Assembly (NCBI GenBank): GCA_041657665.1 | Contig: JBBABN010000001.1 | Span: forward strand, 2,355 to 66,354 | Source: Minisyncoccota bacterium | Lineage (GTDB): Bacteria > Patescibacteriota > Minisyncoccia > Phycocordibacterales > Phycocordibacteraceae | Direction of reading: 5' to 3' | DNA length: 64,000 nucleotides | Shown here: positions 1-64,000 of the stretch, piece by piece | Layout of the letters: each line of letters begins with the position of its first letter | How positions within the stretch are numbered: position 1 is the stretch's first letter | Position numbers and translations under genes: made by a program | Notes under the pieces: generated by a model | What the model was told of the DNA's origin: nothing | Databases searched by the model: none | What the model saw: the letters and a program-made list of their open reading frames with translations, nothing else

Positions 1-224
1 ATTCTCTGACCGTTGTTCATGCAGCAACCCTTGTGTTTGAACACAAGAGATAGCGCCGAGAGACCAACGACGAAGTAAACAACATTCTCAATCACCGGCC
101 ACTGACGAAGGAGAAGATTTACCACGTTCCAATTGCTTCCCATCCAATAGCTAATTGCAATAAGACCCCAATTGAGTCCGCCGATAATAACCAGGATGAA
201 TGCGAGACCGTTTAGTGCTTTCAT
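1..224 (-). CDS. DUF378-family small membrane protein, 5'-partial in window (runs off the left edge)
   Basis: Reverse-strand ORF starting at ATG 222-224. Translation MKALNGLAFILVIIGGLNWGLIAISYW... resembles the DUF378 GGLNWGL motif. No stop codon before position 1. Confidence 0.5.
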   Translation of the reverse strand, partial: MKALNGLAFILVIIGGLNWGLIAISYWMGSNWNVVNLLLRQWPVIENVVYFVVGLSALSLVFKHKGCCMNNGQR

Positions 225-400
225 AGTGATGAATAATTAATAAAGCGGCAGTAATGTGAGTCCGCTGCGTACAGTATGACTCTTTATTAAACAATGGGGA
301 GACCTGCCTGTGCAAAACATCAGTCATTAAAAACGCTCATAAAAATATTTCTATCAGATTTGACTTTCATAGTGAATCTGATAGAATACTTGTCAATCAT

Positions 401-1861
401 ATGCAAAAGATATTTTCTTTACTTATTCCTCCTTTTCGGAGGATTATTAAATCAAAAGTCGCAATGAGCGTTATTGGTGTGGCGTTAATAGGTATTGGAA
501 GCTTTTTCTTTTTTCATAAGAGTTCATCCTACCAATTCGTGACCGTACAGCGCGGTTCTGTCGCCGAATCGGTCTCACTTACCGGTAATACGACCCCAGC
601 AAAGAGTGTCGATCTCTCATTCGGCAGCAGCGGCATTATTGCTCATACCTACACAACTCTTGGAGCATCGGTATACGCTGGCCAGATACTGGCAGAACTC
701 AATATAACCGACCTTGCTGCACAATTACGCAATGCTCAAGCGGGACTCACTATTATTGAACAACAAGCATCCGCTTCGAAAGACAATCTTTCGAATGTTA
801 CTGCCCAACAAGATTCTTTAGTCGCGGGCGCGTGGCAGAGCATGCATAGCAATTTCGCCGCGGTACCGACATATACTTTTACAACGAATCCTCCTCCTGT
901 TATTTCTGGATCGTATACCGGAACTGCTGATGGGTTATATAAAATAGAAGTGTATGCATCAAGCGCACTCGGTGGTGCCTCTTTTAATTATTCTGGTCTT
1001 GAATCAGGCACAGAATCAGTAACAACAAATGCTGATGTTCCATTGGGTACCCAAGGACTCTTTGTTCGCTTCCCCGATTCTGTTTCTGCCAGCAGCTATG
1101 TGGGGAGTGTTTGGGTTATTAATGTCCCCAACACTCGCTGGAGTGGCTATGCAAATGCACTGAAAAGCTATCAGACCGCACTCGAAACCCGTCAGAAATC
1201 TATCGCTGACGCTCAGGCAAATGTTGGTGATGGGATTGTTTCTTCAGTAACTGATGCAAAAATCACTCAAGCACGTGCAAATGTCGATAGTGCATTGGCT
1301 AAGATACAGAACGCTCGAATTATCGCGCCTATTAGCGGCATCGTGACACAGTTTGACGCGAAAGTGGGCCAACTTGCTTCCCCGAGTGCACCACTTGCTT
1401 CTCTTATTGGTAATGACGGATTCGAAGTCAACGCAGGAGTATCTGAAACCGACGTCGGGAAATTGACGGTCGGTAATATAGTAACGATGACCCTCGACGC
1501 TTTCCCGAATGAGACCTTCTCAGGAAAAGTATTTTATATTGCACCAGCGCAAACAAACACTCAAGGAGTCATTAGTTATCAGATAAAAATCTCATTCGAG
1601 AAACCTGACCCGCGATTGAAGAGCGGCCTTACTGCAAACATTACTATCCAGACGAAACAACATAATGATGTGTTGATTCTCCCTCAGTATGCCATCTTGC
1701 AGAACGATAATGGTACATTCGTTGAAACACTTTCAGGAAACACTGTAACTACTACTCCTGTTACTCTTGGTATCCAAGATCAAAAAGGAAATGTCGAGAT
1801 TCTCTCTGGAGTTACCGAAGGTGAACAAGTCATTAATATTGGGCTTAAAAAGACCCAGTAG
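401..1861 (+). CDS. Efflux transporter periplasmic adaptor (HlyD/MacA-like membrane fusion protein)
   Basis: 486-aa ORF with an N-terminal TM segment. Contains an MFP-type IIAPISGIV beta-barrel/lipoyl motif. It is immediately followed by an ABC ATPase and an FtsX-type permease. Confidence 0.75.
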   Translation: MQKIFSLLIPPFRRIIKSKVAMSVIGVALIGIGSFFFFHKSSSYQFVTVQRGSVAESVSLTGNTTPAKSVDLSFGSSGIIAHTYTTLGASVYAGQILAELNITDLAAQLRNAQAGLTIIEQQASASKDNLSNVTAQQDSLVAGAWQSMHSNFAAVPTYTFTTNPPPVISGSYTGTADGLYKIEVYASSALGGASFNYSGLESGTESVTTNADVPLGTQGLFVRFPDSVSASSYVGSVWVINVPNTRWSGYANALKSYQTALETRQKSIADAQANVGDGIVSSVTDAKITQARANVDSALAKIQNARIIAPISGIVTQFDAKVGQLASPSAPLASLIGNDGFEVNAGVSETDVGKLTVGNIVTMTLDAFPNETFSGKVFYIAPAQTNTQGVISYQIKISFEKPDPRLKSGLTANITIQTKQHNDVLILPQYAILQNDNGTFVETLSGNTVTTTPVTLGIQDQKGNVEILSGVTEGEQVINIGLKKTQ

Positions 1862-1893
1862 GCGAATCAGCAGATTCGCTCTTGGAGTAACTT

Positions 1894-2613
1894 ATGCTAA
1901 ATCAAATGATCGAGATTCACGATTTACAAAAAGAATATATAGAAGAAGAGACACCAACTCGCGCTCTGCGCGGAGTAACACTCTCGATAAATAAAGGCGA
2001 ATTTGTCTCCATTATGGGACCATCAGGGAGTGGTAAATCCACACTTCTACAAATACTCAGTTTCCTCGACCGACCAACCGGTGGATCCTATACCTTCCAA
2101 GGGAAGCGTATCGACGATATGAATGATCAAGAACTTGCACATGTCCGCAACACAGATATGGGTTTCATATTCCAATCATTTAACCTTCTTTCTCGGTTAA
2201 CCGTATATGACAATGTAGAGATTCCCCTCCTTTATTCTGATATCTTACCTGCGAAACGCCGCACACTTGTTGAAGAAGCAGTCCGATCTGTCGGACTCGC
2301 CGACAAACTACATACTGAAGCAGGAAAACTCTCGGGCGGCCAGAAACAGCGCGTCGCTATAGCACGAGCACTCGTAACCGAGCCGAATGTCATCTTCGCA
2401 GATGAACCGACCGGAAATCTCGACTCGGTGTCTGGCCTTCAGATTATGGAAATACTCGAATCGCTTCATGATCGTGGTCGTACGATCATATTAGTAACGC
2501 ATGAAACACAGACCGCCGAATTTGCTAATCGTATTATTAGAATGAAAGACGGTTCAATAGAGAGTGATACACCAATTACCGCCAATCGTGTCCGTCACGG
2601 ATCACTGAAATAA
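1894..2613 (+). CDS. ABC transporter ATP-binding protein (MacB/LolD-like)
   Basis: Walker [13 protein letters not shown] signature [15 protein letters not shown] and Walker B IFADEPT are all present. Confidence 0.9.
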
Positions 2614-2614
2614 T

Positions 2615-3865
2615 ATGTTGGTACGAGATGCTTTCAAGACCGCCACACGTTCTCTCACACATGGGAAAATGCGTTCAATTCTCACAATGCTCGGTATCGT
2701 TATTGGCATCGCCTCAGTCATCATTCTGATGTCAATTGGCCAATCAGCACAAAACTTAATCCTAGGACAAGTACAAAGTGTTGGATCTAATCTCATCATC
2801 ATTGCCCCCGGTGCACCAAGTGGGAGCGGATTCTCTCCTCCTGCGTCTTCACAGGGCATCGTTATTACCAGTTTGAAACAAGCTGACGCTGATTCTCTCT
2901 CACGCGAGCCGTCCATACACGCAGTGGCATCACTCGTGAGCGGACAAGCAGAAGTAGTGCAAGGAAATACCAACAAAACAGTGAGTTACCAAGGAGTATC
3001 GGCCGATATGTTTTCAGTGCGAAATCTTACTCTTAGTAAAGGATATCCTTTCACTAAGGGAGATGTTGATTCTGCAAATCATGTTGCAATTATAGGACCC
3101 GATCTCGCAACGAAACTCTTCGGGTCCTATGTTGATCCACTCAATAAAACAATACGATTAAAGAATATTTCTTTTCGTATCGTCGGAGTTCTTAGCAAGG
3201 GAGGAACAGGAATGGGTGGCGTTGATCAAGGAAATATTGTCATTGTTCCTATCACTGTTGCGCAGAAACAACTGCTTGGCGTTAATCATTTCAGTACAAT
3301 TCTCGTCGAGGCGGACGCCCAGTACGATATTAATTTCGTAAAATCACGTATCACATTCTCATTACGTCAGAATCACGGTATATCTGATCCGACAAAAGAT
3401 GACTTTAGTATTATGACGCAGGCCGATCTTCTTTCTATTGTAGGAAATATCACCTCAATCCTTACACTCTTCTTAGCAGCAATCGCTTCTATCTCACTCG
3501 TCGTTGGTGGCATTGGAATTATGAACATAATGTTGGTCTCAGTTACTGAACGCACACGAGAGATCGGACTACGCAAAGCGGTTGGTGCGACTGACACTGA
3601 TATCTTGCAACAATTTCTTATCGAGTCGGTTTTACTCACCTTTGCGGGCGGCCTGATAGGCATTATGTTCGGTGCGCTCGTCGTCGGAGCCGTCTATTTC
3701 GGTATCACCATTTTCAACCCAGAGCTCGGCTGGACCTTCGCCTTCCCTCTCTCGGCAGTTATCCTCGGACTCACAGTGTCTGGCATCGCCGGCATTGTCT
3801 TCGGTATTTATCCAGCACGCCAAGCAGGGCGAAAAAATCCTATCGACGCATTGCGTTACGAATAA
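2615..3865 (+). CDS. ABC transporter permease (FtsX/MacB-type)
   Basis: 416 aa with an N-terminal TM, a large periplasmic loop and a C-terminal 3-TM FtsX-like region. Its start abuts the upstream ATPase gene (2613/2615). Confidence 0.8.
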   Translation: MLVRDAFKTATRSLTHGKMRSILTMLGIVIGIASVIILMSIGQSAQNLILGQVQSVGSNLIIIAPGAPSGSGFSPPASSQGIVITSLKQADADSLSREPSIHAVASLVSGQAEVVQGNTNKTVSYQGVSADMFSVRNLTLSKGYPFTKGDVDSANHVAIIGPDLATKLFGSYVDPLNKTIRLKNISFRIVGVLSKGGTGMGGVDQGNIVIVPITVAQKQLLGVNHFSTILVEADAQYDINFVKSRITFSLRQNHGISDPTKDDFSIMTQADLLSIVGNITSILTLFLAAIASISLVVGGIGIMNIMLVSVTERTREIGLRKAVGATDTDILQQFLIESVLLTFAGGLIGIMFGALVVGAVYFGITIFNPELGWTFAFPLSAVILGLTVSGIAGIVFGIYPARQAGRKNPIDALRYE

Positions 3866-3885
3866 ATCCTATATACTGAGGGTAT

Positions 3886-4590
3886 ATGCTACCTTCACCT
3901 GTTTTAGTGTTAATCGCCACACTCAGTATTGTTACTGTCCTGCTTCTCATGAGGCCGCGACGATTCTATATCGTCCGTCACGGCGAAACACTTTCGAATA
4001 AACAACACATTCGCCAAGGTATAGAAGGTGCTCTTTCAGAGAAGGGCCGGCATCAAGCAGATCAAACAGGCCGAGCGCTCGAACACCTTTCTATTTCAAG
4101 CATTATTTCAAGCACATATCCGCGAGCAAAAGAGACAGCTGTAATTATAAATACTCACCTTAAGGTTCCTGTACGGTATTCCCCTCTTCTTGGCGAGAGA
4201 CGTAATCCTTCTGAAATTATCGGGAAGAATAGAGACGAGCCCGAGGTTTCTCACATCATCGATCAGATGGATCTCTCGTATCACGGCGATAATTATCGCT
4301 TCTCTGACGAAGAAAACTTTGCTGACCTGAAGAAGCGAGCACGGAAATGTCTCGCACTTCTCTCGCGTCAAGGAACGCGAAATACTTGTGTCGTAACACA
4401 TCACGTATTCCTTAAAATGTTACTCGCCTATATGCTTCATCGCGAACGATTACACGCCGCTGACTTTGCGAAGCTCTCGTTTTTTAATATCTCTGATAAC
4501 GCAGGTATCTCTATTTGTGAATTCCATCCGTGGAAGATGTTCTCGCCCACCCGCGGCTGGAAGGTCGTGAGTTTCAACGAAACACCCTAA
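3886..4590 (+). CDS. Histidine phosphatase family protein (phosphoglycerate mutase-like)
   Basis: Contains the RHGET catalytic motif (IVRHGETLSN) followed by GxxxxQG, typical of histidine phosphatase superfamily branch 1. Confidence 0.7.
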   Translation: MLPSPVLVLIATLSIVTVLLLMRPRRFYIVRHGETLSNKQHIRQGIEGALSEKGRHQADQTGRALEHLSISSIISSTYPRAKETAVIINTHLKVPVRYSPLLGERRNPSEIIGKNRDEPEVSHIIDQMDLSYHGDNYRFSDEENFADLKKRARKCLALLSRQGTRNTCVVTHHVFLKMLLAYMLHRERLHAADFAKLSFFNISDNAGISICEFHPWKMFSPTRGWKVVSFNETP

Positions 4591-4658
4591 GCATTCGCAT
4601 TCCGACATCCGATGTCCTCGTACATTTGAACATCGGATGTCCATACCTATTGCATTTA

Positions 4659-4698
4659 AAGGTTCGACCTTGAGAATTCGGATTTAAGGTCGAACCTT
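4659..4698. terminator. Bidirectional hairpin between convergent genes (AAGGTTCGACCTT...AAGGTCGAACCTT)
   Basis: 13-bp perfect inverted repeat with a 14-nt loop, lying between the ends of convergent ORFs 3886..4590 (+) and 4709..7741 (-). Confidence 0.6.
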
Positions 4699-4708
4699 GT
4701 TGAATACC

Positions 4709-7700
4709 TCAACGGGCTGAGTTAATCGCCGCTCTAGTAAGCGGCCCGAAATATCCCACAGCCGGTGTGATGTTGTTCGCCTTCTGGAATCTGATAAGAG
4801 CGGCCTTGGTCAATGCACCAAATTTGGTTGTTTCATTTCCTGGTGAACCTGGACCGCTCTCCGCAAGAATGAAGCCATGGGTGTTAAGGAACTGTTGGAG
4901 TTTTTGTACATCAGTACCGGTGGTGTTTAGTTTCAGATCGCGAGCAAACCCGGTTTGTGAGCTTGTCGAACCCGTCGAGGGGGTGAAAGATGAAGTGGAA
5001 ACTGTTGAAGTTGTAATCGTTTCTCCCAAGAGAGCGGCTTGTACCTTCGCTATAGTATTGGCATCAACGCCGAAGGAAGCGAGGACAGCGAGAATGGAAG
5101 ATACTTGTACAGAAGAAAGGGGGCTTGCCCCGCGAAGCTCTCCTTCCGAGGAGAGCGAAGTGGGGGTAGTAGTGGCAACAACAGGAGTGACGCGGGGATA
5201 GGTGTGAGAGAACCCACAACCTATAGTGAAGGTCTGGGTGTTGGAGTTGGTACTGTTGTCATTGTTGTCGAGGGCCTTGATGTACCACGAGTGTGTATTA
5301 GAGCAAGAGATAGAGGTTGGAACAGAGACCGAGGTGTCGGAAGTGCTCCCGATAAGGGTGTCATCGATATAGAGCTCATAGGGAGCAAGACCTGATTCAG
5401 TGTCAGAAGAAGCGGTCCAAGAGAGGGTGCCTCCTTTCGAGATGCCGTCATTGTTAGCTGGGGCGGTTAGAGAGAAAGATGCGGGAGCGGTCGTGTCTTT
5501 GGTGAGGGCGAAGGTGTGGGTTGAATACCCGCCGACATAGGTGAAGGTGAGGGAGCCGTCAGCGTCGGACTTGCAGATGCCGTTGGTACATTGGCTGTTG
5601 TTGGTGATGGCGGTGGTAGAGGCAGAGGAGTCGAGGTTGAATGTGTAGTATGTGGAGGGGGTGAGATCGCCGATGGTATAGACGGTGCTGGTGGCGTGGG
5701 TGTTAAAGGCGGCGATACTGGAGGTTGCGGTCCACTGTTTGTTCTTGGTGCCGGATGTGAGCCAAGAATCAATGGTGATGTCCATATATTGCGAAGTGGA
5801 GGCGGTATAGAAGCCGTCCACGGGAGTGACGGAGAAGTTGGCAGCTGGAATGGTGGTGGCAGTGGTGGTGGCGACGAGAGCGCGATACTTGTTGTCGGAA
5901 TAGATGCGGATGGAACCGCTCGTTGGTACTGGAGTTGTTCCCACTGTGTATGGCGGTTGATATTCGTATGCGCCGATGTCTGGGGTGCCGTATATTGAGT
6001 TGCCGGCATAGTCGGTGGTTAATGAGACGTCAGTACCAGCATCAATCGCCGGAGAAAGATACGAGAGTTGAAAATCGGTGACAGCAGTATAATTACCTGT
6101 AGCATTTACAAAAAGAGGATCGGAATTATTACTGTTTAGTTCGTTGGCAGAATGGTAGGTTGCCCATGATGTGTTATTGCTATTATCATCTGTGTTATAA
6201 AATTTACTATCATCAAAAGGTTTGTATAAATTATAGTCAAATGTTGTATAAGATGAATGTCTGTTTAATATCTCTCGCGGCTTACCGTTTCCACCTAAAA
6301 TACCATTCTGTACTGTTAAATTACCGCTAGGTTTGTTGTAATAATTATTACCTCTAATCGATGCAGTTATTACTGTACTTTCTTTAAAAAGATCTCCAAC
6401 AGCATATCCATTTGACCAACCAATAGAATTATAAAAATAATTCGTGCCGTCGGAAACATCTCCAAATCCCTCATTATAATTATGATGAGCTATACAATAA
6501 TAACATTTTATATTTGTCGTAGAATCATGAGGCAAAAAACCCCCGCCATCAGATGTTTCGTTAACTGTTCCATTATAAGAGGCTTCACTATTCAAATATA
6601 TTATATCACTGGCTGATGCCGAAGAAAGGAATCCAATATTATTATTATTATTAGCCATACAATTATTATAAGTTATATTATACGATGTGCCTCTCGCAAC
6701 AAACCCGTTCATAGAATTATGATTCGCCGAAACACTATTATATGTAATGTCGTGGGTCGCTCCCATTAATTCAAAAGCACCATAGGCAGTAGAGTTGCTC
6801 ATACTGCTATCGTCTACCACAATATTTGATGAATCGGTAAAACTAAATCCTGCGCCGGATGATCCTGTGATATTACTAATGGTACCAGTAGCAACATTAT
6901 TTAAAGCAATTCCTGTTAATGTCGAATTAGTTATTGTTAAATTTAAGCCGGTATTTATAGAAATTAATGTCGATGTCGAATTGGTTATTGTTAAATTTGC
7001 AGCATTACTTATAAGTAAGTCGCCAGTATTAATAACTGAATTTTGTAAAGTTATATTATCATTGCCCGTACCAGTAAAACTCATAGCTTTTTTTGTTGGT
7101 CCGCTATTTGTTAGCACCACATTATCAATAACTATATTATTCAAAATACTGTCGGACCATATATTATATCCATAGCCCCCCATATCGCTGGTAATATTAT
7201 TAAATTTAATATTAGAGCCTGCCCCTATGAGTATTCCTATAGTCGAAACTGTTGTCCCTGTATATTGGCAAGAAAATCCTTGAACTATAATATTAGATTT
7301 GCCGTTGGTACTTATTAGATAGCCAGAAGCAACAACAATCGCAGGAGTTTCGTTCGGCACATTCGCATAGGTAATTTCAGTGTCAACGCCGGAACCTCCC
7401 GACGGAAGGATTAAAATTTCTGTGTAATTTCCACCTTGTGAACTGAAAAGAATTTGATCACCATCTCCAAAAGTTGCGAGTTTTACTTGAGCCATGTTCA
7501 AAGAGGTACCGACTGCGTTAGGGCTTGTTGCATTCGCTTTATTAGCCGCGGTCACCGTCCCATCTGCCCGCACATAATACGTCGTTGCACTCGCCTGCCC
7601 TATTCCAATAAACAAAAAACTTCCTGAAAGAATTAGAAAGAATGCAATGAAGCGAACATTTTTGTTGAAAAAATTGGGGCTATTTACTCTCTCTCTCTCT

Positions 7701-7741
7701 CTCTCTCGTTTCGGCTGTGCTAATTTGAGTGTTTTTATCAT
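4709..7741 (-). CDS. Large secreted/surface protein with parallel beta-helix-like repeats and a C-terminal peptidoglycan-binding (PG_binding_1-like) domain
   Basis: 1010 aa with an N-terminal hydrophobic signal-like segment. Has long N/T/S-rich repeats (NITLQNSVINTGDLL...LTITNSTSTL) typical of a pectate-lyase-like beta-helix. The C-terminus LQQFLNTHGF...FGALTKAALIRFQKANNITPAVGYFGPLTRAAIN matches the PG-binding helical bundle motif. Confidence 0.65.
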   Translation of the reverse strand: MIKTLKLAQPKRERERERVNSPNFFNKNVRFIAFFLILSGSFLFIGIGQASATTYYVRADGTVTAANKANATSPNAVGTSLNMAQVKLATFGDGDQILFSSQGGNYTEILILPSGGSGVDTEITYANVPNETPAIVVASGYLISTNGKSNIIVQGFSCQYTGTTVSTIGILIGAGSNIKFNNITSDMGGYGYNIWSDSILNNIVIDNVVLTNSGPTKKAMSFTGTGNDNITLQNSVINTGDLLISNAANLTITNSTSTLISINTGLNLTITNSTLTGIALNNVATGTISNITGSSGAGFSFTDSSNIVVDDSSMSNSTAYGAFELMGATHDITYNSVSANHNSMNGFVARGTSYNITYNNCMANNNNNIGFLSSASASDIIYLNSEASYNGTVNETSDGGGFLPHDSTTNIKCYYCIAHHNYNEGFGDVSDGTNYFYNSIGWSNGYAVGDLFKESTVITASIRGNNYYNKPSGNLTVQNGILGGNGKPREILNRHSSYTTFDYNLYKPFDDSKFYNTDDNSNNTSWATYHSANELNSNNSDPLFVNATGNYTAVTDFQLSYLSPAIDAGTDVSLTTDYAGNSIYGTPDIGAYEYQPPYTVGTTPVPTSGSIRIYSDNKYRALVATTTATTIPAANFSVTPVDGFYTASTSQYMDITIDSWLTSGTKNKQWTATSSIAAFNTHATSTVYTIGDLTPSTYYTFNLDSSASTTAITNNSQCTNGICKSDADGSLTFTYVGGYSTHTFALTKDTTAPASFSLTAPANNDGISKGGTLSWTASSDTESGLAPYELYIDDTLIGSTSDTSVSVPTSISCSNTHSWYIKALDNNDNSTNSNTQTFTIGCGFSHTYPRVTPVVATTTPTSLSSEGELRGASPLSSVQVSSILAVLASFGVDANTIAKVQAALLGETITTSTVSTSSFTPSTGSTSSQTGFARDLKLNTTGTDVQKLQQFLNTHGFILAESGPGSPGNETTKFGALTKAALIRFQKANNITPAVGYFGPLTRAAINSAR
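7687..7707. repeat. (CT)10.5 dinucleotide microsatellite inside the 5' coding end of the surface-protein gene
   Basis: ctctctctctctctctctctc is visible at 7687..7707. On the coding (minus) strand it is (GA)n encoding RERERER at residues 12-18 of the ORF that begins at 7741. Confidence 0.9.
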
Positions 7742-7843
7742 ACATATTTGATGCTCCTATAGTACAGGATAGCACGTGTTACAAGAAGCTGGATGTGGAC
7801 AACCTTTCTGTTGTGCATACTGCATACTGGGTATGCACATGAT

Positions 7844-9775
7844 TTAAATAATTTCTTTATCCTGTGAAGCTTCAGCGAAGCAGGACGCGCTATTGGTCTC
7901 ATCAAATACCATGAGAGATGAATCGATATCAGCGAGGAATGACGATGGCTCAGCGAGAGAATCACTCCCGTAGATCTTTCGAATGCGCGCGAGGGTTAAG
8001 AAAAGGCGTGATTTTGCGCGCGTCATCGCCACATAAAAGAGTCGTCGCTCTTCTTCATCATCTCTCTTGGTATCATTCCCCATAGCACTGTGCGGAAAGA
8101 GCCCTTCTTCCATACCACTCACGAATACCGTGTCGAATTCAAGACCTTTTTATGCATGGACCGTCATCAGAGTCACGCCCTTCTTATCATTCTGATCGAG
8201 TTCGTCCTGATCACTCGCGAGAGCGGCATCCGCGAGAAATGCCGAAATGCCTTCTTTCCCAATAGCCGCATCATGCCGCGCAGCGACCGAAGCGAGTTCT
8301 TCTATATTTTCAAATCGTTCCCGATCTTCATCATTCCCCTCTTCGACTAATGCGCGACGTAACCCGCTTTTTTCTATAACAAGCTTCACGAATTCAGATG
8401 GTGCGAGCGTTTCTGCGCCCTGTGCAAGCTCTGCTATAACACCTTCAAAAGTTTCAACCTTCGCGATTTCGCCCGCACGAAGCTCGCTGCGCTTCCCTGC
8501 TGCGAGCTTACCAAGTGTTACCTTACCGATACCGCGCGACGGCGAAGCTGCTGCACGAAGTTTGTCGACTTCTCTCGAAGGATCGAGCGCGAGTCGCATC
8601 CACGCGAGCGCATCTTTCACTTCTTTTCTCGCGAAGAAATGTGTCCCGAGCAATTTATACGGCACACCAGCTTTCAATAATCCTTCTTCGAGCGCTCGCG
8701 ACTGGAAGTTAGTACGAAAAAGTAGTGCGATTTCTTCTGGCTTCGCGCCATTCTTCATTAATTCTCGGATCTTCAGCGCGATCCAACGTGCCTCATCTTC
8801 AGCATTAATCGCGAAGTGCACGACAATTGGCTCACCCGCAGGATGTTCGGTCGTCGAATATCGTTCTTTACGGTTTTTATTTTTCTCGATGACGGCGTTT
8901 GCCGCATCAACTAGATTTTTTGTCGAACGATAATTACGTTCGAGAATAATCGTCTGTGCTGCAGAATATTTTTTCTCAAAATTTAAAATGTTTTCCATCT
9001 TTGCGCCGCGCCATCCGTAAATCGCTTGATCACCATCACCAACAACAAAAAGATTGTTGTGTTTTTCAGAGAGAATGCGAGCGAGTCGCTCCTGTAATCC
9101 ATTTGTATCTTGATATTCATCGATACTAATAGAGCTCCAACGAGCTTGTGCAAGCGCACGGATATCAGCATGTTCTTCGAGTAGCTGTACCGGAAGCGAA
9201 ATAAGATCATCGAAGTCGAGCGACTTCTCTTCTTTCAGAGTTTTCTCATAGCGAAGCCATACTTCTGCGGTAATACGAGAACCGAAACTTCCACGACCCT
9301 GTTTTTCATAGAATTCACTCGCGCGCATTCCCTCACCTTTCGCACGCGAGATGCGGCCCATAATTGCACGTGGAGAAAATTCCTTCGATTCCACATCAAG
9401 CGCTTTCAATGCGGTAGCAATTACTCTTTCTGAATCGGCACGATCATAGATACTAAAGAATTTCGAGACGCCTATCTCACTTCCATAACTCTCCAGAATC
9501 TCGCGCCCAAGCCCGTGGAAAGTAGCAATAAAAGGAAGGGTCCCATCATCCTCGAGCATAGTGCGGACTCGTGCACGCATCTCGCGTGCCGCTTTATTAG
9601 TGAAGGTGACCGCGAGAATCTGATTCGCCGGCACCCCAGAGCGAATCAGATGATAAATTCGCGTCGTGAGCACGCGCGTTTTCCCGCTTCCAGCACCCGC
9701 AAGAACCAAGACCGGACCATCGATAGCGAGTACTGCTCGTTTCTGAGCTTCATTCAATCCTTCAAGGTATTTCAC
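7844..9775 (-). pseudogene. uvrD: UvrD/PcrA-family DNA helicase interrupted by an in-frame TAA (fragments 8150..9775 and 7844..8149)
   Basis: The N-terminal fragment has Walker A AGAGSGKTRVLT. The reading frame continues in the same frame across a TAA at 8150-8152 as ...[29 protein letters not shown]..., which is the conserved UvrD motif V/VI region (consensus ...TLHSAKGLEF...). Confidence 0.8.
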
Positions 9776-9884
9776 TTACGGACTATAGCGCAAAATCGTT
9801 CTCCACAGGTCTTTTTTGGGCTCATTGACTCCTCAACTGTCTCAGATATACTAGCCCTATCGGCAGTACGAAAGTATTCAAGAA

Positions 9885-11006
9885 ATGGCTTATATACGTG
9901 AGTATGTAAGCTATTTTTGTATTCGAAAGACCCACCGCATTCCTCGTTTTCCTATTAAATTCAACCCACATCTTTTCATAGTAGGTTCTGCGATAATCGC
10001 GTCCGCCCTTATGCTCGTACCGAGCCATGCGGATGCTTTTTGGCCTTTTTCTTCTAATGCAGATGCTGCAACGAATACTATTATTCCAAGAGCTTCGACT
10101 CCAGTACTTATTGCCGCTCTGAATAGCAATCCAAACATTACCGCCTCTGTAGAGCTGGCTACTTCTGGTGGATCAGCTCTTGTTTCTCACAGTGGTCCTT
10201 CTGGTACCTCAGCCAGTATCGCGAACATACCGCCGCCTGACCAAATATCAGTCTATGTAGTCCGCCCAGGAGATACCCTCTCAGATATTGCTGACATGTT
10301 TAATGTTTCGGTAAACACTATTATTTGGGCAAACAATCTTTCTAGCGTTCGAGACATACATCAGGGCGACACGCTCATCATTCTGCCAGTTTCAGGTACT
10401 GAACGCATCATAGTTAAAGGCGACACCCTAAAATCACTCGCAAAGAAATACAATGCTGACGCGAATGAAATCGCACAATACAACGGTCTCGATCCGCTCG
10501 AACCGCTTACTATAGGATCCACCATTATCATTCCTGGCGGTGAAATCGGCACACCAGCTCCAAGCGCGTCGCCTTCAAAACCTTCTCGCACAACATCTAC
10601 TTCTAGTAACGGTTCACTGCAGACAGGTTATTACAGAAATCCTGTACCGGGAGGAGTTATCTCTCAAGGCATTCACGGAAAGAATGCTGTGGATATAGCT
10701 GCAGCACGCGGCACACCAATCCACGCAGCCGCTGGCGGAACGGTTATCATCTCGCGTAACAATGGTGGGTGGAATGGCGGATACGGCAACTATGTCGTTA
10801 TAACTCACAGTAACGGCTCCCAGACACTCTATGCTCACATGACCAATGCGATTGTTTCAACAGGACAGTCGGTTTCCTCAGGACAAATCATCGGCTATGT
10901 CGGCTCGACCGGACAATCGACCGGCTCACATCTCCACTTCGAAGTTCGTAGTGCATCCAACCCTCTCCGTAATTGTTCAGTTGGCAGAGTGTGCTCTCCT
11001 AAATAA
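9885..11006 (+). CDS. LysM-domain M23 family metallopeptidase (peptidoglycan hydrolase)
   Basis: Two LysM repeats (YVVRPGDTLSDIADMF..., IIVKGDTLKSLAKKYN...) and a C-terminal M23 motif GSTGQSTGSHLHFEVR. N-terminal hydrophobic signal. The start codon is uncertain. Confidence 0.85.
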   Translation: MAYIREYVSYFCIRKTHRIPRFPIKFNPHLFIVGSAIIASALMLVPSHADAFWPFSSNADAATNTIIPRASTPVLIAALNSNPNITASVELATSGGSALVSHSGPSGTSASIANIPPPDQISVYVVRPGDTLSDIADMFNVSVNTIIWANNLSSVRDIHQGDTLIILPVSGTERIIVKGDTLKSLAKKYNADANEIAQYNGLDPLEPLTIGSTIIIPGGEIGTPAPSASPSKPSRTTSTSSNGSLQTGYYRNPVPGGVISQGIHGKNAVDIAAARGTPIHAAAGGTVIISRNNGGWNGGYGNYVVITHSNGSQTLYAHMTNAIVSTGQSVSSGQIIGYVGSTGQSTGSHLHFEVRSASNPLRNCSVGRVCSPK

Positions 11007-11009
11007 TTA

Positions 11010-11032
11010 AAAACGCCCATCGGGCGTTTTTA
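11010..11032. terminator. Bidirectional rho-independent terminator hairpin (AAAAACGCCCATCGGGCGTTTTT)
   Basis: Perfect GC-rich stem flanked by A-run and T-run, between convergent genes at 11006 and 11057. Confidence 0.8.
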
Positions 11033-11056
11033 ATTTAATATAAAAATGCAAATGTT

Positions 11057-11314
11057 CTATTTCTTTAGTGCTTGCTGTAGTTCTTGTTGAATTTTCCTGA
11101 TCTCCTCATCGTTCTGTCGTTTCCTTAACTCAAGTTCCTCAATCGATTTTCTTATGACTTCTGCCTCGCTCTCCAATTTCTGAAGTTCGCTTTTCTTTTT
11201 TGTTACTTCATCCTCTTTCCTCTTCAGATCTTGTTTTTTCGTTTGCAACTCTCGTTCTTCGTTTTGCATCTCGCGCTTCAAAGTTTCAAGAGCTTGTGTC
11301 GATGTATTTTCCAT
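11057..11314 (-). CDS. Small coiled-coil protein (highly charged, K/E-rich), function unknown
   Basis: 85-aa ORF with heptad-like E/K/L periodicity, ending at the bidirectional terminator. No recognisable catalytic motif. Confidence 0.4.
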   Translation of the reverse strand: MENTSTQALETLKREMQNEERELQTKKQDLKRKEDEVTKKKSELQKLESEAEVIRKSIEELELRKRQNDEEIRKIQQELQQALKK

Positions 11315-11350
11315 ATTCTGTCTGTAAACTAGTACTGCGAGAGTATAGCA

Positions 11351-12943
11351 TTATTCAAACCCAAACAATCCGCGGGGACGGTACTGAAGTGCTTCGTGCA
11401 CGAAAGCGGGAGTGACCGAGCTGGCACCAGCGAGGTCGGCGATAGTGCGTGCGACACGCATCGTGCGGTGGTAGCTCCGCGGCGAGAGATGCAGGCGCGC
11501 GGCAGAAAGGGTGAGTGTTTCTTTCGCGGCTTCGGTAAAGCCACTTTTTTCATCCAATTCTTTTCCACTAAGCGCGGCATTTGTAGCACCCTTCTTCCCT
11601 GTGCGTTTCTCGGCACTCGTACGTGCTGCGACCACACGCTTACGCACCAGTTCTGACGATTCTCCTGTTGAAAGTTTCGCGAGCGTATCATGCGGGACGA
11701 GCGGCACTTCTATCCAGAGATCAAGACGGTCGACGATAGGACGCGAAATACGGCGGGCCTGCTTCACCGCGGCGCGCTGTGCGACACGAGAATCATCAGA
11801 GAGCGTATCGGCCGGATTCATCGCAGCGACAATCATACAGTCAGCTGGGAAAGTAACGGTCGCGCGCGCTCGAGAAACAGTAACGATGCGATCTTCGAGC
11901 GGTTGTCGAAGAGCTTCGAGCGTTCGTGAATCAAATTCGGGAAATTCGTCTAAGAAAAGAACACCTTTATGCGCGAGAGTTACTTCACCCGCCTTCGGGA
12001 ACGTGCCGCCGCCGACAATCGCGACATGAGAGATCGAATGATGTGGCGCACGAAATGGTGGCCAGTAGACAGCATCGCCATCTGAAAGAAGCCCTGCGGT
12101 CGAATGTATCGCCGTCACTTCGAGCATATCGTCGTCAGAGAGCGATGGAAGAATTCCTGCGAGCGCTCTGGCGAGCATCGTCTTCCCCGTTCCAGGAGGT
12201 CCATAAAAAACGATATTATGTCGGCCAGCAGCAGCGATCTCAAGGGCGCGTTTCGCACTCTCCTGCCCTTTTACTTCAGCAAGATCGATAGCAGGTGGCG
12301 GAATTGGTATATGGCGATCACGCACAAGACGTGGAAGTATTTTCTCCCCATTCAAATGAAGGAGAAGTTCTGTGAGCGATGCGGGAGCATAGACCGCAAT
12401 ACCTTCGGCAAGAAGTGCCTCACGCGCATTCCCTGGTGGGACGAAAATCGTTTTAATACCATGCCGTTTCGCAACCAACACTTGTGGAAGAACCCCGCGC
12501 ACAGCCCGAACCGTCCCATCGAGAGCAAGTTCACCAATAAAAAGCATTTTCTCCTCGAGAGAAGGAAGATCCCCAGCAGCTATAAGATACGCAATCGCAA
12601 GCGAAAGATCATAGTGCGATCCTTCTTTCTTCAAATCTGCAGGCGAGAGCGAGAGAACGATACGTTTATTTTGTTGTTTCGGCGGCTTATAGCCAGAATG
12701 CCGTATCGCAGCACTTATCCTGTCGCGCGCTTCTTCGACCGCTTTATCAGCAAGACCAACAACTGAGAAATTATGTAGTCCGCGCGTCAGATCGGCCTCG
12801 ACCACCACTATCTCAGCACCAGATCCAACTGGTTGAGCCGCAAGAGTCTTCGCGTAGCCATGCTTAGGAAGCAGAGCTTTAGCGGCGTTTCCCTTGGGAA
12901 GAGAGGTTTTGGCTGTATTTCCCTTGGGCAATGCGCCTGGCAT
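11351..12943 (-). CDS. comM: YifB/ComM family Mg-chelatase-like AAA+ ATPase (competence protein ComM)
   Basis: N-terminal Lon-like domain ([32 protein letters not shown]), Walker [14 protein letters not shown] and a C-terminal Mg-chelatase region. I chose the ATG at 12943 as start, 4 nt after the dksA-like stop. The ORF-track extension to 13051 overlaps dksA and is rejected. Confidence 0.8.
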
Positions 12944-12947
12944 GGAA

Positions 12948-13295
12948 TTATAAATGCTTGGTACAGGTAGTCGCAGAAGGATCGGCCTCGAGACGTGTTT
13001 CTTGTATCTCTTCTCCGCATACTTCACATTTCCCGTACGTGTTTTTATCAATCCTTGAGAGTGCTGTTAGGATAGCGTCGTAACGTGCTTCGAGATCGGC
13101 GAGTACCGCCACATCATTTTCTCGATTCGTAATAACATCTGCTTGGTCAATAGGATTTGATTCCATACCAACATCAATAGGTGCTGGTTCCCAATCGCCA
13201 GGAACGGCCAAGTTCTTACGCCCAACACTCGCCATCTCTTCCTCTAATTTTAATTTGTCTTCTTCTAATTTTTCCTTGAAATGTTTGGTAGTCAT
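12948..13295 (-). CDS. DksA/TraR family C4-type zinc-finger protein
   Basis: C-terminal CEVCGEEI...TTCTKH four-cysteine zinc finger preceded by a coiled-coil, typical of DksA/TraR. Confidence 0.75.
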
Positions 13296-13322
13296 TCAGA
13301 GATGATATCAGATGGAAATCAC

Positions 13323-14648
13323 TTATTGTGCGCGAGAAGAAGCAAGTCGGAGCATAAGTTCAGAAAAGACTGACGGGTCGCGCGCGATAACAAGTGTTGA
13401 CTGATTCCAGTAGCCGTAGAGAAGAACGCTTTGATTCTTATCATCACGATAGACGCGAACATCGTGATTATTAATCACTTCATCACGAAAGCCAGGAATA
13501 AATATAGGAGTCGATGAAGTCGCTACTGCAGTAGTTGTCGTCGATGTCTTCATTACACTTTTTGATGTCGTCGTTGCTTGAGTCGATGTTGCTACTGTAG
13601 TCGTCGCAACAGCAGGTGTTGTTGATGCTATAGCAATGGCCGGAGCGACGACAAGCGGTTCGTTATAAGGAGAGAAAAGTGCTCCAAGATCGCGCCTCAT
13701 TAAAGGTTCCCAAGAAAGCATACCTGAAAAAGTGTCACTGTACGAAGCAACTGAGAGTATGAAAAATGGACTTTGATTCCCATTGTTATTCACGATACCA
13801 GCCATACTGTCCGAAGCATGTATGTTACGCAAGAGAATATTAGGAGCAGGGATCTGAAGTGCAGAAAAAACACTATTGTCTGTTGTAGTTGCATTCTCTG
13901 TATAGAGAAGTCGCACAGTATTAAGAGCGAGAGGACGATCAATCGACTGTTCGATCGCCGATAATAAAACAGCTCCTGTTCCAGAAATTTTTTCATCTTC
14001 TTCAACAAAGATCGGCGCAGGAATAGTTGGAGCAAGAATAATTGGAGCTATTACTGTTGAATAATTTGTGTAGACGAAATACACACCAAAACCACCAGCA
14101 ATAAGTAGTGCCACGCCAGCCAAAATATACAGAAGACCGCCACGCGAAGAGTTAGATTCTCTTTCGGGTTCGGTCTTTTGTGGTGCCGCATCTTGTTCTG
14201 CAGCGAGTACAGTTGCTGTTGAGGCATGTGACTCCTTCATGTGATCAGAAAAATCACTTTCGTATGTCTTGAGTGGTGCGGGTGTTGGTTCTGGTGCCGG
14301 CTCAGGTTCGGGAACTGGCTCAGGAGCAGGAGTTGGAATAGGGGGCGGTTCATTCTTCATTATTGGAATAGATAATGGAGAAAACGACACATGCCCAACA
14401 TTCGATGAAGGTATTGTAGAAGGAACAACCGATGATGTAGTTGGCGGTTCAACTGGTTTTGTCACAGGAGTTGCAGACGATTTTACTTCTTGAAGTGGCA
14501 CCAGATCTGGAGTACCTCCTTTTTTAATCGTCGCCATATCACCCTCAAAGGTGCGAATATATTTTTTTGGCATTTCACGATTCCCTTCTACTATTTTTGA
14601 AGAAGGATCGGGAATTGGTGTATTCGATGCAGCTAGTGGTGTGTCCAT
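13323..14648 (-). CDS. Hypothetical membrane-anchored protein with a proline-rich linker (PEPVPEPEPAPEPTPAP) and one TM helix
   Basis: 441-aa ORF with one clear TM segment (LLYILAGVALLIAGGFGVYFVY). No recognisable enzyme motif. Confidence 0.45.
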   Translation of the reverse strand: MDTPLAASNTPIPDPSSKIVEGNREMPKKYIRTFEGDMATIKKGGTPDLVPLQEVKSSATPVTKPVEPPTTSSVVPSTIPSSNVGHVSFSPLSIPIMKNEPPPIPTPAPEPVPEPEPAPEPTPAPLKTYESDFSDHMKESHASTATVLAAEQDAAPQKTEPERESNSSRGGLLYILAGVALLIAGGFGVYFVYTNYSTVIAPIILAPTIPAPIFVEEDEKISGTGAVLLSAIEQSIDRPLALNTVRLLYTENATTTDNSVFSALQIPAPNILLRNIHASDSMAGIVNNNGNQSPFFILSVASYSDTFSGMLSWEPLMRRDLGALFSPYNEPLVVAPAIAIASTTPAVATTTVATSTQATTTSKSVMKTSTTTTAVATSSTPIFIPGFRDEVINNHDVRVYRDDKNQSVLLYGYWNQSTLVIARDPSVFSELMLRLASSRAQ

Positions 14649-14688
14649 TCACTTCTATAGTAACGCATCCAAACGGAACGCAAGTAGG

Positions 14689-15204
14689 TTATCCTCGTGA
14701 AGTGATCGTAAACTTTTTTGGATCGTCACACATATCAGTAAATGCATGTGCTACTTCCTTCAATTTACTTGATGATGACTTACCGAATGAAATAACTTCA
14801 ACTTGGCATCCTTCATTCATATCCAGATACTGGATAAGTGGAATAAAATCACCGTCGCCGGTCGCGAGAATAACCGTATCGAGTTTCGGAGCAAGCTTCA
14901 CTGCATCGATAGCGAGCCCGACATCCCAGTCAGCTTTCTTGGCACCATCAGCGAATATCTGAAGATCTTTCACTTTTGTTTCGATACCCATCTTCGTAAG
15001 TGCCCCGAAGAAATTATTCTCTTCCCCACTGTCCGTGGAGATAACATAAGCGATAGCACGCACGAGAATGCGTCCGCCCACCGCTTCTTCAAGAACTTTC
15101 GCGAAGTTTACACGCGCCTTATAGAGATGTTTCGCACTATGATAAAGATTTTGTGTGTCGATAAATACGCCCACACGTTGAGCTGGATGTTTAATAACTG
15201 CCAT
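14689..15204 (-). CDS. NYN-domain (LabA/DUF88-like) predicted RNA nuclease
   Basis: VFIDTQNLYHSAKHL... and ...VILATGDGDFIPLI match the NYN/LabA PIN-like acidic-residue pattern. Confidence 0.7.
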   Translation of the reverse strand: MAVIKHPAQRVGVFIDTQNLYHSAKHLYKARVNFAKVLEEAVGGRILVRAIAYVISTDSGEENNFFGALTKMGIETKVKDLQIFADGAKKADWDVGLAIDAVKLAPKLDTVILATGDGDFIPLIQYLDMNEGCQVEVISFGKSSSSKLKEVAHAFTDMCDDPKKFTITSRG

Positions 15205-15334
15205 ATAAATAAATTACGTATGAAAACAAAATAATAAAATGTAGCTCCCGCATCGGGACTCCGACGGGAGTGCTACTTCTTCATACTACCACTTCCTTTC
15301 TTACACCTTATCCCTTGCACCTTAAACCTCCTTT

Positions 15335-15601
15335 CTACTTCTTGAGACCAAGTTTCTTAATCAAAGAGTTGTACTGACGCTTATTGTTCTTTTCGAGATA
15401 ACGCAAATGTGAACGACGGTCAGCAACCATCTGGAGAAGTCCGTGGCGAGAATGAACATCTTTCGGATTTTTCTTGAGGTGTTTCGCAAGCTCGTCGATT
15501 TGTTTCGAAAGGAGGGCAACCTGAACATCCGGAGATCCGGTGTCGGTGTCGTGTCGAGCGATATTTTTAATAACCGCTGCCTTTTTCTTCGTGGTAAGCA
15601 T
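15335..15601 (-). CDS. rpsO: 30S ribosomal protein S15
   Basis: 88 aa with ...GSPDVQVALLSKQIDELAKHLKKNPKDVHSRHGLLQMVADRRSHLRYL..., a canonical S15 sequence. Confidence 0.95.
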   Translation of the reverse strand: MLTTKKKAAVIKNIARHDTDTGSPDVQVALLSKQIDELAKHLKKNPKDVHSRHGLLQMVADRRSHLRYLEKNNKRQYNSLIKKLGLKK

Positions 15602-15702
15602 GTACGACTACACTACCACGCCTTGTGAAATTGTGCAAGTCCGGTGTAATCACCGCGACTTGCACAATTTCATCCCGAGGAGTTTACGACAAGGGACCAT
15701 GA

Positions 15703-16635
15703 ATGTTGTGCGACACGGGTGGTATGCTATCCACTATGGAAGCAGAGACCGCGAAACGACAATTTCTCGAATATATCGAGATAGAGCGCGGACGCGCAGT
15801 GAAGACCATCGAGAATTACGACCATTACCTGACTCGCTTCTTCATACAGATGAAAATAAAGGGCGTGAAGGACATCAGCGAGCAGAATGTTCGCGAGTTT
15901 CGCCTCTGGCTGAACCGTCAGGCCGGCACCAATAATGCCTCTATGAAGCGCCGAACCCAGAATTACTATATGATTGCGCTCCGCGCCTTCTTGAAGTTCC
16001 TGCGGAAGCGCGATATTCCCGCAATTTCTCCCGAGAAGATAGAGCTCGCGAAGCTCCCCGAGCGCGAGCTCGACCTTATATCCCCCACCGAGCTTGCTCG
16101 ACTTCTACAGGCTGCTGACGGACCTGAAGAAAAGGATTTACGCGATAAAGCGATATTAGAGCTCTTCTTCTCTACTGGCCTACGTGTTTCTGAGCTCTGT
16201 GCGCTTAATAATGACCTCGATTTGTCCCAAGATTCCTTCTCAGTACGCGGGAAAGGCGAGAAAGTGCGGGTCGTCTTCCTCTCAGAAGCTGCTAAAAAAT
16301 CTGTTGCTGCTTATCTGAAAGCGCGAAAGGATATGGCGGAAGCACTTTTCGTGAATGTTTCAGCTGGCAATTCAATTCCTTCTCGCCTCACGCCACGCTC
16401 GGTAGAACGAATCATTAAAAAATGCGCCGCTAAAGCTGGTATTACGAAGAAGATGACCCCACATGTCCTCCGTCATGTCTTCGCCACCGACCTACTCAAT
16501 AACGGCGCGGATATTCGCTCAGTCCAACAACTCCTCGGCCACGCTTCTATTAACACCACTCAAATTTATACCCACATCACCGACGCGCACCTGCGCGAAG
16601 TGCATAAGAAGTATCACAGCAAATCCAGTAACTGA
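15703..16635 (+). CDS. xerC: Tyrosine site-specific recombinase (XerC/XerD-like)
   Basis: C-terminal catalytic box HVLRHVFATDLLNNGADIRSVQQLLGHASINTTQIYTH (R..HxxR..Y). An N-terminal SAM-like core-binding domain is present. The exact start (15703 or a downstream ATG) is uncertain. Confidence 0.85.
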   Translation: MLCDTGGMLSTMEAETAKRQFLEYIEIERGRAVKTIENYDHYLTRFFIQMKIKGVKDISEQNVREFRLWLNRQAGTNNASMKRRTQNYYMIALRAFLKFLRKRDIPAISPEKIELAKLPERELDLISPTELARLLQAADGPEEKDLRDKAILELFFSTGLRVSELCALNNDLDLSQDSFSVRGKGEKVRVVFLSEAAKKSVAAYLKARKDMAEALFVNVSAGNSIPSRLTPRSVERIIKKCAAKAGITKKMTPHVLRHVFATDLLNNGADIRSVQQLLGHASINTTQIYTHITDAHLREVHKKYHSKSSN

Positions 16636-16660
16636 CCCGACAAGGATGTAGAATAGAGAC

Positions 16661-17425
16661 ATGAAAATCGTCTCATGGAATGTGAACGGGCTGCGCTCGC
16701 TCGCGAAGAACGACTACTGGGAATCATTTTTAAAAGAAGCGAAACCGGACATATTTTGTCTTCAAGAGACTAAAGCAAGTCCAGAACAAGTCCCAGAAGC
16801 ACTCCTCTCCCCTGCTGGATTCTCCTCATTTTTTTCATCTTCGCAAACGAAGAAGGGCTACAGTGGCGTCGCATTATATTCAAAAGTCGAGCCGTTATCA
16901 GTTATTTATGGCATGGGGATAAAAGAATTCGACCAGGAAGGACGAATTATCGGCGCAGAATATGAGGATTTCTGGCTACTGAACGTCTACTTCCCCAATG
17001 GAGGAATGGGCCCGGAGCGTCTTGACTATAAAATGCGCTTTTATGACGCTTTTCTCGCTTTCGTAGAGAAATTACGCAAGCAAAAGCCCGTTATTTTCTG
17101 TGGTGATGTGAATACCGCCCACGAGGAGACAGATCTTGCCCGACCGAAAGAAAATGAGGAAAATACTGGCTTTTTACCTCAAGAACGAGCCTGGATTGAT
17201 GAAGTTATACAGGCTGGCTATATCGATTCTTTCCGCCACTTCCATCCCCACACAGGAGACGCCTATACGTATTGGGATATGAAGACGCGAGCGCGCGATA
17301 GAAATGTTGGTTGGCGCCTTGATTATTTCTTCGTCGCACAAGAATTTATTAAGCACATCAAGAAATCAGAAATGTTATCTGACATTTACGGCTCCGACCA
17401 CTGCCCCATTTCCATAATGTTATAA
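16661..17425 (+). CDS. xth: Exodeoxyribonuclease III (AP endonuclease)
   Basis: MKIVSWNVNGLRS...FCLQETK...GDHCPI, an EEP-family Xth signature. Confidence 0.9.
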   Translation: MKIVSWNVNGLRSLAKNDYWESFLKEAKPDIFCLQETKASPEQVPEALLSPAGFSSFFSSSQTKKGYSGVALYSKVEPLSVIYGMGIKEFDQEGRIIGAEYEDFWLLNVYFPNGGMGPERLDYKMRFYDAFLAFVEKLRKQKPVIFCGDVNTAHEETDLARPKENEENTGFLPQERAWIDEVIQAGYIDSFRHFHPHTGDAYTYWDMKTRARDRNVGWRLDYFFVAQEFIKHIKKSEMLSDIYGSDHCPISIML

Positions 17426-17758
17426 AGGACACTTCGACTTACTCAGTGCAGGCATAGTTATCCACAGGGTGTCCTTTACATTGTCCTTTATTAAAACTAT
17501 TCTTCATTGCAGAGGCAGTGGCTATTACTTCGGTGAAAGCTTCTGCTGTCGCGGTAGTTCTTTCTTGCTCTTTCTGTCGGCGTTCCGCCTTCCCTTTCGA
17601 GGTGTCTGCCTGCGCTGCGGCGATCCGCAAATACAAGCCTTTCGGCACGATGTCCCTTGTCTCGGAATCCAGTACGCGATCGCATCATATAGAACAAAAG
17701 CCACCCCATTTCTCGGGCTGGAGCACCATTATTTTACGCCCTTGCTCCTTTTCGCTCT

Positions 17759-17783
17759 GGCCACCCTGGGTGGTTTTTTTGTT
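17759..17783 (+). terminator. Rho-independent terminator (CCACCCTGGGTGG followed by a T7 run)
   Basis: GC hairpin followed by a U-run on the + strand. It terminates whatever is transcribed from the 17426-17760 noncoding region. Confidence 0.6.
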
Positions 17784-17791
17784 TTAAATCA

Positions 17792-17842
17792 AAAACAAGG
17801 TTAAACCTTAAATCCTAATCCTCAAGGTTTAACCTTGTTTTT
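17792..17842. terminator. Long palindromic hairpin (AAAACAAGGTTAAACCTT ... AAGGTTTAACCTTGTTTT), bidirectional terminator-like
   Basis: 18-bp perfect inverted repeat with a 15-nt loop, flanked by A/T runs, upstream of the convergent cca gene end (17943). Confidence 0.6.
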
Positions 17843-17942
17843 ATACATTCCACGCGAAACACTTTTCACACATTACGCTTCATAACGCCGTCGGGCGTAA
17901 CTTATCCCTCGTATGACTCGGGATGAATTAGCTCGAAACGAG

Positions 17943-19427
17943 CTAATTCACATGATGTTTATCGAAAATATGCTTCATTTCCTCATCTTCTGCTGATTCA
18001 CGACGCTGTTTACCCGATTCACCTAGCTTTTGTAACTCTTCTTCAGACATAGCGAGGAGTTCTTCTGTCCTATTATCCATATATTCTTCAGTATTCAGCT
18101 CGGGATTATCGAGAACTTCCTCGAGAAGGGCATTTAACACAGATCCAATTCGAGGTCCCGGTTTCGCGTGGAACTTCTCCATAAGGCGATTCCCGTCTGT
18201 TTTAAGCATAGAAACAGAGATTGGGTCTCGAAGTGCCTGTTCCACCATCGCTTTATACTTACGGAAGCGAAACGGCTGTTCCTTCGGCCTGCCGGTACCT
18301 ATTCGATCGCAGATGCGCACATTAAGTAAATCCCAGATGTTCTCTTCGCCGACATTCTTTATCATCCGACGCACAGCCGAGAGGGTAATCTGCTCAGGAT
18401 CAGAGAAGAACATATGCCAACGGACCAATTTAACAACTTTTTCTATTGTTTCGCGTGGAAACCTCAGATTTTCTAGTATCTTTTTTGTTACACGTGAACC
18501 AACTACCTCATGCCCATGGAAGCTCCAATCGTTCTTTTCATCAGAATGACGACGGACTTCTGTCTTCGACACATCATGAAATAGGCAAGCGAGACGGACT
18601 TCCAGGCTAAAACCTTTATCGGCGGCATGCTGAACAGCGCGTAGGAGATGCTCAAAAACATCGTAACTATGTGCCTGATTCTGTTCGATACCGACAGCTC
18701 TCATAAGGTCGGAAGAGATGAATTCGAGAATACCCAGCTTTTGCGCCAAAATAATAGCATTCATTGGCTGATTCGAATTTACTATTCTCACAAACTCGTC
18801 CCGAATCCTTTCACATGAAACATGGCTTAAATGCTTGCTATTTTCGCTTATTGCCAGAGCAGTGTCGCCGTCTATACCAAAATCGAGCTCGGCGATAAAC
18901 CGCACAGCTCGAAGCATGCGCAGAGCGTCTTCATTAAAGCGCTCAGACGCGTTACCTACCGCCCGCACCATTCTGTCCTTTATGTCCTTTTGGCCCTCGT
19001 ACGGGTCAATAATTTGTCCTTGAGCATCATCGAGCGCGATAGCATTCATCGTGAAGTCGCGTCGTGCGACATCTTCGAGCAGGGAAGTGCCGAACTCGAC
19101 ACTGTCCGGTCGACGCTTGTCAGAATATTCTGATTCGATTCGATAAGGAGTTACTTCAATAATGGCGAGGCGTATATCCTCAGAACCAGTCTTCACTCCA
19201 ACTGTCCCATACTCATTTTCGTAGAAAGAGTCAGGAAATACGGCCTGTATCTGCTCGGGTGTCGCATTCGTGGTTATGTCCCAATCTTTTGGTTCTCGTC
19301 CTATAATAAGATCCCGAACGCACCCGCCGACAAGATATGCTTCGTATCCTGCTTCTCGAAGGCCTAGCGAAACTTTCGAAACCTCTTCTGGAATACGATA
19401 CGTCATTCCCAAATCGTAGCACAACAC
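17943..19427 (-). CDS. cca: CCA-adding tRNA nucleotidyltransferase with a C-terminal HD domain
   Basis: N-terminal polymerase-beta motif GGCVRDLIIGREPKDWDITT, followed by an HD-domain region. Confidence 0.85.
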   Translation of the reverse strand: MLCYDLGMTYRIPEEVSKVSLGLREAGYEAYLVGGCVRDLIIGREPKDWDITTNATPEQIQAVFPDSFYENEYGTVGVKTGSEDIRLAIIEVTPYRIESEYSDKRRPDSVEFGTSLLEDVARRDFTMNAIALDDAQGQIIDPYEGQKDIKDRMVRAVGNASERFNEDALRMLRAVRFIAELDFGIDGDTALAISENSKHLSHVSCERIRDEFVRIVNSNQPMNAIILAQKLGILEFISSDLMRAVGIEQNQAHSYDVFEHLLRAVQHAADKGFSLEVRLACLFHDVSKTEVRRHSDEKNDWSFHGHEVVGSRVTKKILENLRFPRETIEKVVKLVRWHMFFSDPEQITLSAVRRMIKNVGEENIWDLLNVRICDRIGTGRPKEQPFRFRKYKAMVEQALRDPISVSMLKTDGNRLMEKFHAKPGPRIGSVLNALLEEVLDNPELNTEEYMDNRTEELLAMSEEELQKLGESGKQRRESAEDEEMKHIFDKHHVN

Positions 19428-19466
19428 GACTGGTTTTTTAGCGTTTCTAACGTACTATGCTTATAG

Positions 19467-19540
19467 GCCCCGATGGTGAAATGGATATCACGGCTGACTT
19501 CGGATCAGCTATTCCGGGTTCGAATCCTGGTCAGGGCACC
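19467..19540 (+). tRNA. tRNA-Arg (anticodon TCG)
   Basis: Manual cloverleaf: acceptor GCCCCGA/TCAGGGC (one mismatch), D stem GTGA/TCAC, anticodon stem GCTGA/TCAGC with loop CTTCGGA (TCG), T arm CCGGG-TTCGAAT-CCTGG. Confidence 0.8.
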
Positions 19541-19599
19541 GCTAAGAAAAGTTGGTCACACTAGAAATGAATATGCACGGCATGCTACTATGCCGAGAG

Positions 19600-19670
19600 G
19601 CGGGCATGGTTTAGTGGTAGAACACGTCCTTGCCAAGGACGAGACGGGAGTCCGATTCTCCCTGCCCGCA
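19600..19670 (+). tRNA. tRNA-Gly (anticodon GCC)
   Basis: Acceptor GCGGGCA/TGCCCGC, anticodon stem CGTCC/GGACG with loop TTGCCAA (GCC), T arm GGGAG-TCCGATT-CTCCC. Confidence 0.85.
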
Positions 19671-19855
19671 CTACTTCGCTCTGTTCAGAAACAGAGCTTC
19701 GCAGTGCACAGCACTATAGGAATGTGACTAAAAAGACGACTTTTACTCCTGTGGATAAGTAGGTGCATACTGGGGATAAAGGACAGTTGTCTATAATGGA
19801 TAAACTAGTGCGGTCTTAGAGTATACTGAGGAAATAAGCCATATTTATAAAAGCC

Positions 19856-20272
19856 GTGGACATTTCATCTAAGACCACTAAAGAGATAGGAAATCTGGGG
19901 GAAAGCGTCGCCTGCGAGTATCTCCGGCGACACGGATTCTCTATTCGCGATCGCAATATTGCACGAAAGACAGGAGAACTCGATGTTATCGCAGAGAAGG
20001 AAGATACCCTGCATTTTGTTGAAGTTAAGACTGTGCTGGCTGACGAATTTCCCCACTCCGCTGAAGCTACTCGGGGCAAGCCAGGTGATTATGATGAATA
20101 CGATCCTTCCCTCAACTTACACGAAGCGAAGGTGCGGAAAGTCGCACGGACCGGCGAATGGTATGTCCTAGAGAAAGGATGGGAAGGGGACTGGCAAGTA
20201 GACGGGTGTCTCGTCTGGCTCCGCCGTCGAGACGGTATGGCACGAGTGAGCTACCTGCCACAAATTGTATAA
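19856..20272 (+). CDS. yraN: YraN/UPF0102 family predicted endonuclease
   Basis: GNLGESVACEYLRRHGFSIRDRN...GELDVIA...LHFVEVKT matches the YraN restriction-endonuclease-like core. Confidence 0.7.
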   Translation: MDISSKTTKEIGNLGESVACEYLRRHGFSIRDRNIARKTGELDVIAEKEDTLHFVEVKTVLADEFPHSAEATRGKPGDYDEYDPSLNLHEAKVRKVARTGEWYVLEKGWEGDWQVDGCLVWLRRRDGMARVSYLPQIV

Positions 20273-20292
20273 ATCTGCTAGGATGCGAGAAA

Positions 20293-20363
20293 CGGGCCGG
20301 AGTATGCCGGTAGTACACCTGCTTTGGGAGCAGGCAGACCGAGTTCAATTCTCGGCGGCCCGA
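20293..20363 (+). tRNA. tRNA-Pro (anticodon TGG)
   Basis: Acceptor CGGGCCG/CGGCCCG, anticodon stem CCTGC/GCAGG with loop TTTGGGA (TGG), T arm CCGAG-TTCAATT-CTCGG. Confidence 0.8.
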
Positions 20364-20366
20364 TGA

Positions 20367-21440
20367 TTACGGTAATTGAGTAGTTATAATCGACTCTAGA
20401 GCAGTCATTTTGGGTGCAAAACTAGCGATAGAAGAAATAGGCGATTGAACAAGAAGAATATCCAAAGGTTCTTTTGTTTCACTTGCATATTCAGAACGCA
20501 CGTAGGAGGCCGTTATGGCGCTCAAGGAGCGTGTATTAATCGCACCAGAGATTGTGCTCGTCGTAATAGTGCCGACGAGTTTTCCTTCTGCGTCTACAAT
20601 GCCTCCGCCAGAAGAACCCTCTTGTGCGATAGCCGAACCGCCAAAAGAGAGTACGTCGATCGTATTCTCTGCAAAAGTAAAAACATCTTTCACTGAGCCG
20701 AATACCATAGAAGGGAAGAGTGAGGACACTATCTGGCTTGGATCAAGAAACTGTGCCCCATACGAGGCAATAGCTACTGGCGTATCAGGAAGCGGCGGCT
20801 GTGTAGCGAGTGGGATATAAGGGAAAGAGAGGGGGAGAGGACTTGTCGTCGCGCTCGAAGAGACCGCGAGGAGCGCAAAATCGTATTCACCAGTTCCGTT
20901 TGGCGATGTCTCACTGAGGACTTTTGGATTCGCCTGAAGCCATTTCTCTGAGATATATATGAGTTTTGCGTTATAGCGGTCTGTTGCCGGAACTCCAGAG
21001 CGAATAGTGCAGGAGATACCCTTATCAGCGAGAAGAAAATATTGCCCGACATGCGCATTGGTGAGGATAATGCCTTTCGCATCGATAAGAACACCTGTTG
21101 CCGAGATTGAATGGAGAGGACTTCCTTGTGGGGCGTAACAAATAATATTTACCAGAGCATCGACAAGCGTCGAAGCTGCGACACGGAGCGCTGTATTTTT
21201 TTCAACTGAAGAGGGTGATAGTGCAGGATTACTAGCTGATGTTGGAATAGCAGAAGAAACAACTTTTGGAGCAGCGCTTTCATCAGAAGGAATTGCTGAT
21301 ACTGGTTTTGTAGAAAAATCGGCAGGAATGGTAGCAGTTATAGGAGAATTAACCGTAGGAGTACGCCCAAGAAAAGAAGCAATAAAAACTCCACACACAA
21401 ACCCAAGAGAGATGCCAATAAATGAAACGAATCGTCGCAT
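20367..21440 (-). CDS. Secreted trypsin-like serine protease (S1 family, HtrA-like without an obvious PDZ)
   Basis: Signal/TM at the N-terminus. Catalytic-triad context ILTNAHV (His) and ...GSSGGGIVDAEGKLVGTIT (the Ser motif, cf. GDSGGP). Confidence 0.7.
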   Translation of the reverse strand: MRRFVSFIGISLGFVCGVFIASFLGRTPTVNSPITATIPADFSTKPVSAIPSDESAAPKVVSSAIPTSASNPALSPSSVEKNTALRVAASTLVDALVNIICYAPQGSPLHSISATGVLIDAKGIILTNAHVGQYFLLADKGISCTIRSGVPATDRYNAKLIYISEKWLQANPKVLSETSPNGTGEYDFALLAVSSSATTSPLPLSFPYIPLATQPPLPDTPVAIASYGAQFLDPSQIVSSLFPSMVFGSVKDVFTFAENTIDVLSFGGSAIAQEGSSGGGIVDAEGKLVGTITTSTISGAINTRSLSAITASYVRSEYASETKEPLDILLVQSPISSIASFAPKMTALESIITTQLP

Positions 21441-21482
21441 GTTTATACGCTAGCGCAAAAATGGTATTCTCACCACAGGAAC

Positions 21483-21553
21483 GCGGGATTAGTTTAATGG
21501 TAGAACTACAGATTTCCAATCTGTTAGTGGGAGTTCGATTCTCCCATCCCGCA
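21483..21553 (+). tRNA. tRNA-Gly (anticodon TCC)
   Basis: Acceptor GCGGGAT/ATCCCGC, anticodon stem ACAGA/TCTGT with loop TTTCCAA (TCC), T arm GGGAG-TTCGATT-CTCCC. Confidence 0.85.
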
Positions 21554-21556
21554 CAC

Positions 21557-21585
21557 TTGACAGAATTAGAGTAATCTGCTATCAT
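21557..21585 (+). promoter_or_regulatory. Sigma70-like promoter (TTGACA, 17-nt spacer, TATCAT) upstream of ORF 21655
   Basis: TTGACA at 21557-21562 and TATCAT at 21580-21585 are visible. A strong RBS TAAGGAGG lies 7 nt upstream of the ATG at 21655. Confidence 0.55.
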
Positions 21586-21654
21586 AGATATAGAAGCTTG
21601 GGGAATGACCTCGAGCGAGTACAAAAACCCGCATGATGCCTAAGGAGGCGCGCG

Positions 21655-21969
21655 ATGGGTGAAAGAAAGCTGTCTCACGAGCTGATGGATTTTGGTTTCT
21701 TCTCAGCACTCGGAACATCAGAGCATTCTGGATGTTCGAAAGAAGAAACTCACGTGAAGCGCGGACGACCGTATACCCATGACTCAAACAATGGAGTCGT
21801 AGTGGTGTACGACGAAGAGGGACGCCCGTGGATTATCTGCAATCCTCTCGGATTCAATAATATTCTTCAGAGTTATCCTATGGAAAGACGCGGAGCTTAT
21901 GTTCCGCACTCCAACGATGGGGGATATTTTGTCCATGAGGTTATGGACAAAATGATGATCAAACCCTAA
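21655..21969 (+). CDS. Hypothetical 104-aa protein
   Basis: Good promoter and RBS upstream, and an intrinsic terminator (21987..22016) downstream. No recognisable motif. Confidence 0.5.
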   Translation: MGERKLSHELMDFGFFSALGTSEHSGCSKEETHVKRGRPYTHDSNNGVVVVYDEEGRPWIICNPLGFNNILQSYPMERRGAYVPHSNDGGYFVHEVMDKMMIKP

Positions 21970-22046
21970 CCATCCAATGTTTCGCCGACGCGACCCTGAA
22001 ATATGGGTCGCGTTTTATTTTATCTGAAAGAGAGTACGCTTACTCT

Positions 22047-23258
22047 ATGGAGCCGCTCGCTGCACAAATACGACCGAAGACGCTTCAAGAAGTTGTCGGA
22101 CAAGAACATTTGGTAGGCGAAGGGAAGCCCTTGCGCGTCGCAGTAGAAAAGAAACATAAGTTCTCTTTTGTTCTCTGGGGGCCGCCCGGGACAGGGAAGA
22201 CGACTATTGCGCGCATTTATGCGCGCGCGCTTGATGCAGAACTATTTGAACTCTCGGCGGTATCGGCAGGGAAGGACGATATTAGAAAGTTGTTAGGCGC
22301 AAGGGATAAGGTGCAAGGAAATTCGCTTAAACCTTACACCTTGAACCTTAAACCTAAAGTATTGTTTCTCGACGAGATTCATCGTTTTAATAAAAGCCAG
22401 CAGGATTTTCTCTTGCCCTATGTCGAGAGCGGAGAATTAACCCTCATCGGCGCAACGACGGAGAATCCTTCATTTGAAATTATCGCGCCCCTTCTCTCGC
22501 GCTGTCGCGTATTCGTCTTAGAGCCTCTTTCTGAAGAAGCCCTCCGCGCGATTGTTAAAAGAACAAAACTGAAAGTGAAGAAAGACGCTTTTGAATGGCT
22601 TTTGGGTTATGCGGGCGGGGACGCACGCAGGGCACTTGGGATGATGGAAGGTGCACAAAGTTTATATGGGGAGGTTACTATCGAATCCCTTACTAAAGCG
22701 CTCGAATCGCCCCATCTGCACTACGACAAGAAAGGCGAAGAACACTACGACACTATCAGTGCGTTTATTAAAAGCATGCGCGCTTCGCAGGCAGATGCGG
22801 CGATTTATTATTTGGCGCGAATGGTCGAAGCGGGAGAAGATCCGCTCTTTATCGCACGACGAATGGTTATCTTCGCCTCAGAAGATGTGGGACTCGCCCA
22901 GCCGACAGCGCTCGTAGTCGCGAATGCCGTCTTTCGTGCCTGCGAGACCATCGGCTATCCTGAATGTGCGATTAATCTCGCACACGGAGTCGCGTATCTC
23001 GCACAAGCGAAGAAAGATCGTTCTACTTATGATGCGCTTCGTGGCGCACAAGCTGACGTGCATGCCTACGGCAACTTGCCGGTACCGAAGAAAATACGAA
23101 ATGCTGTCACAAAACTTATGAAAGACCTCGACTATGGAAAGGGGTACGAGAAATACCCCTCGACTCCCTTCGACGATGCTCAAGGTAAACCGCTCGGGGC
23201 AAGTGAACCAGAATCATACTTGCCGGACAAATTGAAGAAAAAGAAGTACTTAAAATAA
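22047..23258 (+). CDS. rarA: Replication-associated recombination protein A (AAA+ ATPase RarA/MgsA)
   Basis: Walker [10 protein letters not shown], Walker B LFLDEIHRFNKSQQD, sensor and C-terminal MgsA helical domain (AIYYLARMVEAGEDPLFIARRM). Confidence 0.9.
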   Translation: MEPLAAQIRPKTLQEVVGQEHLVGEGKPLRVAVEKKHKFSFVLWGPPGTGKTTIARIYARALDAELFELSAVSAGKDDIRKLLGARDKVQGNSLKPYTLNLKPKVLFLDEIHRFNKSQQDFLLPYVESGELTLIGATTENPSFEIIAPLLSRCRVFVLEPLSEEALRAIVKRTKLKVKKDAFEWLLGYAGGDARRALGMMEGAQSLYGEVTIESLTKALESPHLHYDKKGEEHYDTISAFIKSMRASQADAAIYYLARMVEAGEDPLFIARRMVIFASEDVGLAQPTALVVANAVFRACETIGYPECAINLAHGVAYLAQAKKDRSTYDALRGAQADVHAYGNLPVPKKIRNAVTKLMKDLDYGKGYEKYPSTPFDDAQGKPLGASEPESYLPDKLKKKKYLK

Positions 23259-23300
23259 AAACAAAGAGCGCCCTCGTTGCGAGGGCGCTCTTTGTTTTTA
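23258..23300. terminator. Bidirectional terminator hairpin between rarA and hup (AAACAAAGAGCGCCCTCG..CGAGGGCGCTCTTTGTTTTT)
   Basis: 17-bp perfect inverted repeat flanked by A- and T-runs, between convergent genes. Confidence 0.85.
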
Positions 23301-23332
23301 CTTAAACCTTACACCTTACCGCTTACACCTAT

Positions 23333-23605
23333 CTACTTCACTGCGTCCTTGAGCGCCTTTGCGGCGCGGAACTTCGCAGTGCGAGATGCTGCGATGTGGA
23401 TGGTCTCGCCTGTGCGAGGATTGCGTCCTTCGCGCGCTGGGCGCGCCTTCGTCGCGAAGATACCGAGGCCTGCTACTGATACTTCATCGCCGGATTTAAG
23501 ACCGGAGACAATCGAATCAATAACCGTCTCAACAGCACGCTCGGCATCTGCCTTTGTTGATCCGAGAACGCCGTGCACTTTGTCGACAATATCTGCTTTA
23601 TTCAT
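23333..23605 (-). CDS. hup: HU family DNA-binding protein
   Basis: 90 aa: MNKADIVDKV...RNPRTGETIHIAASRTAKFRAAKALKDAV is a canonical HU/IHF fold sequence. Confidence 0.95.
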   Translation of the reverse strand: MNKADIVDKVHGVLGSTKADAERAVETVIDSIVSGLKSGDEVSVAGLGIFATKARPAREGRNPRTGETIHIAASRTAKFRAAKALKDAVK

Positions 23606-23717
23606 GAGTATCTGCTAATTGCTAATCCCGCAGCCAATAGGGGCGGGTATGGGGGAAGTATAGGAAATGAGCCCTATTGTGCAAGAGGGCTCTCCGCGAG
23701 ACGTGGATAGTGGAGAA

Positions 23718-25247
23718 TTAGCGGGCAAACTCCACGACACGGTTCTCGCGGATGATGTTCACCTTAATCTCGCCTGGATATTTGAGTTCTTCCTGAATGC
23801 GCTTGGCGATATCACGCGCGAGCTTATGCATCGCGAGGTCAGAAACCTTGCCGGGGTTCACGAAGATGCGTATCTCTCGCCCTGCGGCGATGGCATACAC
23901 CTTTTCAACTCCTTCGAATGTCGCTGCGAGGCGTTCTAGGTCGCCGAGACGTTCAAGATACCGGTCGACCGTGTCACGACGCGCACCCGGGCGACCGCTT
24001 GATATCGCATCTGCCACCTGCACAATAACCGCTTCTGGTGTTTCGTAGGGATATTCGTCATGGTGTGACTGCATAGCTTGGATAATGCGCGGATCAACAC
24101 TAAATTTTTCGAGAATTCTGCGGCCGATCTCGACATGAGTGCCCTGAACTTCATGATCAACTGCCTTGCCGATATCATGCAGAAGCGCTGCGGTACGTGC
24201 GACCGTAGAATCTACATCAAGCTCAGTCGCGAGCATCCCAGCGATATACGCTGTCTCGATAGAATGCTGAAGCATATTCTGTCCAAAGCTAGCACGGAAG
24301 TGGAGACGGCCCAGAAGTTCTGTCAATTTCGGGTCGAGCCCGACAATACCGACTTCATACGCAGCTGCTTCACCCTTCTGCTTCACAATATCAGCAACTT
24401 CAGCACGTGTTTTTTCTACGGTCTCTTCTATTTTGACTGGTTGAATGCGACCATCGGCAATAAGCTTCTCGAGAGAGGTCTTCGCGACATACCGACGGAG
24501 TGGATCAAAGGAAGAGAGTGTTATCTTGTCCGGCACATCGTCAATAAGCACATCTACGCCAGTTGCACGTTCAAAAGCTTTAATATTGCGCCCTTCTTTG
24601 CCAATAATTTTTCCTTTTATTTCTTCTGAAGGAAGTGTGACCGAGAGGGACATCACTTCAGCATTCACCGCATTCCCGAGGCGATGAATCGTATTGGTGA
24701 GAATAGAACGCGCTTTATCTTCAAGTCGTTCACGGCCATTCGCCGCAAGCTTCTGTAAACGCAGAAGAATTGATTCTTCGTATGAGTTTTCAATTTCAGA
24801 AAAGAGTTCTTTCCGCGCATCTTCTTCTGAGAGATGGGCGACCTTCGCCAGTTCTTTTGAGCGTTCTGCCGTAAGCTTTTCTGCTTCGCTCTTCGCGCGA
24901 AGAGCATCCTGTTCGCGAGAGCGTACCTCATCTTCCTTGTCATCAAGGTCTCGTTGACGAGAATCAAGAAATTCTTCACGCGAGATGATATGTGCTTCAC
25001 GTGCAGAGAGTTTTCCTTCGCGCTCTTCGATTGGTACGAGACGTTCGGTCTCGAAGACCTCTCCTCGGAATTCGGCTTCAGCGATAATCTTCGCCGCCTG
25101 CTCCTTCGCTTGGAGCAGTTTTTGTTTGATATCGAGCTCAATCGAACCCTTCTGAGCGAGACCAATAAGCACACGCAGCACATAGCCCAGCACAATACCG
25201 CCGGTTCCAGACAGTGCAAGTAGAATCAATATAATTTTGAGTGACAT
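23718..25247 (-). CDS. rny: Ribonuclease Y
   Basis: N-terminal TM helix, coiled-coil, KH domain (GKIIGKEGRNIKAFERATGV) and HD domain (LLHDIGK...), the RNase Y architecture. 509 aa. Confidence 0.9.
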   Translation of the reverse strand: MSLKIILILLALSGTGGIVLGYVLRVLIGLAQKGSIELDIKQKLLQAKEQAAKIIAEAEFRGEVFETERLVPIEEREGKLSAREAHIISREEFLDSRQRDLDDKEDEVRSREQDALRAKSEAEKLTAERSKELAKVAHLSEEDARKELFSEIENSYEESILLRLQKLAANGRERLEDKARSILTNTIHRLGNAVNAEVMSLSVTLPSEEIKGKIIGKEGRNIKAFERATGVDVLIDDVPDKITLSSFDPLRRYVAKTSLEKLIADGRIQPVKIEETVEKTRAEVADIVKQKGEAAAYEVGIVGLDPKLTELLGRLHFRASFGQNMLQHSIETAYIAGMLATELDVDSTVARTAALLHDIGKAVDHEVQGTHVEIGRRILEKFSVDPRIIQAMQSHHDEYPYETPEAVIVQVADAISSGRPGARRDTVDRYLERLGDLERLAATFEGVEKVYAIAAGREIRIFVNPGKVSDLAMHKLARDIAKRIQEELKYPGEIKVNIIRENRVVEFAR

Positions 25248-25381
25248 ACGCCCATTTTGCCCCGAAGGGGCCCCGTTGGGGTTATCCTCCTTTCTGGGGA
25301 TTATTTGAAGTTAAGTAAAGGGGGAGACGGTACGGCTTTCAGGTCAGTCAATCAGTGAGACAGTATAGAAGGACTTTACCA

Positions 25382-25415
25382 CAAAATCCCGCGCGGCACA
25401 CCGCGCGGGATTTTG
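25382..25415. terminator. Hairpin terminator after clpP (CCCGCGCGGCACACCGCGCGGG flanked by AAAAT/ATTTTG)
   Basis: GC-rich 9-bp stem with flanking A/T runs, 12 nt beyond the clpP stop. Confidence 0.75.
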
Positions 25416-25426
25416 TGTGCTCTTTG

Positions 25427-26026
25427 TTACGCGTACACTTTATCAACCAACCCGTACTTTTTCGCTTCTTCAGCCGTCATAAAGAAGTCGCGCTCGACAT
25501 CCTTCTCAATCTTCGCGAGTGGCTGGCCCGTATTCTTCGAGAGAATCTTATTCAACACCGCACGAAGCTTCAGAATCTGCTTCGCGGTAATCTCGATATC
25601 GGTCGCTTGACCCTCAGCACCGCCACTTGGCTGATGGATCATTATCTCAGCATTCGGGAGCGCGAAGCGTTTACCTTTTTCTCCTGCCGAGAGGAGAATC
25701 GCCGCGCCTGAAGCTGCCATACCAACGCACACCGTCGAAACATTCGGTTTTACATGATTCATCGTGTCTACCATCGCAAGTGTCGAAGTAACCGAGCCAC
25801 CTGGAGAGTTGATGTAGAGTGAAATATCTTTTTTAGGGTCTTCAGCTTCGAGGAAGAGAAGCTGGGCGATCACGAGATTTGCCGTATCGTCATCAATATG
25901 TCCGCCAAGAAAAATAACACGCTCCTTCAAGAGGCGCGAGTAGATGTCATAGGCGCGCTCGCCGAATTGGCTCTTCTCGATAACCATCGGGACGAGCATT
26001 GAGGCACGAGGTTGTGAATGTGTCAT
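25427..26026 (-). CDS. clpP: ATP-dependent Clp protease proteolytic subunit
   Basis: [46 protein letters not shown]...MAASGAA...MIHQP is a canonical ClpP sequence including the Ser-His catalytic motifs. Confidence 0.95.
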
Positions 26027-26035
26027 AGATAAAAA

Positions 26036-26221
26036 TTATTGAGCAGTTGATTCTACAGGAATTTGATTCTGAGAGAGTCTCTTACCCCACGAATAGAACG
26101 CGCCGACGACAATCATCATCACAATAACAACAATCGAAATAACCACGCCCCAGGACTGTTGTGCGCGCGAAGGCATTGGCGGCACTGGCTCACTAGGCGG
26201 GAGGAGGGGTTCGTTCTCCAT
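26036..26221 (-). CDS. Possible small membrane protein (MENEPLLPP...VVISIVVIVMMIVVGAFY...)
   Basis: 61-aa ORF with one TM, between clpP and ppa. The ORF-track N-terminal extension overlaps ppa and is rejected. Confidence 0.3.
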   Translation of the reverse strand: MENEPLLPPSEPVPPMPSRAQQSWGVVISIVVIVMMIVVGAFYSWGKRLSQNQIPVESTAQ

Positions 26222-26222
26222 A

Positions 26223-26738
26223 TTATTTGTCGAGATACATCTTCTTCGCGCGCTCAAATGCGGCAAAGGCCGCCTCGCGTCCTTCGAATTCGCCAACGAC
26301 CACTTCCTTCTTCTGAATTTGTTTATACGTCGCGAAGAAGTGGGCAATTTCTTTCAGTACATGTTGATTTGCATCAGTAATATCCTTCACATCCGCATAG
26401 CGCGGATCGCCTGAAGCAACCGCAATAACTTTTTCATCGGCCTCGCCTCCATCAACCATATGCAAGATACCAATCGGACGCGCCGGAGCGAGGATGCCTG
26501 ACACGAGCGGATGCGTCGTCAGAAGGACGACATCGAGCGCATCGTGGTCATCCCAGAGTGTCTGCGGCACGAATCCGTAGTCGAAAGGGTAGTCCTGCGC
26601 AGAATGCATCACGCGATCGAGCTTGATAATACCGGTCTTCTTATCAATCTCGTATTTATTGTGCGAACCTTTCGGAATCTCAATAATGACATTCATCTCT
26701 TCTTTGGTGCCCGGATCAATATCGTGTAGCAAATTCAT
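26223..26738 (-). CDS. ppa: Inorganic pyrophosphatase (family I)
   Basis: IIEIPKGSHNKYEIDKKTGIIKLDRV...DGDPLDVL-like motifs. The ATG at 26738 is chosen as start; the longer ORF-track start at 26801 overlaps nusA. Confidence 0.9.
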   Translation of the reverse strand: MNLLHDIDPGTKEEMNVIIEIPKGSHNKYEIDKKTGIIKLDRVMHSAQDYPFDYGFVPQTLWDDHDALDVVLLTTHPLVSGILAPARPIGILHMVDGGEADEKVIAVASGDPRYADVKDITDANQHVLKEIAHFFATYKQIQKKEVVVGEFEGREAAFAAFERAKKMYLDK

Positions 26739-26763
26739 ATGAATAAGTAATAGGGCTAATAAT

Positions 26764-28152
26764 TTATTCGTCTTTCGCTGTATCGCGGTCTTCTTCTGCA
26801 TCAGCGACCGTCTCGTCGCTTGCCGGCAGTTCTGTCGATTCTTCTTCGGCAGGAAGTTCGGTAAGCTCTACCACTTCTTCAGTAATGATTTCATCACTTT
26901 CAGTCGGCATAACACCCGCCAATTCAGCAGGATCGGTTTCATCCTCTTTTCTAGTAGGATCCTCATCAACAACCGCGACTGATTCGCCATCAGATCCAGC
27001 GACTTCAGTGCCGCCAGTAGAAATAATATCAATATTCCATCCGGTAAGCTTCGCAGCGAGACGCACATTCTGACCACCGCGACCAATCGCGAGTGATTGT
27101 TCATCTTCAGATACTGTAACAGTCGCGCGATGACCTTCTTCATCAAGCACTACTTCAACCGGTGTCGCAGGGGAGAGCGCCTCTCTCACAAATTCTTTTG
27201 CATCATCATTCCATTCGATAATATCAATACGTTCTCCTCCAAGCTCACTCATCACAGTAGAAACGCGCACACCACGCTGACCGACGAGAGAACCGACCGG
27301 GTCGACATGTGACTCTTTCGAAGCAAGCGCTATCTTAGTACGACTGCCTGGCTCGCGCGCCAGCGCCTTCACCTCTATCGCACCACTCGCAAGCTCGGGT
27401 GCCTCAAGCTCGAAAAGCTTCACGACAAACTTCGGATGCGCACGGGAAAGTCGCAGATATACACCGCGGAATCCCTCGTCTACCGCGTAGAGATACGCGC
27501 GAATACGCTCACCCATACGATACCGCTCTCCTGGAATCTGCTCTTCATAAGGGATAATGCCGGTCGTACGCCCAAGATCGACGAAAATCGCTCCGCGTTC
27601 CATCCGCTGGACGATACCCGACACAATCTGACCTTTTCGCTCACCGAATTCCTCCATCATCGAGGTTTTTTCTGCTTCGCGCACCTTCTGAATAACTACC
27701 TGCTTGGCGGTTTGTGCTGCTATACGACCAAAATCGTCTTGCGGTTCGAGAGGGAAGACGATCTGTTCGCCCACAACAGCGTCACGCTTCATAAGCTTCG
27801 CATTAGCGATAAGGATATGCTTTTCAGAGTCGAAACGTGGCAATTCACCCTCAGCAAGCTGTTCTTCCTCATTATGAAATGAGTGCATGTGGTGACTATG
27901 CTCTTCAGGAATTTCTTCTCCAGGAGCAGGAAAACGAACGGTTGTGTCGTCCACAATCGTTTTAATCTGTTCGAAGGAGATAGTACCAGTATTAAGGTCG
28001 AGTTTGGCGTGTACCACTTGCCCGCGCTTACCGTATTCGCGCTTATATGCGGTCGCCATCGCACTCTCGATAGCCTCAATCATCGTTTCGCGATTAATGC
28101 CCCTGTCTTCGAACTCTCCGAGCACTGCATTGATGGTTTTTAAGTCAATCAT
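26764..28152 (-). CDS. nusA: Transcription termination/antitermination factor NusA
   Basis: N-terminal NusA domain (MIDLKTINAVLGEFEDRGINRETMIEAIE), S1 domain, two KH domains, and an acidic C-terminal tail. Confidence 0.9.
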   Translation of the reverse strand: MIDLKTINAVLGEFEDRGINRETMIEAIESAMATAYKREYGKRGQVVHAKLDLNTGTISFEQIKTIVDDTTVRFPAPGEEIPEEHSHHMHSFHNEEEQLAEGELPRFDSEKHILIANAKLMKRDAVVGEQIVFPLEPQDDFGRIAAQTAKQVVIQKVREAEKTSMMEEFGERKGQIVSGIVQRMERGAIFVDLGRTTGIIPYEEQIPGERYRMGERIRAYLYAVDEGFRGVYLRLSRAHPKFVVKLFELEAPELASGAIEVKALAREPGSRTKIALASKESHVDPVGSLVGQRGVRVSTVMSELGGERIDIIEWNDDAKEFVREALSPATPVEVVLDEEGHRATVTVSEDEQSLAIGRGGQNVRLAAKLTGWNIDIISTGGTEVAGSDGESVAVVDEDPTRKEDETDPAELAGVMPTESDEIITEEVVELTELPAEEESTELPASDETVADAEEDRDTAKDE

Positions 28153-28322
28153 ATGGAATATGTATGTCGCACGTTTTTAATATGTCTAACACCTATTCTA
28201 ACATTTCTAATAAAAATGCCCGCATCGCGGACATTTCAGATGATGTAAAGATACCAGATTCTTTTTTATGCGTCAACACAAAAAGAAAAGAGCCACCTAA
28301 TTGGTGACTCTATGCCCTTACG

Positions 28323-28382
28323 GTCTCGCCTCGACTTATTTTATTCGTCCGAGATCCCCGCTTACGCCTTGGGTTAGGCGGC
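28323..28382 (-). repeat. R element copy 1 (partial, ~60 nt) at the 3' end of small ORF 28395..28673
   Basis: GTCTCGCCTCGACTTATTTTATTCGTCCGAGATCCCCGCTTACGCCTTGGGTTAGGCGG is near-identical to the 5' two-thirds of copy 2 (28730..28815). Confidence 0.8.
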
Positions 28383-28394
28383 TGTGTGAAGATG

Positions 28395-28673
28395 TTAATT
28401 GCTCTTCTTCCTTGAGAGAAAGAGAAAGACAATTAAACCAACCAAGAAGTATACCGCCATGGACAAGTGGAGCGAAAGAGCCTCCGACCATGGCCATACC
28501 ATCCCAAACATCAGGACGGTGCAGTTTGTTCCTTGAATGTGCACCTTCATGTACAACGCCCCCACGAGAAAAATGCAGAAAGAGTAGAGAGCTACGAAAA
28601 TACTGGAGACCAGCACTTTCACGAAGATCTCTAATCCTTTGACAAACTTCTCGGCAGCTTTTTCAGATGTCAT
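28395..28673 (-). CDS. Small hydrophobic membrane protein (92 aa), unknown function. First downstream member of the small-ORF array.
   Basis: ORF with an AAGGAG RBS ~8 nt before its ATG (reverse complement of 28674-28690). Two predicted TM helices. Confidence 0.45.
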   Translation of the reverse strand: MTSEKAAEKFVKGLEIFVKVLVSSIFVALYSFCIFLVGALYMKVHIQGTNCTVLMFGMVWPWSEALSLHLSMAVYFLVGLIVFLFLSRKKSN

Positions 28674-28729
28674 TTCACTTCTCCTTTTTTATTGTGAGAG
28701 AACATTTTTTCTGTTTTCATTTCCCTGAG

Positions 28730-28815
28730 GTCTCGCCTCGGCTTATTTTATTCGTCCGAGATCCCCGCTCACGCCTTGGGTTAGGCGGGTTTCGCTACCC
28801 CGGCTCGAGCGAGAC
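28730..28815 (-). repeat. R element copy 2 (86 nt), a structured repeat overlapping the stop of ORF 28795..29097
   Basis: Terminal 7-bp pairing GTCTCGC/GCGAGAC encloses two hairpins (CTCGG..CCGAG and CCCGC..GCGGG). The ORF C-terminus LEPG* is encoded by the conserved GGCTCGAGC segment. Confidence 0.8.
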
Positions 28816-29097
28816 GACCTTTGATCTGGAAATCAAAAGCCGATCGGCCCCACAGCCTATGCGGCGGCCGTCGATCCACTCCGAGTGAGAGTGCATCACC
28901 CAGAGCACATTTCCATGGCTCTGAATCTCTACCACTCTTGGATCATTTGGATCGAGCTGGAGGGTCTTCACCTCGTCCTCATAGACATCAATGTCCCCTC
29001 TCCAGTACTTCCAAGTGCTCGGCCAGCGAGTCCAATTAATCTTTCTTTCTGTCCCATCCGTAAAACGGATGAACATTGGTCTTCCTGGACAATCCAT
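28795..29097 (-). CDS. Hypothetical 100-aa protein, middle ORF of the array
   Basis: Perfect SD AAGGAG 8 nt upstream of the ATG at 29097. The C-terminus is encoded inside R copy 2. No recognisable domain. Confidence 0.55.
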   Translation of the reverse strand: MDCPGRPMFIRFTDGTERKINWTRWPSTWKYWRGDIDVYEDEVKTLQLDPNDPRVVEIQSHGNVLWVMHSHSEWIDGRRIGCGADRLLISRSKVVSLEPG

Positions 29098-29123
29098 TTT
29101 ATTACTCCTTCAAAAAAGAACAT

Positions 29124-29212
29124 TCTGTTTCGTCCTGTGCGATTTGGCATTTCCAAACTGCCGGACTTGGACTTTTCAGTCCTCATCAGTCCCGACCCAA
29201 TCGGGAGACAGA
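29124..29212 (-). ncRNA. Hammerhead-ribozyme-like element A (type III topology, atypical expanded stem II)
   Basis: Minus-strand sense: CUCUGUC^UCCCGA-UUGGG-UCGGGA CUGAUGA GGACUG...[~45-nt insert]...CACAGGAC GAAAC AGA. Present are the GUC cleavage triplet, a 6-bp stem I hairpin, the CUGAUGA and GAAA core, and a 5-bp stem III (UCUGU/ACAGA). Stem II would need tandem G-A pairs plus a large insertion. Confidence 0.55.
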
Positions 29213-29333
29213 GAGAGGTTTTGTCCGGACCTCTCAAACCGAGCGTGTTCCTTCAAAGAAGGATGTCCCAATCACCTCAGATTGCCTGGGTTATGACGAA
29301 CCCGACAAACCTATGATTGCGTGATTTTCAATA

Positions 29334-29474
29334 TCAAGTCGTCATCTTGATATTCCGGATTATCCCCACGATCGAGGGGACGCCTAAGGGTGTGCGCTTA
29401 CCCAACGGAACAGGCTTATCTATTTCCATCTCTCGAGAGATAGGAACACATAACCCTGTTCCGTTTTTGTCCAT
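29334..29474 (-). CDS. Possible 46-aa ORF (MDKNGTGLCVPISREMEIDKPVPLGKRTPLGVPSIVGIIRNIKMTT) downstream of hammerhead B
   Basis: Internal ATG of track ORF 29334..29519. The upstream 45 nt of that track ORF are the hammerhead core and so unlikely to be coding. Weak RBS. Confidence 0.3.
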   Translation of the reverse strand: MDKNGTGLCVPISREMEIDKPVPLGKRTPLGVPSIVGIIRNIKMTT

Positions 29475-29494
29475 ATTTAAAAGAACAATTCTTT

Positions 29495-29546
29495 GCTGTT
29501 TCGTCCTTTTTGGACTCATCAGGGGAGAGAAATATCTCCCGACAGC
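29495..29546 (-). ncRNA. Type III hammerhead ribozyme (minimal, all core positions canonical)
   Basis: Minus-strand sense: GCUGUC^GGGAGA-UAUUUC-UCUCCC CUGAUGA GUCC-AAAAA-GGAC GAAAC AGC. Stem III GCUGU/ACAGC with A15.1-U16.1 and C17 (GUC, cleavage between + coordinates 29541/29540). Stem I 6 bp, stem II 4 bp (G10.1-C11.1). Invariant C3 U4 G5 A6 U7 G8 A9 and G12 A13 A14 are all present. Confidence 0.85.
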
Positions 29547-29696
29547 AATCCGTATCGTGGATTAGTCGAATCCCGTATTCGTTGGATTAATCGGATGGTA
29601 GTCATTATCGGCGTTGACCTTACCGTGCCAATCATTACTGACTGGCAGGTTTGCAGTTATTTCCATCACCTTACCTGCAAACCGTTTTACCCTGCG

Positions 29697-29780
29697 GTCT
29701 CGCTCCAACTTATGGATTCATTGAAGTCCCCGCTTACGCATGGGTTGAAGGCGGCTTCCGCTAAGCCATGGGCTCGAGCT
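29697..29780 (-). repeat. R element copy 3 (diverged, ~70% identity) overlapping the stop of ORF 29761..30171
   Basis: GGTCTCGCTCC...CCCCGCTTACGCATGGGTT..GGCGG...GGGCTCGAGC aligns with copies 1/2. The ORF C-terminus LEPMA* is encoded in the conserved GGCTCGAGC block. The hairpin-1 stem has a different sequence but preserves pairing (ACTT/AAGT versus CTCGG/CCGAG). Confidence 0.7.
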
Positions 29781-30171
29781 TCTTCGTCTTGAAGACGATC
29801 TTCTCGAGCACCTCGTAGTGGGAGAATTTAAGCAGGTCGCGCCCGCTCTCATCCTTCCCGACCACAATGGCCCGACCGGACTCATCACGCTCAAATTCCG
29901 CGCGAATGAGAACGGCCCCGAGGTTGCACTGCCGGTCCACCAACCTTATTAAGGTCGGGAACGGCGCCTGCGCCTCGACAGCGACGACTTTGCCATCGGT
30001 CTCGGACTCAACCTTCTGGATGAGTTCCTTGACCGAAGTGACAGCGTCGTCGCCGTAGCGGATGTCATCGGTTACGACCTTAAGGTCGCTTCCGAAGACG
30101 CCCTTCAGGAACGCCTCACGGGCGGCGTCGAGCGGATGGCGGGTGATTCTGACAAGGACTTTCATTTGCAC
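29761..30171 (-). CDS. Hypothetical 136-aa protein, first ORF of the array
   Basis: ORF starting ~120 nt downstream of the divergent promoter region 30172..30330. No recognisable motif. The C-terminus lies inside R copy 3. Confidence 0.5.
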   Translation of the reverse strand: MQMKVLVRITRHPLDAAREAFLKGVFGSDLKVVTDDIRYGDDAVTSVKELIQKVESETDGKVVAVEAQAPFPTLIRLVDRQCNLGAVLIRAEFERDESGRAIVVGKDESGRDLLKFSHYEVLEKIVFKTKKLEPMA

Positions 30172-30262
30172 TCCTTCTGCGGCCTTTGTCGCGAATAAAA
30201 GAACATTGATAACTTTTTATCAGTAGTGCTATGATAGCGCATTGGTATCGTTTGTCAAGTTT

Positions 30263-30317
30263 TTTATCATACCTTTTTATGATAAAAGCTTGACAGAAAT
30301 ATCACATAGAATATACT
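30263..30317 (+). promoter_or_regulatory. Sigma70-like promoter (TTGACA 30290-30295, 16-nt spacer, TATACT 30312-30317) preceded by the palindrome TTTTATCATA-N6-TATGATAAAA (30263..30288)
   Basis: Consensus -35/-10 hexamers 13 nt upstream of the ATG at 30331. A perfect 10-bp inverted repeat overlaps the -35 region, a likely operator (possibly for the TrmB-like product itself). Confidence 0.55.
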
Positions 30318-30330
30318 CCTTTTATCACAT

Positions 30331-31104
30331 ATGAAACAAAATCATGATAAAAAGGGGAGTGAGCGACTTCTTAAAAATCTAGAGAAGATCGGTTTAACCG
30401 AGAAAGAAGCCAGAATATATGTCTATTTGGTGGGGAGAACCATAGAAGTTGGGAGCTCCAAGATTGTTGCTGCTACTGGTTTACACGGCCAGTATGTCTA
30501 TACCGCTCTTGGGTCCCTTGAAGGTAAGGGGTTGGTAAAGCATGTCATTAAAAATAACCGTAAAAAGTGGAGTGCTAACCCTCCTGCGCGCATAGAATCG
30601 CTTATTGACGAAAAAAGAATCGTGGCAAATGAAGCACGAGACATGCTTGAAAAGATGTTCAGCCACCAGTATGAGCAAGAGTTCGAAGTGTACCAAGGCG
30701 AAGACCAATTTGCCGCGAATGAACTTCAAATAATTGAAGAGGCGGGAAAAGATAGCTTCATAGATATAATTGGGGGCGGCGGAGACAAATTTAAAGAAAC
30801 TCTTGGGGAAAGTCATGAATTTTACGATAAAAAGAGTATCGAAAAAAATATTGCGGTCAGATATATAGGAACGGGCGAGCAGCAAGATTATTTTGAAAGA
30901 GTGAAAAAGTCACGCGTGAATTTCGATTTCAGAATTATGCCGGAGTTTAACAATAGTAGTGTAAACACACTAATTTATCCTGATCAGATACAGTTTCAAA
31001 TATATGGTGATCCTGTTTTGGTATTTAAAATAAGAAATGAACAGATTGCGCGCGATTATAGAACATTTTTTGATTCCCTTTGGAATCTTTGTGGAGAACA
31101 GTAA
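30331..31104 (+). CDS. TrmB-family HTH transcriptional regulator
   Basis: N-terminus LEKIGLTEKEARIYVYLVGRT...SKIVAATGLHGQYVYTALGSLEGKGLV matches the TrmB winged-helix. It sits immediately upstream of the type IV pilus operon. Confidence 0.65.
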   Translation: MKQNHDKKGSERLLKNLEKIGLTEKEARIYVYLVGRTIEVGSSKIVAATGLHGQYVYTALGSLEGKGLVKHVIKNNRKKWSANPPARIESLIDEKRIVANEARDMLEKMFSHQYEQEFEVYQGEDQFAANELQIIEEAGKDSFIDIIGGGGDKFKETLGESHEFYDKKSIEKNIAVRYIGTGEQQDYFERVKKSRVNFDFRIMPEFNNSSVNTLIYPDQIQFQIYGDPVLVFKIRNEQIARDYRTFFDSLWNLCGEQ

Positions 31105-31154
31105 GTGTGAAAAGCGTGCATCACCAAGGGCTCTTCACGCTATACTATTTTTAT

Positions 31155-32903
31155 ATGCATGTGTCTGATGGGGAATTAAAAGAATTTATTATCGATTCGG
31201 GACTCGTCGCAAAAAAAGAAATCGACGAGGCGCTCGAAGAAGCAAAGACGAAAGGGCAATCACTCGGCGATATACTCGTCTCGCGTGGCGCTCTTACTGA
31301 AGATGCTTTGCGACGTATTCATGCGTACGTTCTCGGCATTCCATTCGTTAATTTAAAAGAATTCCGCATTCCCGTTGATATTCTCTCAATTATTCCCGAA
31401 CCAATCGCGCGTACCCATAACATCATTGCGTATAAAAAGAGTGTTGATTCTCTCGAGGTAGCCATGCTCGATGTCGAAGACCTCGCTTCCATTGATTCAG
31501 TACGGAAGAAGACAGGACTTAAGATATTATCGCGATTGACCGACACAGAGAGCATTAAGTACGCGCTTCTGCAGTATCAGAAATCGCTGAAAGACGAGTT
31601 CGGCGGGATTATTTCAACTGAAGCAGAAAAAATTCGTGTTATTTCGGAAGATAATAAAGACCTCTCGGGCGATGATTTGAAAAAAATGGCGGAGGATTTG
31701 CCGATTGTGCGCATCGTCGACACACTTCTCCGACACGCCATTGTACAAGACGCTTCTGATATTCATATCGAACCAATGGAGGCGGAAGTGCTCGTCCGTT
31801 ATCGCATTGACGGTATTCTCCACGACGCAATGACGCTACCGAAGACCGCTGCAGCAAGTATTGTTGCGCGTATTAAGGTACTCTCAAATCTAAAATTGGA
31901 TGAGAAACGCTTGCCACAAGACGGCCGGTTCAAGATGGAGACAGAAGCTGATCGTGTCTCTTTTCGTGTATCTATTCTCCCGACCTTCTTCGGAGAAAAA
32001 ACCGTGATGCGCCTTCTACGCGAGACAGGGGAGGGCTTCACACTCGAAGTCTTAGGTCTCCATGGTGAGAATATGGAGCGCATCCATAGCGCACTGAAGC
32101 AGACGACCGGCATTATTCTTATTTCCGGCCCAACAGGCTCTGGTAAGACGACAACGCTCTACACAATGCTCGATATTTTGAATCAACCAGATGTAAATAT
32201 CTCGACGGTCGAAGACCCAATCGAATATCAAATGAAGCGTATTAACCAGACGCAGGTGAATCCACAAATTGGCTTTACCTTCGCGAACGGACTGCGCTCT
32301 CTGGTTCGACAAGATCCTGACATTATTATGGTCGGAGAGATTCGTGATGGCGAGACAGCCTCACTCGCTATTAATGCTGCACTCACTGGCCACCTTGTCC
32401 TTTCGACAATTCACACCAACAGCGCCGCAGGCGCTATCCCACGTCTTATTGATATGGGTGTCGAACCATTCCTTCTTGTATCGACCGTTCGTGTCATAGT
32501 TGGTCAGCGACTCGTAAGAAAACTTTGTGATAATAAAGAAGAATATACGGTCGATGCTGCTATGCGCGCCAAAATTGCGAGTGAAGAGGATTTTGCTGCT
32601 GCATTTAAAGCACTGAAGGATGAAAAACTATTGAAAGAAACCGCTACTATCGATGACATTCATTTCTATCGACCAGTACCGGGAGCGGGAAGTGAAGATG
32701 GTTATAAGAGTCGTATCGGTATCCACGAAGTTCTCGAGGTAACTCCTACGATTCGAGATTTAATGCTCCACTCCGGCACGAGCGACGCACTCGAAGCACA
32801 AGCGAAGAAGGAAGGAATGCTTACGATGCTCCAAGATGGAATCTATAAAGCCGCGCGTGGCATTACAAGTATTGAAGAAGTGCTTCGTACTATAAACGAA
32901 TAA
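31155..32903 (+). CDS. pilB: Type IV pilus assembly ATPase (GspE/PilB family)
   Basis: N-terminal T2SS-E N domain, Walker [15 protein letters not shown], Asp box, Walker [10 protein letters not shown], His box TGHLVLSTIHTN and a tetracysteine-like region. Start taken at ATG 31155. Confidence 0.9.
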   Translation: MHVSDGELKEFIIDSGLVAKKEIDEALEEAKTKGQSLGDILVSRGALTEDALRRIHAYVLGIPFVNLKEFRIPVDILSIIPEPIARTHNIIAYKKSVDSLEVAMLDVEDLASIDSVRKKTGLKILSRLTDTESIKYALLQYQKSLKDEFGGIISTEAEKIRVISEDNKDLSGDDLKKMAEDLPIVRIVDTLLRHAIVQDASDIHIEPMEAEVLVRYRIDGILHDAMTLPKTAAASIVARIKVLSNLKLDEKRLPQDGRFKMETEADRVSFRVSILPTFFGEKTVMRLLRETGEGFTLEVLGLHGENMERIHSALKQTTGIILISGPTGSGKTTTLYTMLDILNQPDVNISTVEDPIEYQMKRINQTQVNPQIGFTFANGLRSLVRQDPDIIMVGEIRDGETASLAINAALTGHLVLSTIHTNSAAGAIPRLIDMGVEPFLLVSTVRVIVGQRLVRKLCDNKEEYTVDAAMRAKIASEEDFAAAFKALKDEKLLKETATIDDIHFYRPVPGAGSEDGYKSRIGIHEVLEVTPTIRDLMLHSGTSDALEAQAKKEGMLTMLQDGIYKAARGITSIEEVLRTINE

Positions 32904-32904
32904 T

Positions 32905-34119
32905 ATGAAGTACAACGTCACCATACGAAAAGAAGGCATACCAGACCAGACACGCACTATTGACGCCGCTTCACACTTCGCAGTGTACGACCAAATACAG
33001 AAAGAGGGAGGTGTTGTGGTTAACCTTACAGACAAAACAGATGGTTTCTCTTTACCTTCATGGTTTTTTATTACTGTCGGCACCGGAATAAAGCACAGGG
33101 AGATCATTCGCATAACGAAAAATATATCCGCAATGCTTTCAGCAGGTCTCTCGCTTGCTCGTGCACTCCTGGTTATTGAACGACAATCAGGAAACAAGCG
33201 TTTGAAGAAAATTATAATGGGACTTTCCGATTCTATTAAGAAGGGACTGTCCTTCCATGAATCATTACAGAAGTATCCGAAGATATTCCCAGAAATATTT
33301 GTTGCTATGGCGCGAGCAGGAGAAGAGTCAGGCTCATTGGCTGATTCTCTCACTGTCGTTGGTCTTCAAATGGAACATTCTGAAGAATTAGTACGGAAGA
33401 TTAAAGGCGCAATGATTTATCCTGCCATTATTCTCTTTGTAGTCGCAGTTATCGGATTTCTTATGCTCATCTATGTCGTACCAACACTGACAAGTACCTT
33501 TAACGATCTTGGAGTACAGGTACCACTTGCCACTCGTGTCATCGTTGGTGTCTCAAATTTCATGATAGCGCATACGATATCTCTTCTCGTCGCACTTGTT
33601 GTATTTATATTAGGCAGTATTGTCTTTGCACGTTCTAAAATAGGAGGTTCTCTAATACTCAAAGTTTCCCTTTATATACCAATTATAGGAGAACTAGTAC
33701 GTGAGACCTATACCGCACGCGCTTCTCGTACACTTTCATCACTACTCTCTGCTGGTGTTCCGATACTTGATGCCCTCTCGATAACCAAAGAAGTCGTACA
33801 TGTGCGCGCATATGCTGATGTGATAGAAGAAGCCGAAATGCGTGTAAAGAAAGGGGAACTTCTTTCTGCATCGTTCACTCTTCATACACAACTATATCCA
33901 ATTCTAATGAGTGAGATGCTCTTGGTAGGAGAGGAGACCGGAAAGGTTGCTCAGATGTTAAAACAAATCGCTGAGTTTTATGAGGGGGATGTCTCCGAAA
34001 AAACAAAAAATCTTTCGACTGTTATCGAACCAGTTCTTATGCTTTTTATTGGTGTATTCGTCGGCATTTTTGCGATTGCAATGATTGCACCTATTTATCA
34101 GCTTTCCTCGGCATTCTAA
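32905..34119 (+). CDS. pilC: Type IV pilus inner-membrane platform protein (GspF/PilC family)
   Basis: 404 aa with duplicated T2SS-F domains, 3 TM helices and the typical GxxxxxAL...E motif region. Confidence 0.85.
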   Translation: MKYNVTIRKEGIPDQTRTIDAASHFAVYDQIQKEGGVVVNLTDKTDGFSLPSWFFITVGTGIKHREIIRITKNISAMLSAGLSLARALLVIERQSGNKRLKKIIMGLSDSIKKGLSFHESLQKYPKIFPEIFVAMARAGEESGSLADSLTVVGLQMEHSEELVRKIKGAMIYPAIILFVVAVIGFLMLIYVVPTLTSTFNDLGVQVPLATRVIVGVSNFMIAHTISLLVALVVFILGSIVFARSKIGGSLILKVSLYIPIIGELVRETYTARASRTLSSLLSAGVPILDALSITKEVVHVRAYADVIEEAEMRVKKGELLSASFTLHTQLYPILMSEMLLVGEETGKVAQMLKQIAEFYEGDVSEKTKNLSTVIEPVLMLFIGVFVGIFAIAMIAPIYQLSSAF

Positions 34120-34120
34120 T

Positions 34121-34507
34121 ATGAAATCTCCTAATGGATTCTCGCTCATCGAAATTATTATCTCGATATTTATTATTGGTTCTATGCTTATTCTGCTCCA
34201 GGCGATTATACATAGTGATATACTCGTAAAAAACTCAAAAAATCAAGGCGTTGCGCTTGCTATCGCCCGTAACGAACTTGAGAGCTTGCGGGCAGGTGGT
34301 TATACCATTCTTCCCCAAAGCGGTTCATTCTCTAACGACCTCTTGAACACACTCCCGGTGGGGGCAACTGCAACATTCACCATAAGCACCTATAACGAAA
34401 AGACAAAACAAGTTTCGGTAAACGTGATATGGATGGAACCAGGTTATACAGCGTCAAGTACTGTCTCACTCTCAACACTTATTACTGATTCTGGCGGGCT
34501 TCCATGA
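34121..34507 (+). CDS. Prepilin-type N-terminal cleavage/methylation domain protein (pilin)
   Basis: MKSPNG/FSLIEIIISIFIIG is a class III signal peptide (G|FxLIE) followed by a hydrophobic helix. Confidence 0.85.
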   Translation: MKSPNGFSLIEIIISIFIIGSMLILLQAIIHSDILVKNSKNQGVALAIARNELESLRAGGYTILPQSGSFSNDLLNTLPVGATATFTISTYNEKTKQVSVNVIWMEPGYTASSTVSLSTLITDSGGLP

Positions 34508-35076
34508 TATCCAAACAAAAAAAGAGTCATCGTACTGGATTTACACTTATTGAAACAGTAATTGTTGTTGCTCTGAGCGTAAGTATGCTGATCTCAATTA
34601 TTCTTTTAATCTCTAGCTTCACTACATCTGTGTCCTATCAGGAGACATTTGCACAATCATCCGGATCAGCAAGTGCAGTTATGCGCGAGATAGAGTCGTT
34701 TGCATTTCCTGCAAAAGCAGTACTTACCACTCACACATTCTCGAGCGCAACTTACACCTCTTCGTCAACAGTGCTTGTCCTTGAAATTCCTTCTATCGAT
34801 GATTCTGGGAATGTCATAGCAAACACCTATGACTACACAGCATTTTATGTTGTTGGTACGAATGCATACCGCCTTCTTGAAGCAAGCGCCTTAAGTAAAC
34901 GATTTTCAGGAACAAAACAGTTGAGCACCACCGTGAGTGCGCTGACATTCACTTACGACAATGTCGATCTCACAAAAGCCAGTATCGTTACTATCGACTT
35001 ACAAACACAAGCATACGTAAAACAAAACATCCTTTCTGACCATCGAAATGAGCAAATAAAATTGCGTAATTATTAA
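34504..35076 (+). CDS. Pilin-like protein (prepilin N-terminal domain)
   Basis: ...HRTG/FTLIETVIVVALSVSMLI is a prepilin peptidase site with E5. Confidence 0.8.
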   Translation: MISKQKKSHRTGFTLIETVIVVALSVSMLISIILLISSFTTSVSYQETFAQSSGSASAVMREIESFAFPAKAVLTTHTFSSATYTSSSTVLVLEIPSIDDSGNVIANTYDYTAFYVVGTNAYRLLEASALSKRFSGTKQLSTTVSALTFTYDNVDLTKASIVTIDLQTQAYVKQNILSDHRNEQIKLRNY

Positions 35077-35086
35077 TTCTTTCTGT

Positions 35087-36418
35087 ATGAACTATACATC
35101 TCACACTTCTGTGCTTCACCGAGGATATGTACTCGTTCTCGCTCTGGTATTCCTTGGTATTTTCTTCACGGTTTCAGGCGCATATCTAAGTTCAGTAACG
35201 AGCTCAGCAAGAATTGCTCGCTATGATATAGCGAGTGCACAAGCACTCGCACTCGCTGAAGCTGGTATCGACAAAGCCGTTTATCAACTGAACCAAAACC
35301 CTTCCTATACTGGGGAAACAAATACTACACTGGCACCAGGAATGTTTACCGTGACCGTTTCAGCAATCGACGGAACAACAAAACAAATCATCTCCACTGG
35401 TTTTATACCGAACAGCACCAACCCAGTAGCAACAAAAACTATTAAGGCAAATATTGGCATTAATAATTCCATCATTTCATTTCATTACGGAATTCAATCG
35501 GGAAATGGGGGATTCGAGATGGAAAATAATTCAACCGTAACTGGCAATGTATTCTCAGGAGGATCTGTTATTGGCGGTAGTGAAAATGATATTCTTGGCG
35601 ACGTTGTTTCTTCAGGAGATGATGGGCTAGTATATGGCATCCACGCAACAGGTTCGGTCTACTCTCACACCATCGGAAATTCGTCGAAAAGTACTACTAT
35701 TGACAAAGACGCGTACTATCATTCCTCTAAGACAAATACGACTGTGGGAGGAACTTCGCATCCAAATAGTGTCGACCAGTCAACAGCACCTCTTCCTATT
35801 TCAGATGATCAGATAAGCCGATGGGAAACCATAGCAGCCGCAGGAGGAACTGCAACGTGTCATGATGGTTCGTACAATATTTCTTCCGGGAACGTGACCC
35901 TCGGACCAATAAAGATTCCTTGTGATTTGAACATTACGAATGGCCCAACCGTAACAATAAACGGCCATATTTGGGTCACGGGCAATATCAATGTCCAAAA
36001 CACTGCAACGATAAAAATGGCAGCATCTCTTGGAGCTCAAAATATCGCTCTTATCGCTGATGATCCGACCGACCTGATGAATGGCAGTAGAATAAGTGTC
36101 GGTAATCAAACAGCATTCCAAAACTCCGGTACACCCGGCTCATTCATCTTCCTCATTTCCCAAAACAAAAGCGCTGAAAATGGTGGGGAAGTTGCAGCAT
36201 TTGACTTAAGTAACAGCGCATCTGCTCTCGTTGCCTATGCGGCACACGGACTTATCCCGCTCGCCAACAGCGTTTCATTAAAAGAAGTCACTGCATATAA
36301 AATAACATTGAAGAATTCAGCGAATGTTACGTATGACACTGGCCTTCCGAGTGTCGCATTCGAGTCAGGACCAGGAGGGAGTTGGAATTTCATTCCGGGA
36401 ACTTACACTATTCAGTGA
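35087..36418 (+). CDS. Large pilus-associated/minor-pilin-like secreted protein
   Basis: 443 aa with an N-terminal hydrophobic helix (VLVLALVFLGIFFTVSGAY). G/T/S/N-rich and probably beta-rich. Located last in the pilin gene block. Confidence 0.5.
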   Translation: MNYTSHTSVLHRGYVLVLALVFLGIFFTVSGAYLSSVTSSARIARYDIASAQALALAEAGIDKAVYQLNQNPSYTGETNTTLAPGMFTVTVSAIDGTTKQIISTGFIPNSTNPVATKTIKANIGINNSIISFHYGIQSGNGGFEMENNSTVTGNVFSGGSVIGGSENDILGDVVSSGDDGLVYGIHATGSVYSHTIGNSSKSTTIDKDAYYHSSKTNTTVGGTSHPNSVDQSTAPLPISDDQISRWETIAAAGGTATCHDGSYNISSGNVTLGPIKIPCDLNITNGPTVTINGHIWVTGNINVQNTATIKMAASLGAQNIALIADDPTDLMNGSRISVGNQTAFQNSGTPGSFIFLISQNKSAENGGEVAAFDLSNSASALVAYAAHGLIPLANSVSLKEVTAYKITLKNSANVTYDTGLPSVAFESGPGGSWNFIPGTYTIQ

Positions 36419-36454
36419 TACACGCAGACATCTTCGACCTGCTATCATTGTTTT

Positions 36455-37198
36455 ATGATCATAATCGCAAATTGGAAAGCTTATATTGAAGATTTGGGGA
36501 AAGCAAAAAAGCTCTTTACCACCAGCAAGCGACTTGCAAAAAAAATTGGTTGTGACCTTGTACTCGCGCCACCAGCGCCATTACTCGGTGCACTCTCATA
36601 TAAGAATAAATCTGTAGTCGCTTTTGCCGCACAAGATGTGTCAGCCACGACTGGTGGCGCAGAAACAGGAGAGATAACAGCACAAACCTTTGCATCTGTT
36701 GGTGCTACTTATGCAATTGTCGGACATTCTGAGCGACGCGCGGCGGGCGACACCAATACGATAGTGTCTCAGAAACTTGCTCATACGCTGGCACAAGATC
36801 TTATTCCTATTCTTTGTATCGGCGAGAATGAGCGCGATATTGAGGGCCACTATCTTTCAGTCATACGCGAAGAATTAACCCATGCGACCGAATTCCTCGC
36901 GCCAAAAGAACGGGCAAAAATTATCGTCGCGTACGAACCCCTCTGGGCAATAGGGAAGACCGCTGATGCGGCAATCGAGCCGAATGACCTTGCTGAAATG
37001 GTGCTCTATATTCGTAAAGTGCTCGCGGAACTTCTTCCAGGGAAAAGTTCTGCCCATTCTCTAGTACTGTATGGCGGTTCGGTTGAATCAGGAAATATCC
37101 GCGGACTCGCCGCTTCATCGGGTGTCGATGGCTTTCTTGTCGGACACGAATCAGTTGATCCATACACCTTCACTCAGTTGGTAAAGCAGCTCGCCTAA
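36455..37198 (+). CDS. tpiA: Triosephosphate isomerase
   Basis: IIIANWKAY..., ...VGHSERR..., AYEPLWAIGKT and GGSV motifs are present. Confidence 0.9.
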   Translation: MIIIANWKAYIEDLGKAKKLFTTSKRLAKKIGCDLVLAPPAPLLGALSYKNKSVVAFAAQDVSATTGGAETGEITAQTFASVGATYAIVGHSERRAAGDTNTIVSQKLAHTLAQDLIPILCIGENERDIEGHYLSVIREELTHATEFLAPKERAKIIVAYEPLWAIGKTADAAIEPNDLAEMVLYIRKVLAELLPGKSSAHSLVLYGGSVESGNIRGLAASSGVDGFLVGHESVDPYTFTQLVKQLA

Positions 37199-37199
37199 T

Positions 37200-38282
37200 A
37201 TGCGAAGTGTTCGCGATATACAGATTTTTGAAAACGTTCCAATAGTAGTGCGCGCGGCTTTGAATGTACCTATCAAGAATGGCGAGGTGGCAAATGATTA
37301 TCGTCTCCGGCGCGCATTACCGACAATAAAATTCCTTTCTGAACGGGGTGCGAAAGTTATTCTCATCAGCCACATCGGGGAGAAGGGGACTGAGACACTC
37401 GCGCCAGTCGCACAAGCTCTTGGGAAACTCATCTCTGGCGTCTCGTTTTCTCCGGAAACCATCGGCACTGATGCGCGAGCTGCAATCCGCTCTCTCGCAC
37501 CGGGACAAATTATCGTTCTTGAAAATCTTCGTCGTCATGCGGGTGAAAGGGAGAATAGTCGTGCGTTCGCACGAGAGCTCGCCGCGCTCGGTGACATCTT
37601 TGTCGAAGATAGTTTTGATACCTGCCACCGCATGCACGCTTCTACTGTGGGAGTTCCCGAAATTCTCCCGAGTTATGCCGGATTACTTCTCGAAGACGAG
37701 ATGCGAGAATTGTCACAAGCACTTACACCCAAGTGTCCGTCGCTCGCCGTCATCGGCGGGATGAAGTTCTCGACGAAAGAAACGGTGCTGACACGACTAC
37801 TGACACTTTATGATCATGTTTTTGTTGGAGGTGCGCTCGCAAACACTTTTCTCAAGGTATCAGGCAAAAATGTAGGGAAGTCACTCGTTTCAGATTCTGA
37901 CGAAGCTACAATTAAAAAACTCATTGCCAACTCTAAACTTGTTTTACCCATTGATTCTGTTATCAAAGACGAGGCGATTCTCGACATTGGACCTGGCTCT
38001 ATAGCACTTCTCGCTGACCTAGCGAAGAAATCAAAGACTATTCTCTGGAATGGCCCCTTAGGGAATTATGAAAATGGATTCAGTGGTGCAACAAATGCAT
38101 TCGCCGAAGCAGTTACGAATTCATCTGCTTATTCTATTCTTGGCGGGGGAGACACGATCGCTGCTATAGAAGGTCTCGGACTCCTGCCGAAATTCTCATT
38201 CGTCTCTACGGGCGGGGGCGCGATGCTCGATTTCCTCGCTGCCGGAACTCTCCCAGGTATTGAAGCACTGAACAATTACTGA
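37200..38282 (+). CDS. pgk: Phosphoglycerate kinase
   Basis: N-terminus VVRAALNVPIKNGEVANDYRLRRALPTIKFL...GAKVILISHIG is canonical. At 360 aa it is shorter than typical PGKs (~390-400 aa). Confidence 0.8.
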   Translation: MRSVRDIQIFENVPIVVRAALNVPIKNGEVANDYRLRRALPTIKFLSERGAKVILISHIGEKGTETLAPVAQALGKLISGVSFSPETIGTDARAAIRSLAPGQIIVLENLRRHAGERENSRAFARELAALGDIFVEDSFDTCHRMHASTVGVPEILPSYAGLLLEDEMRELSQALTPKCPSLAVIGGMKFSTKETVLTRLLTLYDHVFVGGALANTFLKVSGKNVGKSLVSDSDEATIKKLIANSKLVLPIDSVIKDEAILDIGPGSIALLADLAKKSKTILWNGPLGNYENGFSGATNAFAEAVTNSSAYSILGGGDTIAAIEGLGLLPKFSFVSTGGGAMLDFLAAGTLPGIEALNNY

Positions 38283-38686
38283 ATCGCTCGACGAATCTTC
38301 TCGGCGATTTCAGCAGCGGCACCGGATGGATAATCCTTTTGTGGCCAGAAGGAGAATTCGCCGCGGGAAATGCGCGGAATGATGTGGATATGGAGATGTG
38401 GAACAATCTGCCCGGCGGCTTCTCCGTGATTTGAATTAATGTGCACACCGTGCGCTCCGACGGCGTCGCGTACCGCAGGCGCAATCTTCCGCACCGTGCG
38501 CATCACTGCATCAAGGGTCTCCTCTTCTACATCGAAGATGTTCTCTGCCAATTTCTTCGGCACCACCAGCGTGTGGCCGGGTGTAGTCGGTTTCACATCC
38601 AAGAAAGCGATCGTATCAGCGTCTTCATACACAATCTCAGCAGGAATCTCACGCCGAACGATTTTCATAAAAATAGTGTCCTCCAT
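38276..38686 (-). CDS. HIT family (histidine triad) hydrolase
   Basis: HTLVVPK and the C-terminal HLHIHIIP triad motif are present. Confidence 0.9.
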   Translation of the reverse strand: MEDTIFMKIVRREIPAEIVYEDADTIAFLDVKPTTPGHTLVVPKKLAENIFDVEEETLDAVMRTVRKIAPAVRDAVGAHGVHINSNHGEAAGQIVPHLHIHIIPRISRGEFSFWPQKDYPSGAAAEIAEKIRRAIQ

Positions 38687-38731
38687 TGCATTTAATCTTA
38701 CAACTTATACCTTATACCTTACAACTGCTTT

Positions 38732-40480
38732 ATGTTTCCGCTCCACGAACCCCTCGACGATATTCTTCGCGAAGAACTTCTCTCGTATGACGACCTCACT
38801 GCCGCACTCCTCGCGCGCCGCGGCATACGGACAAAGGAAGACGCCGAGAAATTCCTAAATCCTTCGTATGACGAACATCTGCATGATCCGCTCCTGATGA
38901 CGGATATGCAGAAAGCCGCAGAGCGGCTCAGCACCTCAATTCTCTCTAACGAGAGAATTGCCATATGGAGCGACTACGACTGTGACGGTATTCCGGGAGC
39001 TGTTGTTCTGCACGATTTCTTAAAGAAAGTCGGCGCGAATTTCGAGAATTATATTCCGCACCGGCACGATGAGGGCTACGGGATGAATGTGAGCGGTATC
39101 GAAGGACTCGCAAAAAGCGGTGTGAAACTTATAGTCACCGTAGATTCTGGCATTACTGATCTCGAGCCAATCGCTCGCACGAAAGAATTAGGTATGGATG
39201 TCATCGTCACTGATCATCACCTGCCGCGCACCTCCGAAACCTCTGGCGAAGGGGGGCCTGATGCATTCGCCATCGTAAATCCGAATGCACGAAGTGATGA
39301 GAAGTATCCGTTCCACGACCTCTGTGGCGCGGGAGTCGCATGGAAGCTCGTGTGTGCCACTCTTGCGCTCTCGCCAAAATTACGCGAGAAAGTACCACTC
39401 GGTTGGGAGAAGTGGCTACTCGATATGGTGGGACTCGCGACGATCGCCGATATGGTCCCGCTCGTCGACGAGAATCGCATCCTCGCAAAATTCGGCCTAC
39501 TCGTACTTCGTAAGTCGCCGCGCATCGGCCTCCAGAAATTACTTCGCGGTATGCGCGTCGAACAACGTGCACTCACTGAAGATGATGTCGGATTTATGAT
39601 TGCGCCAAGAGTGAACGCAGCGAGCCGGATGGGCGATGCGCGCGAAGCATTCGATCTCTTCACGACTACTGACGAGAACGAGGCGGATGCACTCGCGAAG
39701 AAATTGGAAAGTGCAAACCGGCATAGAAAAGCAGAAGCCGGCGCGCTCACGCGCGCCGTGCATTCGCGATTAAAAGAGCGAAATGAAATGCGTTCTGTTA
39801 TCGCGCTCGGCAACCCGGAATGGCGACCCGCGCTCTTGGGTCTTGTCGCGGGCGGTATCGCCGACGAATATGAACGCCCCGTATTTCTCTGTGGAAGGGA
39901 AGGCAACGGAAGTATTAAGGGTTCGGTGCGAAGCGGTGGCGGCATTCATGCGCTCGAACTCATGCGCGCGGCAGAAAATACTTTTGTGGAATGTGGCGGA
40001 CACGCAGCAGCGGGAGGATTCACGGTCAGAGATGATGCGATATTTTTTCTTGAAGATAAATTAGTCGAAGCATACGCGCGCATCAGTGAAAAAAATGAAC
40101 TCACTGATTCGCTCGAGACACATGCTGATGCTGAAGTGCTACCCGAAGAATTGCACAAAGCATTTCTCACGAAGATAGAAAAGCTCGCACCCTTTGGTCA
40201 ACAAAATCAGAAGCCTGTTTTTTTATTACGAAACATTCTCATTCAAAATATTTCGCACTTCGGAAAAAGTGAAGAACATCTGAAATTAAAAATAAGTTCT
40301 GAAGAAAAACAAAATCAATCGATTGATGCTGTCACTTTTTTTGCAAAAGGACCGCTCGCGCGCTCGGCAAATAAATGTACACAAGGATGTCGCGCAGACA
40401 TTCTCGCACATCTCGAACGCGACACCTTCTCTCGCGGCAATCCCGTGCGCCTGCGACTTCTCGACATACGCTTGGTATAG
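38732..40480 (+). CDS. recJ: Single-stranded-DNA-specific exonuclease RecJ
   Basis: DHH motifs (DYDCDGIPGAVVLHDFL, VTVDSGITD, VTDHH) and a DHHA1 region. Confidence 0.9.
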   Translation: MFPLHEPLDDILREELLSYDDLTAALLARRGIRTKEDAEKFLNPSYDEHLHDPLLMTDMQKAAERLSTSILSNERIAIWSDYDCDGIPGAVVLHDFLKKVGANFENYIPHRHDEGYGMNVSGIEGLAKSGVKLIVTVDSGITDLEPIARTKELGMDVIVTDHHLPRTSETSGEGGPDAFAIVNPNARSDEKYPFHDLCGAGVAWKLVCATLALSPKLREKVPLGWEKWLLDMVGLATIADMVPLVDENRILAKFGLLVLRKSPRIGLQKLLRGMRVEQRALTEDDVGFMIAPRVNAASRMGDAREAFDLFTTTDENEADALAKKLESANRHRKAEAGALTRAVHSRLKERNEMRSVIALGNPEWRPALLGLVAGGIADEYERPVFLCGREGNGSIKGSVRSGGGIHALELMRAAENTFVECGGHAAAGGFTVRDDAIFFLEDKLVEAYARISEKNELTDSLETHADAEVLPEELHKAFLTKIEKLAPFGQQNQKPVFLLRNILIQNISHFGKSEEHLKLKISSEEKQNQSIDAVTFFAKGPLARSANKCTQGCRADILAHLERDTFSRGNPVRLRLLDIRLV

Positions 40481-40487
40481 TAGAGAC

Positions 40488-40907
40488 ATGCATTTCACTA
40501 TTCATGCCGATGGCGGGTCGAGAGGGAATCCGGGGCCGAGCGGGGCAGGCGCGATGATTCGCGACGCGCTTGGTAATTCAGTCGCGAGCGTTTCGCAATT
40601 TCTCGGAACGCACACCAACAATTTTGCAGAATACGAAGCAGTGATTCTCGCATTCGAAACATTAGCGAAACTCGTCGGAGCAGGGAAGACGAGCGCGACA
40701 GAAGTGGTGGTAAAAATGGACAGCGAACTCGTGGTGAAACAAATGCGCGGGGAATATAAAGTGAAGCATCCGACACTGAAAGTACAGCATGCGCGACTAA
40801 AAAAAGTCATTACCACATTCGGCGATGTCGCATTCACCCATGTTCCACGCGAAGAAAACTCTGACGCCGATGCTCTCGCCAACGCCGCGATGGATCGTGG
40901 TGCATAA
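40488..40907 (+). CDS. rnhA: Ribonuclease HI
   Basis: MHFTIHADGGSRGNPGPSGAG...NNFAEYEAVILAFE...DSELVVKQM...NSDADALAN, an RNase H DEDD pattern. The ORF-track start at 40323 overlaps recJ and is rejected. Confidence 0.85.
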   Translation: MHFTIHADGGSRGNPGPSGAGAMIRDALGNSVASVSQFLGTHTNNFAEYEAVILAFETLAKLVGAGKTSATEVVVKMDSELVVKQMRGEYKVKHPTLKVQHARLKKVITTFGDVAFTHVPREENSDADALANAAMDRGA

Positions 40908-40931
40908 TCCTAGAGAAGGTATAATCGTTCC

Positions 40932-41525
40932 ATGAAAACAGAAGTGGAAGCAACATTCATACCAGCAGATCACATCGCCTTGCGTAAGAAATTAGGCGAT
41001 ATTGGAGCTAAATTAATTCGTCCAGAACGTTTGATTCGCCGTACCATCTTTGACTACGAGGATCTGCGACTTGACGCAAAGGCCGCATGGGTACGTCTAC
41101 GAGATGAAGGCGACTCCATCACACTGACATTCAAACAACGCACCAACGAAACCATCAATGGAATGAAAGAGATAGAAATTGTCGTGGATGACTACATCCG
41201 AACAAAAGAGCTCTTACTCGCAATTGGTCTTATCGTTAAGGCAGAGCAAGAAACGAAGAGGGAGTTATGGGAGATCGATGGCACTCAAGTGATGCTTGAT
41301 ACATGGCCATGGCTTGAACCTATCGCCGAAATCGAGGGTGAGAGCGAAGAGACAGTAAAAGAACTCTCACAACGTTTAGGATTCGATTGGACCAAAGCCA
41401 TCTTTGATAGTGCCGATGAATTATATCGACTTGTTTTTGATGTGACGCGCACCGAGATTTCGACTTGTCCTCTCACTTTCGGTCCTGTGCCTGCATGGCT
41501 CGAAAAGCGCCGACGCGCTCACTAA
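40932..41525 (+). CDS. CYTH-domain protein (triphosphate tunnel metalloenzyme family)
   Basis: N-terminal EVEATF (the ExExK-type start of CYTH), ...RLR.EG....TFK..., a C-terminal acidic cluster EIEGESEE. Confidence 0.6.
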   Translation: MKTEVEATFIPADHIALRKKLGDIGAKLIRPERLIRRTIFDYEDLRLDAKAAWVRLRDEGDSITLTFKQRTNETINGMKEIEIVVDDYIRTKELLLAIGLIVKAEQETKRELWEIDGTQVMLDTWPWLEPIAEIEGESEETVKELSQRLGFDWTKAIFDSADELYRLVFDVTRTEISTCPLTFGPVPAWLEKRRRAH

Positions 41526-41559
41526 CACCGCGATGGACAGGGAGCATATAATTTAAATC

Positions 41560-42021
41560 ATGGATATACAAATTATCATAGCAATACTTTTGGCCTACAT
41601 CGCTTGGCAGAATTATCGAATAAACGAGGCTGGTTTTTATATAAACAAAGATAAATTGCGCTTAGATTTATTCGACCGGCGTTATAAGGTATTCGAAGGA
41701 TTCAGATCGTTTTTCACCAGCTTTTCACTATTGGCTGATATCAAGAGTGATGAACTCTCTAAGCTCATATGGGATACAGCGGATGCTGAATTTTTATTTG
41801 GTAAAGAAGTTTCCGAATATAGGCAGAAAGTTATCGATAAGTGTGTTCGGCTAAAGCAACTTAATGGTAAGTTCCAAAGAGGAGTGATGGACGAGAAAAT
41901 ACGAGCGGAACTCGCACAAGAGGCTGCGGATCTCGAGGAATGGATAGCGAATCAAAATGAAGAACTTCGAAAGCTTTTCAGGAAGTATCTCCACTTTTCG
42001 ATTGATGCTACGCCCAAATAA
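41560..42021 (+). CDS. Hypothetical protein (153 aa, one N-terminal TM, coiled-coil C-terminus)
   Basis: ORF only. No recognisable motif. Confidence 0.4.
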   Translation: MDIQIIIAILLAYIAWQNYRINEAGFYINKDKLRLDLFDRRYKVFEGFRSFFTSFSLLADIKSDELSKLIWDTADAEFLFGKEVSEYRQKVIDKCVRLKQLNGKFQRGVMDEKIRAELAQEAADLEEWIANQNEELRKLFRKYLHFSIDATPK

Positions 42022-42038
42022 TTAAGATTCCGACAGCG

Positions 42039-43550
42039 ATGCACTTTCTAATCGCCGTTGTTTCTGGATTCGCGAGTGGGGTGTTTTTAAAATCTGTTTT
42101 TAATTTTGGTTCGACTTCGCTCACCACAGGTAGTTGGCCAGTGATTCTTTTTATTTTTATTCTCGCGGCGCTTCTGAGCGCCGCGGCATTTTTAAAACCG
42201 CGAGTTGTGTATACAGCAGGCGCGGTGTTTTTTATTTTTGTTGTGTTCGGAATGTTGCGCACGACATTTATTGATTCGTCATTACCTGATGCATTTGTGC
42301 GCGATGTGAAGCATCGCGTTTCATACAACGGCATTGTAGTGAGTGACCCTGATGTGCGCGATGCGAACCAAAGAATCCAGGTTCAAGTTGTAAGTGGTAA
42401 GGAGCAAGTGAAGATGCTCGTGGTAGCGCCGAGGTATCCGAGCGTCGCGGTCGGCGACCACGTGCGCGTATCGGGGACACTCGCGCTACCTGAACCATTT
42501 GCCGACAACAACGGCCGCGTCTTTAAGTATGACAAATATCTTGAACGCGACGGCGTACGATTCTTACTTAACTTCGCGTATCTGCGCGTTACCGAAGAAG
42601 CGTCGTGGTATTCGATTCCTGCCACACTCGCGCGCGTGAAGCATTCATTTCTGAATGGACTGCAGGCAACGATGCCCGAGCCCTACGCGTCACTCGCGGG
42701 CGGCGTGGTGATAGGAGGGAAGTCCGGTCTCGGAAATGATTTGAAAGATGCATTCGTCCGCTCTGGTCTCGTGCAAATTATTGTGCTCTCTGGCTACAAT
42801 GTGATGATAGTCGCCGAATGGATTATGGCGGCACTCGCGCATACCAAGCTCCCGAAGCGATGGGGAGCAGTAGCAGGCGCTTGCGCCGTTCTTATCTTCG
42901 TCGGCATCGCAGGCGCCTCGGCGACCGCGTTGCGCGCGATGTTGATGGCTTTCATCGCGCTCTTCGCCCGCGCGACTGGCCGTTCTTACGCCGCCAGTCG
43001 CGCGCTTCTCGTTGTCGTCTTTCTTATGATCCTTTGGAATCCGCTCTATCTCGTCTTCGACCCCGGTTTCGGTCTCTCGGTCGCCGCGACTGCAGGGCTT
43101 ATCTGGCTCGCGCCGATTATCGAAACATTTCTCACATTATTTAAAAATCCTTTTTGGAAGAACACGGTCGCGACAACGCTCGCCGCACAAATCGCTGTTC
43201 TTCCACTCCTACTCTATGACACCGGCAATCTCTCCCTTGTCGCGATACCAGCGAATATCATCACGGCGCCTATGGTGCCGCTCGCGATGGGATTCTCGGC
43301 GCTCGCCGGATTCGCCGGAATACTCTTCAATTCTTTCGCTCCTTTCGTCGGCATCGTATTCGCATTTCCGGCGTATCTCGCGAATGCCTATCTCATATTT
43401 ATTGCGAATGAATCAGCGTCACTGCCGTTCGCAGCATTCACCCTTCCACTCTTTCCGTTTTGGCTCGTGCTCGTTGCGTATACGATGCTTATTTATATTG
43501 TTTCTAGAAATAAAACGCCGGCGCAAAATATTGCTACTGTCTCGTTATGA
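42039..43550 (+). CDS. comEC: ComEC/Rec2 competence channel protein (competence domain, polytopic membrane)
   Basis: ...AGGVVIGGKSGLGNDLKDAFVRSGLVQIIVLSGYNVMIVAEW... is the ComEC competence-domain signature. It has many TM helices. Confidence 0.8.
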   Translation: MHFLIAVVSGFASGVFLKSVFNFGSTSLTTGSWPVILFIFILAALLSAAAFLKPRVVYTAGAVFFIFVVFGMLRTTFIDSSLPDAFVRDVKHRVSYNGIVVSDPDVRDANQRIQVQVVSGKEQVKMLVVAPRYPSVAVGDHVRVSGTLALPEPFADNNGRVFKYDKYLERDGVRFLLNFAYLRVTEEASWYSIPATLARVKHSFLNGLQATMPEPYASLAGGVVIGGKSGLGNDLKDAFVRSGLVQIIVLSGYNVMIVAEWIMAALAHTKLPKRWGAVAGACAVLIFVGIAGASATALRAMLMAFIALFARATGRSYAASRALLVVVFLMILWNPLYLVFDPGFGLSVAATAGLIWLAPIIETFLTLFKNPFWKNTVATTLAAQIAVLPLLLYDTGNLSLVAIPANIITAPMVPLAMGFSALAGFAGILFNSFAPFVGIVFAFPAYLANAYLIFIANESASLPFAAFTLPLFPFWLVLVAYTMLIYIVSRNKTPAQNIATVSL

Positions 43551-44047
43551 AAAATTTCTATCTCATTTTATTTTTTATACTTATTGCAATTAATTTCACT
43601 ATTTATCGCACCATCTTCGCACCGCGCGTATTAGAAATATCGGTACTCGAAGCGGGGAAGGGTAATGCAACACTTGTGCGAACACCGAATGGCAAAACGC
43701 TCCTCATTGATACAGGTCCCGACGCGAGCATCTTACGCGCGCTCGGCACTGCACTCCCTCCTTGGCAGCGCCGTATTGATACGATCATACTCACGAGTGA
43801 TAAAGCGAGTTCATCTAAAGGACTTCTGGACGTAACGAGTCGCTACAAGATTCCAACTCCTCTACATTTCGGTACAGCTACTACTCCCTACGGAACACCT
43901 CTCACAATCGATTCAGTACAGATTACTGTCATATACGCCGATCTACTTTCTATTTCTTACGGCTCCACTGCACTCTTAATTTCCTCGAGCACACCCAAAG
44001 GCGTCTATATCTCGGACGGAATAGAGCTAGCAAAGATTACACAGTAG
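43547..44047 (+). CDS. ComEC C-terminal metallo-beta-lactamase-like domain fragment, encoded as a separate overlapping ORF
   Basis: ISVLEAGKGNATLVRTPNGKTLLIDTGPD is the opening of the ComEC MBL domain. Only 166 aa, so the HxHxDH region appears absent or degenerate. The ATGA overlap with the upstream ORF is in a different frame. Confidence 0.55.
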   Translation: MKNFYLILFFILIAINFTIYRTIFAPRVLEISVLEAGKGNATLVRTPNGKTLLIDTGPDASILRALGTALPPWQRRIDTIILTSDKASSSKGLLDVTSRYKIPTPLHFGTATTPYGTPLTIDSVQITVIYADLLSISYGSTALLISSSTPKGVYISDGIELAKITQ

Positions 44048-44061
44048 GTGATTGTACTCAA

Positions 44062-44304
44062 TCAAATAGCCCCGGCTTTCGTGAGTGCAGCGAATGCGCC
44101 GTTCTTCTTAATAGTCTTAAGCCCTTTTACAGAGACATCCACCATAACGGTCTTCTTGAGTTCAGGGACATAAATGCGTCTCTTCTGGAGATTTGCCTTT
44201 CTGCGAACCTTTCCCGTCGGGTTAAACTGGGTCGCGCGGACACGGTTCGAGTACCGCCCGCCGATTTGCGTGCTCTTTCCAGTGATTTCGCAGGTTCGTG
44301 CCAT
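44062..44304 (-). CDS. rpmB: 50S ribosomal protein L28
   Basis: MARTCEITGKSTQIGGRYSNRVRATQFNPTGKVRRKANLQKRRIYVPELKKTVMV... is canonical L28. Confidence 0.9.
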   Translation of the reverse strand: MARTCEITGKSTQIGGRYSNRVRATQFNPTGKVRRKANLQKRRIYVPELKKTVMVDVSVKGLKTIKKNGAFAALTKAGAI

Positions 44305-44351
44305 AGTCAGCGCATGGTAGCATAGGATACGACACACGCAAAGTTTATTTC

Positions 44352-44981
44352 ATGACTATCGCCCTTACCCTCATTATTCTTATCCTTTCCGTCATCGCAC
44401 ACGAGGTTGCGCACGGCTATGCTGCCAACTCGCTTGGCGACCCGACCGCCCGTCTCGCTGGCCGTTTGACGCTTAATCCGATCCCGCACATCGACCTTAT
44501 GGGCTCGATTGTTCTCCCGGCACTACTCGTCTTCACTCAGTCGCCGATCCTCTTCGGCTGGGCGAAGCCCGTGCCGTACAATCCCTACAATTTAAGTAAT
44601 CCTCGATGGGGTGAGACGCTCGTAGCCATAGCCGGAAGCGCCACGAACATTCTTCTCGCTATTATTTTCGGACTTATTGTGCGTTTTGGTGCGGCGCTCG
44701 GGCTCGACCCAGCTATGTTGTCGCTCGCGGCCACTATTGCCTTTATTAATCTCTTCCTTGGTCTCTTTAATCTTATTCCGTTCCCTCCACTCGATGGTTT
44801 TACCGCTCTACGCTCTGCACTCCCATGGAGTTCTTCTGCCACTATGATACGTATAGAACAGCAAATCCGTGGAGCAGGAATGCTCTCTCTTATCCTCTTC
44901 CTTCTTATCTTTTCGTATATCTTCGCAGGACCATTCTTCAATCTTGTTCTCTGGCTTCTTGAACGTATCACCGGGAGTTAA
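44352..44981 (+). CDS. Site-2 protease family (M50) membrane metalloprotease
   Basis: HEVAHGY (HExxH within the first TM) and a polytopic membrane protein with ...LIPFPPLDG (the LDG motif). Confidence 0.8.
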   Translation: MTIALTLIILILSVIAHEVAHGYAANSLGDPTARLAGRLTLNPIPHIDLMGSIVLPALLVFTQSPILFGWAKPVPYNPYNLSNPRWGETLVAIAGSATNILLAIIFGLIVRFGAALGLDPAMLSLAATIAFINLFLGLFNLIPFPPLDGFTALRSALPWSSSATMIRIEQQIRGAGMLSLILFLLIFSYIFAGPFFNLVLWLLERITGS

Positions 44982-45040
44982 ATGGACATCTACACATAAG
45001 TGGCGTACTGTCTCTTTAGAGGTCACAGAAAGGAGAGAAG

Positions 45041-45238
45041 ATGGCAAGATATTGTAGTATTTGTCGTACTAGGAAGATACGGGTCAGAAATGAGACCCAT
45101 AAGAAAAATAAAACGGGTCAAAAAAGATGGACGGCGCCTCCAGACAAAAGTCATGACCTCTGCGACAAATGTTGGAGATCGGTTTGGGTATCCATAATAA
45201 ACTCAACTCGTTTTCAGCAAGAAACATCACACCCTTGA
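45041..45238 (+). CDS. Possible small zinc-ribbon protein (CSIC...CDKC)
   Basis: 65-aa ORF with two CxxC pairs, followed by an intrinsic terminator at 45229..45268. Confidence 0.3.
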   Translation: MARYCSICRTRKIRVRNETHKKNKTGQKRWTAPPDKSHDLCDKCWRSVWVSIINSTRFQQETSHP

Positions 45239-45268
45239 GAAGCCCCGCTTCTCAAGGGCTTCTTATTT
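45229..45268 (+). terminator. Rho-independent terminator (CCCTTGAGAAGC-CCCG-CTTCTCAAGGG followed by a T-rich tail)
   Basis: 11-bp stem with a following CTTCTTATTTT run. Confidence 0.7.
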
Positions 45269-45552
45269 TCATAATTTGCTATACTTCACTTATGGACTTC
45301 AACAAAATACCGAAACAATTCTGTGAGAACGTCGTCGCAGGTCATTCACAAGAAAATTTCGTGCTGATTATGAGTGTAGGGGAGACCGCGAACGCGTATG
45401 CGCTCACCCCACCACATATGAAGCGTCTCGTGCAGAGCTTGGCACACCAAGTCGGAGAATACGAAAAGAAATTCGGTTCTATTAACGCAAAATGGTCTCC
45501 CGGCATCGAGAGCCCCATCCAATCAAAAGATATAAAAGGGAGTGGAATATAA

Positions 45553-45610
45553 AATCCTATTGTGTGCATTCGACAATGCGATGATGCATGTGCACTCGAC
45601 AGTGCGATGA
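45553..45610. repeat. Tandem ~26-bp direct repeat (TGCATTCGACAATGCGATGATGCATG / TGCACTCGACAGTGCGATGATGCATC), each unit internally palindromic
   Basis: Two adjacent near-identical units immediately upstream of the ATG of ORF 45636, which is the first gene of the VirB4 cluster. Confidence 0.7.
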
Positions 45611-45635
45611 TGCATCGCCTGCTATACTAGAGTAG

Positions 45636-46076
45636 ATGGAATACCAAGTCCCACAATTTATCGAAGTTGAGAGTAAGATTGTTGGGCCGTTAACCTTGAA
45701 ACAGTTTATTTATGTCGCTGGAGCTGGAGGATTGTGTGTGGTTTTCTTTGTGTATCTTAATACGTTGTTTGCGCTCTTATTCTCAGGACTCGTGGTCGCG
45801 TTCGCGGCAGCGCTCGCATTCTATAAAATAAATAATAAGCCGTTCATTACTATGCTCGAAGCAGGATTTAACTATTACACTGGCTCGAAGTTCTTCCTCT
45901 GGAAACATGAGGAGCCAAGCAAAGGGGAGAGAAGTGCCACAGCGGCCGCTGCAGCAGCGGCCGAGGCGAATTTGAACATTCCACAAGGCACTCCGAAACT
46001 TACCCGAGGGAAGCTCTCTGAACTCGCTTGGTCACTCGATATCCAGAACAAAGAATCTGCGAAAAATCCAGAATAA
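45636..46076 (+). CDS. Small membrane protein (2 TM hairpin, Ala-rich tail), possibly VirB2/VirB3-like
   Basis: 146 aa with two adjacent TM helices, then AAAAAAAEANLNIPQG. Its position directly upstream of the VirB4 N-terminal ORF is analogous to PrgI/VirB3. Confidence 0.4.
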   Translation: MEYQVPQFIEVESKIVGPLTLKQFIYVAGAGGLCVVFFVYLNTLFALLFSGLVVAFAAALAFYKINNKPFITMLEAGFNYYTGSKFFLWKHEEPSKGERSATAAAAAAAEANLNIPQGTPKLTRGKLSELAWSLDIQNKESAKNPE

Positions 46077-46077
46077 T

Positions 46078-46716
46078 ATGACAAACACACGCACACCAGG
46101 AGCAACCCAGCAGTTCGTCCCCGTGAAGGAGATTCGGAATGGCACTATCATTTTGAAAGATGGTGGGTATCGCGGCATACTGATCTGTTCCTCGATTAAC
46201 TTCGGACTGAAGTCGGCTGACGAACAGCATGCTATTACGCTTGGTTTCCAAAATTTCCTCAACACCCTTGATTTCTCTATTCAGATAGTTATAAATTCGC
46301 GGAAAATGGATCTACGTCCCTATCTCACCCTTCTTGCAGAGAAAGCATCAGAACAAAAGACCGAACTTATGCGAGTCCAATTGCGAGAATATGTTGAGTT
46401 TGTGCGTTCTTTCGCTGATCAGGCAAACATTATGACCAAATCGTTCTATATTGTTGTCCCGTATGCACCACATGCTTCTGCAGCTGGTGCGATAAGTTTC
46501 TTGCGACACGAAAATACTACAGAGAAGAACGCTTCTGAGAAAACTTCTTTTAATGAAGATCGGGCACAGCTCGAACAACGGCTCTCACTCGTTGCTGGTG
46601 GCCTTGCTGGTACTGGAGTGCGCGCAGTGCCACTCGGCACCGAAGAAGTTATCGAACTTCTGTATCGTTCATTTAATCCGGGAGAGCTCGAGAACCCGAT
46701 TCGTCTCGATAATTAA
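46078..46716 (+). CDS. Probable VirB4/TraE N-terminal domain, encoded as a separate ORF
   Basis: FVPVKEIRNGTIILKDGGYRGILICSSINFGLKSADEQ... resembles the N-terminal CagE_TrbE_VirB-type region of Gram-positive VirB4 homologues (inference from motif pattern). It is in the same frame as the downstream VirB4 ATPase ORF and separated only by TAA plus 2 codons. Confidence 0.45.
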   Translation: MTNTRTPGATQQFVPVKEIRNGTIILKDGGYRGILICSSINFGLKSADEQHAITLGFQNFLNTLDFSIQIVINSRKMDLRPYLTLLAEKASEQKTELMRVQLREYVEFVRSFADQANIMTKSFYIVVPYAPHASAAGAISFLRHENTTEKNASEKTSFNEDRAQLEQRLSLVAGGLAGTGVRAVPLGTEEVIELLYRSFNPGELENPIRLDN

Positions 46717-46722
46717 ATTACT

Positions 46723-48549
46723 ATGGCACTTCTTGACTTCCTTAGCAGAAAAAACAAACAAGATTCTGAGAATTCGGCCGTCGTTCCTGTTCTCCCGAAA
46801 GATATTTATCGAGAAGGTTCGCTTAATCTGGCTGATACCATCGCCCCGACCGCGTTGAAGATTAGTTCGCGCGAAATCGAACTTGGAGAAAAGTTTGTTC
46901 GTTCTTTTTATACCATCTCCTATCCACGCTTCCTCTCTGACAGCTGGTTCTCTCCCGTCGTCAATCTCGACAAGATACTCGATGCTTCGATATTTATTCA
47001 TCCTGTCGATACTGAGCAGGCCCTCCGAGGTTTCCAAAAGAAAGTTGCTGAGGTTCAGAGTCAGATTAATGAACGAGAATCGAAAGGTCTTGTGCGCGAC
47101 CCTCTCCTCGATACGGCATATCAAGATCTCGAGAGTTTGCGTAATGATCTCCAACAAGCACAAGAAAAACTTTTTGATGTCGGCCTCTATCTCGCACTCT
47201 ATGGTGATTCAAAAGAAGATATCGATAAAACCGAAGGTGATATTCGCGGTATTCTCGACGCGAAGCTGGTCTATACGAAGCCAGCGCTCTTTCAGCAAGA
47301 GCAGGGATTCCGTTCTTGTCTTCCGCTTGGAACCGACGAACTTCTCGTCAATTCGAAATTAAATTCTTCACCCCTTTCTTCATTCTTCCCATTTGTTTCA
47401 TTCGATCTCACCAGCGACCGAGGAATCTTATATGGAATAAACAGACATAATTCATCTCTCATTCTCTTCGATCGTTTCTCGCTCGAGAACTACAACTCAG
47501 TCGTATTCGCGAAGTCTGGTTCAGGGAAAAGCTATGCGACGAAGCTCGAAATCCTACGTTCGCTGATGTTCGGTACTGACGTTATTGTTATCGATCCTGA
47601 GCGCGAATATGACCAACTCGCCGAAGCGACTGGCGGACGCGTCTTCCATATCTCACTTTCTTCTGAACATCACATCAATCCATTTGATCTGCCACCAGTA
47701 AAAGAAGGGGAGGACCCGAAAGATATTCTCCGCTCCAACATCATCGCACTCGTCGGACTCTTCCGTATTATGTTGAGTGGTCTTTCTCCTGAAGAGGACG
47801 CTATTGTCGACCGTGCTATTGGCGAGACATATGCACTGAAAGATATTACTGGTGACGCTAATTTCACCGGAGCAGAACCGCCTCTCCTCTCTGATTTTGA
47901 ACAGGTGCTTTCTGGTATGGAAGGGAGCGAATCCTTGGTTGAACGCCTTTCTAAATATACGCGTGGTTCCTGGGCCGGATTCCTCGACCAGCCAACCAAT
48001 ATCGACCTCACCCAACAATTCGAGGTCTTCTCAGTGCGTGATATGGAGGATGAGCTGAAGCCGGTAGCGATGTATATCATCACTCATTACATCTGGAATG
48101 CAGTGCGCCACGAGATGAAGAAACGTCTGCTTATTATCGACGAGGCGTGGTGGATGATGAAGAGCGAAGACACAGCTTCCTTCCTCTATTCGGTCGCGAA
48201 ACGTGGACGTAAGTATTATCTGGGCGTCTGCACGATTACTCAAGATGTGGAGGACTTCCTTAAGAGCCCATACGGACGACCTATTCTCGCGAACTCTTCA
48301 CTCCAATTACTTCTGAAACAATCGCCAACCACTATTGAGGTCCTGCAGCAAACATTTAATCTCACGGACGAAGAAAAATATCTTCTTCTTGAAGCTGGAG
48401 TGGGGGAGGGACTCTTCTTCGCCGGACTGAAACATGTCGCCATTAAGATAGTCGCGAGTTATACCGAAGACCAGATTATTACCTCCGATCCTTCGCAGCT
48501 TCTCGCAATAAAAGAAGAGAAGGCACGGTATGCCACCGAAAAGAAATAA
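46723..48549 (+). CDS. virB4: Type IV secretion system ATPase VirB4/TrbE/CagE family (ATPase core)
   Basis: Walker A VFAKSGSGKSYAT, ...VIVIDPEREY..., Walker B LLIIDEAWWMM, and a C-terminal conserved region. Confidence 0.8.
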   Translation: MALLDFLSRKNKQDSENSAVVPVLPKDIYREGSLNLADTIAPTALKISSREIELGEKFVRSFYTISYPRFLSDSWFSPVVNLDKILDASIFIHPVDTEQALRGFQKKVAEVQSQINERESKGLVRDPLLDTAYQDLESLRNDLQQAQEKLFDVGLYLALYGDSKEDIDKTEGDIRGILDAKLVYTKPALFQQEQGFRSCLPLGTDELLVNSKLNSSPLSSFFPFVSFDLTSDRGILYGINRHNSSLILFDRFSLENYNSVVFAKSGSGKSYATKLEILRSLMFGTDVIVIDPEREYDQLAEATGGRVFHISLSSEHHINPFDLPPVKEGEDPKDILRSNIIALVGLFRIMLSGLSPEEDAIVDRAIGETYALKDITGDANFTGAEPPLLSDFEQVLSGMEGSESLVERLSKYTRGSWAGFLDQPTNIDLTQQFEVFSVRDMEDELKPVAMYIITHYIWNAVRHEMKKRLLIIDEAWWMMKSEDTASFLYSVAKRGRKYYLGVCTITQDVEDFLKSPYGRPILANSSLQLLLKQSPTTIEVLQQTFNLTDEEKYLLLEAGVGEGLFFAGLKHVAIKIVASYTEDQIITSDPSQLLAIKEEKARYATEKK

Positions 48550-49222
48550 TCTGCCGCGGCCAGCCCGCCGCGGAGTGACAAATTCGGAGCCGCCTCCAGT
48601 GATGACCTGGCCAAAGGCGTCACCCGTTCTTATTATTGCCGGAATTTTTGATTTGCTCCGCATCATGTTTGAACAGTTTTGGTTCTTCGGGCCAGCAATC
48701 GCCGCCACATATTGCACTGCAAAAGTAAGTGGGATGGTAGGCACAACGATAGGATCAACTATATGTGGCGCTGGTGCTAGCGTGATTGGTACTGTCGGCT
48801 CTCCTGCGATTATAGCGTTTGGTGTTGTTATGGCGATGGCGGTCGGACTCTTCGGCTGGATGACGATCGGACTCGTACTTATTATGACTAATAGCCGAAT
48901 ATTTAAAGAGAATGAGGGTCAGATACTTTGGTTTGTCGGAAGTTTGCTTCTAAGTGAGACACCTATTATCGGCACCATCCCCGGACTCACTGGCGCAACA
49001 ATAAAGATGTACCATACCCAAATAAAAAAAGATAACGAGAATGTGGCGAAATATAATAAAGAGCAAGCTGCACAGCAGGTGCAAGAGCAGAACCAAAGAA
49101 ATGCAGAACTTATGCAGGAGCAGTACTCAGCTCAATTAGAACAAGCCGAACAAGAAGAGGAGAATGAAAATGAAGAAACAAATGAGGGAGAAATCCCCGA
49201 GAATGTGCGTAGTGCGGCATAA
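48530..49222 (+). CDS. Polytopic membrane protein with a Q/E-rich coiled-coil tail (T4SS-cluster component, possibly VirB6-like)
   Basis: 230 aa with ~4 TM helices. Overlaps the VirB4 stop. Assignment by position only. Confidence 0.4.
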   Translation: MPPKRNNLPRPARRGVTNSEPPPVMTWPKASPVLIIAGIFDLLRIMFEQFWFFGPAIAATYCTAKVSGMVGTTIGSTICGAGASVIGTVGSPAIIAFGVVMAMAVGLFGWMTIGLVLIMTNSRIFKENEGQILWFVGSLLLSETPIIGTIPGLTGATIKMYHTQIKKDNENVAKYNKEQAAQQVQEQNQRNAELMQEQYSAQLEQAEQEEENENEETNEGEIPENVRSAA

Positions 49223-49251
49223 TTGTCTCGTGTAGGCGCTATACTACTGGT

Positions 49252-50238
49252 ATGCGTTTTGGATTTTTAATCACCCTTTCATTAATCTTTCTTCTTCCTC
49301 TCGCAGTTTCTGCGCAGGCTATCAGTAATGAAGAGGCATTTACTATGTCGGTAAACCCTCAATATCCTGCACCGTATAGCCAAGCAGTACTTTCACTCCT
49401 TTCTTCTTCACTTGATCTTAATAATGCAATTATGACTGTTTCTGTTGCTGGAAAAGAAGTCTATAAAGGAAGTGTTCGCCCAACTGCTATTCCGGTAGGA
49501 GGGGCAGGAAGCGTTGTGAGTGCAAAAGTAACAGTAACTTCAGGAGGAGCTTCCTACAACCAAACAATCTCTATTCAACCTCAAGATGTCGTTCTTGTCG
49601 CGGAACCAATATCATCATCACCTCCTCTCTACCTAGGGAAATCGCTTGTCCCGCTTGAAGGAGATGTGCGCGTCGTCGCTATGGCGAACCTACGAGGAAC
49701 AAAAGGAGAGATAATTGACACAACAACTCTCTCATACTCTTGGACTGTGGATGACACACAAATCGCCAACGCTTCAGGTATTGGCAAACAGTCAATTACC
49801 GTTGCTTCACCATTCCAGTATCGAACACGGAAGGTCTCAGTCGCAGTAATGAGCCAAGATGGAAATCTTGTTGGAGGGGCTTCGCTCTCGCTCTCTGCTC
49901 TCGATCCGTCAGTACGCCTTTATAAAAATGACCCATTGCTCGGCATTCTCTATGATCACGCACTTTCTAGCAGTTATGCCATCAGCAATGCAGAAGAAAC
50001 ACTCTATGCAGCCCCATTTTCTCTCCCGACGACCAATGGCGCTCCGCTTATTCAATGGTTCTTAAGCGGCACGATAGCACAAACAGGTAATTCAATAACT
50101 CTACGACCAACAGGAAAAGGGCAGGGCAATGCTTCTCTGTCACTGACGGCTTCTTCTGGAGGATCAACAAAGGCGACAGAGAACCTCTCACTCTCTTTTG
50201 GAACCGCATCAAGTGGTTTTAGCTTATTTGGCCTATGA
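49252..50238 (+). CDS. Secreted protein (signal peptide MRFGFLITLSLIFLLPLAVSAQA), T4SS-cluster component
   Basis: Clear Sec signal peptide with an AxA site. 328 aa, S/T-rich, beta-type. Confidence 0.45.
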   Translation: MRFGFLITLSLIFLLPLAVSAQAISNEEAFTMSVNPQYPAPYSQAVLSLLSSSLDLNNAIMTVSVAGKEVYKGSVRPTAIPVGGAGSVVSAKVTVTSGGASYNQTISIQPQDVVLVAEPISSSPPLYLGKSLVPLEGDVRVVAMANLRGTKGEIIDTTTLSYSWTVDDTQIANASGIGKQSITVASPFQYRTRKVSVAVMSQDGNLVGGASLSLSALDPSVRLYKNDPLLGILYDHALSSSYAISNAEETLYAAPFSLPTTNGAPLIQWFLSGTIAQTGNSITLRPTGKGQGNASLSLTASSGGSTKATENLSLSFGTASSGFSLFGL

Positions 50239-51458
50239 AAAAAATATTCTTTATATCAGTTTTCTTTCTCTTCTTTGGTTTAGCGCCGCATGTCTTTGCC
50301 GCATGTTCTGACTATTCCAATTTCACTCCAATACAGAGGACAACGGGTCAAGGATGTGTAGAAATACTTGGTCCTGGATGGGTAATTGTTGATACCACCT
50401 GCTTGGGGACTGCTCTGCCAAGCGACAAAAATACTGTTTGTGGTTCAACAGCTCAAGCAGCACCAGCAAACCCAACACCGAATAGTCCTACCGGGCAAAC
50501 TCAACCATCAGCAACTCCGACAGGCAATAATAATGCTTCGCAAGGATTTACAGCACTCGCGCCTATTCCTGGACTTACTGACACAAACGGCGCAGTCGTG
50601 AATTCAAAATCGCTCTCAGATTTTTTTAATAATCTCTATAAATATCTTATCGGCATCGCCGCAATACTTGCAGTTATCCAGATTATTCGTGCAGGTTTTG
50701 ATATTGCGACAAACAAAGATAATGTCAGTGTCCTTATGAGTAGTAAAAGTAAAATTTCACAAGCAATTTATGGTCTCGTACTCGTCCTCTCGCCCGTGCT
50801 TGTTTTCTCCATCATCAATCCGAGCATTTTGAATCTTTCACTTAATCTTCCCCCACTTAATACAGCGCCAGAGACACAGGTTGGGAACGGAGGTAATAGC
50901 ACAGGAGTCACTGCAACTGATACTACAACTGGATGCACAACAAGTGGCACAAACGGTATTCTCCAAATTGCAACATGTCCTTCTAATGATGCTGTTGAGA
51001 AGGAAATTGACCGTTGCGGTAGTAATTCTGGAAAGATTTCTATAATTTCTAAAAATAGCCTAACGAATGGAACAATTGTTTCTGCAATGCTTATGTGCAA
51101 ATGGTCAAATAAGTATGTATTTATAGATACAAGAGATCAGGGAATCATCGGGTGGCTCACCTCACAATTTAATACAATCAATGATATTCAGCCGTTAGCT
51201 ATTACGACTGATAATCCTAACAATGGCAATTCTGCAATTCAATTTATGGAAACCTGTTCAAATTCTGGATTATCAACATGTATTAGTGCTACTGCTTTCA
51301 CTAATCCTGTAGATTGTACACCGACACCCAAAACACCTTTGCCTGGCAAAGCTAGAAAATGTGGTAATTTAACCTTGACTTGCCGAGATTATGGGACGAT
51401 ACATACTTTTGTAGGTAGTTTGTGTTCTAAAAGTCCTAGTTGGACGCCATTTCAATAA
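50235..51458 (+). CDS. Secreted/membrane protein with signal peptide and central TM hairpin (pilin/VirB2-like segment), Cys-rich C-terminal domain
   Basis: Signal peptide MKKIFFISVFFLFFGLAPHVFA. The two adjacent hydrophobic helices LIGIAAILAVIQII... and ...GLVLVLSPVLVFSII recall the VirB2/TrbC hairpin. Confidence 0.4.
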   Translation: MKKIFFISVFFLFFGLAPHVFAACSDYSNFTPIQRTTGQGCVEILGPGWVIVDTTCLGTALPSDKNTVCGSTAQAAPANPTPNSPTGQTQPSATPTGNNNASQGFTALAPIPGLTDTNGAVVNSKSLSDFFNNLYKYLIGIAAILAVIQIIRAGFDIATNKDNVSVLMSSKSKISQAIYGLVLVLSPVLVFSIINPSILNLSLNLPPLNTAPETQVGNGGNSTGVTATDTTTGCTTSGTNGILQIATCPSNDAVEKEIDRCGSNSGKISIISKNSLTNGTIVSAMLMCKWSNKYVFIDTRDQGIIGWLTSQFNTINDIQPLAITTDNPNNGNSAIQFMETCSNSGLSTCISATAFTNPVDCTPTPKTPLPGKARKCGNLTLTCRDYGTIHTFVGSLCSKSPSWTPFQ

Positions 51459-52654
51459 TTATGCGCCGACTACTTATTACCTTCATAACGCTCCTCGCCC
51501 TCATTGGAATCGGGGTAGCTGTCTATTTCTATTTCTTCGCCAATCAGGCCAGTGTTGTCGTTGCGCCAACGAATACATCATTACCCACAGCCGGACAAAC
51601 TGTTTTCCCTTTAGAACCAGCAAATCTAGCGACCACAACCGATAAGACGACTCTCGTCGCTGCACGACTCATACAAATAAGCACAGGACCTGTTGTACCT
51701 GGGGAAGCAGTAGTTGCTATACCAGCTGCAAATGCTAGTTCATCATTAGAAATTGCGGTGAATTATATCGAGCGTCAGAGTGGAAATGTTTTTTCCTATC
51801 AGACACGTACTGGAACGCTTATACGAACGAACAATAAGACCGTCCCAGGCATTCAGTCAGCCGAATGGCTTCCCGATGCTTCATTCGCCTTTGTTCAGTA
51901 TCTATCTGGTACTGATTTTTCTACTATTAACACTTACGCGCTCCCAGCAAGCTCGAACAACACAGGAGGATTCTTTTTACCTCAAAACCTTACTGATGTA
52001 GCTGTTTCTTCAACAAGCGTGCTCATGCTTGCTTCTGGTGTAAATGGTTCGGCAGCTTCAGTTGCGCACACAGACGGCACACATGTATCTGAAGCATTCA
52101 CGACACCTCTTTCTTCACTTCGTGTTTCTTTTGCGGGAAAAAATTATCTCGCATTTACGAAGCCGTCAGCGACACTCGCGGGTAATGCATTCATAGTTAC
52201 CAAAGGACACTTCTCTCGTATTGCAGGGCCATTATATGGCCTTATGGCCCTTTCTAGCCCGTCAGGGAAGTGGGTAGTAGTGAGTTACACGCAAGACACA
52301 GCAATCCAGATGGAGCTTGTGAACACAGAGACAAACGAAGCTATTCAACTTCCGGTTGCTACCATTGCTGATAAATGTGTGTGGGCAGCTGATGATTCAG
52401 CTTTCTATTGCGGTATTCCTGTCAGCCCAGCGAGTGGTTATGCATACCCAGATGATTGGTACCAAGGGGCGGTACATTTCTCTGATCGTATATGGAAAAT
52501 AGATGTGGTGGACCGCCAAGCACAGCTGGTGCTCGATTTCCCGAAAGAAACAAAAGGTTCACTTGATGCAATCGCACTCGCTATTGACCCTCTTGCTACC
52601 ACACTGGCATTTATTAATAAAAACGATGGTTCACTCTGGAGCTACTCACTCTAA
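51440..52654 (+). CDS. Membrane-anchored extracytoplasmic protein (N-terminal TM, 404 aa)
   Basis: N-terminal TM LLITFITLLALIGIGVAVYFYFF. The remainder is beta-rich, so a possible beta-propeller. Unknown function. Confidence 0.4.
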   Translation: MDAISIIMRRLLITFITLLALIGIGVAVYFYFFANQASVVVAPTNTSLPTAGQTVFPLEPANLATTTDKTTLVAARLIQISTGPVVPGEAVVAIPAANASSSLEIAVNYIERQSGNVFSYQTRTGTLIRTNNKTVPGIQSAEWLPDASFAFVQYLSGTDFSTINTYALPASSNNTGGFFLPQNLTDVAVSSTSVLMLASGVNGSAASVAHTDGTHVSEAFTTPLSSLRVSFAGKNYLAFTKPSATLAGNAFIVTKGHFSRIAGPLYGLMALSSPSGKWVVVSYTQDTAIQMELVNTETNEAIQLPVATIADKCVWAADDSAFYCGIPVSPASGYAYPDDWYQGAVHFSDRIWKIDVVDRQAQLVLDFPKETKGSLDAIALAIDPLATTLAFINKNDGSLWSYSL

Positions 52655-52664
52655 GCTGACCAAA

Positions 52665-53402
52665 TTAACTACTTGGTGCTGTTTCTTTATTAATAGTGCG
52701 GCGCACATGCCATTCTTGTACTGCTCCTGCGAGGTTGGTAGTGATGAAATAAAGTGCGATAGCGCCAGAAGTTGTGTAGGAGATAGTCGCAATAATAAAA
52801 GGAAAGACATACTTTAATTGCATTCCCATCACTCTTTGGAAGTCGTTCTGCATTCCTTTGGAATCTGATGGCTTCATAGTTCCTGAAAGCGCTAAGTGTG
52901 CCTGAAGAAATTGCGAGAGGCCAGCGAGCACTGCGAGCACCGAGCTCTTCCCAGCAACTGAGATAATGCCGAGGAACTGAAGCGAAATAGCATGGGGAAT
53001 TGGGGTAAATGCGTACAATCGTGCGGTATTAATAGCAGAGAACGGCTCATAGAAGAAAACCCAGTAGAGCGCAAGAAGAACCGGAATTTGAATAAAAACA
53101 GTGAGAATACTCGAAAATGGATTTACTTTTTCTTCTCGATACAAAGCAAGAGTTTCAAGTGCTTCTTTCTCTTTATCACCTTTATGTTTTTCTTTTAATT
53201 CTTTAATCTTTGGCTCAAGAAGCTTCATCGCACGTTGAGTACGAGCAGCCGAGAGAGAGAAGGGGAGAAGTATCAATCGAATAATGATAGTGACGAGAAT
53301 AACAGCAATACCTACATCTGATCCAGGAACAACCGCTACCAATGCAACGAGAGCATTATAAATTGGATTATAGAAGACGGTGTGAAAAAAAGCAGAGATC
53401 AC
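52665..53402 (-). CDS. yidC: Membrane protein insertase YidC (short Gram-positive/CPR type)
   Basis: 245 aa with 5 TM helices. ...LILLPFSLSAARTQRAMKLLEPKIKELKEKHKGDKEK...EEKVNP is the YidC/Oxa1 conserved region. Confidence 0.85.
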   Translation of the reverse strand: MISAFFHTVFYNPIYNALVALVAVVPGSDVGIAVILVTIIIRLILLPFSLSAARTQRAMKLLEPKIKELKEKHKGDKEKEALETLALYREEKVNPFSSILTVFIQIPVLLALYWVFFYEPFSAINTARLYAFTPIPHAISLQFLGIISVAGKSSVLAVLAGLSQFLQAHLALSGTMKPSDSKGMQNDFQRVMGMQLKYVFPFIIATISYTTSGAIALYFITTNLAGAVQEWHVRRTINKETAPSS

Positions 53403-53416
53403 AAATGTATTGTAGG

Positions 53417-53734
53417 TTATGAATAAATTTTTGAAAGAAGATCTATAATTTCTGTCTTTATATCTTGATAGCTTACACTACTTACTGAAGATTTTGGAAA
53501 AACAATAAGAGCAGGGGGTAGAGAGACTAAATCTCCACGAAGTGCTGAAAAAATTCTGCGTTTTATTTTATGTCTTTCCACCGCAAGATTGGCAACTTTC
53601 TTCGGTACTACGACAGCATATCCTTCTCCATCCCTCGGAATAATAACTGAGAGGTGTGGGGATAAAAACCTCTTTCCTGTCTTAAGAGCAGCAGGGAAAA
53701 GGGCTCGTGGAAACCGTTTTTTACTCGGAAACAC
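53417..53734 (-). CDS. rnpA: Ribonuclease P protein component
   Basis: 105 aa and basic, with the RNR-like motif ...KKVANLAVERHKIKRRI.... Immediately downstream of rpmH in the conserved rpmH-rnpA-yidC order. Confidence 0.85.
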   Translation of the reverse strand: MFPSKKRFPRALFPAALKTGKRFLSPHLSVIIPRDGEGYAVVVPKKVANLAVERHKIKRRIFSALRGDLVSLPPALIVFPKSSVSSVSYQDIKTEIIDLLSKIYS

Positions 53735-53741
53735 GGATAAA

Positions 53742-53879
53742 TTAGACCGTGAGACGCGCGCGCCCGCTTCGGCGGCGTTTTTGCACTATTTTTCTACCTG
53801 CGGAGGTACTGGTTCGTGCAAGAAATCCGTGTGTTTTTGCGCGTTTACCCTTCTTTGGCTGATAGGTCTGTTTTGGCAT
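53742..53879 (-). CDS. rpmH: 50S ribosomal protein L34
   Basis: Translated by hand (below the ORF-track size cutoff): MPKQTYQPKKGKRAKTHGFLARTSTSAGRKIVQKRRRSGRARLTV, canonical L34. Confidence 0.9.
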   Translation of the reverse strand: MPKQTYQPKKGKRAKTHGFLARTSTSAGRKIVQKRRRSGRARLTV

Positions 53880-53980
53880 ACAATGAGGTGAAAATTAGGC
53901 TATAAGAGCATAGTAACAGGTTCTCCACAAAAAACTACTCTATCCTCCTTTTTTTATCGAGAGTATACTCCTTTTATACT

Positions 53981-55333
53981 ATGGACAAAGGAAACCTGAA
54001 AGAACTCTGGGAATACGTACTAACACAGGTTGAGCTTTCTATCTCTTCAGCAAATTTCAAAACATGGTTCTGTAGTAGTTTTATTGTAAAGATAGGGGAG
54101 GATGGAGTGGTATATATTGGTGTACCAAGCCAATTCTTTAAAGATTGGTATCTAAAGAAATTTCACACATTACTTTTGAAGATTATTCGTGATGTTTCGT
54201 ACGAATTTCGTAATATTGAATACATTATTGTGAAAGATGAACGACGCAAACCAACTAAAGAAACTAAAAATGTGAGTGGTGCTCTTGAGCTTCCTCTTGA
54301 TGAATTTTATATCAACAAAAGTGATAATTTAAATCCACGATACACCTTTGATACTTTTGTAATTGGTTCTTTTAATACCCTTGCGTATACAGCCGCACAA
54401 GCAGCATTAAGTCGCCCTGGTATCACGTATAACCCACTCTTTATTTATGGTGATACTGGGCGTGGAAAAACACACTTAATTCAAGCTATTGGTAATCAAT
54501 TTAAGAAACAATATCAAGGACGAAAAGTGTTTTATCTTACTTCAGAAAAATTTGCTATTGAGTATGTTGATTCGGTACAAGCAGGCTCTGCAAATCGTTT
54601 TAAAGATAAATATCGTCAATATGACCTTCTTATCATGGATGATGTGCAGTTCCTTTCTAAAAAAGATAAGACTCAAGAGGAACTTTTCCACCTTTTTAAT
54701 GCTCTACACGACACTAATAAACAAATTATTTTCTCTTCTGATCGGTCACCTGCCTCTATTCCTGATATTGCCGAACGTCTAAAAGGACGTTTATCGAGCG
54801 GTATGGCAGTTGATATTGGAGAGCCCGATCCAGAATCACGTATGGCTATTGTTCGTAAAAAAGCTGCTCTACATGGTTTTATCCTCTCAGATGAAGTTAT
54901 TGAGTATGTTGCCACTTCTTTAACTGGTTCAATACGCGAACTTGAGGGAATGATAAACAGTATTATTTGTAATGCTCAAGCAAAAGGATGTGCTCCTGAT
55001 ATTGCTGAAGTTCGCCAATCACTTCGTTCATTCACTCGGCCTCAGAAAAATATATCTGTTAAGAATGTGGTTGATAAAGTTGCTGAATTTTATGGTATTG
55101 ATGAAGATAGTATTTATGAAAAAACACGGAGAAGGGAAGTGGTTCGTCCACGCCAAGTAATTATGTATCTTCTCCGAGAAGATTTTAATATTTCTTACCC
55201 AACTATTGGTACAAAACTTGGAGGAAGAGACCATACAACAGTTATTCATTCTTGTGAAAAGATAAAACGTGAAATAGCTGTGGATAACGATCTTATAAAG
55301 GAGATACAAACTATACGCACCCTTCTTACATGA
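53981..55333 (+). CDS. dnaA: Chromosomal replication initiator protein DnaA
   Basis: Domain III Walker A GDTGRGKTHL, Walker B LLIMDDVQF, sensor/arginine finger, and domain IV DNA-binding helix (...VIMYLLRE...YPTIGTKLGGRDHTTV). Confidence 0.95.
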   Translation: MDKGNLKELWEYVLTQVELSISSANFKTWFCSSFIVKIGEDGVVYIGVPSQFFKDWYLKKFHTLLLKIIRDVSYEFRNIEYIIVKDERRKPTKETKNVSGALELPLDEFYINKSDNLNPRYTFDTFVIGSFNTLAYTAAQAALSRPGITYNPLFIYGDTGRGKTHLIQAIGNQFKKQYQGRKVFYLTSEKFAIEYVDSVQAGSANRFKDKYRQYDLLIMDDVQFLSKKDKTQEELFHLFNALHDTNKQIIFSSDRSPASIPDIAERLKGRLSSGMAVDIGEPDPESRMAIVRKKAALHGFILSDEVIEYVATSLTGSIRELEGMINSIICNAQAKGCAPDIAEVRQSLRSFTRPQKNISVKNVVDKVAEFYGIDEDSIYEKTRRREVVRPRQVIMYLLREDFNISYPTIGTKLGGRDHTTVIHSCEKIKREIAVDNDLIKEIQTIRTLLT

Positions 55334-55445
55334 TGATTATGGATACTTTATCAACAAGTTATGTATATACTATTACAAATAATAATCAGGTATTACCTGA
55401 CTTAATTCATCTTCTCCACTTATCAACACCACTAATAAGAATCAT
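55334..55445. promoter_or_regulatory. Candidate oriC segment: AT-rich dnaA-dnaN intergenic region with DnaA-box-like 9-mers
   Basis: TTATCAACA at 55348..55356 and 55420..55428, and TTCTCCAC at 55412..55419. Each is one mismatch from TTATCCACA. The region is AT-rich. Confidence 0.5.
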
Positions 55446-56546
55446 ATGAATATTTCAATAGAAAAAAAATTATTCTCTGAAGCTGTGCATATCGTTTCAA
55501 AATTCGCTGAAAAGAAAAATACAACCCTTCCAGCACTCTCTTCAATTCTTATTATTGCAGGAGATGAGGGTATTAAAATGCGTGCAACCAACCTTGAGAC
55601 AGGTATAGATCTAAAAATAAAAGGAGAAGTAAAAAACGAAGGAGTGGTTGCAATACCAGCTATCCTCTTACAGCAAATAGCAGGATCACTTACGTATGGG
55701 GGAGATATAACTCTTGAGCATACTGGAGATATTATTACTCTATCGAGTGGCACAGGAAAAAGTTCTATTAAAACAGTCTCATATGATGATTTTCCTTCAA
55801 TTCCATTTCCTGAAAATCCCAAAAATAGAATTGTGATTTCAGGAGTTCTTCTTCGTACTCTTTTCACTTCTATCGCTTCTTGTGCCTCTTCTTCAACTAT
55901 TCGTCCAGAACTCGCAAGTATTTACTTGTCTATAGAAGGAGGAATATTAACTGCGGTTGCGACTGATTCATTCCGTCTCGCAGAGAAAAAAGTTCCACTT
56001 ATTAATAAGGGTATACAAGGAAAATTCCTTATACCTGCAAAAAACGCATTAGATATAGCACAAGCACTCCCTGATGAAGATATTATTATGTCGTTCGACG
56101 AGCATCAATGTGCGTTTGTAAGTACGTTTGGTATGTTGGTCTCACGATTAACAAATGCGGTCTATCCTGATTATCGCCAAATTATACCAAAAGAATCTAT
56201 TGTTGAAGCGGTGGTATTAAGAAAGGATTTTGAAACAGCAATAAAACAAACAACAATTTTCTCTGATTCTTTTCAGAAAGTGAATATAAGTTTCGATCCA
56301 AAGAAAAATACTATTGCGCTGTTTGCACGAAACACTGAAGTAGGGGAGTCGGTAGAAACACTTTCAGCTCAAGTTTCAGGAAATCCTCTCGATCTCTCAT
56401 TTAATTATCGATATCTTTCTGCTGTGCTCTCCTTAACAGGAGCTGAAAGTTTATCACTTCTTGCGGCTGGTATTGGTCGCCCACTTATTATAAAAGGCGT
56501 TGGTGATACTTCACTTCTCTATCTGGTCTCCCCAATGAATCAATAA
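55446..56546 (+). CDS. dnaN: DNA polymerase III beta sliding clamp
   Basis: 366 aa with a three-domain clamp pattern (MNISIEKKLFSEAVHIVSKFA...). Immediately downstream of dnaA. Confidence 0.9.
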   Translation: MNISIEKKLFSEAVHIVSKFAEKKNTTLPALSSILIIAGDEGIKMRATNLETGIDLKIKGEVKNEGVVAIPAILLQQIAGSLTYGGDITLEHTGDIITLSSGTGKSSIKTVSYDDFPSIPFPENPKNRIVISGVLLRTLFTSIASCASSSTIRPELASIYLSIEGGILTAVATDSFRLAEKKVPLINKGIQGKFLIPAKNALDIAQALPDEDIIMSFDEHQCAFVSTFGMLVSRLTNAVYPDYRQIIPKESIVEAVVLRKDFETAIKQTTIFSDSFQKVNISFDPKKNTIALFARNTEVGESVETLSAQVSGNPLDLSFNYRYLSAVLSLTGAESLSLLAAGIGRPLIIKGVGDTSLLYLVSPMNQ

Positions 56547-56560
56547 TTAGTTACTTTTAA

Positions 56561-58723
56561 CTATAATTGTTGTACTGGTGTGTTTTGGTAAAAGATAGGA
56601 ACAAAAATGGGAGGATTACTAAAAAGATTTGGATAAGAGTTATACCAAGCAGAAATACCATATTCCCAATAAGCAAATTGAGGATCTTGAGAAGGATTTA
56701 CTGATGGAGGCCCTTTAGGATTACTTTTATTAGTCCAGTAGAGCAAGCTGTGCGGAACGATAGTTCCTTGTGCGTCTGGTACAATCCAATTCCCTTGTAA
56801 CATTGGCGGTACAGAAGACAGGATTGGACTTGGTTCGCCAAAATAGGTCTTTGGATACTTTGAGAGGGCATATGCCATAACATCGTGCCACATCGGCGCA
56901 GCGATAAATCCAGCGACAGATTTTACCATTGGAGTGTTGTCGTTATTGCCAGCCCATACTCCAATTGCGATAGATGGAGAATAGCCAACCACCCAAGCGT
57001 CTCGTGTGTCGTTGGTTGTACCAGTCTTAACTGCAACATCGTACCCTTTGAAGGATAGTGGAGAATCAAGTGCATATTCTGGGAGGCGTGCAGGAGCATC
57101 TGAAAGCATTCCTGATATATCATGGGCTATATTTGCAGGTAGTACTGTTGAAGATTGTGGGGTGAATTTTTCAAGTACATTTCCTTGGGCGTCATCTACT
57201 TCAAGAATACCTGTTGGTGTATTTTTAACGCCATCATTTCCAAAAGCAGCGTAGGCTCCCACCAGATCAAGAAGACGAACTTCACCACCTCCGAGCACAA
57301 GTGTGAGTCCATATTGACCCGCATCACCAAGGGTGGTGAGTCCAAATGATTTGGCTAAATTGACTGCATTTTGTATACCAACTAAATAAAGAGCTTTAAT
57401 AGCAGGAATGTTTATTGATTGTGCAAGTGCAGTTTCAAAGGTCATCGGGCCACGGAATTTTCCATCATAATCAGAAGGAGAATAACAAGGAGGAGTATTG
57501 TTTGTCGTATCAGAAGGTCTACATGCAGTAGAGAATTGTGTAGGAACATCAAAGACGACAGTATTGCGCGTATAACCATTTAAAAGTGCGAGAGAATAAA
57601 TAAATGGCTTCATGGCAGAACCTGGTTGTCGGAGAGCGAGGGTGGCATTATATTGGCCGTCGATAGTCGTATCAAAGAAGTCGCGTGAACCAACCATAGC
57701 GAGGATTTGGCCAGTAGGAGGATCAATAGCGATAAGTGCAGAATTTGATGCTTTAAAATTCTTTTGATTTTGTGGTGCGTAGGTATTTAAAATTGATTCC
57801 GCTTTTGCTTCGAGATCAGCGTCAAGGGTTGTGGTTACTTTAAGTCCAGATACAAGAGCTTTCGATCCGTACGTATTTTCAAGTTGATTTAATATGTAAA
57901 AGACAAAATGTGGTGCCAAAATAGAATTCTGGCCTGAAGAAGAGAAAGATACTTTTTCAGCTTTAGATGAAGTAAAAGTATTCTCATCTATAAAGCCGAG
58001 TGAGTACATTCGTTCAAGCACAACATTTTTACGCGTATCCAGTTCAGCACGATGAGCTCCATAAGGAGAATAGAAACTTGGTGCCTGAATCATTGCTGCG
58101 AGATAAGCTGATTCTGCAGGCGAGAGATCTTTTGCTGGAATACCGAAATAGGTTTCTGAAGCTGCTTCAATACCATAGAGAGTTCCTCCGTAGGGAATGT
58201 TGTTGAGATAGGTCTCGAGAATTTGATCTTTTGAATAGGACTCCTCAAGTTTCAAAGAAAGTGCCCACTCATTTATTTTTCGCACAACACTTTTCTGATT
58301 GGTAAGTAATGTGTTTTTTACTACCTGTTGAGTGATAGTAGAACCTCCTTGAGAAAAGGAACCACCAAATACATCAATAAGTACTGCACGAAGAATTGAA
58401 GTAAAACGAATACCACCATGTTCGTAAAAACTAGAATCCTCGATCGCTATCGTTGCTTGTATTGCATTGGGTGATATGGCAGTAAGCGGAATAATTTCTC
58501 GTTTTGCATCGCGGTTGTAATCATACAGAAGAACTTGGCCAGTCCGGTCGTAAATCTTCGTTGATTGATTTATTTGTCGAGCAGCAAATGACCCAATATC
58601 AGGCACAGGAGTTATCGTAACAGCAGCCAAAATACCGCCAGCAACAAAAAACCCTAAACCAAGGATGATCAGGATTACTATAAGAACCGTATGTTTCCAC
58701 GGAGCACTCTTTCGAGCATTCAT
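56561..58723 (-). CDS. Penicillin-binding protein 1A (bifunctional glycosyltransferase/transpeptidase)
   Basis: N-terminal TM, GT51 motifs (IAIEDSSFYEHGGI, ...GGSTITQQ...), transpeptidase SxxK (GSAMKPF), SxN and KTGT (VKTGTT). Confidence 0.9.
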   Translation of the reverse strand: MNARKSAPWKHTVLIVILIILGLGFFVAGGILAAVTITPVPDIGSFAARQINQSTKIYDRTGQVLLYDYNRDAKREIIPLTAISPNAIQATIAIEDSSFYEHGGIRFTSILRAVLIDVFGGSFSQGGSTITQQVVKNTLLTNQKSVVRKINEWALSLKLEESYSKDQILETYLNNIPYGGTLYGIEAASETYFGIPAKDLSPAESAYLAAMIQAPSFYSPYGAHRAELDTRKNVVLERMYSLGFIDENTFTSSKAEKVSFSSSGQNSILAPHFVFYILNQLENTYGSKALVSGLKVTTTLDADLEAKAESILNTYAPQNQKNFKASNSALIAIDPPTGQILAMVGSRDFFDTTIDGQYNATLALRQPGSAMKPFIYSLALLNGYTRNTVVFDVPTQFSTACRPSDTTNNTPPCYSPSDYDGKFRGPMTFETALAQSINIPAIKALYLVGIQNAVNLAKSFGLTTLGDAGQYGLTLVLGGGEVRLLDLVGAYAAFGNDGVKNTPTGILEVDDAQGNVLEKFTPQSSTVLPANIAHDISGMLSDAPARLPEYALDSPLSFKGYDVAVKTGTTNDTRDAWVVGYSPSIAIGVWAGNNDNTPMVKSVAGFIAAPMWHDVMAYALSKYPKTYFGEPSPILSSVPPMLQGNWIVPDAQGTIVPHSLLYWTNKSNPKGPPSVNPSQDPQFAYWEYGISAWYNSYPNLFSNPPIFVPIFYQNTPVQQL

Positions 58724-58913
58724 AGCTCGTATGCTACCACACGAATTTAGTGTGTGTAGGAATTAAAATTCTTCAACCTCCTCCTCTTCTTCAGTATTTT
58801 CATCCTCTAGAATCTCTACCTCTCCGTCTTCATCATCATTATTATCGTAATTCATATGGATATATGTAACAAATTTTTTTATCTATGCAAGTACTCCTAA
58901 AATAAGGTGTGGA

Positions 58914-59390
58914 TTAGTGGTGGTGGAACCCAATCGCGAGAGCTGTGATGCCAACTGCAATAGCATCTAATTCATCATCTAATCGTTTCTTTTCTGGAAG
59001 TGTAAGGAGTTGTGGAATCATATTCGCGATAGCTGATTTCTGTGCGCCACCGTATCCAGTAACAGCAATTTTTACCTGCTGAGGAGAGCATTCTATAACT
59101 GGTAGGGAAGCATTACCAGCCACTGCAAGAATAGCTCCTCTCGCTTCGGCGACACCAAGTGCTGTTTTTTTATTCACACTAAAAAATAGTGTTTCGATAG
59201 CGAGCATATCAGGTATATATTCTTTCACTGCTTTTGTGACTGCATTAGCAATATAAGCAAGACGTTGTTCTGTAGGCCCTTTTTCAGGAAGAATACAATC
59301 ACTCCAAAGTAGTGTTGGTCGTGAAGAATCGCCTTCAATAATAGCGATACCCATTCGGTCATATCCGGGGTCAATCGCTAGAATTCTCAT
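58914..59390 (-). CDS. ruvC: Holliday junction resolvase RuvC
   Basis: MRILAIDPGYDRMGIAI... is the RuvC N-terminal catalytic Asp motif. Start taken at ATG 59390; the longer ORF-track start overlaps yebC. Confidence 0.85.
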   Translation of the reverse strand: MRILAIDPGYDRMGIAIIEGDSSRPTLLWSDCILPEKGPTEQRLAYIANAVTKAVKEYIPDMLAIETLFFSVNKKTALGVAEARGAILAVAGNASLPVIECSPQQVKIAVTGYGGAQKSAIANMIPQLLTLPEKKRLDDELDAIAVGITALAIGFHHH

Positions 59391-59931
59391 AGCCACGTGC
59401 GTTCGTAAATATTTCTTGTACATCCTCATGTTCATCAAGTGCTTCAAGGATGACAGTAAGACGTTCTTCGTCATTCTCAGAAAGTTCGACTAAAGGTTCA
59501 TGTGGTGTGCAGGACCCTCCTGTCTTAGAAAATGCCCAACTCGCGGCGCCAGGAGCTGAGAGTTCCATTCCTTGGAGGGAGAAGAGGTGTTTTATTTCTT
59601 GTGTAGTACGGTTTTTATTATCAGTGAGTGCGTCGACAAGAATAGCAACACCGCCTGGACCGTATGCTTCGTACACTATTTGTTCTAGAGAACTAGAATC
59701 CTTCGAGGTACCTTTCGCGATTGCTCGTTCAATATTGTCCTTAGGCATATTCGCAGCTTTGGCGCGCGTAATAGCGACTGAAAGTCCAGGTGCCGAAAGA
59801 ACTCCGTTCGCTTTCTTCGATTCAAGAGTGATAAGGCGTGCGTAACGAGAAAATACACGACTTTTTGCTGTGTCGGTCACTGATTTTTGCCGTTTAATCT
59901 GAGACCATTTGCTGTGTCCGGACATGGTCAA
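59371..59931 (-). CDS. YebC/PmpR family DNA-binding regulatory protein
   Basis: MSGHSKWSQIKRQK... is the canonical YebC N-terminus. At 186 aa it is shorter than typical (~240 aa). Sits in the conserved yebC-ruvC-ruvAB neighbourhood. Confidence 0.8.
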   Translation of the reverse strand: MTMSGHSKWSQIKRQKSVTDTAKSRVFSRYARLITLESKKANGVLSAPGLSVAITRAKAANMPKDNIERAIAKGTSKDSSSLEQIVYEAYGPGGVAILVDALTDNKNRTTQEIKHLFSLQGMELSAPGAASWAFSKTGGSCTPHEPLVELSENDEERLTVILEALDEHEDVQEIFTNARGYENSSD

Positions 59932-60926
59932 AAAATAGCACTGAGTTTCTCGTCATTCAAATAAGCGCGGCCTTTGGGTGTAAGGATGCGGCCGCGCGCC
60001 GAGCGCTCGATGAAGCCGAGACGGAGTAGAAACGGCTCATAGACATTCTCAATAGTGTCTGATTCTTCATGAATAGCCGCTGCGAGCGCGCGGACTCCCG
60101 CCGGCCCGCCACGGAAACTTTCAAGAAGTGTTTCGAGATAGCGACGATCATCTTTGGTGAGGCCGAATGCATCAATGCCAAAAAGTTCACAGGCCTCATC
60201 ACAGAGTTTTCCAGAGAGAGATCGTTCGTGTACCTCGGAAAAATCACGAACACGCTTTAAAAGAGCATTCGCAACACGAGGTGTCGCTCGACTGCGGGCT
60301 GCTATCTGTTCAATAACATCTCCCGGTACTGAAAGTTCGAGCAAGTGAGCTGAACGTCGGATGATTTCGCGTAAATCATCATCATTATAAAAATCAAGCT
60401 GGTATACACCGCCGCCGAAGCGTGAACGCAATGGTCCCGAGAGGTCGGCGACGCGTGTGGTCGCTCCGACCAAAGTGAACGGAGGAAGAGCAAGCTCGAC
60501 CGTACGCGCCGAAGGACCTTTCCCGAGCACTATGTCGAGATGTCCCGACTCGAGAGCGGGGTAGAGGAGTTCTTCAATTTTCCGTGCGAGACGATGGATC
60601 TCGTCAATAAAGAGGACAGTGTTTGGTTCAAGGTTAGTCAGTATTGCCGCGAGGTCGCCCGCGCGTTCGATGGCAACGCCCGAAGTGCTTTTCAGAGGCG
60701 ATTCGAGCGTCGTAGCGACAAGATGAGCGAGGGTCGTCTTCCCGACGCCTGGCGGGCCATAGAAGAGGAAATGCTCAGGCATACCACCACGCTTTTTTGC
60801 CGCATCGATAGAAATTCGCACACTTGCTTTGACCTGTTTCTGGCCTACATACTCATCCCAGTGGCTGGGGCGGAGGACTGCGTCGAGCGAGGCAGTTGGC
60901 GGTGGCATTTTAACAGGACTTGACAT
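59928..60926 (-). CDS. ruvB: Holliday junction branch-migration ATPase RuvB
   Basis: Walker A GPPGVGKTTLA, Walker B LFIDEIHRL, sensor 2 and a C-terminal winged helix. Confidence 0.95.
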   Translation of the reverse strand: MSSPVKMPPPTASLDAVLRPSHWDEYVGQKQVKASVRISIDAAKKRGGMPEHFLFYGPPGVGKTTLAHLVATTLESPLKSTSGVAIERAGDLAAILTNLEPNTVLFIDEIHRLARKIEELLYPALESGHLDIVLGKGPSARTVELALPPFTLVGATTRVADLSGPLRSRFGGGVYQLDFYNDDDLREIIRRSAHLLELSVPGDVIEQIAARSRATPRVANALLKRVRDFSEVHERSLSGKLCDEACELFGIDAFGLTKDDRRYLETLLESFRGGPAGVRALAAAIHEESDTIENVYEPFLLRLGFIERSARGRILTPKGRAYLNDEKLSAIF

Positions 60927-60970
60927 AAAAATTATGCGATGCTAGCATTCTATCACAGTTTCTTTGATCC

Positions 60971-61113
60971 TATTCATAATCCTCTGGGCAAGGCTTGACG
61001 GCTTTTGGCGATTCCCCAAGGACTTTCTGGTTCGATACTTCGGTATTGACGCTGGGGAGCCCCTCAGGTGTCTCGTCTTCCCCGCCTTTTGGCGGGTTTT
61101 GCCCTGAGGATTA
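60971..61113 (+). ncRNA. Candidate structured RNA (or MITE-like element) bounded by a 15-bp inverted repeat, with internal hairpins including a UUCG tetraloop and a terminator-like 3' hairpin
   Basis: CATAATCCTCTGGGC (60973..60987) pairs 14/15 with GCCCTGAGGATTATG (61097..61111). Inside are GATAC-TTCG-GTATT, CCCCA..TGGGG and CCCCGCC-TTTT-GGCGGG followed by TTTTG. No ORF. Strand assignment is tentative. Confidence 0.45.
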
Positions 61114-61155
61114 TGGATGGGATGTAGATGTTCTTTTCACAATCAGGAGGTTCAA

Positions 61156-61332
61156 ATGAAAACGAGAATTAAATCTTTTTCCGGGGAAGGAAGATTTTTC
61201 GAGGAAACTGTAAATGAGTGGCTTGCAGAAGTCGGCGAGATTGAAATTATACATGTTGTTCAATCTTCTATTCCATACGAGAATGTCAGAGCGACAACAA
61301 TTCTGACATTCGTTTACCAGAAAGAAGAATAG
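61156..61332 (+). CDS. Hypothetical 58-aa protein
   Basis: Strong RBS CAGGAGG 6 nt before the ATG at 61156. Followed by the intrinsic terminator at 61352..61387. Confidence 0.45.
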   Translation: MKTRIKSFSGEGRFFEETVNEWLAEVGEIEIIHVVQSSIPYENVRATTILTFVYQKEE

Positions 61333-61351
61333 TCAGAACTCTCGCTCGACA

Positions 61352-61387
61352 GAAATCGCCCGATTCTGTCGGGCGATTTCTTTTTAT
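61352..61387 (+). terminator. Rho-independent terminator (GAAATCGCCCGA-TTCTG-TCGGGCGATTTC followed by a T-run)
   Basis: 12-bp stem followed by TTTTTATT. Confidence 0.8.
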
Positions 61388-61420
61388 TACTGACAAAGAA
61401 TCGCGTGATAATATGAGTTC

Positions 61421-61918
61421 ATGAAGGCTGATCAAAAGAATGTTGCGTATATAGACGGTGCGAATCTTCACAATGGAGTAAAAAATCTCTCGTGGCATTT
61501 TGATTACAAACGATTTCGTGTGTGGCTTCGTGAGAAATATGCGGTGGAGCAGGCGTATTTATTTATCGGAATGATGCCGAAATACAGTCAATTATATACA
61601 AAATTACAAGAACAGGGTTACACGCTCGTGTTTAAAGATATCATTTATGATGATAATGGAAAAGCAAAAGGGAATTGCGATGCAGATCTTGTGGTCGCTG
61701 CTATGCAAGATGCGTATGAGAATAAATTTGATACTGCTGTGCTCGTTTCGAGCGATGGTGATTATGCTCCGCTTGTAAAATTTCTTCTTGCGAAAGAAAA
61801 GATGCTGGCGGTTGTCTCGCCATACGAAACGTGTAAATGTTCGGTTTTATTGAAGCGAACAGGCGTAAAGATTTCTTATATCGCCGACCAAAGAACTATT
61901 TTGGAAGTCAGAAAATGA
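61421..61918 (+). CDS. NYN-domain (LabA/DUF88-like) predicted nuclease, second copy in the window
   Basis: VAYIDGANLHNGVKNL...DADLVVAAMQDAYENKFDTAVLVSSDGDYAPLV is the NYN acidic-residue pattern. It is a paralogue of 14689..15204. Confidence 0.7.
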   Translation: MKADQKNVAYIDGANLHNGVKNLSWHFDYKRFRVWLREKYAVEQAYLFIGMMPKYSQLYTKLQEQGYTLVFKDIIYDDNGKAKGNCDADLVVAAMQDAYENKFDTAVLVSSDGDYAPLVKFLLAKEKMLAVVSPYETCKCSVLLKRTGVKISYIADQRTILEVRK

Positions 61919-62021
61919 AAAGCCCCCAATGAGGACGAGCCTCATCAGGGTCTTTCCGTGAGAATAAGTTTACTATACGCGAGCGGTAAAACAAAGTCAA
62001 TCGATATCCACAGCAGCTTTA

Positions 62022-63692
62022 CTATCTCGGGAGATCAACGGTGTCGGCAACTTCGGAGAGGGAGGTGATACCAGAGAGTGCTTTTAGAATGCCGTCTTGC
62101 ACCATCGTGAGATAACCCTGTTTCGCGGTTAGTTTTGCAATTTCATTTTCGGGCGGATTATCGCGGAGGAATGTCGCGAGTTCATCATCCATAAAGATGG
62201 CTTCGTAGAGGCCGATACGACCTCGGTAACCAGTTTCTTTATCATTTTCAGGTGCCGGTTCCCAAACAGTCTCTATTTTTTCAGGAATGAGCGATTTATC
62301 AGAAAGCGGTTCGAACACTTTTGCGATCATCGCTTTTTCTTCGTCAGTGAGTGGTCGTTCTTTTTTCTTATCCGGATCGAGTTTGCGCAGGAGTCGTTGT
62401 GCCATCGAGACAGTTACGGCTGAACCAAACGACTTCGGGTCCGCGCCGAGGTCTGCGAGGCGCGGGAATGTTCCTGCGGCATTGTTGGTGTGGAGAGTAG
62501 AGAAGACGAAGTGGCCCGTGAGCGCTGCTTGTATAGCGATATTTGCGGTTTCACCATCACGTATTTCGCCGACCATAATGATGTCGGGGTCTTGGCGGAC
62601 GATTGATTTCAATCCTTCAGCGAATGTGTATTTCGTGCCCTCAACTTGCGTCTGCACAATGCCATCGAGATGGTACTCTACTGGATCTTCAATCGTAATA
62701 ATCTTTATTTCTGGTGTATGAATCTCGCGCAAGAATGAATAGAGAGTGGTTGTTTTACCACTACCAGTTGGACCAGTGGTGAGTAACATACCGTTCGGAC
62801 GCCGAATTTCGGTCTCGAGACGCGCGAGAAGTTTCGAGTGGATACCAAGCTCTTTATACGAGACCATCGTCGCTTCAGGATTAAGAATACGCATCACGAT
62901 GGATTCGCCATAGTTCCCAGGGATGAAGGAGACACGCATTTCTACCTCACTATCTTCGTGCGAGACGGTAAAACGCCCGTCTTGTGCCCGGTTTGTCACA
63001 TTCAGCTTTACTCCCGAGAGTAGTTTGATGCGGGAATTAACTTGATGATACGTTGTTGGATCGAAGAAATACGAATCAACGAGAATGCCATCAATACGAA
63101 GACGCATACGCGTTTTTTCTTCTCCTGGTTCGAAGTGAATATCGGAAGAACGAAGAGTGAATGCTCCAGCAAGGACGGTCTCGAGAATACGAGAAACACG
63201 ATCGAGCGATTTAATTGTGGTGGCAGCATTTAACGCTTCAGTAAGTGTGTTTTGTGTGCCACTCTCTTTCGAGAATGTGGCGAGTACTTCTGGTTCAATA
63301 ATAAATCCACCAGTCTTTGCTTCGGTAGAAAAGGAAAGGTCAGCGTAATGAGAAAATGCTTTTTCCAAACTTTTTTCTGAAACGAGAAATTCTTGTAGTG
63401 AGAATCCGCGTTCTGTAAGCTCGGCATGGAGTTTTATAAATGCAGGATTGTTTGGATTATGAATTGCAAGAGAAAGTTTCTTTGCAGTGCGTGCGAAAGC
63501 GGCTACTTCAGCAGCCCGCGCTTCTTCTTCTGGAATAGTGCGTAGCGCATCGTTATCTATCTCATTTAATGAGAGGTCAACATACGTCATTTGGTACTTG
63601 TCAGAGAGGATGTGTGCGACATCCTCTTCTTCTCGTTCACGTACCTCTGCTAACTTCTTTGTTTCTTGGTCAGTATCAAATGGTAGGTCCAT
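62022..63692 (-). CDS. Second GspE/PilB-family secretion/pilus ATPase
   Basis: Walker [15 protein letters not shown], Asp box, Walker [10 protein letters not shown], His box [12 protein letters not shown]. Start chosen at [10 protein letters not shown] (63692); the longer track ORF would overlap the divergent tsaE. Confidence 0.8.
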
Positions 63693-63719
63693 AAGCGTAT
63701 AATACACCGAATGGAGGCA

Positions 63720-64000
63720 ATGGTTAAAACACTTGAAGAACTTGACGCGGAGGTGGAGCGATTTATTGGCGTACTTTCCTCGAAAGAGGGTGGTGCGACG
63801 CTTGTAACCCTCTCGGGAGACTTGGGAGCGGGCAAGACTGCCTTTACGAAGGCAGTTGCGAGAATTCTCGGGGTGGAAGAAACGGTAACCAGCCCCACCT
63901 TCGTCCTTGAGAAGATTTATCAACTTGGGGGTCCGGCCCCCAAGTTCAAACGGTTGGTACATATTGACGCATATCGGCTTGAGTCAGGGGATGATCTCGC
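63720..64000 (+). CDS. tsaE: tRNA threonylcarbamoyladenosine biosynthesis protein TsaE (YjeE), 3'-partial at the window edge
   Basis: ...[17 protein letters not shown]...[12 protein letters not shown]...HIDAYRL has the P-loop and the SPTF and H-D-YR motifs of TsaE. No stop before 64000. Confidence 0.8.

What the first reader, a model, noticed from the sequence alone, without database searches (positions are those of the whole stretch)
7687..7741. (CT)10 slippage-prone tract inside the first 20 codons of a 1010-aa surface beta-helix protein: candidate phase-variation switch
A perfect 21-nt dinucleotide tract encodes RERERER between the annotated start codon and the signal-like hydrophobic segment. 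Gain or loss of one CT unit would shift the frame and switch off a large, probably cell-surface protein (PG-binding C-terminus, beta-helix adhesin-like body). Dinucleotide-repeat contingency loci are classical in host-associated bacteria. This would fit an episymbiotic/CPR lifestyle.
Basis: partly seen in the sequence, partly recalled or inferred. Interest (0 to 1): 0.55.

Follow-up and report, generated by a model that had tools for sequence, protein, structure and literature searches.

The report
Repeat-tract on/off switch, CPR surface protein
A perfect (GA)10 repeat at the start of a secreted beta-helix protein gene in an ultra-small Paceibacterota (CPR) bacterium is very probably a slippage-driven on/off switch: the same start–repeat–stop-trap–signal-peptide cassette heads many related genes across CPR genomes, where repeat number varies and flips the reading frame.

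Summary
Window 7687-7707 holds a perfect 21-nt CT/GA tract, against at most 13 nt in 200 simulations. It forms codons 12-18 (RERERER) of a 1010-aa gene on the minus strand (7741-4709). The protein has a Sec-type signal peptide, a confidently modelled beta-helix and a PG_binding_1 C-terminus.

No in-frame start lies between the tract and the hydrophobic segment, so the tract is coding. This locus has no second copy in any collection I searched, so its own repeat heterogeneity could not be tested.

The family evidence is strong. In 75 related Patescibacteria loci, all 20 GA/CT (at least 6 units) or poly-G (at least 10) tracts sit at the 5' end of a family gene. Of 24 leader tracts, 10 are in frame and 14 out of frame, and the out-of-frame genes keep long open bodies. 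Two homologous loci show natural alleles: (CT)9/10/11/14/18/21 and (GA)6/7. These alleles occupy different frames and use two ATGs in different frames. The window has the same design: ATG 7741 fits 10 units, ATG 7745 fits 11, and TAAATAG closes both off frames.

Verdict: a classical slipped-strand contingency switch in a lineage and gene family where the held literature does not report one.

The parts
7687..7707 (-). (GA)10G simple-sequence repeat, read as (CT)10.5 on the + strand. It covers codons 12-18 (RERERER) plus the first base of codon 19. This is the proposed slippage site.
7739..7741 (-). ATG-1, the start codon in frame with the gene body at the present 10 units. It is the first start after the in-frame stop at 7759-7757.
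7743..7745 (-). ATG-2, overlapping ATG-1 as ATGTATG in another frame. At 10 units it yields a 21-aa peptide that ends at TAG 7682-7680. At 11 units it would be in frame with the body (inferred).
   Evidence: Dual-frame ATGs are enriched in the family and both are used by natural alleles of homologues.
7680..7686 (-). TAAATAG directly after the tract. TAA (7686-7684) and TAG (7682-7680) close the two non-body frames within 7 nt, forming a frame trap. The body frame reads G-TA AAT AGC (V N S).
   Evidence: The same or equivalent motif follows the tract in L002, L006, L007, L009, L017, L024, L047 and L065.
7754..7761 (-). TATAGGAG. It reads either as a -10-like box (TATAGG 7761-7756) or as an SD-like AGGAG (7758-7754), lying 8 nt before ATG-2 and 12 nt before ATG-1. 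Its role is ambiguous, because most genes in the window lack an SD and carry a TATAAT-like box 4-8 nt before the start.
7586..7741 (-). Sec-type signal peptide, residues 1-52. It has a long n-region that contains the tract, an h-region F31-G48 (7651-7598), and an A-S-A cleavage motif followed by TTYYVRADG.
   Evidence: A52, Y55 and V57 are invariant in the family alignment; helix 27-42, residues 1-31 disordered
4709..7741 (-). Whole gene, 1010 aa. It encodes a secreted right-handed beta-helix (about residues 53-390), beta-sandwich modules (about 600-840) and a C-terminal PG_binding_1 domain (residues 941-1006, nt 4724-4921).

Best explanation
The (GA)10 tract is a slipped-strand-mispairing contingency switch that acts at the level of translation. 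During replication the tract gains or loses GA units, which shifts the register between the start codon(s) upstream and the signal peptide plus mature protein downstream.

- At 10 units, as sequenced, ATG 7741 is in frame and the full secreted beta-helix / PG-binding protein is made.
- At 11 units, the overlapping ATG 7745 would be in frame. This gives a second ON state with a different, cleaved-off n-region.
- At 9 or 12 units, neither ATG is in frame, and translation stops within 7 nt of the tract at TAA or TAG (OFF).
- Changes of 3 units only add or remove RER/ERE in the n-region.

The gene is one member of a large Patescibacteria family of secreted beta-helix proteins. Many of these carry the same 5' cassette: ATG(s), 8-15 codons, a GA/CT or poly-G tract, off-frame stops, about 10 codons, an h-region, AxA, then ATYYV. 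A cell lineage can therefore vary stochastically which of these surface or secreted proteins it displays.

Shown: the anatomy of this locus; the recurrence of the cassette; the ON/OFF mix across the family; natural length alleles in all three frames at homologous loci.

Inferred: that this particular tract slips at a useful rate, that ATG 7745 is functional, and the selective agent (host surface, phage or predator).
For: (1) Anatomy. The tract is perfect and far longer than chance allows. It lies in codons 12-18. The only in-frame start upstream of the h-region is ATG 7741, with a second ATG at 7745 in another frame. Both off frames are closed within 7 nt of the tract.

(2) Recurrence. The 75 genome loci encoding relatives total 444 kb. 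In them, all 20 GA/CT tracts of at least 6 units or G runs of at least 10 lie at the 5' end of a signal-peptide-bearing family gene: 18 in the coding leader 18-60 nt before the h-region, and 2 in an apparent promoter spacer.

(3) Frame states. Of 24 leader tracts in those loci, 10 are in frame with an upstream ATG and 14 are out of frame. The out-of-frame genes keep open body ORFs of 595-1445 codons, so they are not decayed pseudogenes.

(4) Length alleles at the P0019 locus (44% identical protein, CT-type). (CT)9, 18 and 21 are out of frame. (CT)10 is in frame with ATG-2 and was seen in at least 22 contigs. (CT)11 and (CT)14 are in frame with ATG-1. The (CT)9 and (CT)10 alleles share the same flanks, and L006 and L076 are 99.89% identical over 5.4 kb with the tract as the only gap.

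(5) Length alleles at the P0017 locus (53% identical, GA-type like the window). (GA)7G and (GA)6G alleles each use a different-frame ATG, with flanks differing at 0/110 and 4/1200 positions.

(6) At the locus of the closest homologue (P0002, 59%), the tract is (GA)9 in 6 contigs and (GA)7 in 3 contigs, with 0-2 mismatches in 150 nt upstream and none in 1500 nt downstream.

(7) ATGs in two or more frames upstream of the tract occur in 10 of 22 loci, against 2.8 expected from shuffles (P about 5e-5; the loci are not all independent).

(8) Paralogues within one genome share the cassette with different repeat numbers: JBAZCA01 has L012/L017/L022 with 9/10/6 units, and JBAZUL01 has L016/L029/L019 with G10/G11/G9.

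(9) The window's ON frame reads ...RERERVNSP, which matches the ON frame of GA-type relatives (RERERV[ND]xP).
Against: There are no population data for this locus. The exact protein forms a single-member cluster, the exact-product look-up found no contig, and a scan of metagenome contigs with the tract flanks found nothing. Repeat heterogeneity here therefore rests on analogy.

All length differences come from consensus assemblies of different samples, not from reads within one population. Switching rate and reversibility are not measured.

At the P0019 locus the three 'OFF' alleles (9, 18 and 21 units) share one frame, and a GTG just before the h-region could start translation there. In that locus, 'OFF' may be a weaker ON. 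The window has no such downstream start.

At the P0002 locus the cassette lies 165 nt upstream of the called start, with a terminator-like hairpin between them. Tract variation can therefore persist without controlling a gene.

Whether ATG 7745 is used is unknown. The genome largely lacks Shine-Dalgarno sequences, so start choice cannot be predicted.
Confidence: 0.8

Rival explanations
1. The tract is a neutral or merely tolerated coding microsatellite. It encodes a charged RE stretch in the signal-peptide n-region, arose by chance expansion, and has no switching role.
For: The tract is in frame and the gene is intact in the only available copy. The n-regions of family signal peptides are long and poorly conserved. 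The model shows residues 1-31 as disordered.
Against: This does not explain several results. Every long GA/CT or G tract in 444 kb of related loci lies in this same position. More than half of those tracts are out of frame while the gene bodies stay intact. Stops sit in both off frames right after the tract. ATGs in two frames are enriched upstream. Natural alleles differ by numbers of units that are not multiples of 3.
Confidence: 0.08
2. The tract lies in the 5' untranslated leader. The true start is downstream of it, and tract length modulates transcription, mRNA stability or initiation rather than the reading frame.
For: At the P0019 locus, gene callers use a GTG just before the h-region when the upstream ATGs are out of frame. 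In L008, L050 and L015, poly-G tracts lie between -35-like and -10-like boxes, so promoter-level control exists in the family.
Against: In the window there is no ATG, GTG or TTG in the body frame between the tract (ending at 7687) and the h-region (starting at 7651). The next in-frame start, TTG 7615, would remove most of the h-region. The tract lies 34 nt downstream of the first ATG, and the -10-like box is upstream of both ATGs.
Confidence: 0.05
3. The out-of-frame states in the family are rescued by slippage of RNA polymerase or the ribosome on the tract. The DNA tract length would then tune expression level without acting as a heritable ON/OFF switch.
For: Poly-G runs of 9-11 nt, as in several paralogues, are of a type that can support transcriptional slippage. 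This rests on general knowledge and was not tested here.
Against: Dinucleotide tracts are not known substrates for efficient transcriptional realignment (general knowledge). Both off frames terminate within 3-7 nt of the tract, which leaves little room for ribosomal frameshifting. DNA-level alleles in all three frames exist in nature.
Confidence: 0.04
4. The tract, or its length, is an assembly or sequencing artefact.
For: Repeats are error-prone in short-read assemblies. Only one assembly of this locus exists.
Against: A 21-nt tract is far shorter than a read. The gene reads through in frame. Equivalent tracts recur in dozens of independent assemblies from different projects and assemblers.
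Confidence: 0.03

Closest known systems
Helicobacter pylori outer-membrane protein genes with CT dinucleotide repeats in the 5' (signal-peptide-coding) region, e.g. oipA (PMC10564699; hopZ and sabA from my own knowledge)
   Same: Both have a CT/GA dinucleotide tract in the first codons of a secreted or surface protein gene. Slipped-strand mispairing changes the unit number and shifts the frame, giving 'on' and 'off' alleles. Several paralogous genes per genome carry the tract.
   Different: The proteins are unrelated: a beta-barrel OMP there, a beta-helix with a PG-binding domain here. The organism is an environmental, ultra-small Paceibacterota and not a human pathogen. Here a second ATG in another frame and a TAAATAG double stop flank the tract. 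Switching has not been measured here.
Neisseria opa genes (CTCTT pentamer repeats in the signal-peptide-coding region; my own knowledge)
   Same: The repeat lies inside the leader-peptide coding sequence, so the mature protein is unchanged in ON states. A multigene family has independently switching copies.
   Different: The unit is a pentamer there and a dinucleotide or homopolymer here. The protein fold and the lineage also differ.
Haemophilus influenzae lic1/licA (CAAT repeats downstream of alternative ATGs in different frames; my own knowledge)
   Same: Two start codons in different frames lie upstream of the repeat, so two of the three repeat registers are translated and one is off.
   Different: The unit is a tetramer there. 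The product is a cytoplasmic enzyme for LPS decoration, not a secreted protein. Differential expression from the two ATGs is shown there and only inferred here.
Promoter-spacer homopolymer switches (e.g. Neisseria opc/porA poly-C/G, Mycoplasma hyorhinis vlp poly-A; my own knowledge)
   Same: A minority of family members (L008, L050, L015) carry G8-G10 between -35-like and -10-like boxes.
   Different: The window locus is of the translational type and not the promoter type.
Hypervariable in-frame 9-mer (PTD) repeat surface protein of a Gracilibacterium (PMC6851277), and diversity-generating retroelements in CPR (my own knowledge)
   Same: These are other ways in which CPR bacteria vary surface proteins.
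   Different: They vary sequence in frame or by mutagenic retrohoming. They do not involve a frame-shifting 5' SSR or an ON/OFF switch.

Membership tests
SSR (slipped-strand mispairing) translational contingency locus | An uninterrupted simple-sequence repeat longer than chance and within the length range known to slip | tested here: met
   The tract is (GA)10G, 21 nt, with 100% matches. The maximum was 13 nt in 200 simulations.
SSR (slipped-strand mispairing) translational contingency locus | The repeat lies inside the ORF with a unit length not divisible by 3, so a change of unit number shifts the frame | tested here: met
   The tract covers codons 12-18. There is no in-frame start between the tract and the h-region, and both off frames stop within 7 nt.
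SSR (slipped-strand mispairing) translational contingency locus | Repeat-number polymorphism among otherwise (near-)identical sequences at this locus | not testable with these tools
   No second copy of this locus was found. The protein cluster has one member, the exact-product look-up was empty, and the flank scan of metagenome contigs gave 0 hits.
SSR (slipped-strand mispairing) translational contingency locus | Repeat-number polymorphism, including frame-changing alleles, at homologous loci with the same cassette | tested here: met
   The P0019 locus has (CT)9/10/11/14/18/21. The P0017 locus has (GA)6G/(GA)7G. The P0002 locus has (GA)7/(GA)9.
SSR (slipped-strand mispairing) translational contingency locus | OFF alleles that are otherwise intact, consistent with reversibility and not with pseudogene decay | tested here: met
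   Of 24 leader-tract loci, 14 are out of frame, and their body ORFs remain open for 595-1445 codons.
SSR (slipped-strand mispairing) translational contingency locus | High-frequency, reversible switching measured within a clonal population | not testable with these tools
   This needs read-level data or culture. The organism is known only as a MAG.
SSR (slipped-strand mispairing) translational contingency locus | The product is surface-exposed or secreted and so plausibly under fluctuating selection | tested here: met
   The protein has a signal peptide with an AxA site, a beta-helix similar to glycan-active enzymes, tailspikes and the adhesin PfbA, and a PG_binding_1 domain. All of this is prediction only.
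Dual-start (lic1-like) three-state switch | Start codons in two different frames upstream of the repeat, both open into it | tested here: met
   ATG 7741 and ATG 7745 are both open into the tract. Family enrichment is 10/22 against 2.8 expected. Both frames are used by natural alleles of homologues.
Dual-start (lic1-like) three-state switch | Both starts are functional and give different expression levels | not testable with these tools
   This needs reporter fusions or proteomics. An SD-based prediction is not informative because the genome largely lacks SD sequences.
Promoter-spacer SSR switch | The repeat lies between the -35 and -10 elements | tested here: not met
   In the window the tract is 34 nt downstream of the first ATG. 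This feature is met only in relatives L008, L050 and L015.

The most novel reading that the evidence does not exclude
The window locus is one instance of a CPR-wide, previously undescribed contingency system. A conserved 5' cassette consists of one or two ATGs in different frames, a GA/CT or poly-G tract, a double off-frame stop and a signal peptide. This cassette is attached to many paralogous secreted beta-helix proteins, several per genome, in Paceibacteria-type Patescibacteria from groundwater and lakes. It would give these ultra-small episymbionts combinatorial, heritable but reversible variation of their glycan-binding or glycan-degrading surface repertoire. If so, it would be the first SSR phase-variation system reported for the Candidate Phyla Radiation, and one operating outside animal hosts.
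Probability: 0.6. Interest if true: 0.78.

Novelty: new member of a known kind. Interest (0 to 1): 0.66.

Why it matters
Phase variation by simple-sequence repeats is a hallmark of small-genome, host-adapted pathogens and commensals such as Neisseria, Haemophilus, Helicobacter, Campylobacter and Mycoplasma. Eight full-text searches of the held library returned no paper that links it to Patescibacteria/CPR (the one candidate hit read was irrelevant).

If the cassette works as inferred, three things follow:

- It marks which of the many 'hypothetical' large surface proteins of CPR bacteria are under fluctuating selection. That points to the molecules that mediate attachment to hosts or serve as phage receptors.
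- It explains a systematic annotation artefact: truncated or N-terminally mis-called genes in CPR MAGs (for example P0008, P0010, P0019 and P0038-P0050).
- It offers a directly testable population-genetic readout, namely repeat-length spectra in existing metagenome reads, for host or phage pressure on uncultured episymbionts in groundwater and lakes.

Tried and rejected
(1) Direct test at this locus.
- The exact-product look-up found no contig.
- A metagenome scan with GCACAGCCGAAAC-N{6,36}-TAAATAGCCCCAA gave 0 hits.
- The genome collection holds no genome of the same species; the best hit is 59% identical.

These were almost all eukaryote-like microsatellites, and none was recognised as a family cassette. 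It added nothing and used the last metagenome scan.

(3) The idea of a downstream start with the tract in the 5' UTR was rejected for the window, because no in-frame start lies before the h-region.

(4) I tried using Shine-Dalgarno spacing to decide between ATG 7745 (8 nt) and ATG 7741 (12 nt) and abandoned it. Only about 7 of 46 window genes have any SD-like core. Many instead have a TATAAT-like box 4-8 nt before the start, which suggests leaderless or short-leader mRNAs.

(5) A sequence search of the PDB gave no hits at E of 0.01 or better. The fold assignment therefore came from the model instead.

(6) The intrinsic-terminator and promoter scan around the gene gave only weak consensus matches, none usable.

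(7) Literature: searches combined 'phase variation', 'phase-variable', 'simple sequence repeats', 'slipped-strand' or 'contingency loci' with Patescibacteria, candidate phyla radiation, Saccharibacteria, Parcubacteria or CPR. They returned nothing on SSR switches in CPR. The nearest result, PMC6851277, describes an in-frame 9-mer repeat, which is a different phenomenon.
Full report
OBSERVATION

The + strand of the window carries a perfect (CT)10.5 tract at 7687-7707 (Tandem Repeats Finder, 100% matches; sequence read directly). On the minus strand it is (GA)10G. It falls in codons 12-18 of the ORF 7741..4709 (1010 aa), reading CGA GAG AGA GAG AGA GAG AGA = RERERER, and its last G begins codon 19, GTA.

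The tract is an extreme outlier. The longest dinucleotide run in 200 first-order Markov simulations of the window was 13 nt (mean 9.6), against 21 nt observed. The next longest dinucleotide runs in the 64 kb are 5 units, and there are no G/C homopolymers of 8 or more.

THE GENE AND ITS SURROUNDINGS

The identical protein is in NCBI as 'MAG: peptidoglycan-binding domain-containing protein [Candidatus Paceibacterota bacterium]'. It is the only member of its 90% cluster, and the next relative is 59% identical.

The N-terminus is a Sec-type signal peptide: MIKTLKLAQPK-RERERER-VNSPNFFNKNVR-FIAFFLILSGSFLFIGIG-QASA|TTYYVRADG. The A-x-A|(A/T)TYYV junction is invariant across the family alignment. Pfam gives PG_binding_1 at residues 941-1006 (E=2.8e-10) and a sub-threshold Beta_helix hit.

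An AlphaFold2 model built on a 16-sequence alignment has pLDDT of about 90 for a beta-helix spanning residues ~53-390. It also shows a helix at 27-42 (the h-region), a disordered 1-31, beta-sandwich modules at about 600-840, and a helical C-terminal domain. Foldseek against the PDB returns right-handed beta-helix glycan-active enzymes (lacto-N-biosidase LnbX, mannuronan epimerase AlgE, GH87 glucanase, the polysaccharide lyase RbmB), phage tailspikes and the pneumococcal adhesin PfbA. A sequence search of the PDB found nothing.

The neighbouring genes are ordinary chromosomal ones. On one side are a MacAB-like ABC exporter (HlyD, ABC, MacB/FtsX) and a histidine phosphatase. On the other are uvrD, an M23/LysM peptidase and comM. 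The gene is a separate transcription unit with about 400 nt of non-coding DNA upstream.

IS THE TRACT CODING?

On the minus strand the only ATG, GTG or TTG in the body frame upstream of the hydrophobic core is ATG 7741, which follows the in-frame stop at 7759-7757. The next in-frame start is TTG 7615, which lies inside the h-region. The tract therefore cannot be 5' UTR if the protein is to be exported.

A second ATG at 7745 overlaps the first (ATGTATG) in another frame. At 10 units it encodes MYDKNTQISTAETRERERESK and stops at TAG 7682-7680. With one more GA unit it would be in frame with the body.

The heptamer directly after the tract, TAAATAG (7686-7680), supplies TAA in one off frame and TAG in the other. 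The predicted registers are:

- 10 units: ON through ATG 7741 (the sequenced state).
- 11 units: ON through ATG 7745.
- 9 or 12 units: OFF, yielding a peptide of about 20 residues.
- A change of 3 units: an in-frame change in the cleaved n-region.

I could not decide which ATG is stronger. AGGAG (7758-7754) lies 8 nt from ATG 7745 and 12 nt from ATG 7741. However, only about 7 of 46 genes in the window have any SD-like core. Many have a TATAAT-like box 4-8 nt before the start, so TATAGG (7761-7756) may instead be a -10 box of a short-leader mRNA.

DIRECT TEST AT THIS LOCUS: NOT POSSIBLE

The exact protein has no contig on record. A scan of the metagenome contigs with the tract flanks and a variable gap found nothing. 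The species-representative genome collection does not hold this species.

THE FAMILY

A profile scan of 185,579 species-representative genomes returned 75 loci (444 kb) encoding relatives. Nearly all are labelled Patescibacteria: Moraniibacteriota, Taylorbacteria, Nomurabacteria, Paceibacteria, Kaiserbacteria and others. A few carry labels of other phyla and may be mis-binned contigs; this is my inference and was not tested.

An SSR census of those loci found 21 tracts. Twenty of them are GA/CT dinucleotides (6-18 units) or poly-G (10-11). Inspection shows that all 20 lie at the 5' end of a signal-peptide-bearing family gene:

- Eighteen lie in the coding leader, 18-60 nt upstream of the h-region.
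- Two (L008, L050) lie between -35-like and -10-like boxes.
- Lower thresholds add L015, L019, L024, L026, L027 and L041.

The shared architecture is ATG(s), then 8-15 codons, the SSR, stop codons in the off frames, about 10 codons, the h-region, AxA, and ATYYV. In GA-type loci the sequence after the tract is GTA(A/G)ATA..., as in the window, and the ON frame reads RERERV(N/D)xP. This is the same frame as the window's RERERERVNSP.

Both off frames are closed within 7 nt of the tract in 9 of 21 loci, including the window. At least one off frame is closed within 8 nt in 20 of 21.

FRAME STATES

Of 24 leader tracts in the genome loci:

- Ten are in frame with an upstream ATG: L002, L007, L017, L019, L022, L024, L026, L027, L047, L065.
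- Fourteen are out of frame: L001, L005, L006, L009, L012, L015, L016, L029, L034, L035, L037, L041, L060, L066.

Where measured (12 of the 14), the out-of-frame genes keep open body ORFs of 595-1445 codons. This mixture is what consensus sequences of phase-variable genes look like. It is not what a merely tolerated coding repeat would give.

Gene callers respond to the OFF state by truncating the signal peptide (P0008 MLFGLAGQANA..., P0010, P0019 MLRLALIFF..., P0038-P0050). This explains why no RE or LS repeat is visible in the called homologous proteins.

Paralogues within one MAG share near-identical upstream regions and leaders but differ in repeat number:

- JBAZCA01: L012 (CT)9 OFF, L017 (TC)10 ON, L022 (TC)6 ON.
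- JBAZUL01: L016 G10 OFF, L029 G11 OFF, L019 G9 ON.
- bin-188: L002 (GA)9, L047 (GA)10, and L024 with an interrupted tract.

LENGTH POLYMORPHISM IN NATURE

(a) P0019 locus (44% identical protein; CT-type; leader ATGAAAAAAGCGCATGAAATC-(CT)n-TAAATAG, with two ATGs in different frames).
- The DNA alleles are (CT)9 (L009), (CT)10 (L207-L210; the encoded protein is on at least 22 contigs), (CT)14 (L211), (CT)18 (L006) and (CT)21 (L076).
- A (CT)11 allele is implied by protein P0041.
- Alleles of 9, 18 and 21 units are out of frame with both ATGs. The 10-unit allele is in frame with ATG-2 (MKSSLSL...). The 11- and 14-unit alleles are in frame with ATG-1 (MKKAHEILSLS...).
- L009 and L207-210 have the same flanks and differ by one unit.
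- L006 and L076 are 99.89% identical over 5.4 kb, with the tract as the only gap.

(b) P0017 locus (53% identical; GA-type, like the window).
- L212 carries (GA)7G and is read from MLCFTNLF....
- L213 carries (GA)6G and is read from MREYFTDLICYV..., which is the same DNA in another frame.
- The flanks differ at 0/110 and 4/1200 positions.

(c) P0002 locus (the closest homologue, 59%).
- Six contigs carry (GA)9 and three carry (GA)7. Flanks show 0-2 mismatches in 150 nt upstream and none in 1500 nt downstream.
- Here the cassette sits 165 nt upstream of the called start, with a terminator-like hairpin between them. It looks like a detached relic that still mutates.

(d) ATGs in two or more frames, open into the tract, occur in 10 of 22 loci, against 2.8 expected from shuffled leaders (P about 5e-5). 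Some of these loci are paralogues, so independence is overstated.

MECHANISM

The best-supported reading is a slipped-strand-mispairing switch at the level of translation. The window gene is currently ON. One OFF register and a second ON register through ATG 7745 are predicted.

- Shown: the anatomy, the family recurrence, the ON/OFF mixture, and natural alleles in all three frames at homologous cassettes.
- Inferred: that this particular tract slips, that ATG 7745 is used, and what selects for switching.

The fold suggests a glycan-binding or glycan-degrading protein, and the PG_binding_1 domain suggests tethering to a cell wall, either the organism's own or a host's. The function could be host attachment or surface remodelling, or the protein could be a phage receptor. 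None of this was tested.

RIVALS

I gave each of the following rivals a low probability.

- A neutral coding microsatellite. This does not explain the positional exclusivity, the OFF alleles, the off-frame stops or the dual ATGs.
- A tract in the 5' UTR or promoter. This is excluded for the window by the lack of a downstream start, although promoter-type variants do exist in relatives.
- Rescue by transcriptional or ribosomal slippage. This is unlikely for a dinucleotide followed by immediate stops.
- An assembly artefact. This is unlikely for a 21-nt tract that recurs in many independent assemblies.

COMPARISON WITH KNOWN SYSTEMS

The locus works like three classical systems:

- The CT-repeat switches in the signal-peptide-coding region of H. 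pylori OMP genes, such as oipA (PMC10564699).
- The Neisseria opa CTCTT repeats (my own knowledge).
- The H. influenzae lic1 locus, in its use of two ATGs in different frames (my own knowledge).

The defining features testable here are all met: a perfect SSR, an intragenic position that shifts the frame, intact OFF alleles, length polymorphism in homologues, and a surface or secreted product. Polymorphism at this exact locus and measured switching could not be tested. The locus is not a promoter-spacer switch.

NOVELTY

The mechanism is classical, so I rate this a new member of a known kind. What appears new is the lineage (CPR/Patescibacteria from groundwater and lakes), the gene family (secreted beta-helix proteins) and the conserved cassette.

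Eight full-text searches of the held library found no paper connecting phase variation, SSRs, slipped-strand mispairing or contingency loci with CPR lineages. The nearest is an in-frame 9-mer repeat in a Gracilibacterium, which is a different phenomenon. The library is incomplete, so prior description elsewhere cannot be excluded.

VERDICT

My confidence that the tract is a functional slippage switch is about 0.8. Interest is 0.66: a familiar mechanism, but a family-wide and apparently unreported contingency system in CPR bacteria that can be tested directly in existing read data.

Noticed in passing
window 7844-9775 (-), stop at 8152-8150: The uvrD-like helicase gene immediately upstream is interrupted by an in-frame TAA inside the conserved motif ...LMTVHA*KGLEFD.... 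The frame then stays open for another ~100 codons to 7844. This is either a nonsense mutation or pseudogene, or a sequencing error. UvrD takes part in mismatch repair, so loss of it could raise repeat slippage.
   Followed up: partly
window 15300-15329, 22326-22355, 23301-23330, 38704-38721 (+): There are four separate tandem arrays of about 4 copies of a heptamer CTTAxAC (CTTACAC/CTTAAAC/CTTATAC). A two-unit pattern has 5 matches against 0.05 expected by chance. One array ends about 10 nt before the ATG at 38732, and one lies inside the ORF 22047-23258. Their function is unknown; they may be a regulator binding site.
   Followed up: partly
window, starts of most ORFs of at least 150 aa: Most genes lack a Shine-Dalgarno core. 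Many have a TATAAT-like hexamer 4-8 nt upstream of the start codon (for example at 8150-9775, 13323-14648, 32905, 40932, 41560, 49252 and 61421). This suggests leaderless or very short-leader mRNAs in this organism.
   Followed up: partly
window 4001-8000: G+C content changes sharply within the target gene. The 3' half (4001-6000) is 50% GC with GC skew +0.20, while the 5' half (6001-8000) is 37%. This could reflect a mosaic or recombinant origin of the beta-helix and C-terminal modules.
   Followed up: no
window 6891-7013: A 54-nt tandem repeat (2.3 copies, 73% matches) lies inside the gene. It corresponds to successive beta-helix coils (…LTITNSTSTLISINTGLNLTITNSTLTG…).
   Followed up: no
L012 2951-2990, L017 1620-1660, L022 1500-1540 and 1625-1665 (JBAZCA01 paralogues): A perfect palindrome of about 28 nt, GTAGAGACGCATTGCAATGCGTCTCTAC (or the variant GTAAAGACGC...GCGTCTTTAC), recurs both upstream of the leader ATG and inside the leader just after the tract. 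L017 and L022 share a near-identical 150-nt upstream region. This suggests a mobile or recombining 5' cassette among paralogues.
   Followed up: no
L077-L086 (P0002 locus), about 190-165 nt upstream of the called ATG: The closest homologue of the window gene has an 'orphan' cassette (ATG, 7 codons, (GA)7/9, GTAAAC, and the start of an h-region). It ends at a stop and is followed by a terminator-like hairpin (GACACCGTTTTTGCGGTG + T7). The gene then has its own strong SD (GGAGGAGGA) and ATG. The tract is still length-polymorphic.
   Followed up: partly
L008 2928-2937, L050 968-977, L015 2835-2873: In some family members, poly-G (or poly-C) tracts of 8-10 nt lie between -35-like and -10-like boxes instead of in the coding leader. 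This is a promoter-spacer version of the switch. L015 has both promoter tracts and a coding G9.
   Followed up: partly
L184 4139-4154 and L202 2640-2657 (metagenome contigs): An unrelated gene (…VNNPEFDHSSLHERDWKSYSISQIFDIRSG…) follows CTGATGAAGCGCATCGCCTCCATC-(GA)8 or (GA)9-GTAAATAA. The upstream ATG is out of frame in one contig and in frame in the other. This looks like another GA-tract switch in a different gene family and organism.
   Followed up: no
L207-L211 (P0019 locus): The phase-variable homologue is flanked upstream by a Bro-N domain gene and, in some contigs, downstream by an rve-family integrase or transposase. This hints at a mobile-element or prophage-like neighbourhood.
   Followed up: no

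Follow-up and report, generated by a model that had tools for sequence, protein, structure and literature searches.

An in-frame TAA in the pcrA/uvrD gene of a Minisyncoccota bacterium: a one-base difference confined to one assembly, at the edge of a homopolymer

How does a stop codon come to lie inside an otherwise intact gene for a core repair helicase? The question is raised by an in-frame TAA in the pcrA/uvrD gene of a Minisyncoccota bacterium, located on a 64,000-nucleotide stretch of DNA (GenBank assembly GCA_041657665.1, contig JBBABN010000001.1) which was analysed as a whole and is termed here the window; all coordinates refer to it. An earlier reading of this DNA, made from the sequence alone (the sequence-only reading), had named three possible causes, i.e., a nonsense mutation, a sequencing or assembly error, or translational readthrough. 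The present analysis leaves the first two in place and finds readthrough to be without support.

The helicase gene and its internal stop

The PcrA/UvrD gene occupies positions 7844..9775 of the minus strand and comprises 643 codons, counting the internal stop, followed by a natural TAA terminator at 7844-7846. Translation of 7841..9820(-) gives one continuous frame, in which a GTG start at 9775 is followed by 541 sense codons, the TAA of codon 542 (8150-8152, minus strand), and another 101 sense codons. The upstream piece (8153..9775, minus strand) contains the Walker A motif and motifs II, III and IV, and the downstream piece (7847..8149, minus strand) contains the remainder of motif V together with motif VI. 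The lengths had previously been given as 541 and about 102 aa; the former is exact, and the latter should read 101 codons.

The joined 643-aa protein, with X at the position of the stop, was used as the query in a Pfam search. It matched the UvrD-helicase domain (PF00580) with an E-value of 1.5e-80 and the UvrD_C domain (PF13361) with an E-value of 1.8e-68; both scores are well past the curated cut-offs, as in members of the UvrD/Rep/PcrA group of SF1A helicases, and the UvrD_C match (residues 276-596) spans the stop unbroken. The proposal that an in-frame TAA splits a UvrD/PcrA helicase is thus borne out by the minus-strand translation, by the position of the stop and by domain matches that run across it.

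The helicase motifs I to VI occur in order: GAGSGKT (Walker A, 9677-9697, minus strand), IDEYQDT, GDGDQAIYGWRGA, NYRST, TVHA*KGLEF and YVAMTRA (8015-8035, minus strand). The stop breaks the fifth of these, motif V, which was delimited to 8135..8170 (minus strand) by alignment to the LMTLHAAKGLEF segment of PcrA. The coding strand at this point reads ACG GTC CAT GCA TAA AAA GGT CTT GAA TTC. The sequence-only reading had placed the stop in the motif V/VI region, which holds for motif V; motif VI lies wholly within the downstream piece. It had also taken TLHSAKGLEF as the local consensus, and the form found in this clade is actually TVHAAKGLEF. Without the KGLEF of motif V and without the arginine of motif VI, a residue that contacts ATP in the PcrA structures, the 541-aa product would be predicted to be an inactive helicase.

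Comparison with helicases of known structure places the stop more precisely. The PcrA of G. stearothermophilus (1PJR / 3PJR) aligns with the protein from end to end (query residues 4-623, E-value of 3.6e-144), with motifs I-VI in the same order, and in 1PJR the residue opposite the stop is the second Ala of LMTLHAAKGLEF. The window copy differs from this enzyme in having a TAA at that position and in its shorter C-terminal tail (643 versus 724 aa). The same domains and motifs are present in D. radiodurans UvrD (4C2U), E. coli UvrD (2IS1) and Rep (1UAA), with E-values of 1e-118, 5e-114 and 3e-93, respectively. The sequence does not distinguish between the roles of UvrD and PcrA, either of which may be taken by this CPR helicase. 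The large ORFs of the window that were tested included no further member of the UvrD family.

Codon 542 in relatives and in a second assembly

The relatives of the helicase are annotated as Kaiserbacteria, Paceibacterota or Minisyncoccota. Comparison with orthologues, one of the checks that had been proposed for this site, gave a uniform answer. Among 119 aligned sequences with 76-92% identity, the column of codon 542 contains Ala in all 118 close relatives and Ser in a single sequence (P0001, described below). The codon used by the relatives is GCN in 118 of 118 cases, and it is GCA in the two nearest ones (93% and 91% identical in amino acids, ~84% in nucleotides). Across 158 homologous loci, Ala accounts for 132 of the residues at this site, Ser for 14 and Val for 12; none of the loci has a stop. 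Since Ser occurs in 14 of the 158 loci, it appears to be acceptable at this position, and an intact allele with Ser542 should be functional. Protein-guided scans of metagenome_contigs and genome_contigs found no sister strain; the relatives detected there showed at most 80% identity and were used for codon statistics. One relative (P0008; 1018 aa, 84% identical) is a PcrA/UvrD protein that carries a 367-aa intein (PF14890) directly behind the GDGDQ of motif III, following residue 250 in the numbering of P0001, a site different from that of the stop.

A search of a collection of 5.8 billion proteins returned two entries at 100% identity. The first (P0010) is a 541-aa “PcrA”, identical to the upstream piece, on a single JGI contig of 73,891 bp, and represents the window's own truncated call; the contig also belongs to an NCBI MAG labelled “Candidatus Paceibacterota bacterium”, with locus tags WC887_. 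The second (P0001) is an intact 643-aa protein with Ser at residue 542, encoded by a 4,444-bp Logan contig (L001) assembled from SRA run SRR18595299. L001 corresponds to positions 7726-12169 of the window, with one mismatch and no indel. The mismatch is base 8151, which on the plus strand is T in the window and G in L001; the coding strand thus has A versus C, and codon 542 reads TAA versus TCA (Ser). Accordingly, the gene codes for a single uninterrupted polypeptide in the sister assembly and is interrupted in the window. The sequence-only reading had stated that a sense codon in the sequence data would make this an ordinary intact uvrD; such a codon is indeed present, at the level of an independent assembly and not of individual reads.

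Three additional Logan contigs of the same run were reached via neighbouring proteins. Two of these, L163 (3,785 bp; window 835-4619) and L164 (3,031 bp; window 37661-40691), show no differences from the window, and the third, L167 (4,872 bp; window 21495-26366), has one mismatch, at base 24435. Here the window has G and Logan T, a synonymous difference (GTC/GTA) in the codon for Val271 of RNase Y (gene at 23718..25247, minus strand). The four contigs together allow 16,132 bp to be compared, with two substitutions and no indels; this near-identity indicates that both assemblies sample the same near-clonal population. SRR18595299 may derive from the same sample as the window or from a sister sample; a literature search on this run found nothing.

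The TAA allele was encountered in one assembly only, the clusters of P0001 and P0010 having one member each, and the strain was seen nowhere else in the collections. For 10 more proteins, the cluster members included the JGI/NCBI contig, and they yielded no variant Logan copies and no new differences. A 35-mer around the stop, with N at the variable base, had no matches in either metagenome_contigs or genome_contigs, from which it follows that the window's own contig is absent from both. The stop is peculiar to this assembly, since the disabling change is absent from the 118 close relatives, from the 158 loci and from the sister assembly. With GCA in the nearest relatives and TCA in the Logan contig, the inferred history of codon 542 is GCA to TCA to TAA.

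The downstream 101 codons are base for base those of the intact allele; every family-invariant residue is kept and no decay is evident. Over the 4444 bp compared with L001, no extra stops, frameshifts or relaxed constraint were found in uvrD. If the gene is a pseudogene, this state is therefore compatible solely with a very recent event.

Possible origins of the TAA

The two differences between the assemblies share their sequence context. On the plus strand, they read CCTTTT[G/T]ATGC at 8151 and ATTTT[G/T]ACTG at 24435, such that in both cases the variable G/T directly follows TTTT and precedes A. The T allele extends the run to five, and is carried by the window at 8151 and by Logan at 24435. 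At both sites the substituted base is that of the preceding homopolymer, as would be the case in an artefact of this type. In the compared DNA, only 87 of 7,807 G/C sites (1.1%) are placed such that G>T or C>A would extend a run, and the chance that two of two differences would extend runs is ~1e-4 or less, even if that substitution class alone is allowed. Two documented processes copy the base of a run to its neighbour. One is the Illumina “post-homopolymer” error, in which phasing causes the base after a homopolymer to be called as the homopolymer base, and which accounts for 0.7-5.3% of all errors (Stoler & Nekrutenko 2021, PMC8002175). The other, transient-misalignment (dislocation) mutagenesis, is an error made during replication, by which the adjacent position takes on the base of the run (Kunkel & Soni 1988, as cited in PMC4770217); substitutions beside repeats have also been tabulated in mismatch-repair-deficient yeast (PMC3755907). 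The TTTT[G/T] footprint fits both processes.

Our preferred explanation, to which we assign slightly better than an even chance and which is thus slightly favoured over a real nonsense allele, is a one-base consensus miscall. The true codon 542 would be TCA (Ser); the plus-strand TTTT-G would have been read as TTTT-T at the homopolymer boundary, through phasing, and the wrong base would then have entered the contig, probably at a point of low coverage or weak allele support. Nothing biological would then occur at the site, and the cell would make a normal 643-aa helicase. In this connection, we infer that at both sites the allele with the longer run is the erroneous one and that the platform was Illumina. 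As part of the same explanation, the gene is probably the ordinary single-copy pcrA/uvrD of an uncultured, groundwater-type CPR bacterium of the Paceibacterota/Kaiserbacteria.

A miscall is consistent with the Logan contig, which equals the window throughout 7726..12169 except at base 8151 and encodes the intact Ser542 protein, and with the error-type context of both discrepancies, one in each assembly, of which the instance at 24435 is selectively neutral. The footprint, TTTT-G versus TTTT-T at both sites, corresponds exactly to the error mode of PMC8002175; that paper, however, deals with per-read errors, whereas here the wrong base would have won the consensus. To do so it would have to prevail in several reads, and short-read consensus errors are rare at ordinary coverage; moreover, post-homopolymer errors after four T are normally infrequent and hit one read direction only, and the 73.9-kb contig suggests a coverage that was reasonable and not very low. 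Assemblers also normally retain the better-covered allele, so that derivation of both assemblies from the same reads would imply near-equal support for the two alleles, a situation that arises more easily from real polymorphism. This brings forward the main rival, held to be somewhat less than an even bet, according to which the TAA is a real and very recent nonsense allele (TCA to TAA, a coding C-to-A change), which segregates, or has become fixed in one subclone, within a near-clonal population where the intact TCA is also present. The lineage would have passed from the ancestral GCA (Ala) through TCA (Ser) to TAA, transient-misalignment mutagenesis would account for the boundary context, and in the cells concerned pcrA/uvrD would be a newly formed pseudogene. 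Short reads usually give a reliable consensus, and microdiversity among strains is frequent; of the two differing sites, each assembly has the extended run at one, as would be expected with coexisting sub-strains and arbitrary picks of alleles, and the short Logan contigs (3-5 kb) could stem from strain bubbles. Furthermore, the Ser codon TCA, unique among the 119 aligned sequences, is one step from TAA, which the ancestral GCA is not, and substitutions that copy the run base beside homopolymers are a known biological outcome (Kunkel & Soni 1988, as cited in PMC4770217; PMC3755907). Such real substitutions at run edges leave the same footprint, but they are not known to dominate natural SNP spectra, and two of two G:C>T:A changes that lengthen runs are very unlikely (~1e-4) under the general mutation spectrum; the pattern is at least equally compatible with a sequencing artefact. 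The gene that holds the stop is fully conserved, with no further decay in its 3' piece, and the allele is known from one assembly, its P0010 cluster being one member on one contig. In addition, the known roles of PcrA/UvrD imply that loss of the only such helicase seen should be selected against, which disfavours a common nonsense allele. It is very improbable, in our estimation, that a real TAA, arisen at a mutational hot spot at the homopolymer boundary, coexists with TCA and deprives a subpopulation of the only PcrA/UvrD seen in the window; if true, this would give a CPR bacterium a mutator or hyper-recombination state that is heritable and possibly reversible.

The remaining explanations accept the TAA as real and retain a working helicase. 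A decoded stop, through programmed readthrough, a suppressor tRNA or local reassignment, would produce the full-length protein, and would suit a frame that is open and fully conserved past the stop. With A at +4, the termination context is not of the strongest kind, judging from the context effects in E. coli. Nevertheless, TAA is the usual terminator in the window: among the stops of 49 confident genes there are 33 TAA, 10 TGA and 6 TAG, and the same TAA-A context terminates seven of these genes. The earlier view that systematic recoding is unlikely, TAA being an ordinary stop here, is upheld by these counts. At codon 542, stops are likewise absent from the homologous loci and close relatives, and the sister assembly has a sense codon. 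None of the four tRNAs of the window (Arg-TCG, Gly-GCC, Pro-TGG and Gly-TCC) is a suppressor, and no downstream RNA structure was detected, the 126 nt at and after the stop having a minimum free energy of -24.4 kcal/mol versus a mean of -28.1 for shuffled sequences (z = +1.13). Stop reassignment is known in CPR bacteria, i.e., UGA as Gly (code 25) in Gracilibacteria and Absconditabacteria, and the present case resembles such reassignment or readthrough superficially in showing an in-frame stop inside a conserved CPR gene; here, however, the codon concerned is the main terminator, and the stop is single, non-conserved and replaced by a sense codon in the sister assembly. Recoding or programmed readthrough is thus unsupported and largely refuted, and we consider it very improbable that the TAA is decoded. 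Still less credible is a functional split, in which an active two-chain helicase would be assembled from the 541-aa piece and a C-terminal piece translated from its own start. A 92-aa ORF with a GTG start (7844..8122) does follow the stop, and its missing Shine-Dalgarno sequence is not decisive, as such sites are rarely used in this genome. The first possible restarts, however, GTG at 8122 and ATG at 8113, lie 9-12 codons past the stop, and KGLEFDTVF would be missing from both pieces; no relative is split, and the gene differs by one base from the intact allele and shows no adaptive change, for instance a newly gained start codon.

Several further candidates were examined and rejected. RNA-polymerase or ribosomal slippage on the A5 tract would keep the TAA in frame if an A were added or removed, and after slippage into another frame the downstream frame could not be regained. 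Mutagenesis of the DGR type is set aside because the changes lie at G and C and not at A. Splits elsewhere in the window were surveyed by listing all pairs of same-frame open segments of at least 60 codons parted by one stop, and those with long upstream genes were inspected; no other split genes were found in the window. The same-frame ORF pairs at 11351, 20367, 23256, 36416 and 46714 represent either neighbouring genes or the regular ends of genes, and the genes for ComM/YifB, RarA and a serine protease have normal ends, followed by non-coding or unrelated sequence.

Surroundings of the gene and meaning of the finding

On its 3' side, uvrD is adjoined by a repeat-rich gene for a 1010-aa secreted protein with a PG_binding domain (4709..7741, minus strand). 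In the two nearest relatives (loci L165 and L166), uvrD is followed instead by ksgA (RrnaAD), versus the secreted protein in the window (4709-7843), and the final ~20 residues of the helicase also differ between the window and these loci. Synteny therefore breaks exactly at the 3' end of uvrD. Near the N-terminus of the secreted protein, a perfect (CT)10.5 repeat (7687-7707), read as (AG)n on the coding strand, encodes “RERERER”. This tract is a candidate slipped-strand on/off tract; L001 stops 19 bp before it. The same gene contains a 54-bp tandem repeat (6891-7013; 2.3 copies, 73% matches), which encodes repeated beta-helix-like units of the “LTITNST” type.

At 30331-38282, 42039-43550, 46723-48549, 53981-56546 and 62022-63962, the genes are of a kind typical of CPR bacteria, and include those for two PilB-like T2SSE ATPases, PilC, PilX and ComEC, as well as a TraG/HerA-like P-loop protein. 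The additional presence of dnaA and dnaN indicates that the window adjoins the replication origin. Most of its genes have no Shine-Dalgarno match, and in several of them a TATAAT-like box (GCGCTATAGT, GCGTATAAAC and GCGCTATACT) is located only a few bases before the start codon, e.g., at 9776-9797, 21441-21462 and 49230-49251; this arrangement suggests leaderless or very short-leader mRNAs. Arrays of the heptamer CTTAYAC, with 3-4 copies on the plus strand, occur at 15300-15329, 22326-22355, 23301-23330 and 38697-38724. The corresponding 21-mer pattern has seven matches in the window versus none in shuffled sequences. One array lies in frame in the rarA ORF, one just past the rarA terminator hairpin, and one directly upstream of the recJ start.

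The observation of an in-frame stop is correct and has an ordinary character: one base of an otherwise intact pcrA/uvrD, at the edge of a homopolymer, differs in this assembly alone. There is no sign of an unusual genetic code, of readthrough or of a new gene architecture. The value of the case lies in curation, as the 541-aa “PcrA” of IMG most likely misdescribes an intact gene, and a pseudogene call in the NCBI MAG, which is probable, would do likewise. It also serves as a warning that post-homopolymer substitutions can reach the consensus of a MAG and mimic nonsense mutations. Should the allele prove real, a bacterium with a reduced genome would have newly acquired a loss-of-function variant of a core repair helicase, a matter of modest population-genetic interest. 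The biological weight of the stop is small, in that the organism has, or very recently had, a normal PcrA/UvrD helicase.

What the first reader, a model, noticed from the sequence alone, without database searches (positions are those of the whole stretch)
28322..30330. Modular array upstream of nusA: [hammerhead leader]-[small unknown ORF]-[structured R element], repeated three times
Read 5' to 3' on the minus strand, the locus starts with a divergent promoter region (30172..30330). It then runs ORF-136 + R3, a spacer, hammerhead B, a possible 46-aa ORF, hammerhead A, ORF-100 + R2, a degenerate leader (GAAAACAGAAAAAAUGUUCUC...AAGGAG, core lost), and ORF-92 (membrane) + R1. After that come a 170-nt spacer and nusA. 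In most bacteria rimP precedes nusA; here a ribozyme-punctuated cassette array occupies that position. Each ORF's last codons (LEPG*, LEPMA*) are embedded in the conserved GGCTCGAGC part of an R element. Each downstream ORF has its own SD. The design suggests a single transcript cut by the ribozymes into monocistronic mRNAs whose 3' ends are capped by the R structures. None of the ORFs has a recognisable domain. I am not aware of a described system with this organisation. It could be a small mobile or defence-like module, or an RNA-processing-based regulatory unit.
Basis: partly seen in the sequence, partly recalled or inferred. Interest (0 to 1): 0.85.

Follow-up and report, generated by a model that had tools for sequence, protein, structure and literature searches.

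The report
Hammerhead-and-R-motif punctuated operon in Patescibacteria
A small operon in a candidate-phyla-radiation bacterium is divided by self-cleaving hammerhead RNAs and by a conserved, apparently undescribed folded RNA that sits just after stop codons, and the same layout recurs in related genomes.

Summary
On the minus strand, one strong promoter (30258-30231) and one terminator (28311-28289) bracket ORF136, ORF100 and ORF92. There are three copies of a ~75-nt element R (70-73 bits with my covariance model), one canonical type III hammerhead (HH-B, above Rfam threshold) and a second hammerhead (HH-A) whose core carries a 16-nt insertion.

R is a real structured RNA. It has two hairpins, a closing helix and a pseudoknot, all supported by covariation, and it matches no Rfam 15 family. 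R and hammerheads recur together. 11 of 25 loci encoding ORF136 relatives carry R and/or a hammerhead in the same intergenic slots, six carry both, and the order is always ORF-stop, R, ~40 nt, hammerhead, next ORF. Unrelated metagenome contigs show the pairing too.

- Hammerhead-punctuated operons were described in 2011.
- The 46-aa ORF is a structured, highly conserved non-coding RNA.
- ORF100+R2 is a 421-nt indel missing from the closest relative, and ORF100 is an orphan.
- The LEP/CTCGAGCC tail is an ORF136 protein feature, not part of R.
- The nusA adjacency is incidental.

The best model is ribozyme processing of one transcript with R as a 3'-end module. R's mechanism is unproven.

The parts
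30331..31104 (+). Divergently transcribed TrmB-family HTH regulator
   Evidence: Pfam TrmB E=4e-9. Homologues flank ORF136 relatives in 7 of 13 loci and also in L213 and L216. Its own promoter lies at 30290-30317.
30231..30258 (-). Sigma-70-type promoter of the array (TTGACA-16-TATCAT)
   Evidence: Matches 11 of 12 consensus positions. TGATAA/TTATCA inverted repeats flank it.
30166..30230 (-). 5' leader of ORF136, with an AUGUUCUUUU box (about 30206-30197) and the SD GAAGGAG
   Evidence: The same box follows 9 of 15 hammerheads in related loci.
29761..30165 (-). ORF136 (134 aa from the ATG), a conserved hypothetical Patescibacteria protein with a Rossmann-like fold
29682..29757 (-). R3, a copy of the R RNA motif that starts 3 nt after the ORF136 stop codon
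   Evidence: Covariance model score 69.7 bits. Its core is deleted in L001.
29549..29681 (-). Spacer with a hairpin and a promoter-like site (29631-29604)
   Evidence: The aligned part is 93% identical to L001.
29493..29548 (-). HH-B, a canonical type III hammerhead with predicted cleavage between 29541 and 29540
   Evidence: RF00008 at 52.3 bits against a gathering score of 48.5. Stems I/II/III have 6/4/7 pairs. It is conserved in L001 (54 bits).
29215..29492 (-). Highly structured non-coding RNA between the two hammerheads, including the long hairpin 29404-29465.
   Evidence: Folding z-score is -5.5 for 29207-29540 and -7.4 for the hairpin. It is 96.4% identical to L001, against 82.6% for nusA. 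The ATG is lost in L001, and the hairpin has one compensatory U-A to C-G change.
29122..29214 (-). HH-A, a type III hammerhead with a 16-nt hairpin insertion (29183-29168) after CUGAUG. The nominal cleavage site is between 29207 and 29206.
   Evidence: 24.4 bits, E=0.03. Alignment with the orthologous hammerheads of L200, L202 and L204 shows the insertion. It is 96.8% identical to L001.
28694..29114 (-). 421-nt segment (SD + ORF100 + R2 + part of the degenerate leader) that is absent from the closest relative L001
   Evidence: BLAST and MAFFT comparison of the window with L001.
28795..29097 (-). ORF100, an orphan ORF of unproven coding status
   Evidence: Only a self hit among 5.8 billion proteins. 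Codon score is 0.05 bits/codon against a reference of 0.42+-0.07. Single-sequence AF2 pLDDT is 40. A good SD is present.
28715..28791 (-). R2, a copy of the R motif that starts 3 nt after the ORF100 stop codon
   Evidence: Covariance model score 73.4 bits. It is 97% identical to R1 over 60 nt.
28674..28714 (-). Degenerate hammerhead leader (GAAAACAG...AUGUUCUC, no CUGAUGA) plus the SD of ORF92
28395..28673 (-). ORF92, a small membrane protein
   Evidence: Its only homologue is the L001 orthologue at 68% identity, with hydrophobic segments conserved. Holin and DUF5134 hits are weak and sub-threshold.
28308..28384 (-). R1, a copy of the R motif that starts 10 nt after the ORF92 stop codon
   Evidence: Covariance model score 71.6 bits. 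It is conserved in L001 (78.7 bits).
28289..28311 (-). Intrinsic terminator that ends the array. The nusA promoter follows at 28276-28248.
   Evidence: A 9-bp stem followed by TTTCTTTTT.

Best explanation
The locus is one transcription unit, about 1.9 kb from the promoter at 30258 to the terminator at 28289. It consists of compositionally foreign small genes and belongs to a Patescibacteria operon family built around the ORF136 protein. That family is often paired with a divergent TrmB-like regulator and a Csx3/P-loop protein.

Two kinds of cis-acting RNA punctuate its intergenic regions.

1. Type III hammerheads sit 50-100 nt upstream of the next start codon. They cleave at their own 5' edge, so the ribozyme body stays on the downstream RNA as a structured leader with a 5'-OH end.
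2. R is a ~70-nt pseudoknotted RNA that begins 2-10 nt after the upstream stop codon. After hammerhead cleavage it lies near the 3' end of the upstream RNA, which carries a 2',3'-cyclic phosphate.

In this window HH-B should make the one secure cut. That cut separates ORF136-R3 from a second RNA made of a ~420-nt structured leader, ORF100, R2, ORF92, R1 and the terminator. HH-A has a core insertion and the third leader has decayed, so neither can be counted on to cut.

I infer that R is a 3'-end module that a conserved cellular factor recognises, or that blocks 3' decay. Its fold is probably coupled to translation termination, because a ribosome on the stop codon would cover its first helix.

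Shown: the elements, their structure, and their conserved order and co-occurrence. Inferred: cleavage in vivo and everything about what R does.
For: - Transcription unit: one strong promoter and one terminator bracket the array.
- HH-B: canonical and above the Rfam threshold.
- Hammerhead recurrence: my stem-checked scan finds type III hammerheads in 9 of 25 ORF136 loci, against 0 hits in 484 kb of reversed control sequence. Rfam gives sub-threshold RF00008 hits at the same places in the loci it was run on, L200-L205.
- R structure: across 18 sequences, 96% of cells are paired and 10 of 15 pairs change on both sides. Slid controls give 37-49% paired. The Pa-loop/3'-tail pseudoknot scores 10.6 against 8.1+-0.5 for shuffles, with 0 of 500 shuffles reaching it.
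- R acts as RNA: the G-U pairs lie on the ORF-sense strand only.
- R position: it starts 2-10 nt after a stop codon in 9 of 12 cases within ORF136 operons.
- Order: where R and a hammerhead share an intergenic region, R always comes first, with 35-50 nt between them in L211, L216 (twice) and L035.
- Selection: the non-coding parts are 96-97% identical between the window and L001, against 81-90% for the coding parts.
- Precedent: hammerheads flanking single genes were shown to cut polycistronic RNA in vitro and in vivo (PMC3088659).
Against: - There are no transcript data, so cleavage and 3'-end positions are unverified.
- HH-A's 16-nt insertion lies at the A9/G10.1 junction of the core. Core insertions impaired activity in published tests.
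- A plain stabiliser would not need about 20 invariant unpaired nucleotides (UGA, GGA, CGAGA) kept across distant lineages. That degree of conservation points to a more specific role such as catalysis, ligand binding or protein binding.
- R also occurs without any hammerhead (L002, L209) and inside a phage-like tRNA array (L013), where a 3'-UTR role does not apply.
- A promoter-like site at 29631-29604 could give HH-B its own transcript.
Confidence: 0.5

Rival explanations
1. R is itself a new class of self-cleaving ribozyme, or another catalytic RNA, that processes the transcript at or near the stop codon. On this view it acts in parallel with the hammerheads or in their place.
For: - R and hammerheads occupy the same slots in orthologous operons. 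Directly after ORF136 there is a hammerhead in L200, L202 and L204, but an R in L203, L209 and L215. After the Csx3 gene there is an R in L002 and L209, but a hammerhead in L203 and L215.
- R is a compact ~70-nt pseudoknot whose invariant nucleotides sit in the junctions.
- Its outline is a 5' hairpin, a 3-nt conserved linker, and a helix with a conserved internal loop closed by a variable hairpin. This resembles the published hatchet outline, which cleaves at its 5' edge (PMC6561176).
- Known ribozyme classes cluster near hammerheads. This last point rests on my own knowledge of Weinberg et al. 2015, which I did not read here.
Against: - No Rfam ribozyme family matches R even at E<=10 on a 101-nt query.
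- Where R and a hammerhead are adjacent (L211, L216, L035), two cutters 40 nt apart would seem redundant.
- R1 sits at the end of the operon just before a terminator, where a cut serves no obvious purpose.
- There is no biochemical test.
Confidence: 0.2
2. R is a regulatory aptamer or protein-binding site, for example a k-turn-like platform or a riboswitch. On this view it controls expression of the downstream cistron, or read-through, rather than marking a 3' end.
For: - The internal loop GGA / CGAGA, flanked by a C-stem (Pb), a 3-nt bulge and tandem G.A/A.G positions, looks like a kink-turn.
- A pseudoknot combined with a k-turn is the outline of some riboswitch aptamers (my own knowledge).
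- R2 lies 35 nt upstream of the ORF92 SD, and R1 lies directly upstream of a terminator.
Against: - R is anchored to the upstream stop codon (2-10 nt), while its distance to the next start ranges from 35 to more than 200 nt.
- The downstream genes are unrelated to one another.
- The k-turn register leaves an extra unpaired G on the non-bulged strand, given that the Pc pairing is fixed by C-G to U-A covariation.
Confidence: 0.15
3. The main product is the RNA between the two hammerheads. Tandem ribozymes excise a 334-nt structured RNA (29540-29207) that works as a small or circular RNA, in the manner of a retrozyme or viroid-like element. On this view the ORFs and R are secondary.
For: - The inter-hammerhead RNA is the most conserved part of the locus, at 96.4% identity against 81-90% for coding sequence.
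- It is strongly structured, with a folding z-score of -5.5.
- It has no conserved ORF.
- Both hammerheads share CUGUC...GAAACAG stem III strands, so a ligated circle could re-form a hammerhead.
Against: - HH-A's core insertion makes the second cut doubtful.
- No homologue of this RNA was found in any other locus.
- Perreault et al. could not detect circular or spliced products from clustered bacterial hammerheads.
- This reading does not explain R or the conserved ORF-R-HH order elsewhere.
Confidence: 0.1
4. This is a DNA-level cassette array, integron-like or otherwise mobile, in which R is the recombination site at the end of each cassette.
For: - ORF100+R2 is a clean 421-nt presence/absence difference between two close genomes.
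- R2 is 97% identical to R1 although the ORFs are unrelated.
- GC3 of the array differs from that of the host genes.
- L002 carries a large serine recombinase 2 kb away.
Against: - No integrase or recombinase ORF was noted among the ORFs read around the array. Only six of them were scanned against Pfam.
- R lacks the attC R''/R' boxes, with no GTTRRRY partner.
- Its helices use G-U pairs that would be C-A mismatches on the other strand, so the fold is selected in sense RNA.
- The indel can be explained by recombination between repeated leader or R sequences.
Confidence: 0.04

Closest known systems
Clustered hammerhead ribozymes flanking individual genes in bacterial or prophage operons (Perreault et al. 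2011, PMC3088659)
   Same: Several hammerheads lie on one strand within 2 kb and flank single small genes of varied or unknown function. The proposed role is cutting a long transcript into single-gene mRNAs, and a MarR/TrmB-type regulator is nearby.
   Different: - The host is a Patescibacteria chromosome, with no PHROGs hit for the array's ORFs and no integrase ORF noted among the ORFs read around it.
- All hammerheads are type III and many are followed by a conserved GUUCUUU box.
- Each hammerhead is paired with a second conserved RNA, R, placed after the upstream stop codon. The 2011 paper's passages on clustered hammerheads that I read mention no such element.
- One hammerhead carries a large insertion in its core.
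Hatchet self-cleaving ribozyme (outline taken from PMC6561176)
   Same: Both have a 5' hairpin, three conserved linker nucleotides, and then a helix interrupted by an internal loop that holds most of the conserved nucleotides and is closed by a variable hairpin. Both are found in the neighbourhood of other ribozymes.
   Different: There is no sequence or covariance-model match to Rfam's ribozyme families. R's loops are much smaller (3 x 5 nt). R has a pseudoknot between its hairpin loop and its 3' tail. Self-cleavage by R is untested.
Kink-turn (k-turn) RNA motif
   Same: A C-stem (Pb) is followed by a 3-nt bulge (CGA) and a G-A step. On the opposite strand a G-A step precedes the C-stem, and a G-C-rich helix continues beyond.
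   Different: The covariation-supported register leaves one extra unpaired G at the 3n position. No partner protein is known, and folding is untested.
Retrozymes and viroid-like circular RNAs with type III hammerheads
   Same: Two type III hammerheads in direct orientation flank a structured non-coding RNA of a few hundred nucleotides.
   Different: The setting is a bacterial chromosome, with no reverse-transcription signals or repeats of the whole unit. The second ribozyme has an interrupted core, and there is no evidence of circles.

Membership tests
Hammerhead ribozyme type III (Rfam RF00008) | Score at or above the curated gathering threshold (48.5 bits) | tested here: met
   HH-B scores 52.3 bits. 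HH-A does not reach the threshold: 24.4 bits, E=0.03.
Hammerhead ribozyme type III (Rfam RF00008) | Uninterrupted catalytic core CUGANGA / GAAA, an NUH cleavage triplet, three stems, and stem III open | tested here: met
   HH-B has GUC, CUGAUGA and GAAA, with stems of 6/4/7 pairs. HH-A has all the core letters and stems I and III. However, 16 nt are inserted between CUGAUG(A) and stem II relative to its orthologues, so this feature is NOT met for HH-A.
Hammerhead ribozyme type III (Rfam RF00008) | Self-cleavage activity | not testable with these tools
   This needs in vitro transcription or end-mapping.
Hammerhead-punctuated polycistronic operon (Perreault et al. 2011) | Two or more hammerheads on the coding strand of one transcription unit, flanking individual genes | tested here: met
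   There is one promoter and one terminator. HH-B and HH-A lie between ORF136 and ORF100. The same pattern occurs in L204, L211 and L216.
Hammerhead-punctuated polycistronic operon (Perreault et al. 2011) | Prophage or integrase context | tested here: not met
   The array's ORFs give no PHROGs hit. The neighbours are nusA, a PilB-like ATPase and a TrmB regulator. Only L002 has a recombinase nearby.
Any known RNA family, for R (Rfam 15, 4227 models including twister, twister-sister, pistol, hatchet, HDV-like and riboswitches) | Covariance-model match | tested here: not met
   No family overlaps R on its own strand at E<=10 with a meaningful score, either in 2.25 kb or in a 101-nt query. There are also no matches in the other R loci.
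Kink-turn | C-stem, 3-nt bulge, tandem trans sugar-Hoogsteen G.A/A.G pairs, then the NC helix in register | tested here: inconclusive
   The sequence pattern fits (GGA opposite CGA-GA). The Pc covariation (C-G to U-A at columns 47/105) forces an extra unpaired G between the G.A pairs and the NC helix.
Integron gene cassette / attC | attC with RYYYAAC...GTTRRRY boxes folded as single-stranded DNA, with a linked IntI integrase | tested here: not met
   There is no GTTRRRY partner and no integrase ORF was noted around the array. The G-U pairs are valid only in sense RNA.
Intrinsic terminator, as an explanation of R | A GC-rich hairpin followed directly by a U tract | tested here: not met
   The scan finds one terminator on this strand, downstream of R1. 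None coincides with an R copy.
Retrozyme or viroid-like circular RNA | Two active hammerheads releasing a monomer that is circularised | not testable with these tools
   The geometry is present, but HH-A's core is interrupted. No RNA data are available.

The most novel reading that the evidence does not exclude
R is a new class of functional RNA, most interestingly a new self-cleaving ribozyme. A translation-coupled processing or sensor element would be the alternative. It forms a conserved two-part 'R + hammerhead' punctuation unit that defines both ends of single-gene mRNAs in ultrasmall CPR bacteria. It may be functionally tied to the ORF136/Csx3-P-loop proteins, which could act on the 2',3'-cyclic-phosphate and 5'-OH ends that the ribozymes create.
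Probability: 0.2. Interest if true: 0.9.

Novelty: new variant of a known kind. Interest (0 to 1): 0.68.

Why it matters
Why bacteria place hammerheads between genes has been an open question since 2011. This locus belongs to a conserved, repeatable arrangement (stop codon, R, ~40 nt, hammerhead, GUUCUUU box, next gene) found across Patescibacteria lineages. That gives the question a defined system to test.

It also yields a well-supported structured RNA motif that is absent from Rfam 15. Its pseudoknot, its invariant junction nucleotides and its interchangeability with hammerheads make it a credible candidate for a new ribozyme or RNA-processing signal.

CPR bacteria have reduced RNase and regulatory repertoires. 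RNA-encoded mRNA processing could be one way they organise gene expression.

Tried and rejected
- **Rfam.** Searches at gathering and at E<=10 found no family for R.
- **Exact-pattern metagenome scan for R.** Of 118 hits, most were type I-E CRISPR repeats or chance matches. About 10 independent real R copies were kept by checking Pb, Pa and the pseudoknot.
- **Viral contigs.** The R pattern gave 0 hits, then 1 real hit (L137). The hammerhead-leader pattern gave only chance hits with no hammerhead core. The system is therefore not typical of catalogued phages.
- **Phage BLAST with an R copy.** Nothing meaningful.
- **HDV-like, twister and pistol folds.** I tried mapping R onto each by hand and rejected all three. 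R has no P3/L3 equivalent, no closing P1, and the order of its pseudoknot strands differs.
- **R as attC or as a terminator.** Both rejected (see the membership tests).
- **ORF100.** It is an orphan, and its single-sequence structure model is uninformative at pLDDT 40.
- **Inter-hammerhead RNA.** No homologue in any fetched locus.
- **Literature.** Searches for hammerheads in CPR, Csx3 with hammerhead, RAGATH, and structured RNAs in Patescibacteria found nothing that describes R. The library is incomplete, so prior description cannot be excluded.

Full report
**WHAT IS THERE**

Read on the minus strand, the region runs as follows.

- A strong sigma-70-type promoter, TTGACA-16-TATCAT, lies at 30258-30231. 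It faces a second promoter for a divergent TrmB-family regulator gene at 30331-31104.
- The only intrinsic terminator on this strand lies at 28311-28289. nusA follows with its own promoter at 28276-28248.
- Between promoter and terminator, in order:
  - ORF136 (29761-30165)
  - R3 (29682-29757)
  - a 133-nt spacer
  - hammerhead HH-B (29493-29548)
  - 278 nt of non-coding RNA
  - hammerhead HH-A (29122-29214)
  - ORF100 (28795-29097)
  - R2 (28715-28791)
  - a leader that keeps GAAAACAG...AUGUUCU but has no CUGAUGA core
  - ORF92 (28395-28673)
  - R1 (28308-28384)

**THE HAMMERHEADS**

HH-B matches Rfam RF00008 at 52.3 bits, above the gathering score of 48.5. It has a GUC triplet and stems of 6, 4 and 7 pairs.

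HH-A has all the core letters plus stems I and III, but scores only 24.4 bits. I aligned it with the hammerheads that follow ORF136 relatives in L200, L202 and L204. Relative to them it carries a 16-nt hairpin, AGGACUGAAAAGUCCA (29183-29168), inserted directly after CUGAUG at the A9/G10.1 junction. Published tests found that insertions in the hammerhead core impair cleavage (PMC3088659). HH-A is therefore probably slow, conditional or inactive. It is nevertheless 96.8% identical between the window and its closest relative.

**THE R ELEMENT**

The three copies share a ~75-nt core. No Rfam 15 family matches it, even at E<=10 on a 101-nt query.

I collected further copies in two ways. An exact-pattern scan of metagenomes yielded about 10 real lineages among 118 hits, the rest being mostly CRISPR repeats. 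A covariance model then found copies free of that pattern bias in L002, L203, L209 (two), L211, L215 and L216 (two).

The fold consists of:

- a 5' hairpin, Pa
- a UGA/UAA linker
- a 4-bp helix, Pc
- an internal loop of GGA opposite CGAGA
- a 6-8-bp hairpin, Pb
- an A
- a 3' tail that pairs with the Pa loop

On 18 sequences, 96% of cells are paired, against 37-49% when the partners are slid. Ten of 15 pairs change on both sides, including a C-G to U-A change in Pc and C-G to U-A changes in Pa. The pseudoknot scores 10.6, against 8.1+-0.5 for shuffled tails, and 0 of 500 shuffles reach it.

Several helices use G-U pairs that exist only on the ORF-sense strand, so the structure is selected as RNA. 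The internal loop looks like a kink-turn, but the register fixed by covariation leaves one extra G. I therefore leave k-turn membership open.

**COMPARATIVE CONTEXT**

ORF136 is a real, conserved Patescibacteria protein. It has 83 homologue clusters. Its predicted structure is confident (pLDDT 94.5) and Rossmann-like, but has no convincing structural or sequence relative.

I examined 25 distinct loci that encode it.

- TrmB-like regulator: flanks ORF136 in at least 9 loci.
- Csx3-domain/P-loop protein: follows ORF136 in at least 9 loci.
- R: present in 8 loci.
- Type III hammerhead: present in 9 loci.
- R or hammerhead: 11 loci carry at least one.
- R and hammerhead: 6 loci carry both.

My hammerhead scan gave 0 hits in 484 kb of reversed control sequence.

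The arrangement is consistent across loci.

- L216: TrmB | ORF136 - R - HH - Csx3/P-loop - R - HH - gene.
- L211: ORF136 - R - HH - ORF - ORF - HH - ORFs.
- L203 and L215: ORF136 - R - Csx3 - HH - gene.
- L202: ORF136 - HH - Csx3.
- L209: ORF136 - R - Csx3 - R.

R starts 2-10 nt after the upstream stop codon in 9 of 12 cases. Where R and a hammerhead share a gap, R comes first and the hammerhead follows 35-50 nt later.

R also co-occurs with sub-threshold type III hammerheads on the same strand in unrelated contigs L021, L029 and L035. One R-like copy sits inside a phage-like tRNA array (L013).

A GUUCUUU box follows stem III in 9 of 15 hammerheads. It also occurs in the primary ORF136 leader.

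The finding passes that test.

**WHAT IS LINEAGE-SPECIFIC**

The closest genome is L001, Kaiserbacteria RIFOXYD1_FULL_47_14.

- It lacks a 421-nt segment, window 29114-28694, that holds ORF100 and R2.
- It lacks the R3 core through a 44-nt deletion.
- ORF100 has no homologue among 5.8 billion proteins. Its codon usage is weak and its structure model is uninformative, so its coding status is unproven.
- ORF92 has only the L001 orthologue.

The '46-aa ORF' is not a gene. Its ATG is ATA in L001. It also overlaps a 31-bp hairpin that shows one compensatory change. The RNA between the two cleavage sites (334 nt) folds with a z-score of -5.5. At 96.4% identity it is among the best-conserved parts of the locus. 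R1 plus the terminator reaches 96.4% and HH-A 96.8%. By comparison, nusA is 82.6% identical, ORF92 80.9% and ORF136 89.6%.

The GCTCGAGCC shared upstream of R2 and R3 encodes the conserved LEP C-terminus of the ORF136 family. The 5' flank of R2 therefore looks copied from the ORF136 end, while the R2 core is 97% identical to R1. I infer a history of recombination among the repeats.

GC3 of the three ORFs is 0.61-0.78, against 0.45 for nusA. The array is therefore compositionally foreign.

**HOW IT MOST LIKELY WORKS**

Shown:

- one promoter and one terminator
- one canonical hammerhead
- a covariation-supported R fold
- the conserved order of stop codon, R, hammerhead, next ORF

Established elsewhere: clustered bacterial hammerheads cut polycistronic RNAs in vitro and in E. 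coli (PMC3088659).

Inferred:

- HH-B cuts between 29541 and 29540.
- The upstream RNA is ORF136 plus R3 and ends in a 2',3'-cyclic phosphate.
- The downstream RNA begins with the hammerhead body (5'-OH), continues through the structured non-coding RNA and HH-A, and carries ORF100, R2, ORF92 and R1.
- R acts as a 3'-end module.

R's first helix begins about 7-10 nt after the stop codon, so a terminating ribosome would cover it. Its folding is therefore probably coupled to translation. This rests on my own knowledge of ribosome footprints.

I hold this model at about 0.5. R's invariant junction nucleotides and its interchangeability with hammerheads keep three other readings open: a new ribozyme (about 0.2), a regulatory aptamer or protein site (about 0.15), and an excised or circular non-coding RNA as the main product (about 0.1). 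A DNA-level cassette or attC reading is unlikely. The fold is specific to sense RNA, and there are no attC boxes and no integrase.

**COMPARISON WITH WHAT IS KNOWN, AND NOVELTY**

The array is a new variant of the hammerhead-punctuated operons described in 2011. Four things are new:

- the CPR chromosomal setting
- the tie to a conserved operon family (TrmB regulator, ORF136, Csx3/P-loop)
- the GUUCUUU box
- above all, R, a structured RNA I could not find in Rfam 15 or in the searchable literature

The closest architectural analogue to R is the hatchet ribozyme outline, but R is not a member of that family.

The link to nusA/rimP and the idea of three equivalent cassettes do not hold up.

**LIMITS**

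- There are no expression data.
- Part of the R sample was selected with an exact core pattern, so invariance of the core is partly imposed. The seven model-found copies in ORF136 loci outside the window and L001 relieve this only in part.
- The literature library is incomplete.

Noticed in passing
window about 29123-29106, 29478-29468, 30206-30197, 28700-28690; also L021 3400-3415, L029, L204, L211, L216 4578-4590 and 5874-5886: A conserved box, (A/U)(A/U)GUUCUUU, often extended to GUUCUUUGAAAG, lies 2-6 nt after stem III in 9 of 15 type III hammerheads. It also occurs in leaders without a hammerhead (the primary ORF136 leader, the degenerate leader, and L209). Its function is unknown.
   Followed up: partly
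L002 5555-6499; L005; L202 1051-1998; L203 5628-6572; L209 4627-5577; L213; L215; L216 4666-5610: ORF136 relatives are very often followed by a protein with an N-terminal Csx3 domain and a P-loop NTPase domain. The Csx3 domain is a cyclic-oligoadenylate ring-nuclease / RNA-binding fold, related to AF_1864 at E=7e-9. This two-gene pair lies in genomes with no CRISPR context in view. I wonder whether these proteins act on ribozyme-generated RNA ends.
   Followed up: partly
window 29183-29168: A 16-nt hairpin is inserted in the catalytic core of HH-A relative to the orthologous hammerheads. It is conserved in L001. It could be a disabled ribozyme or a conditionally active one.
   Followed up: partly
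L002 about 4880-4930 and 6710-6760: A 48-nt sequence, TTTCCCGAAGTTGGCGGATTGACCAACTATGTTCCCGAAAGGGCGGCC, is repeated upstream of two genes of the same operon. It is a hairpin-containing leader that replaces hammerheads there. A large serine recombinase lies at 8572-10257, next to tRNA genes.
   Followed up: no
L013 3278-3338 (-), within 1423-3475: A phage-like contig with about 10 tRNA genes and a tmRNA-like hit carries an R-like element between two tRNAs. R can therefore exist outside an mRNA 3' region.
   Followed up: no
window 29631-29604 (-): A promoter-like site, TTGGCA-16-GATAAT (10 of 12 positions), lies in the spacer upstream of HH-B and is conserved in L001. It could start a separate transcript.
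   Followed up: no
window 29700-30150 compared with its flanks: ORF136 is 58-61% G+C with GC3 of 0.78, in a region that is otherwise 35-50% G+C. ORF100 and ORF92 also have raised GC3. The array looks horizontally acquired.
   Followed up: partly
L021 2558-2719 and L029 (oriented 44-205): A 53-aa cysteine-rich peptide (CxxC-rich, 88% identical between the two contigs) precedes R in these marine-type contigs. About 450 nt of conserved structured non-coding RNA and a hammerhead follow.
   Followed up: no
window 19467-21553: A cluster of four tRNA genes on the plus strand.
   Followed up: no
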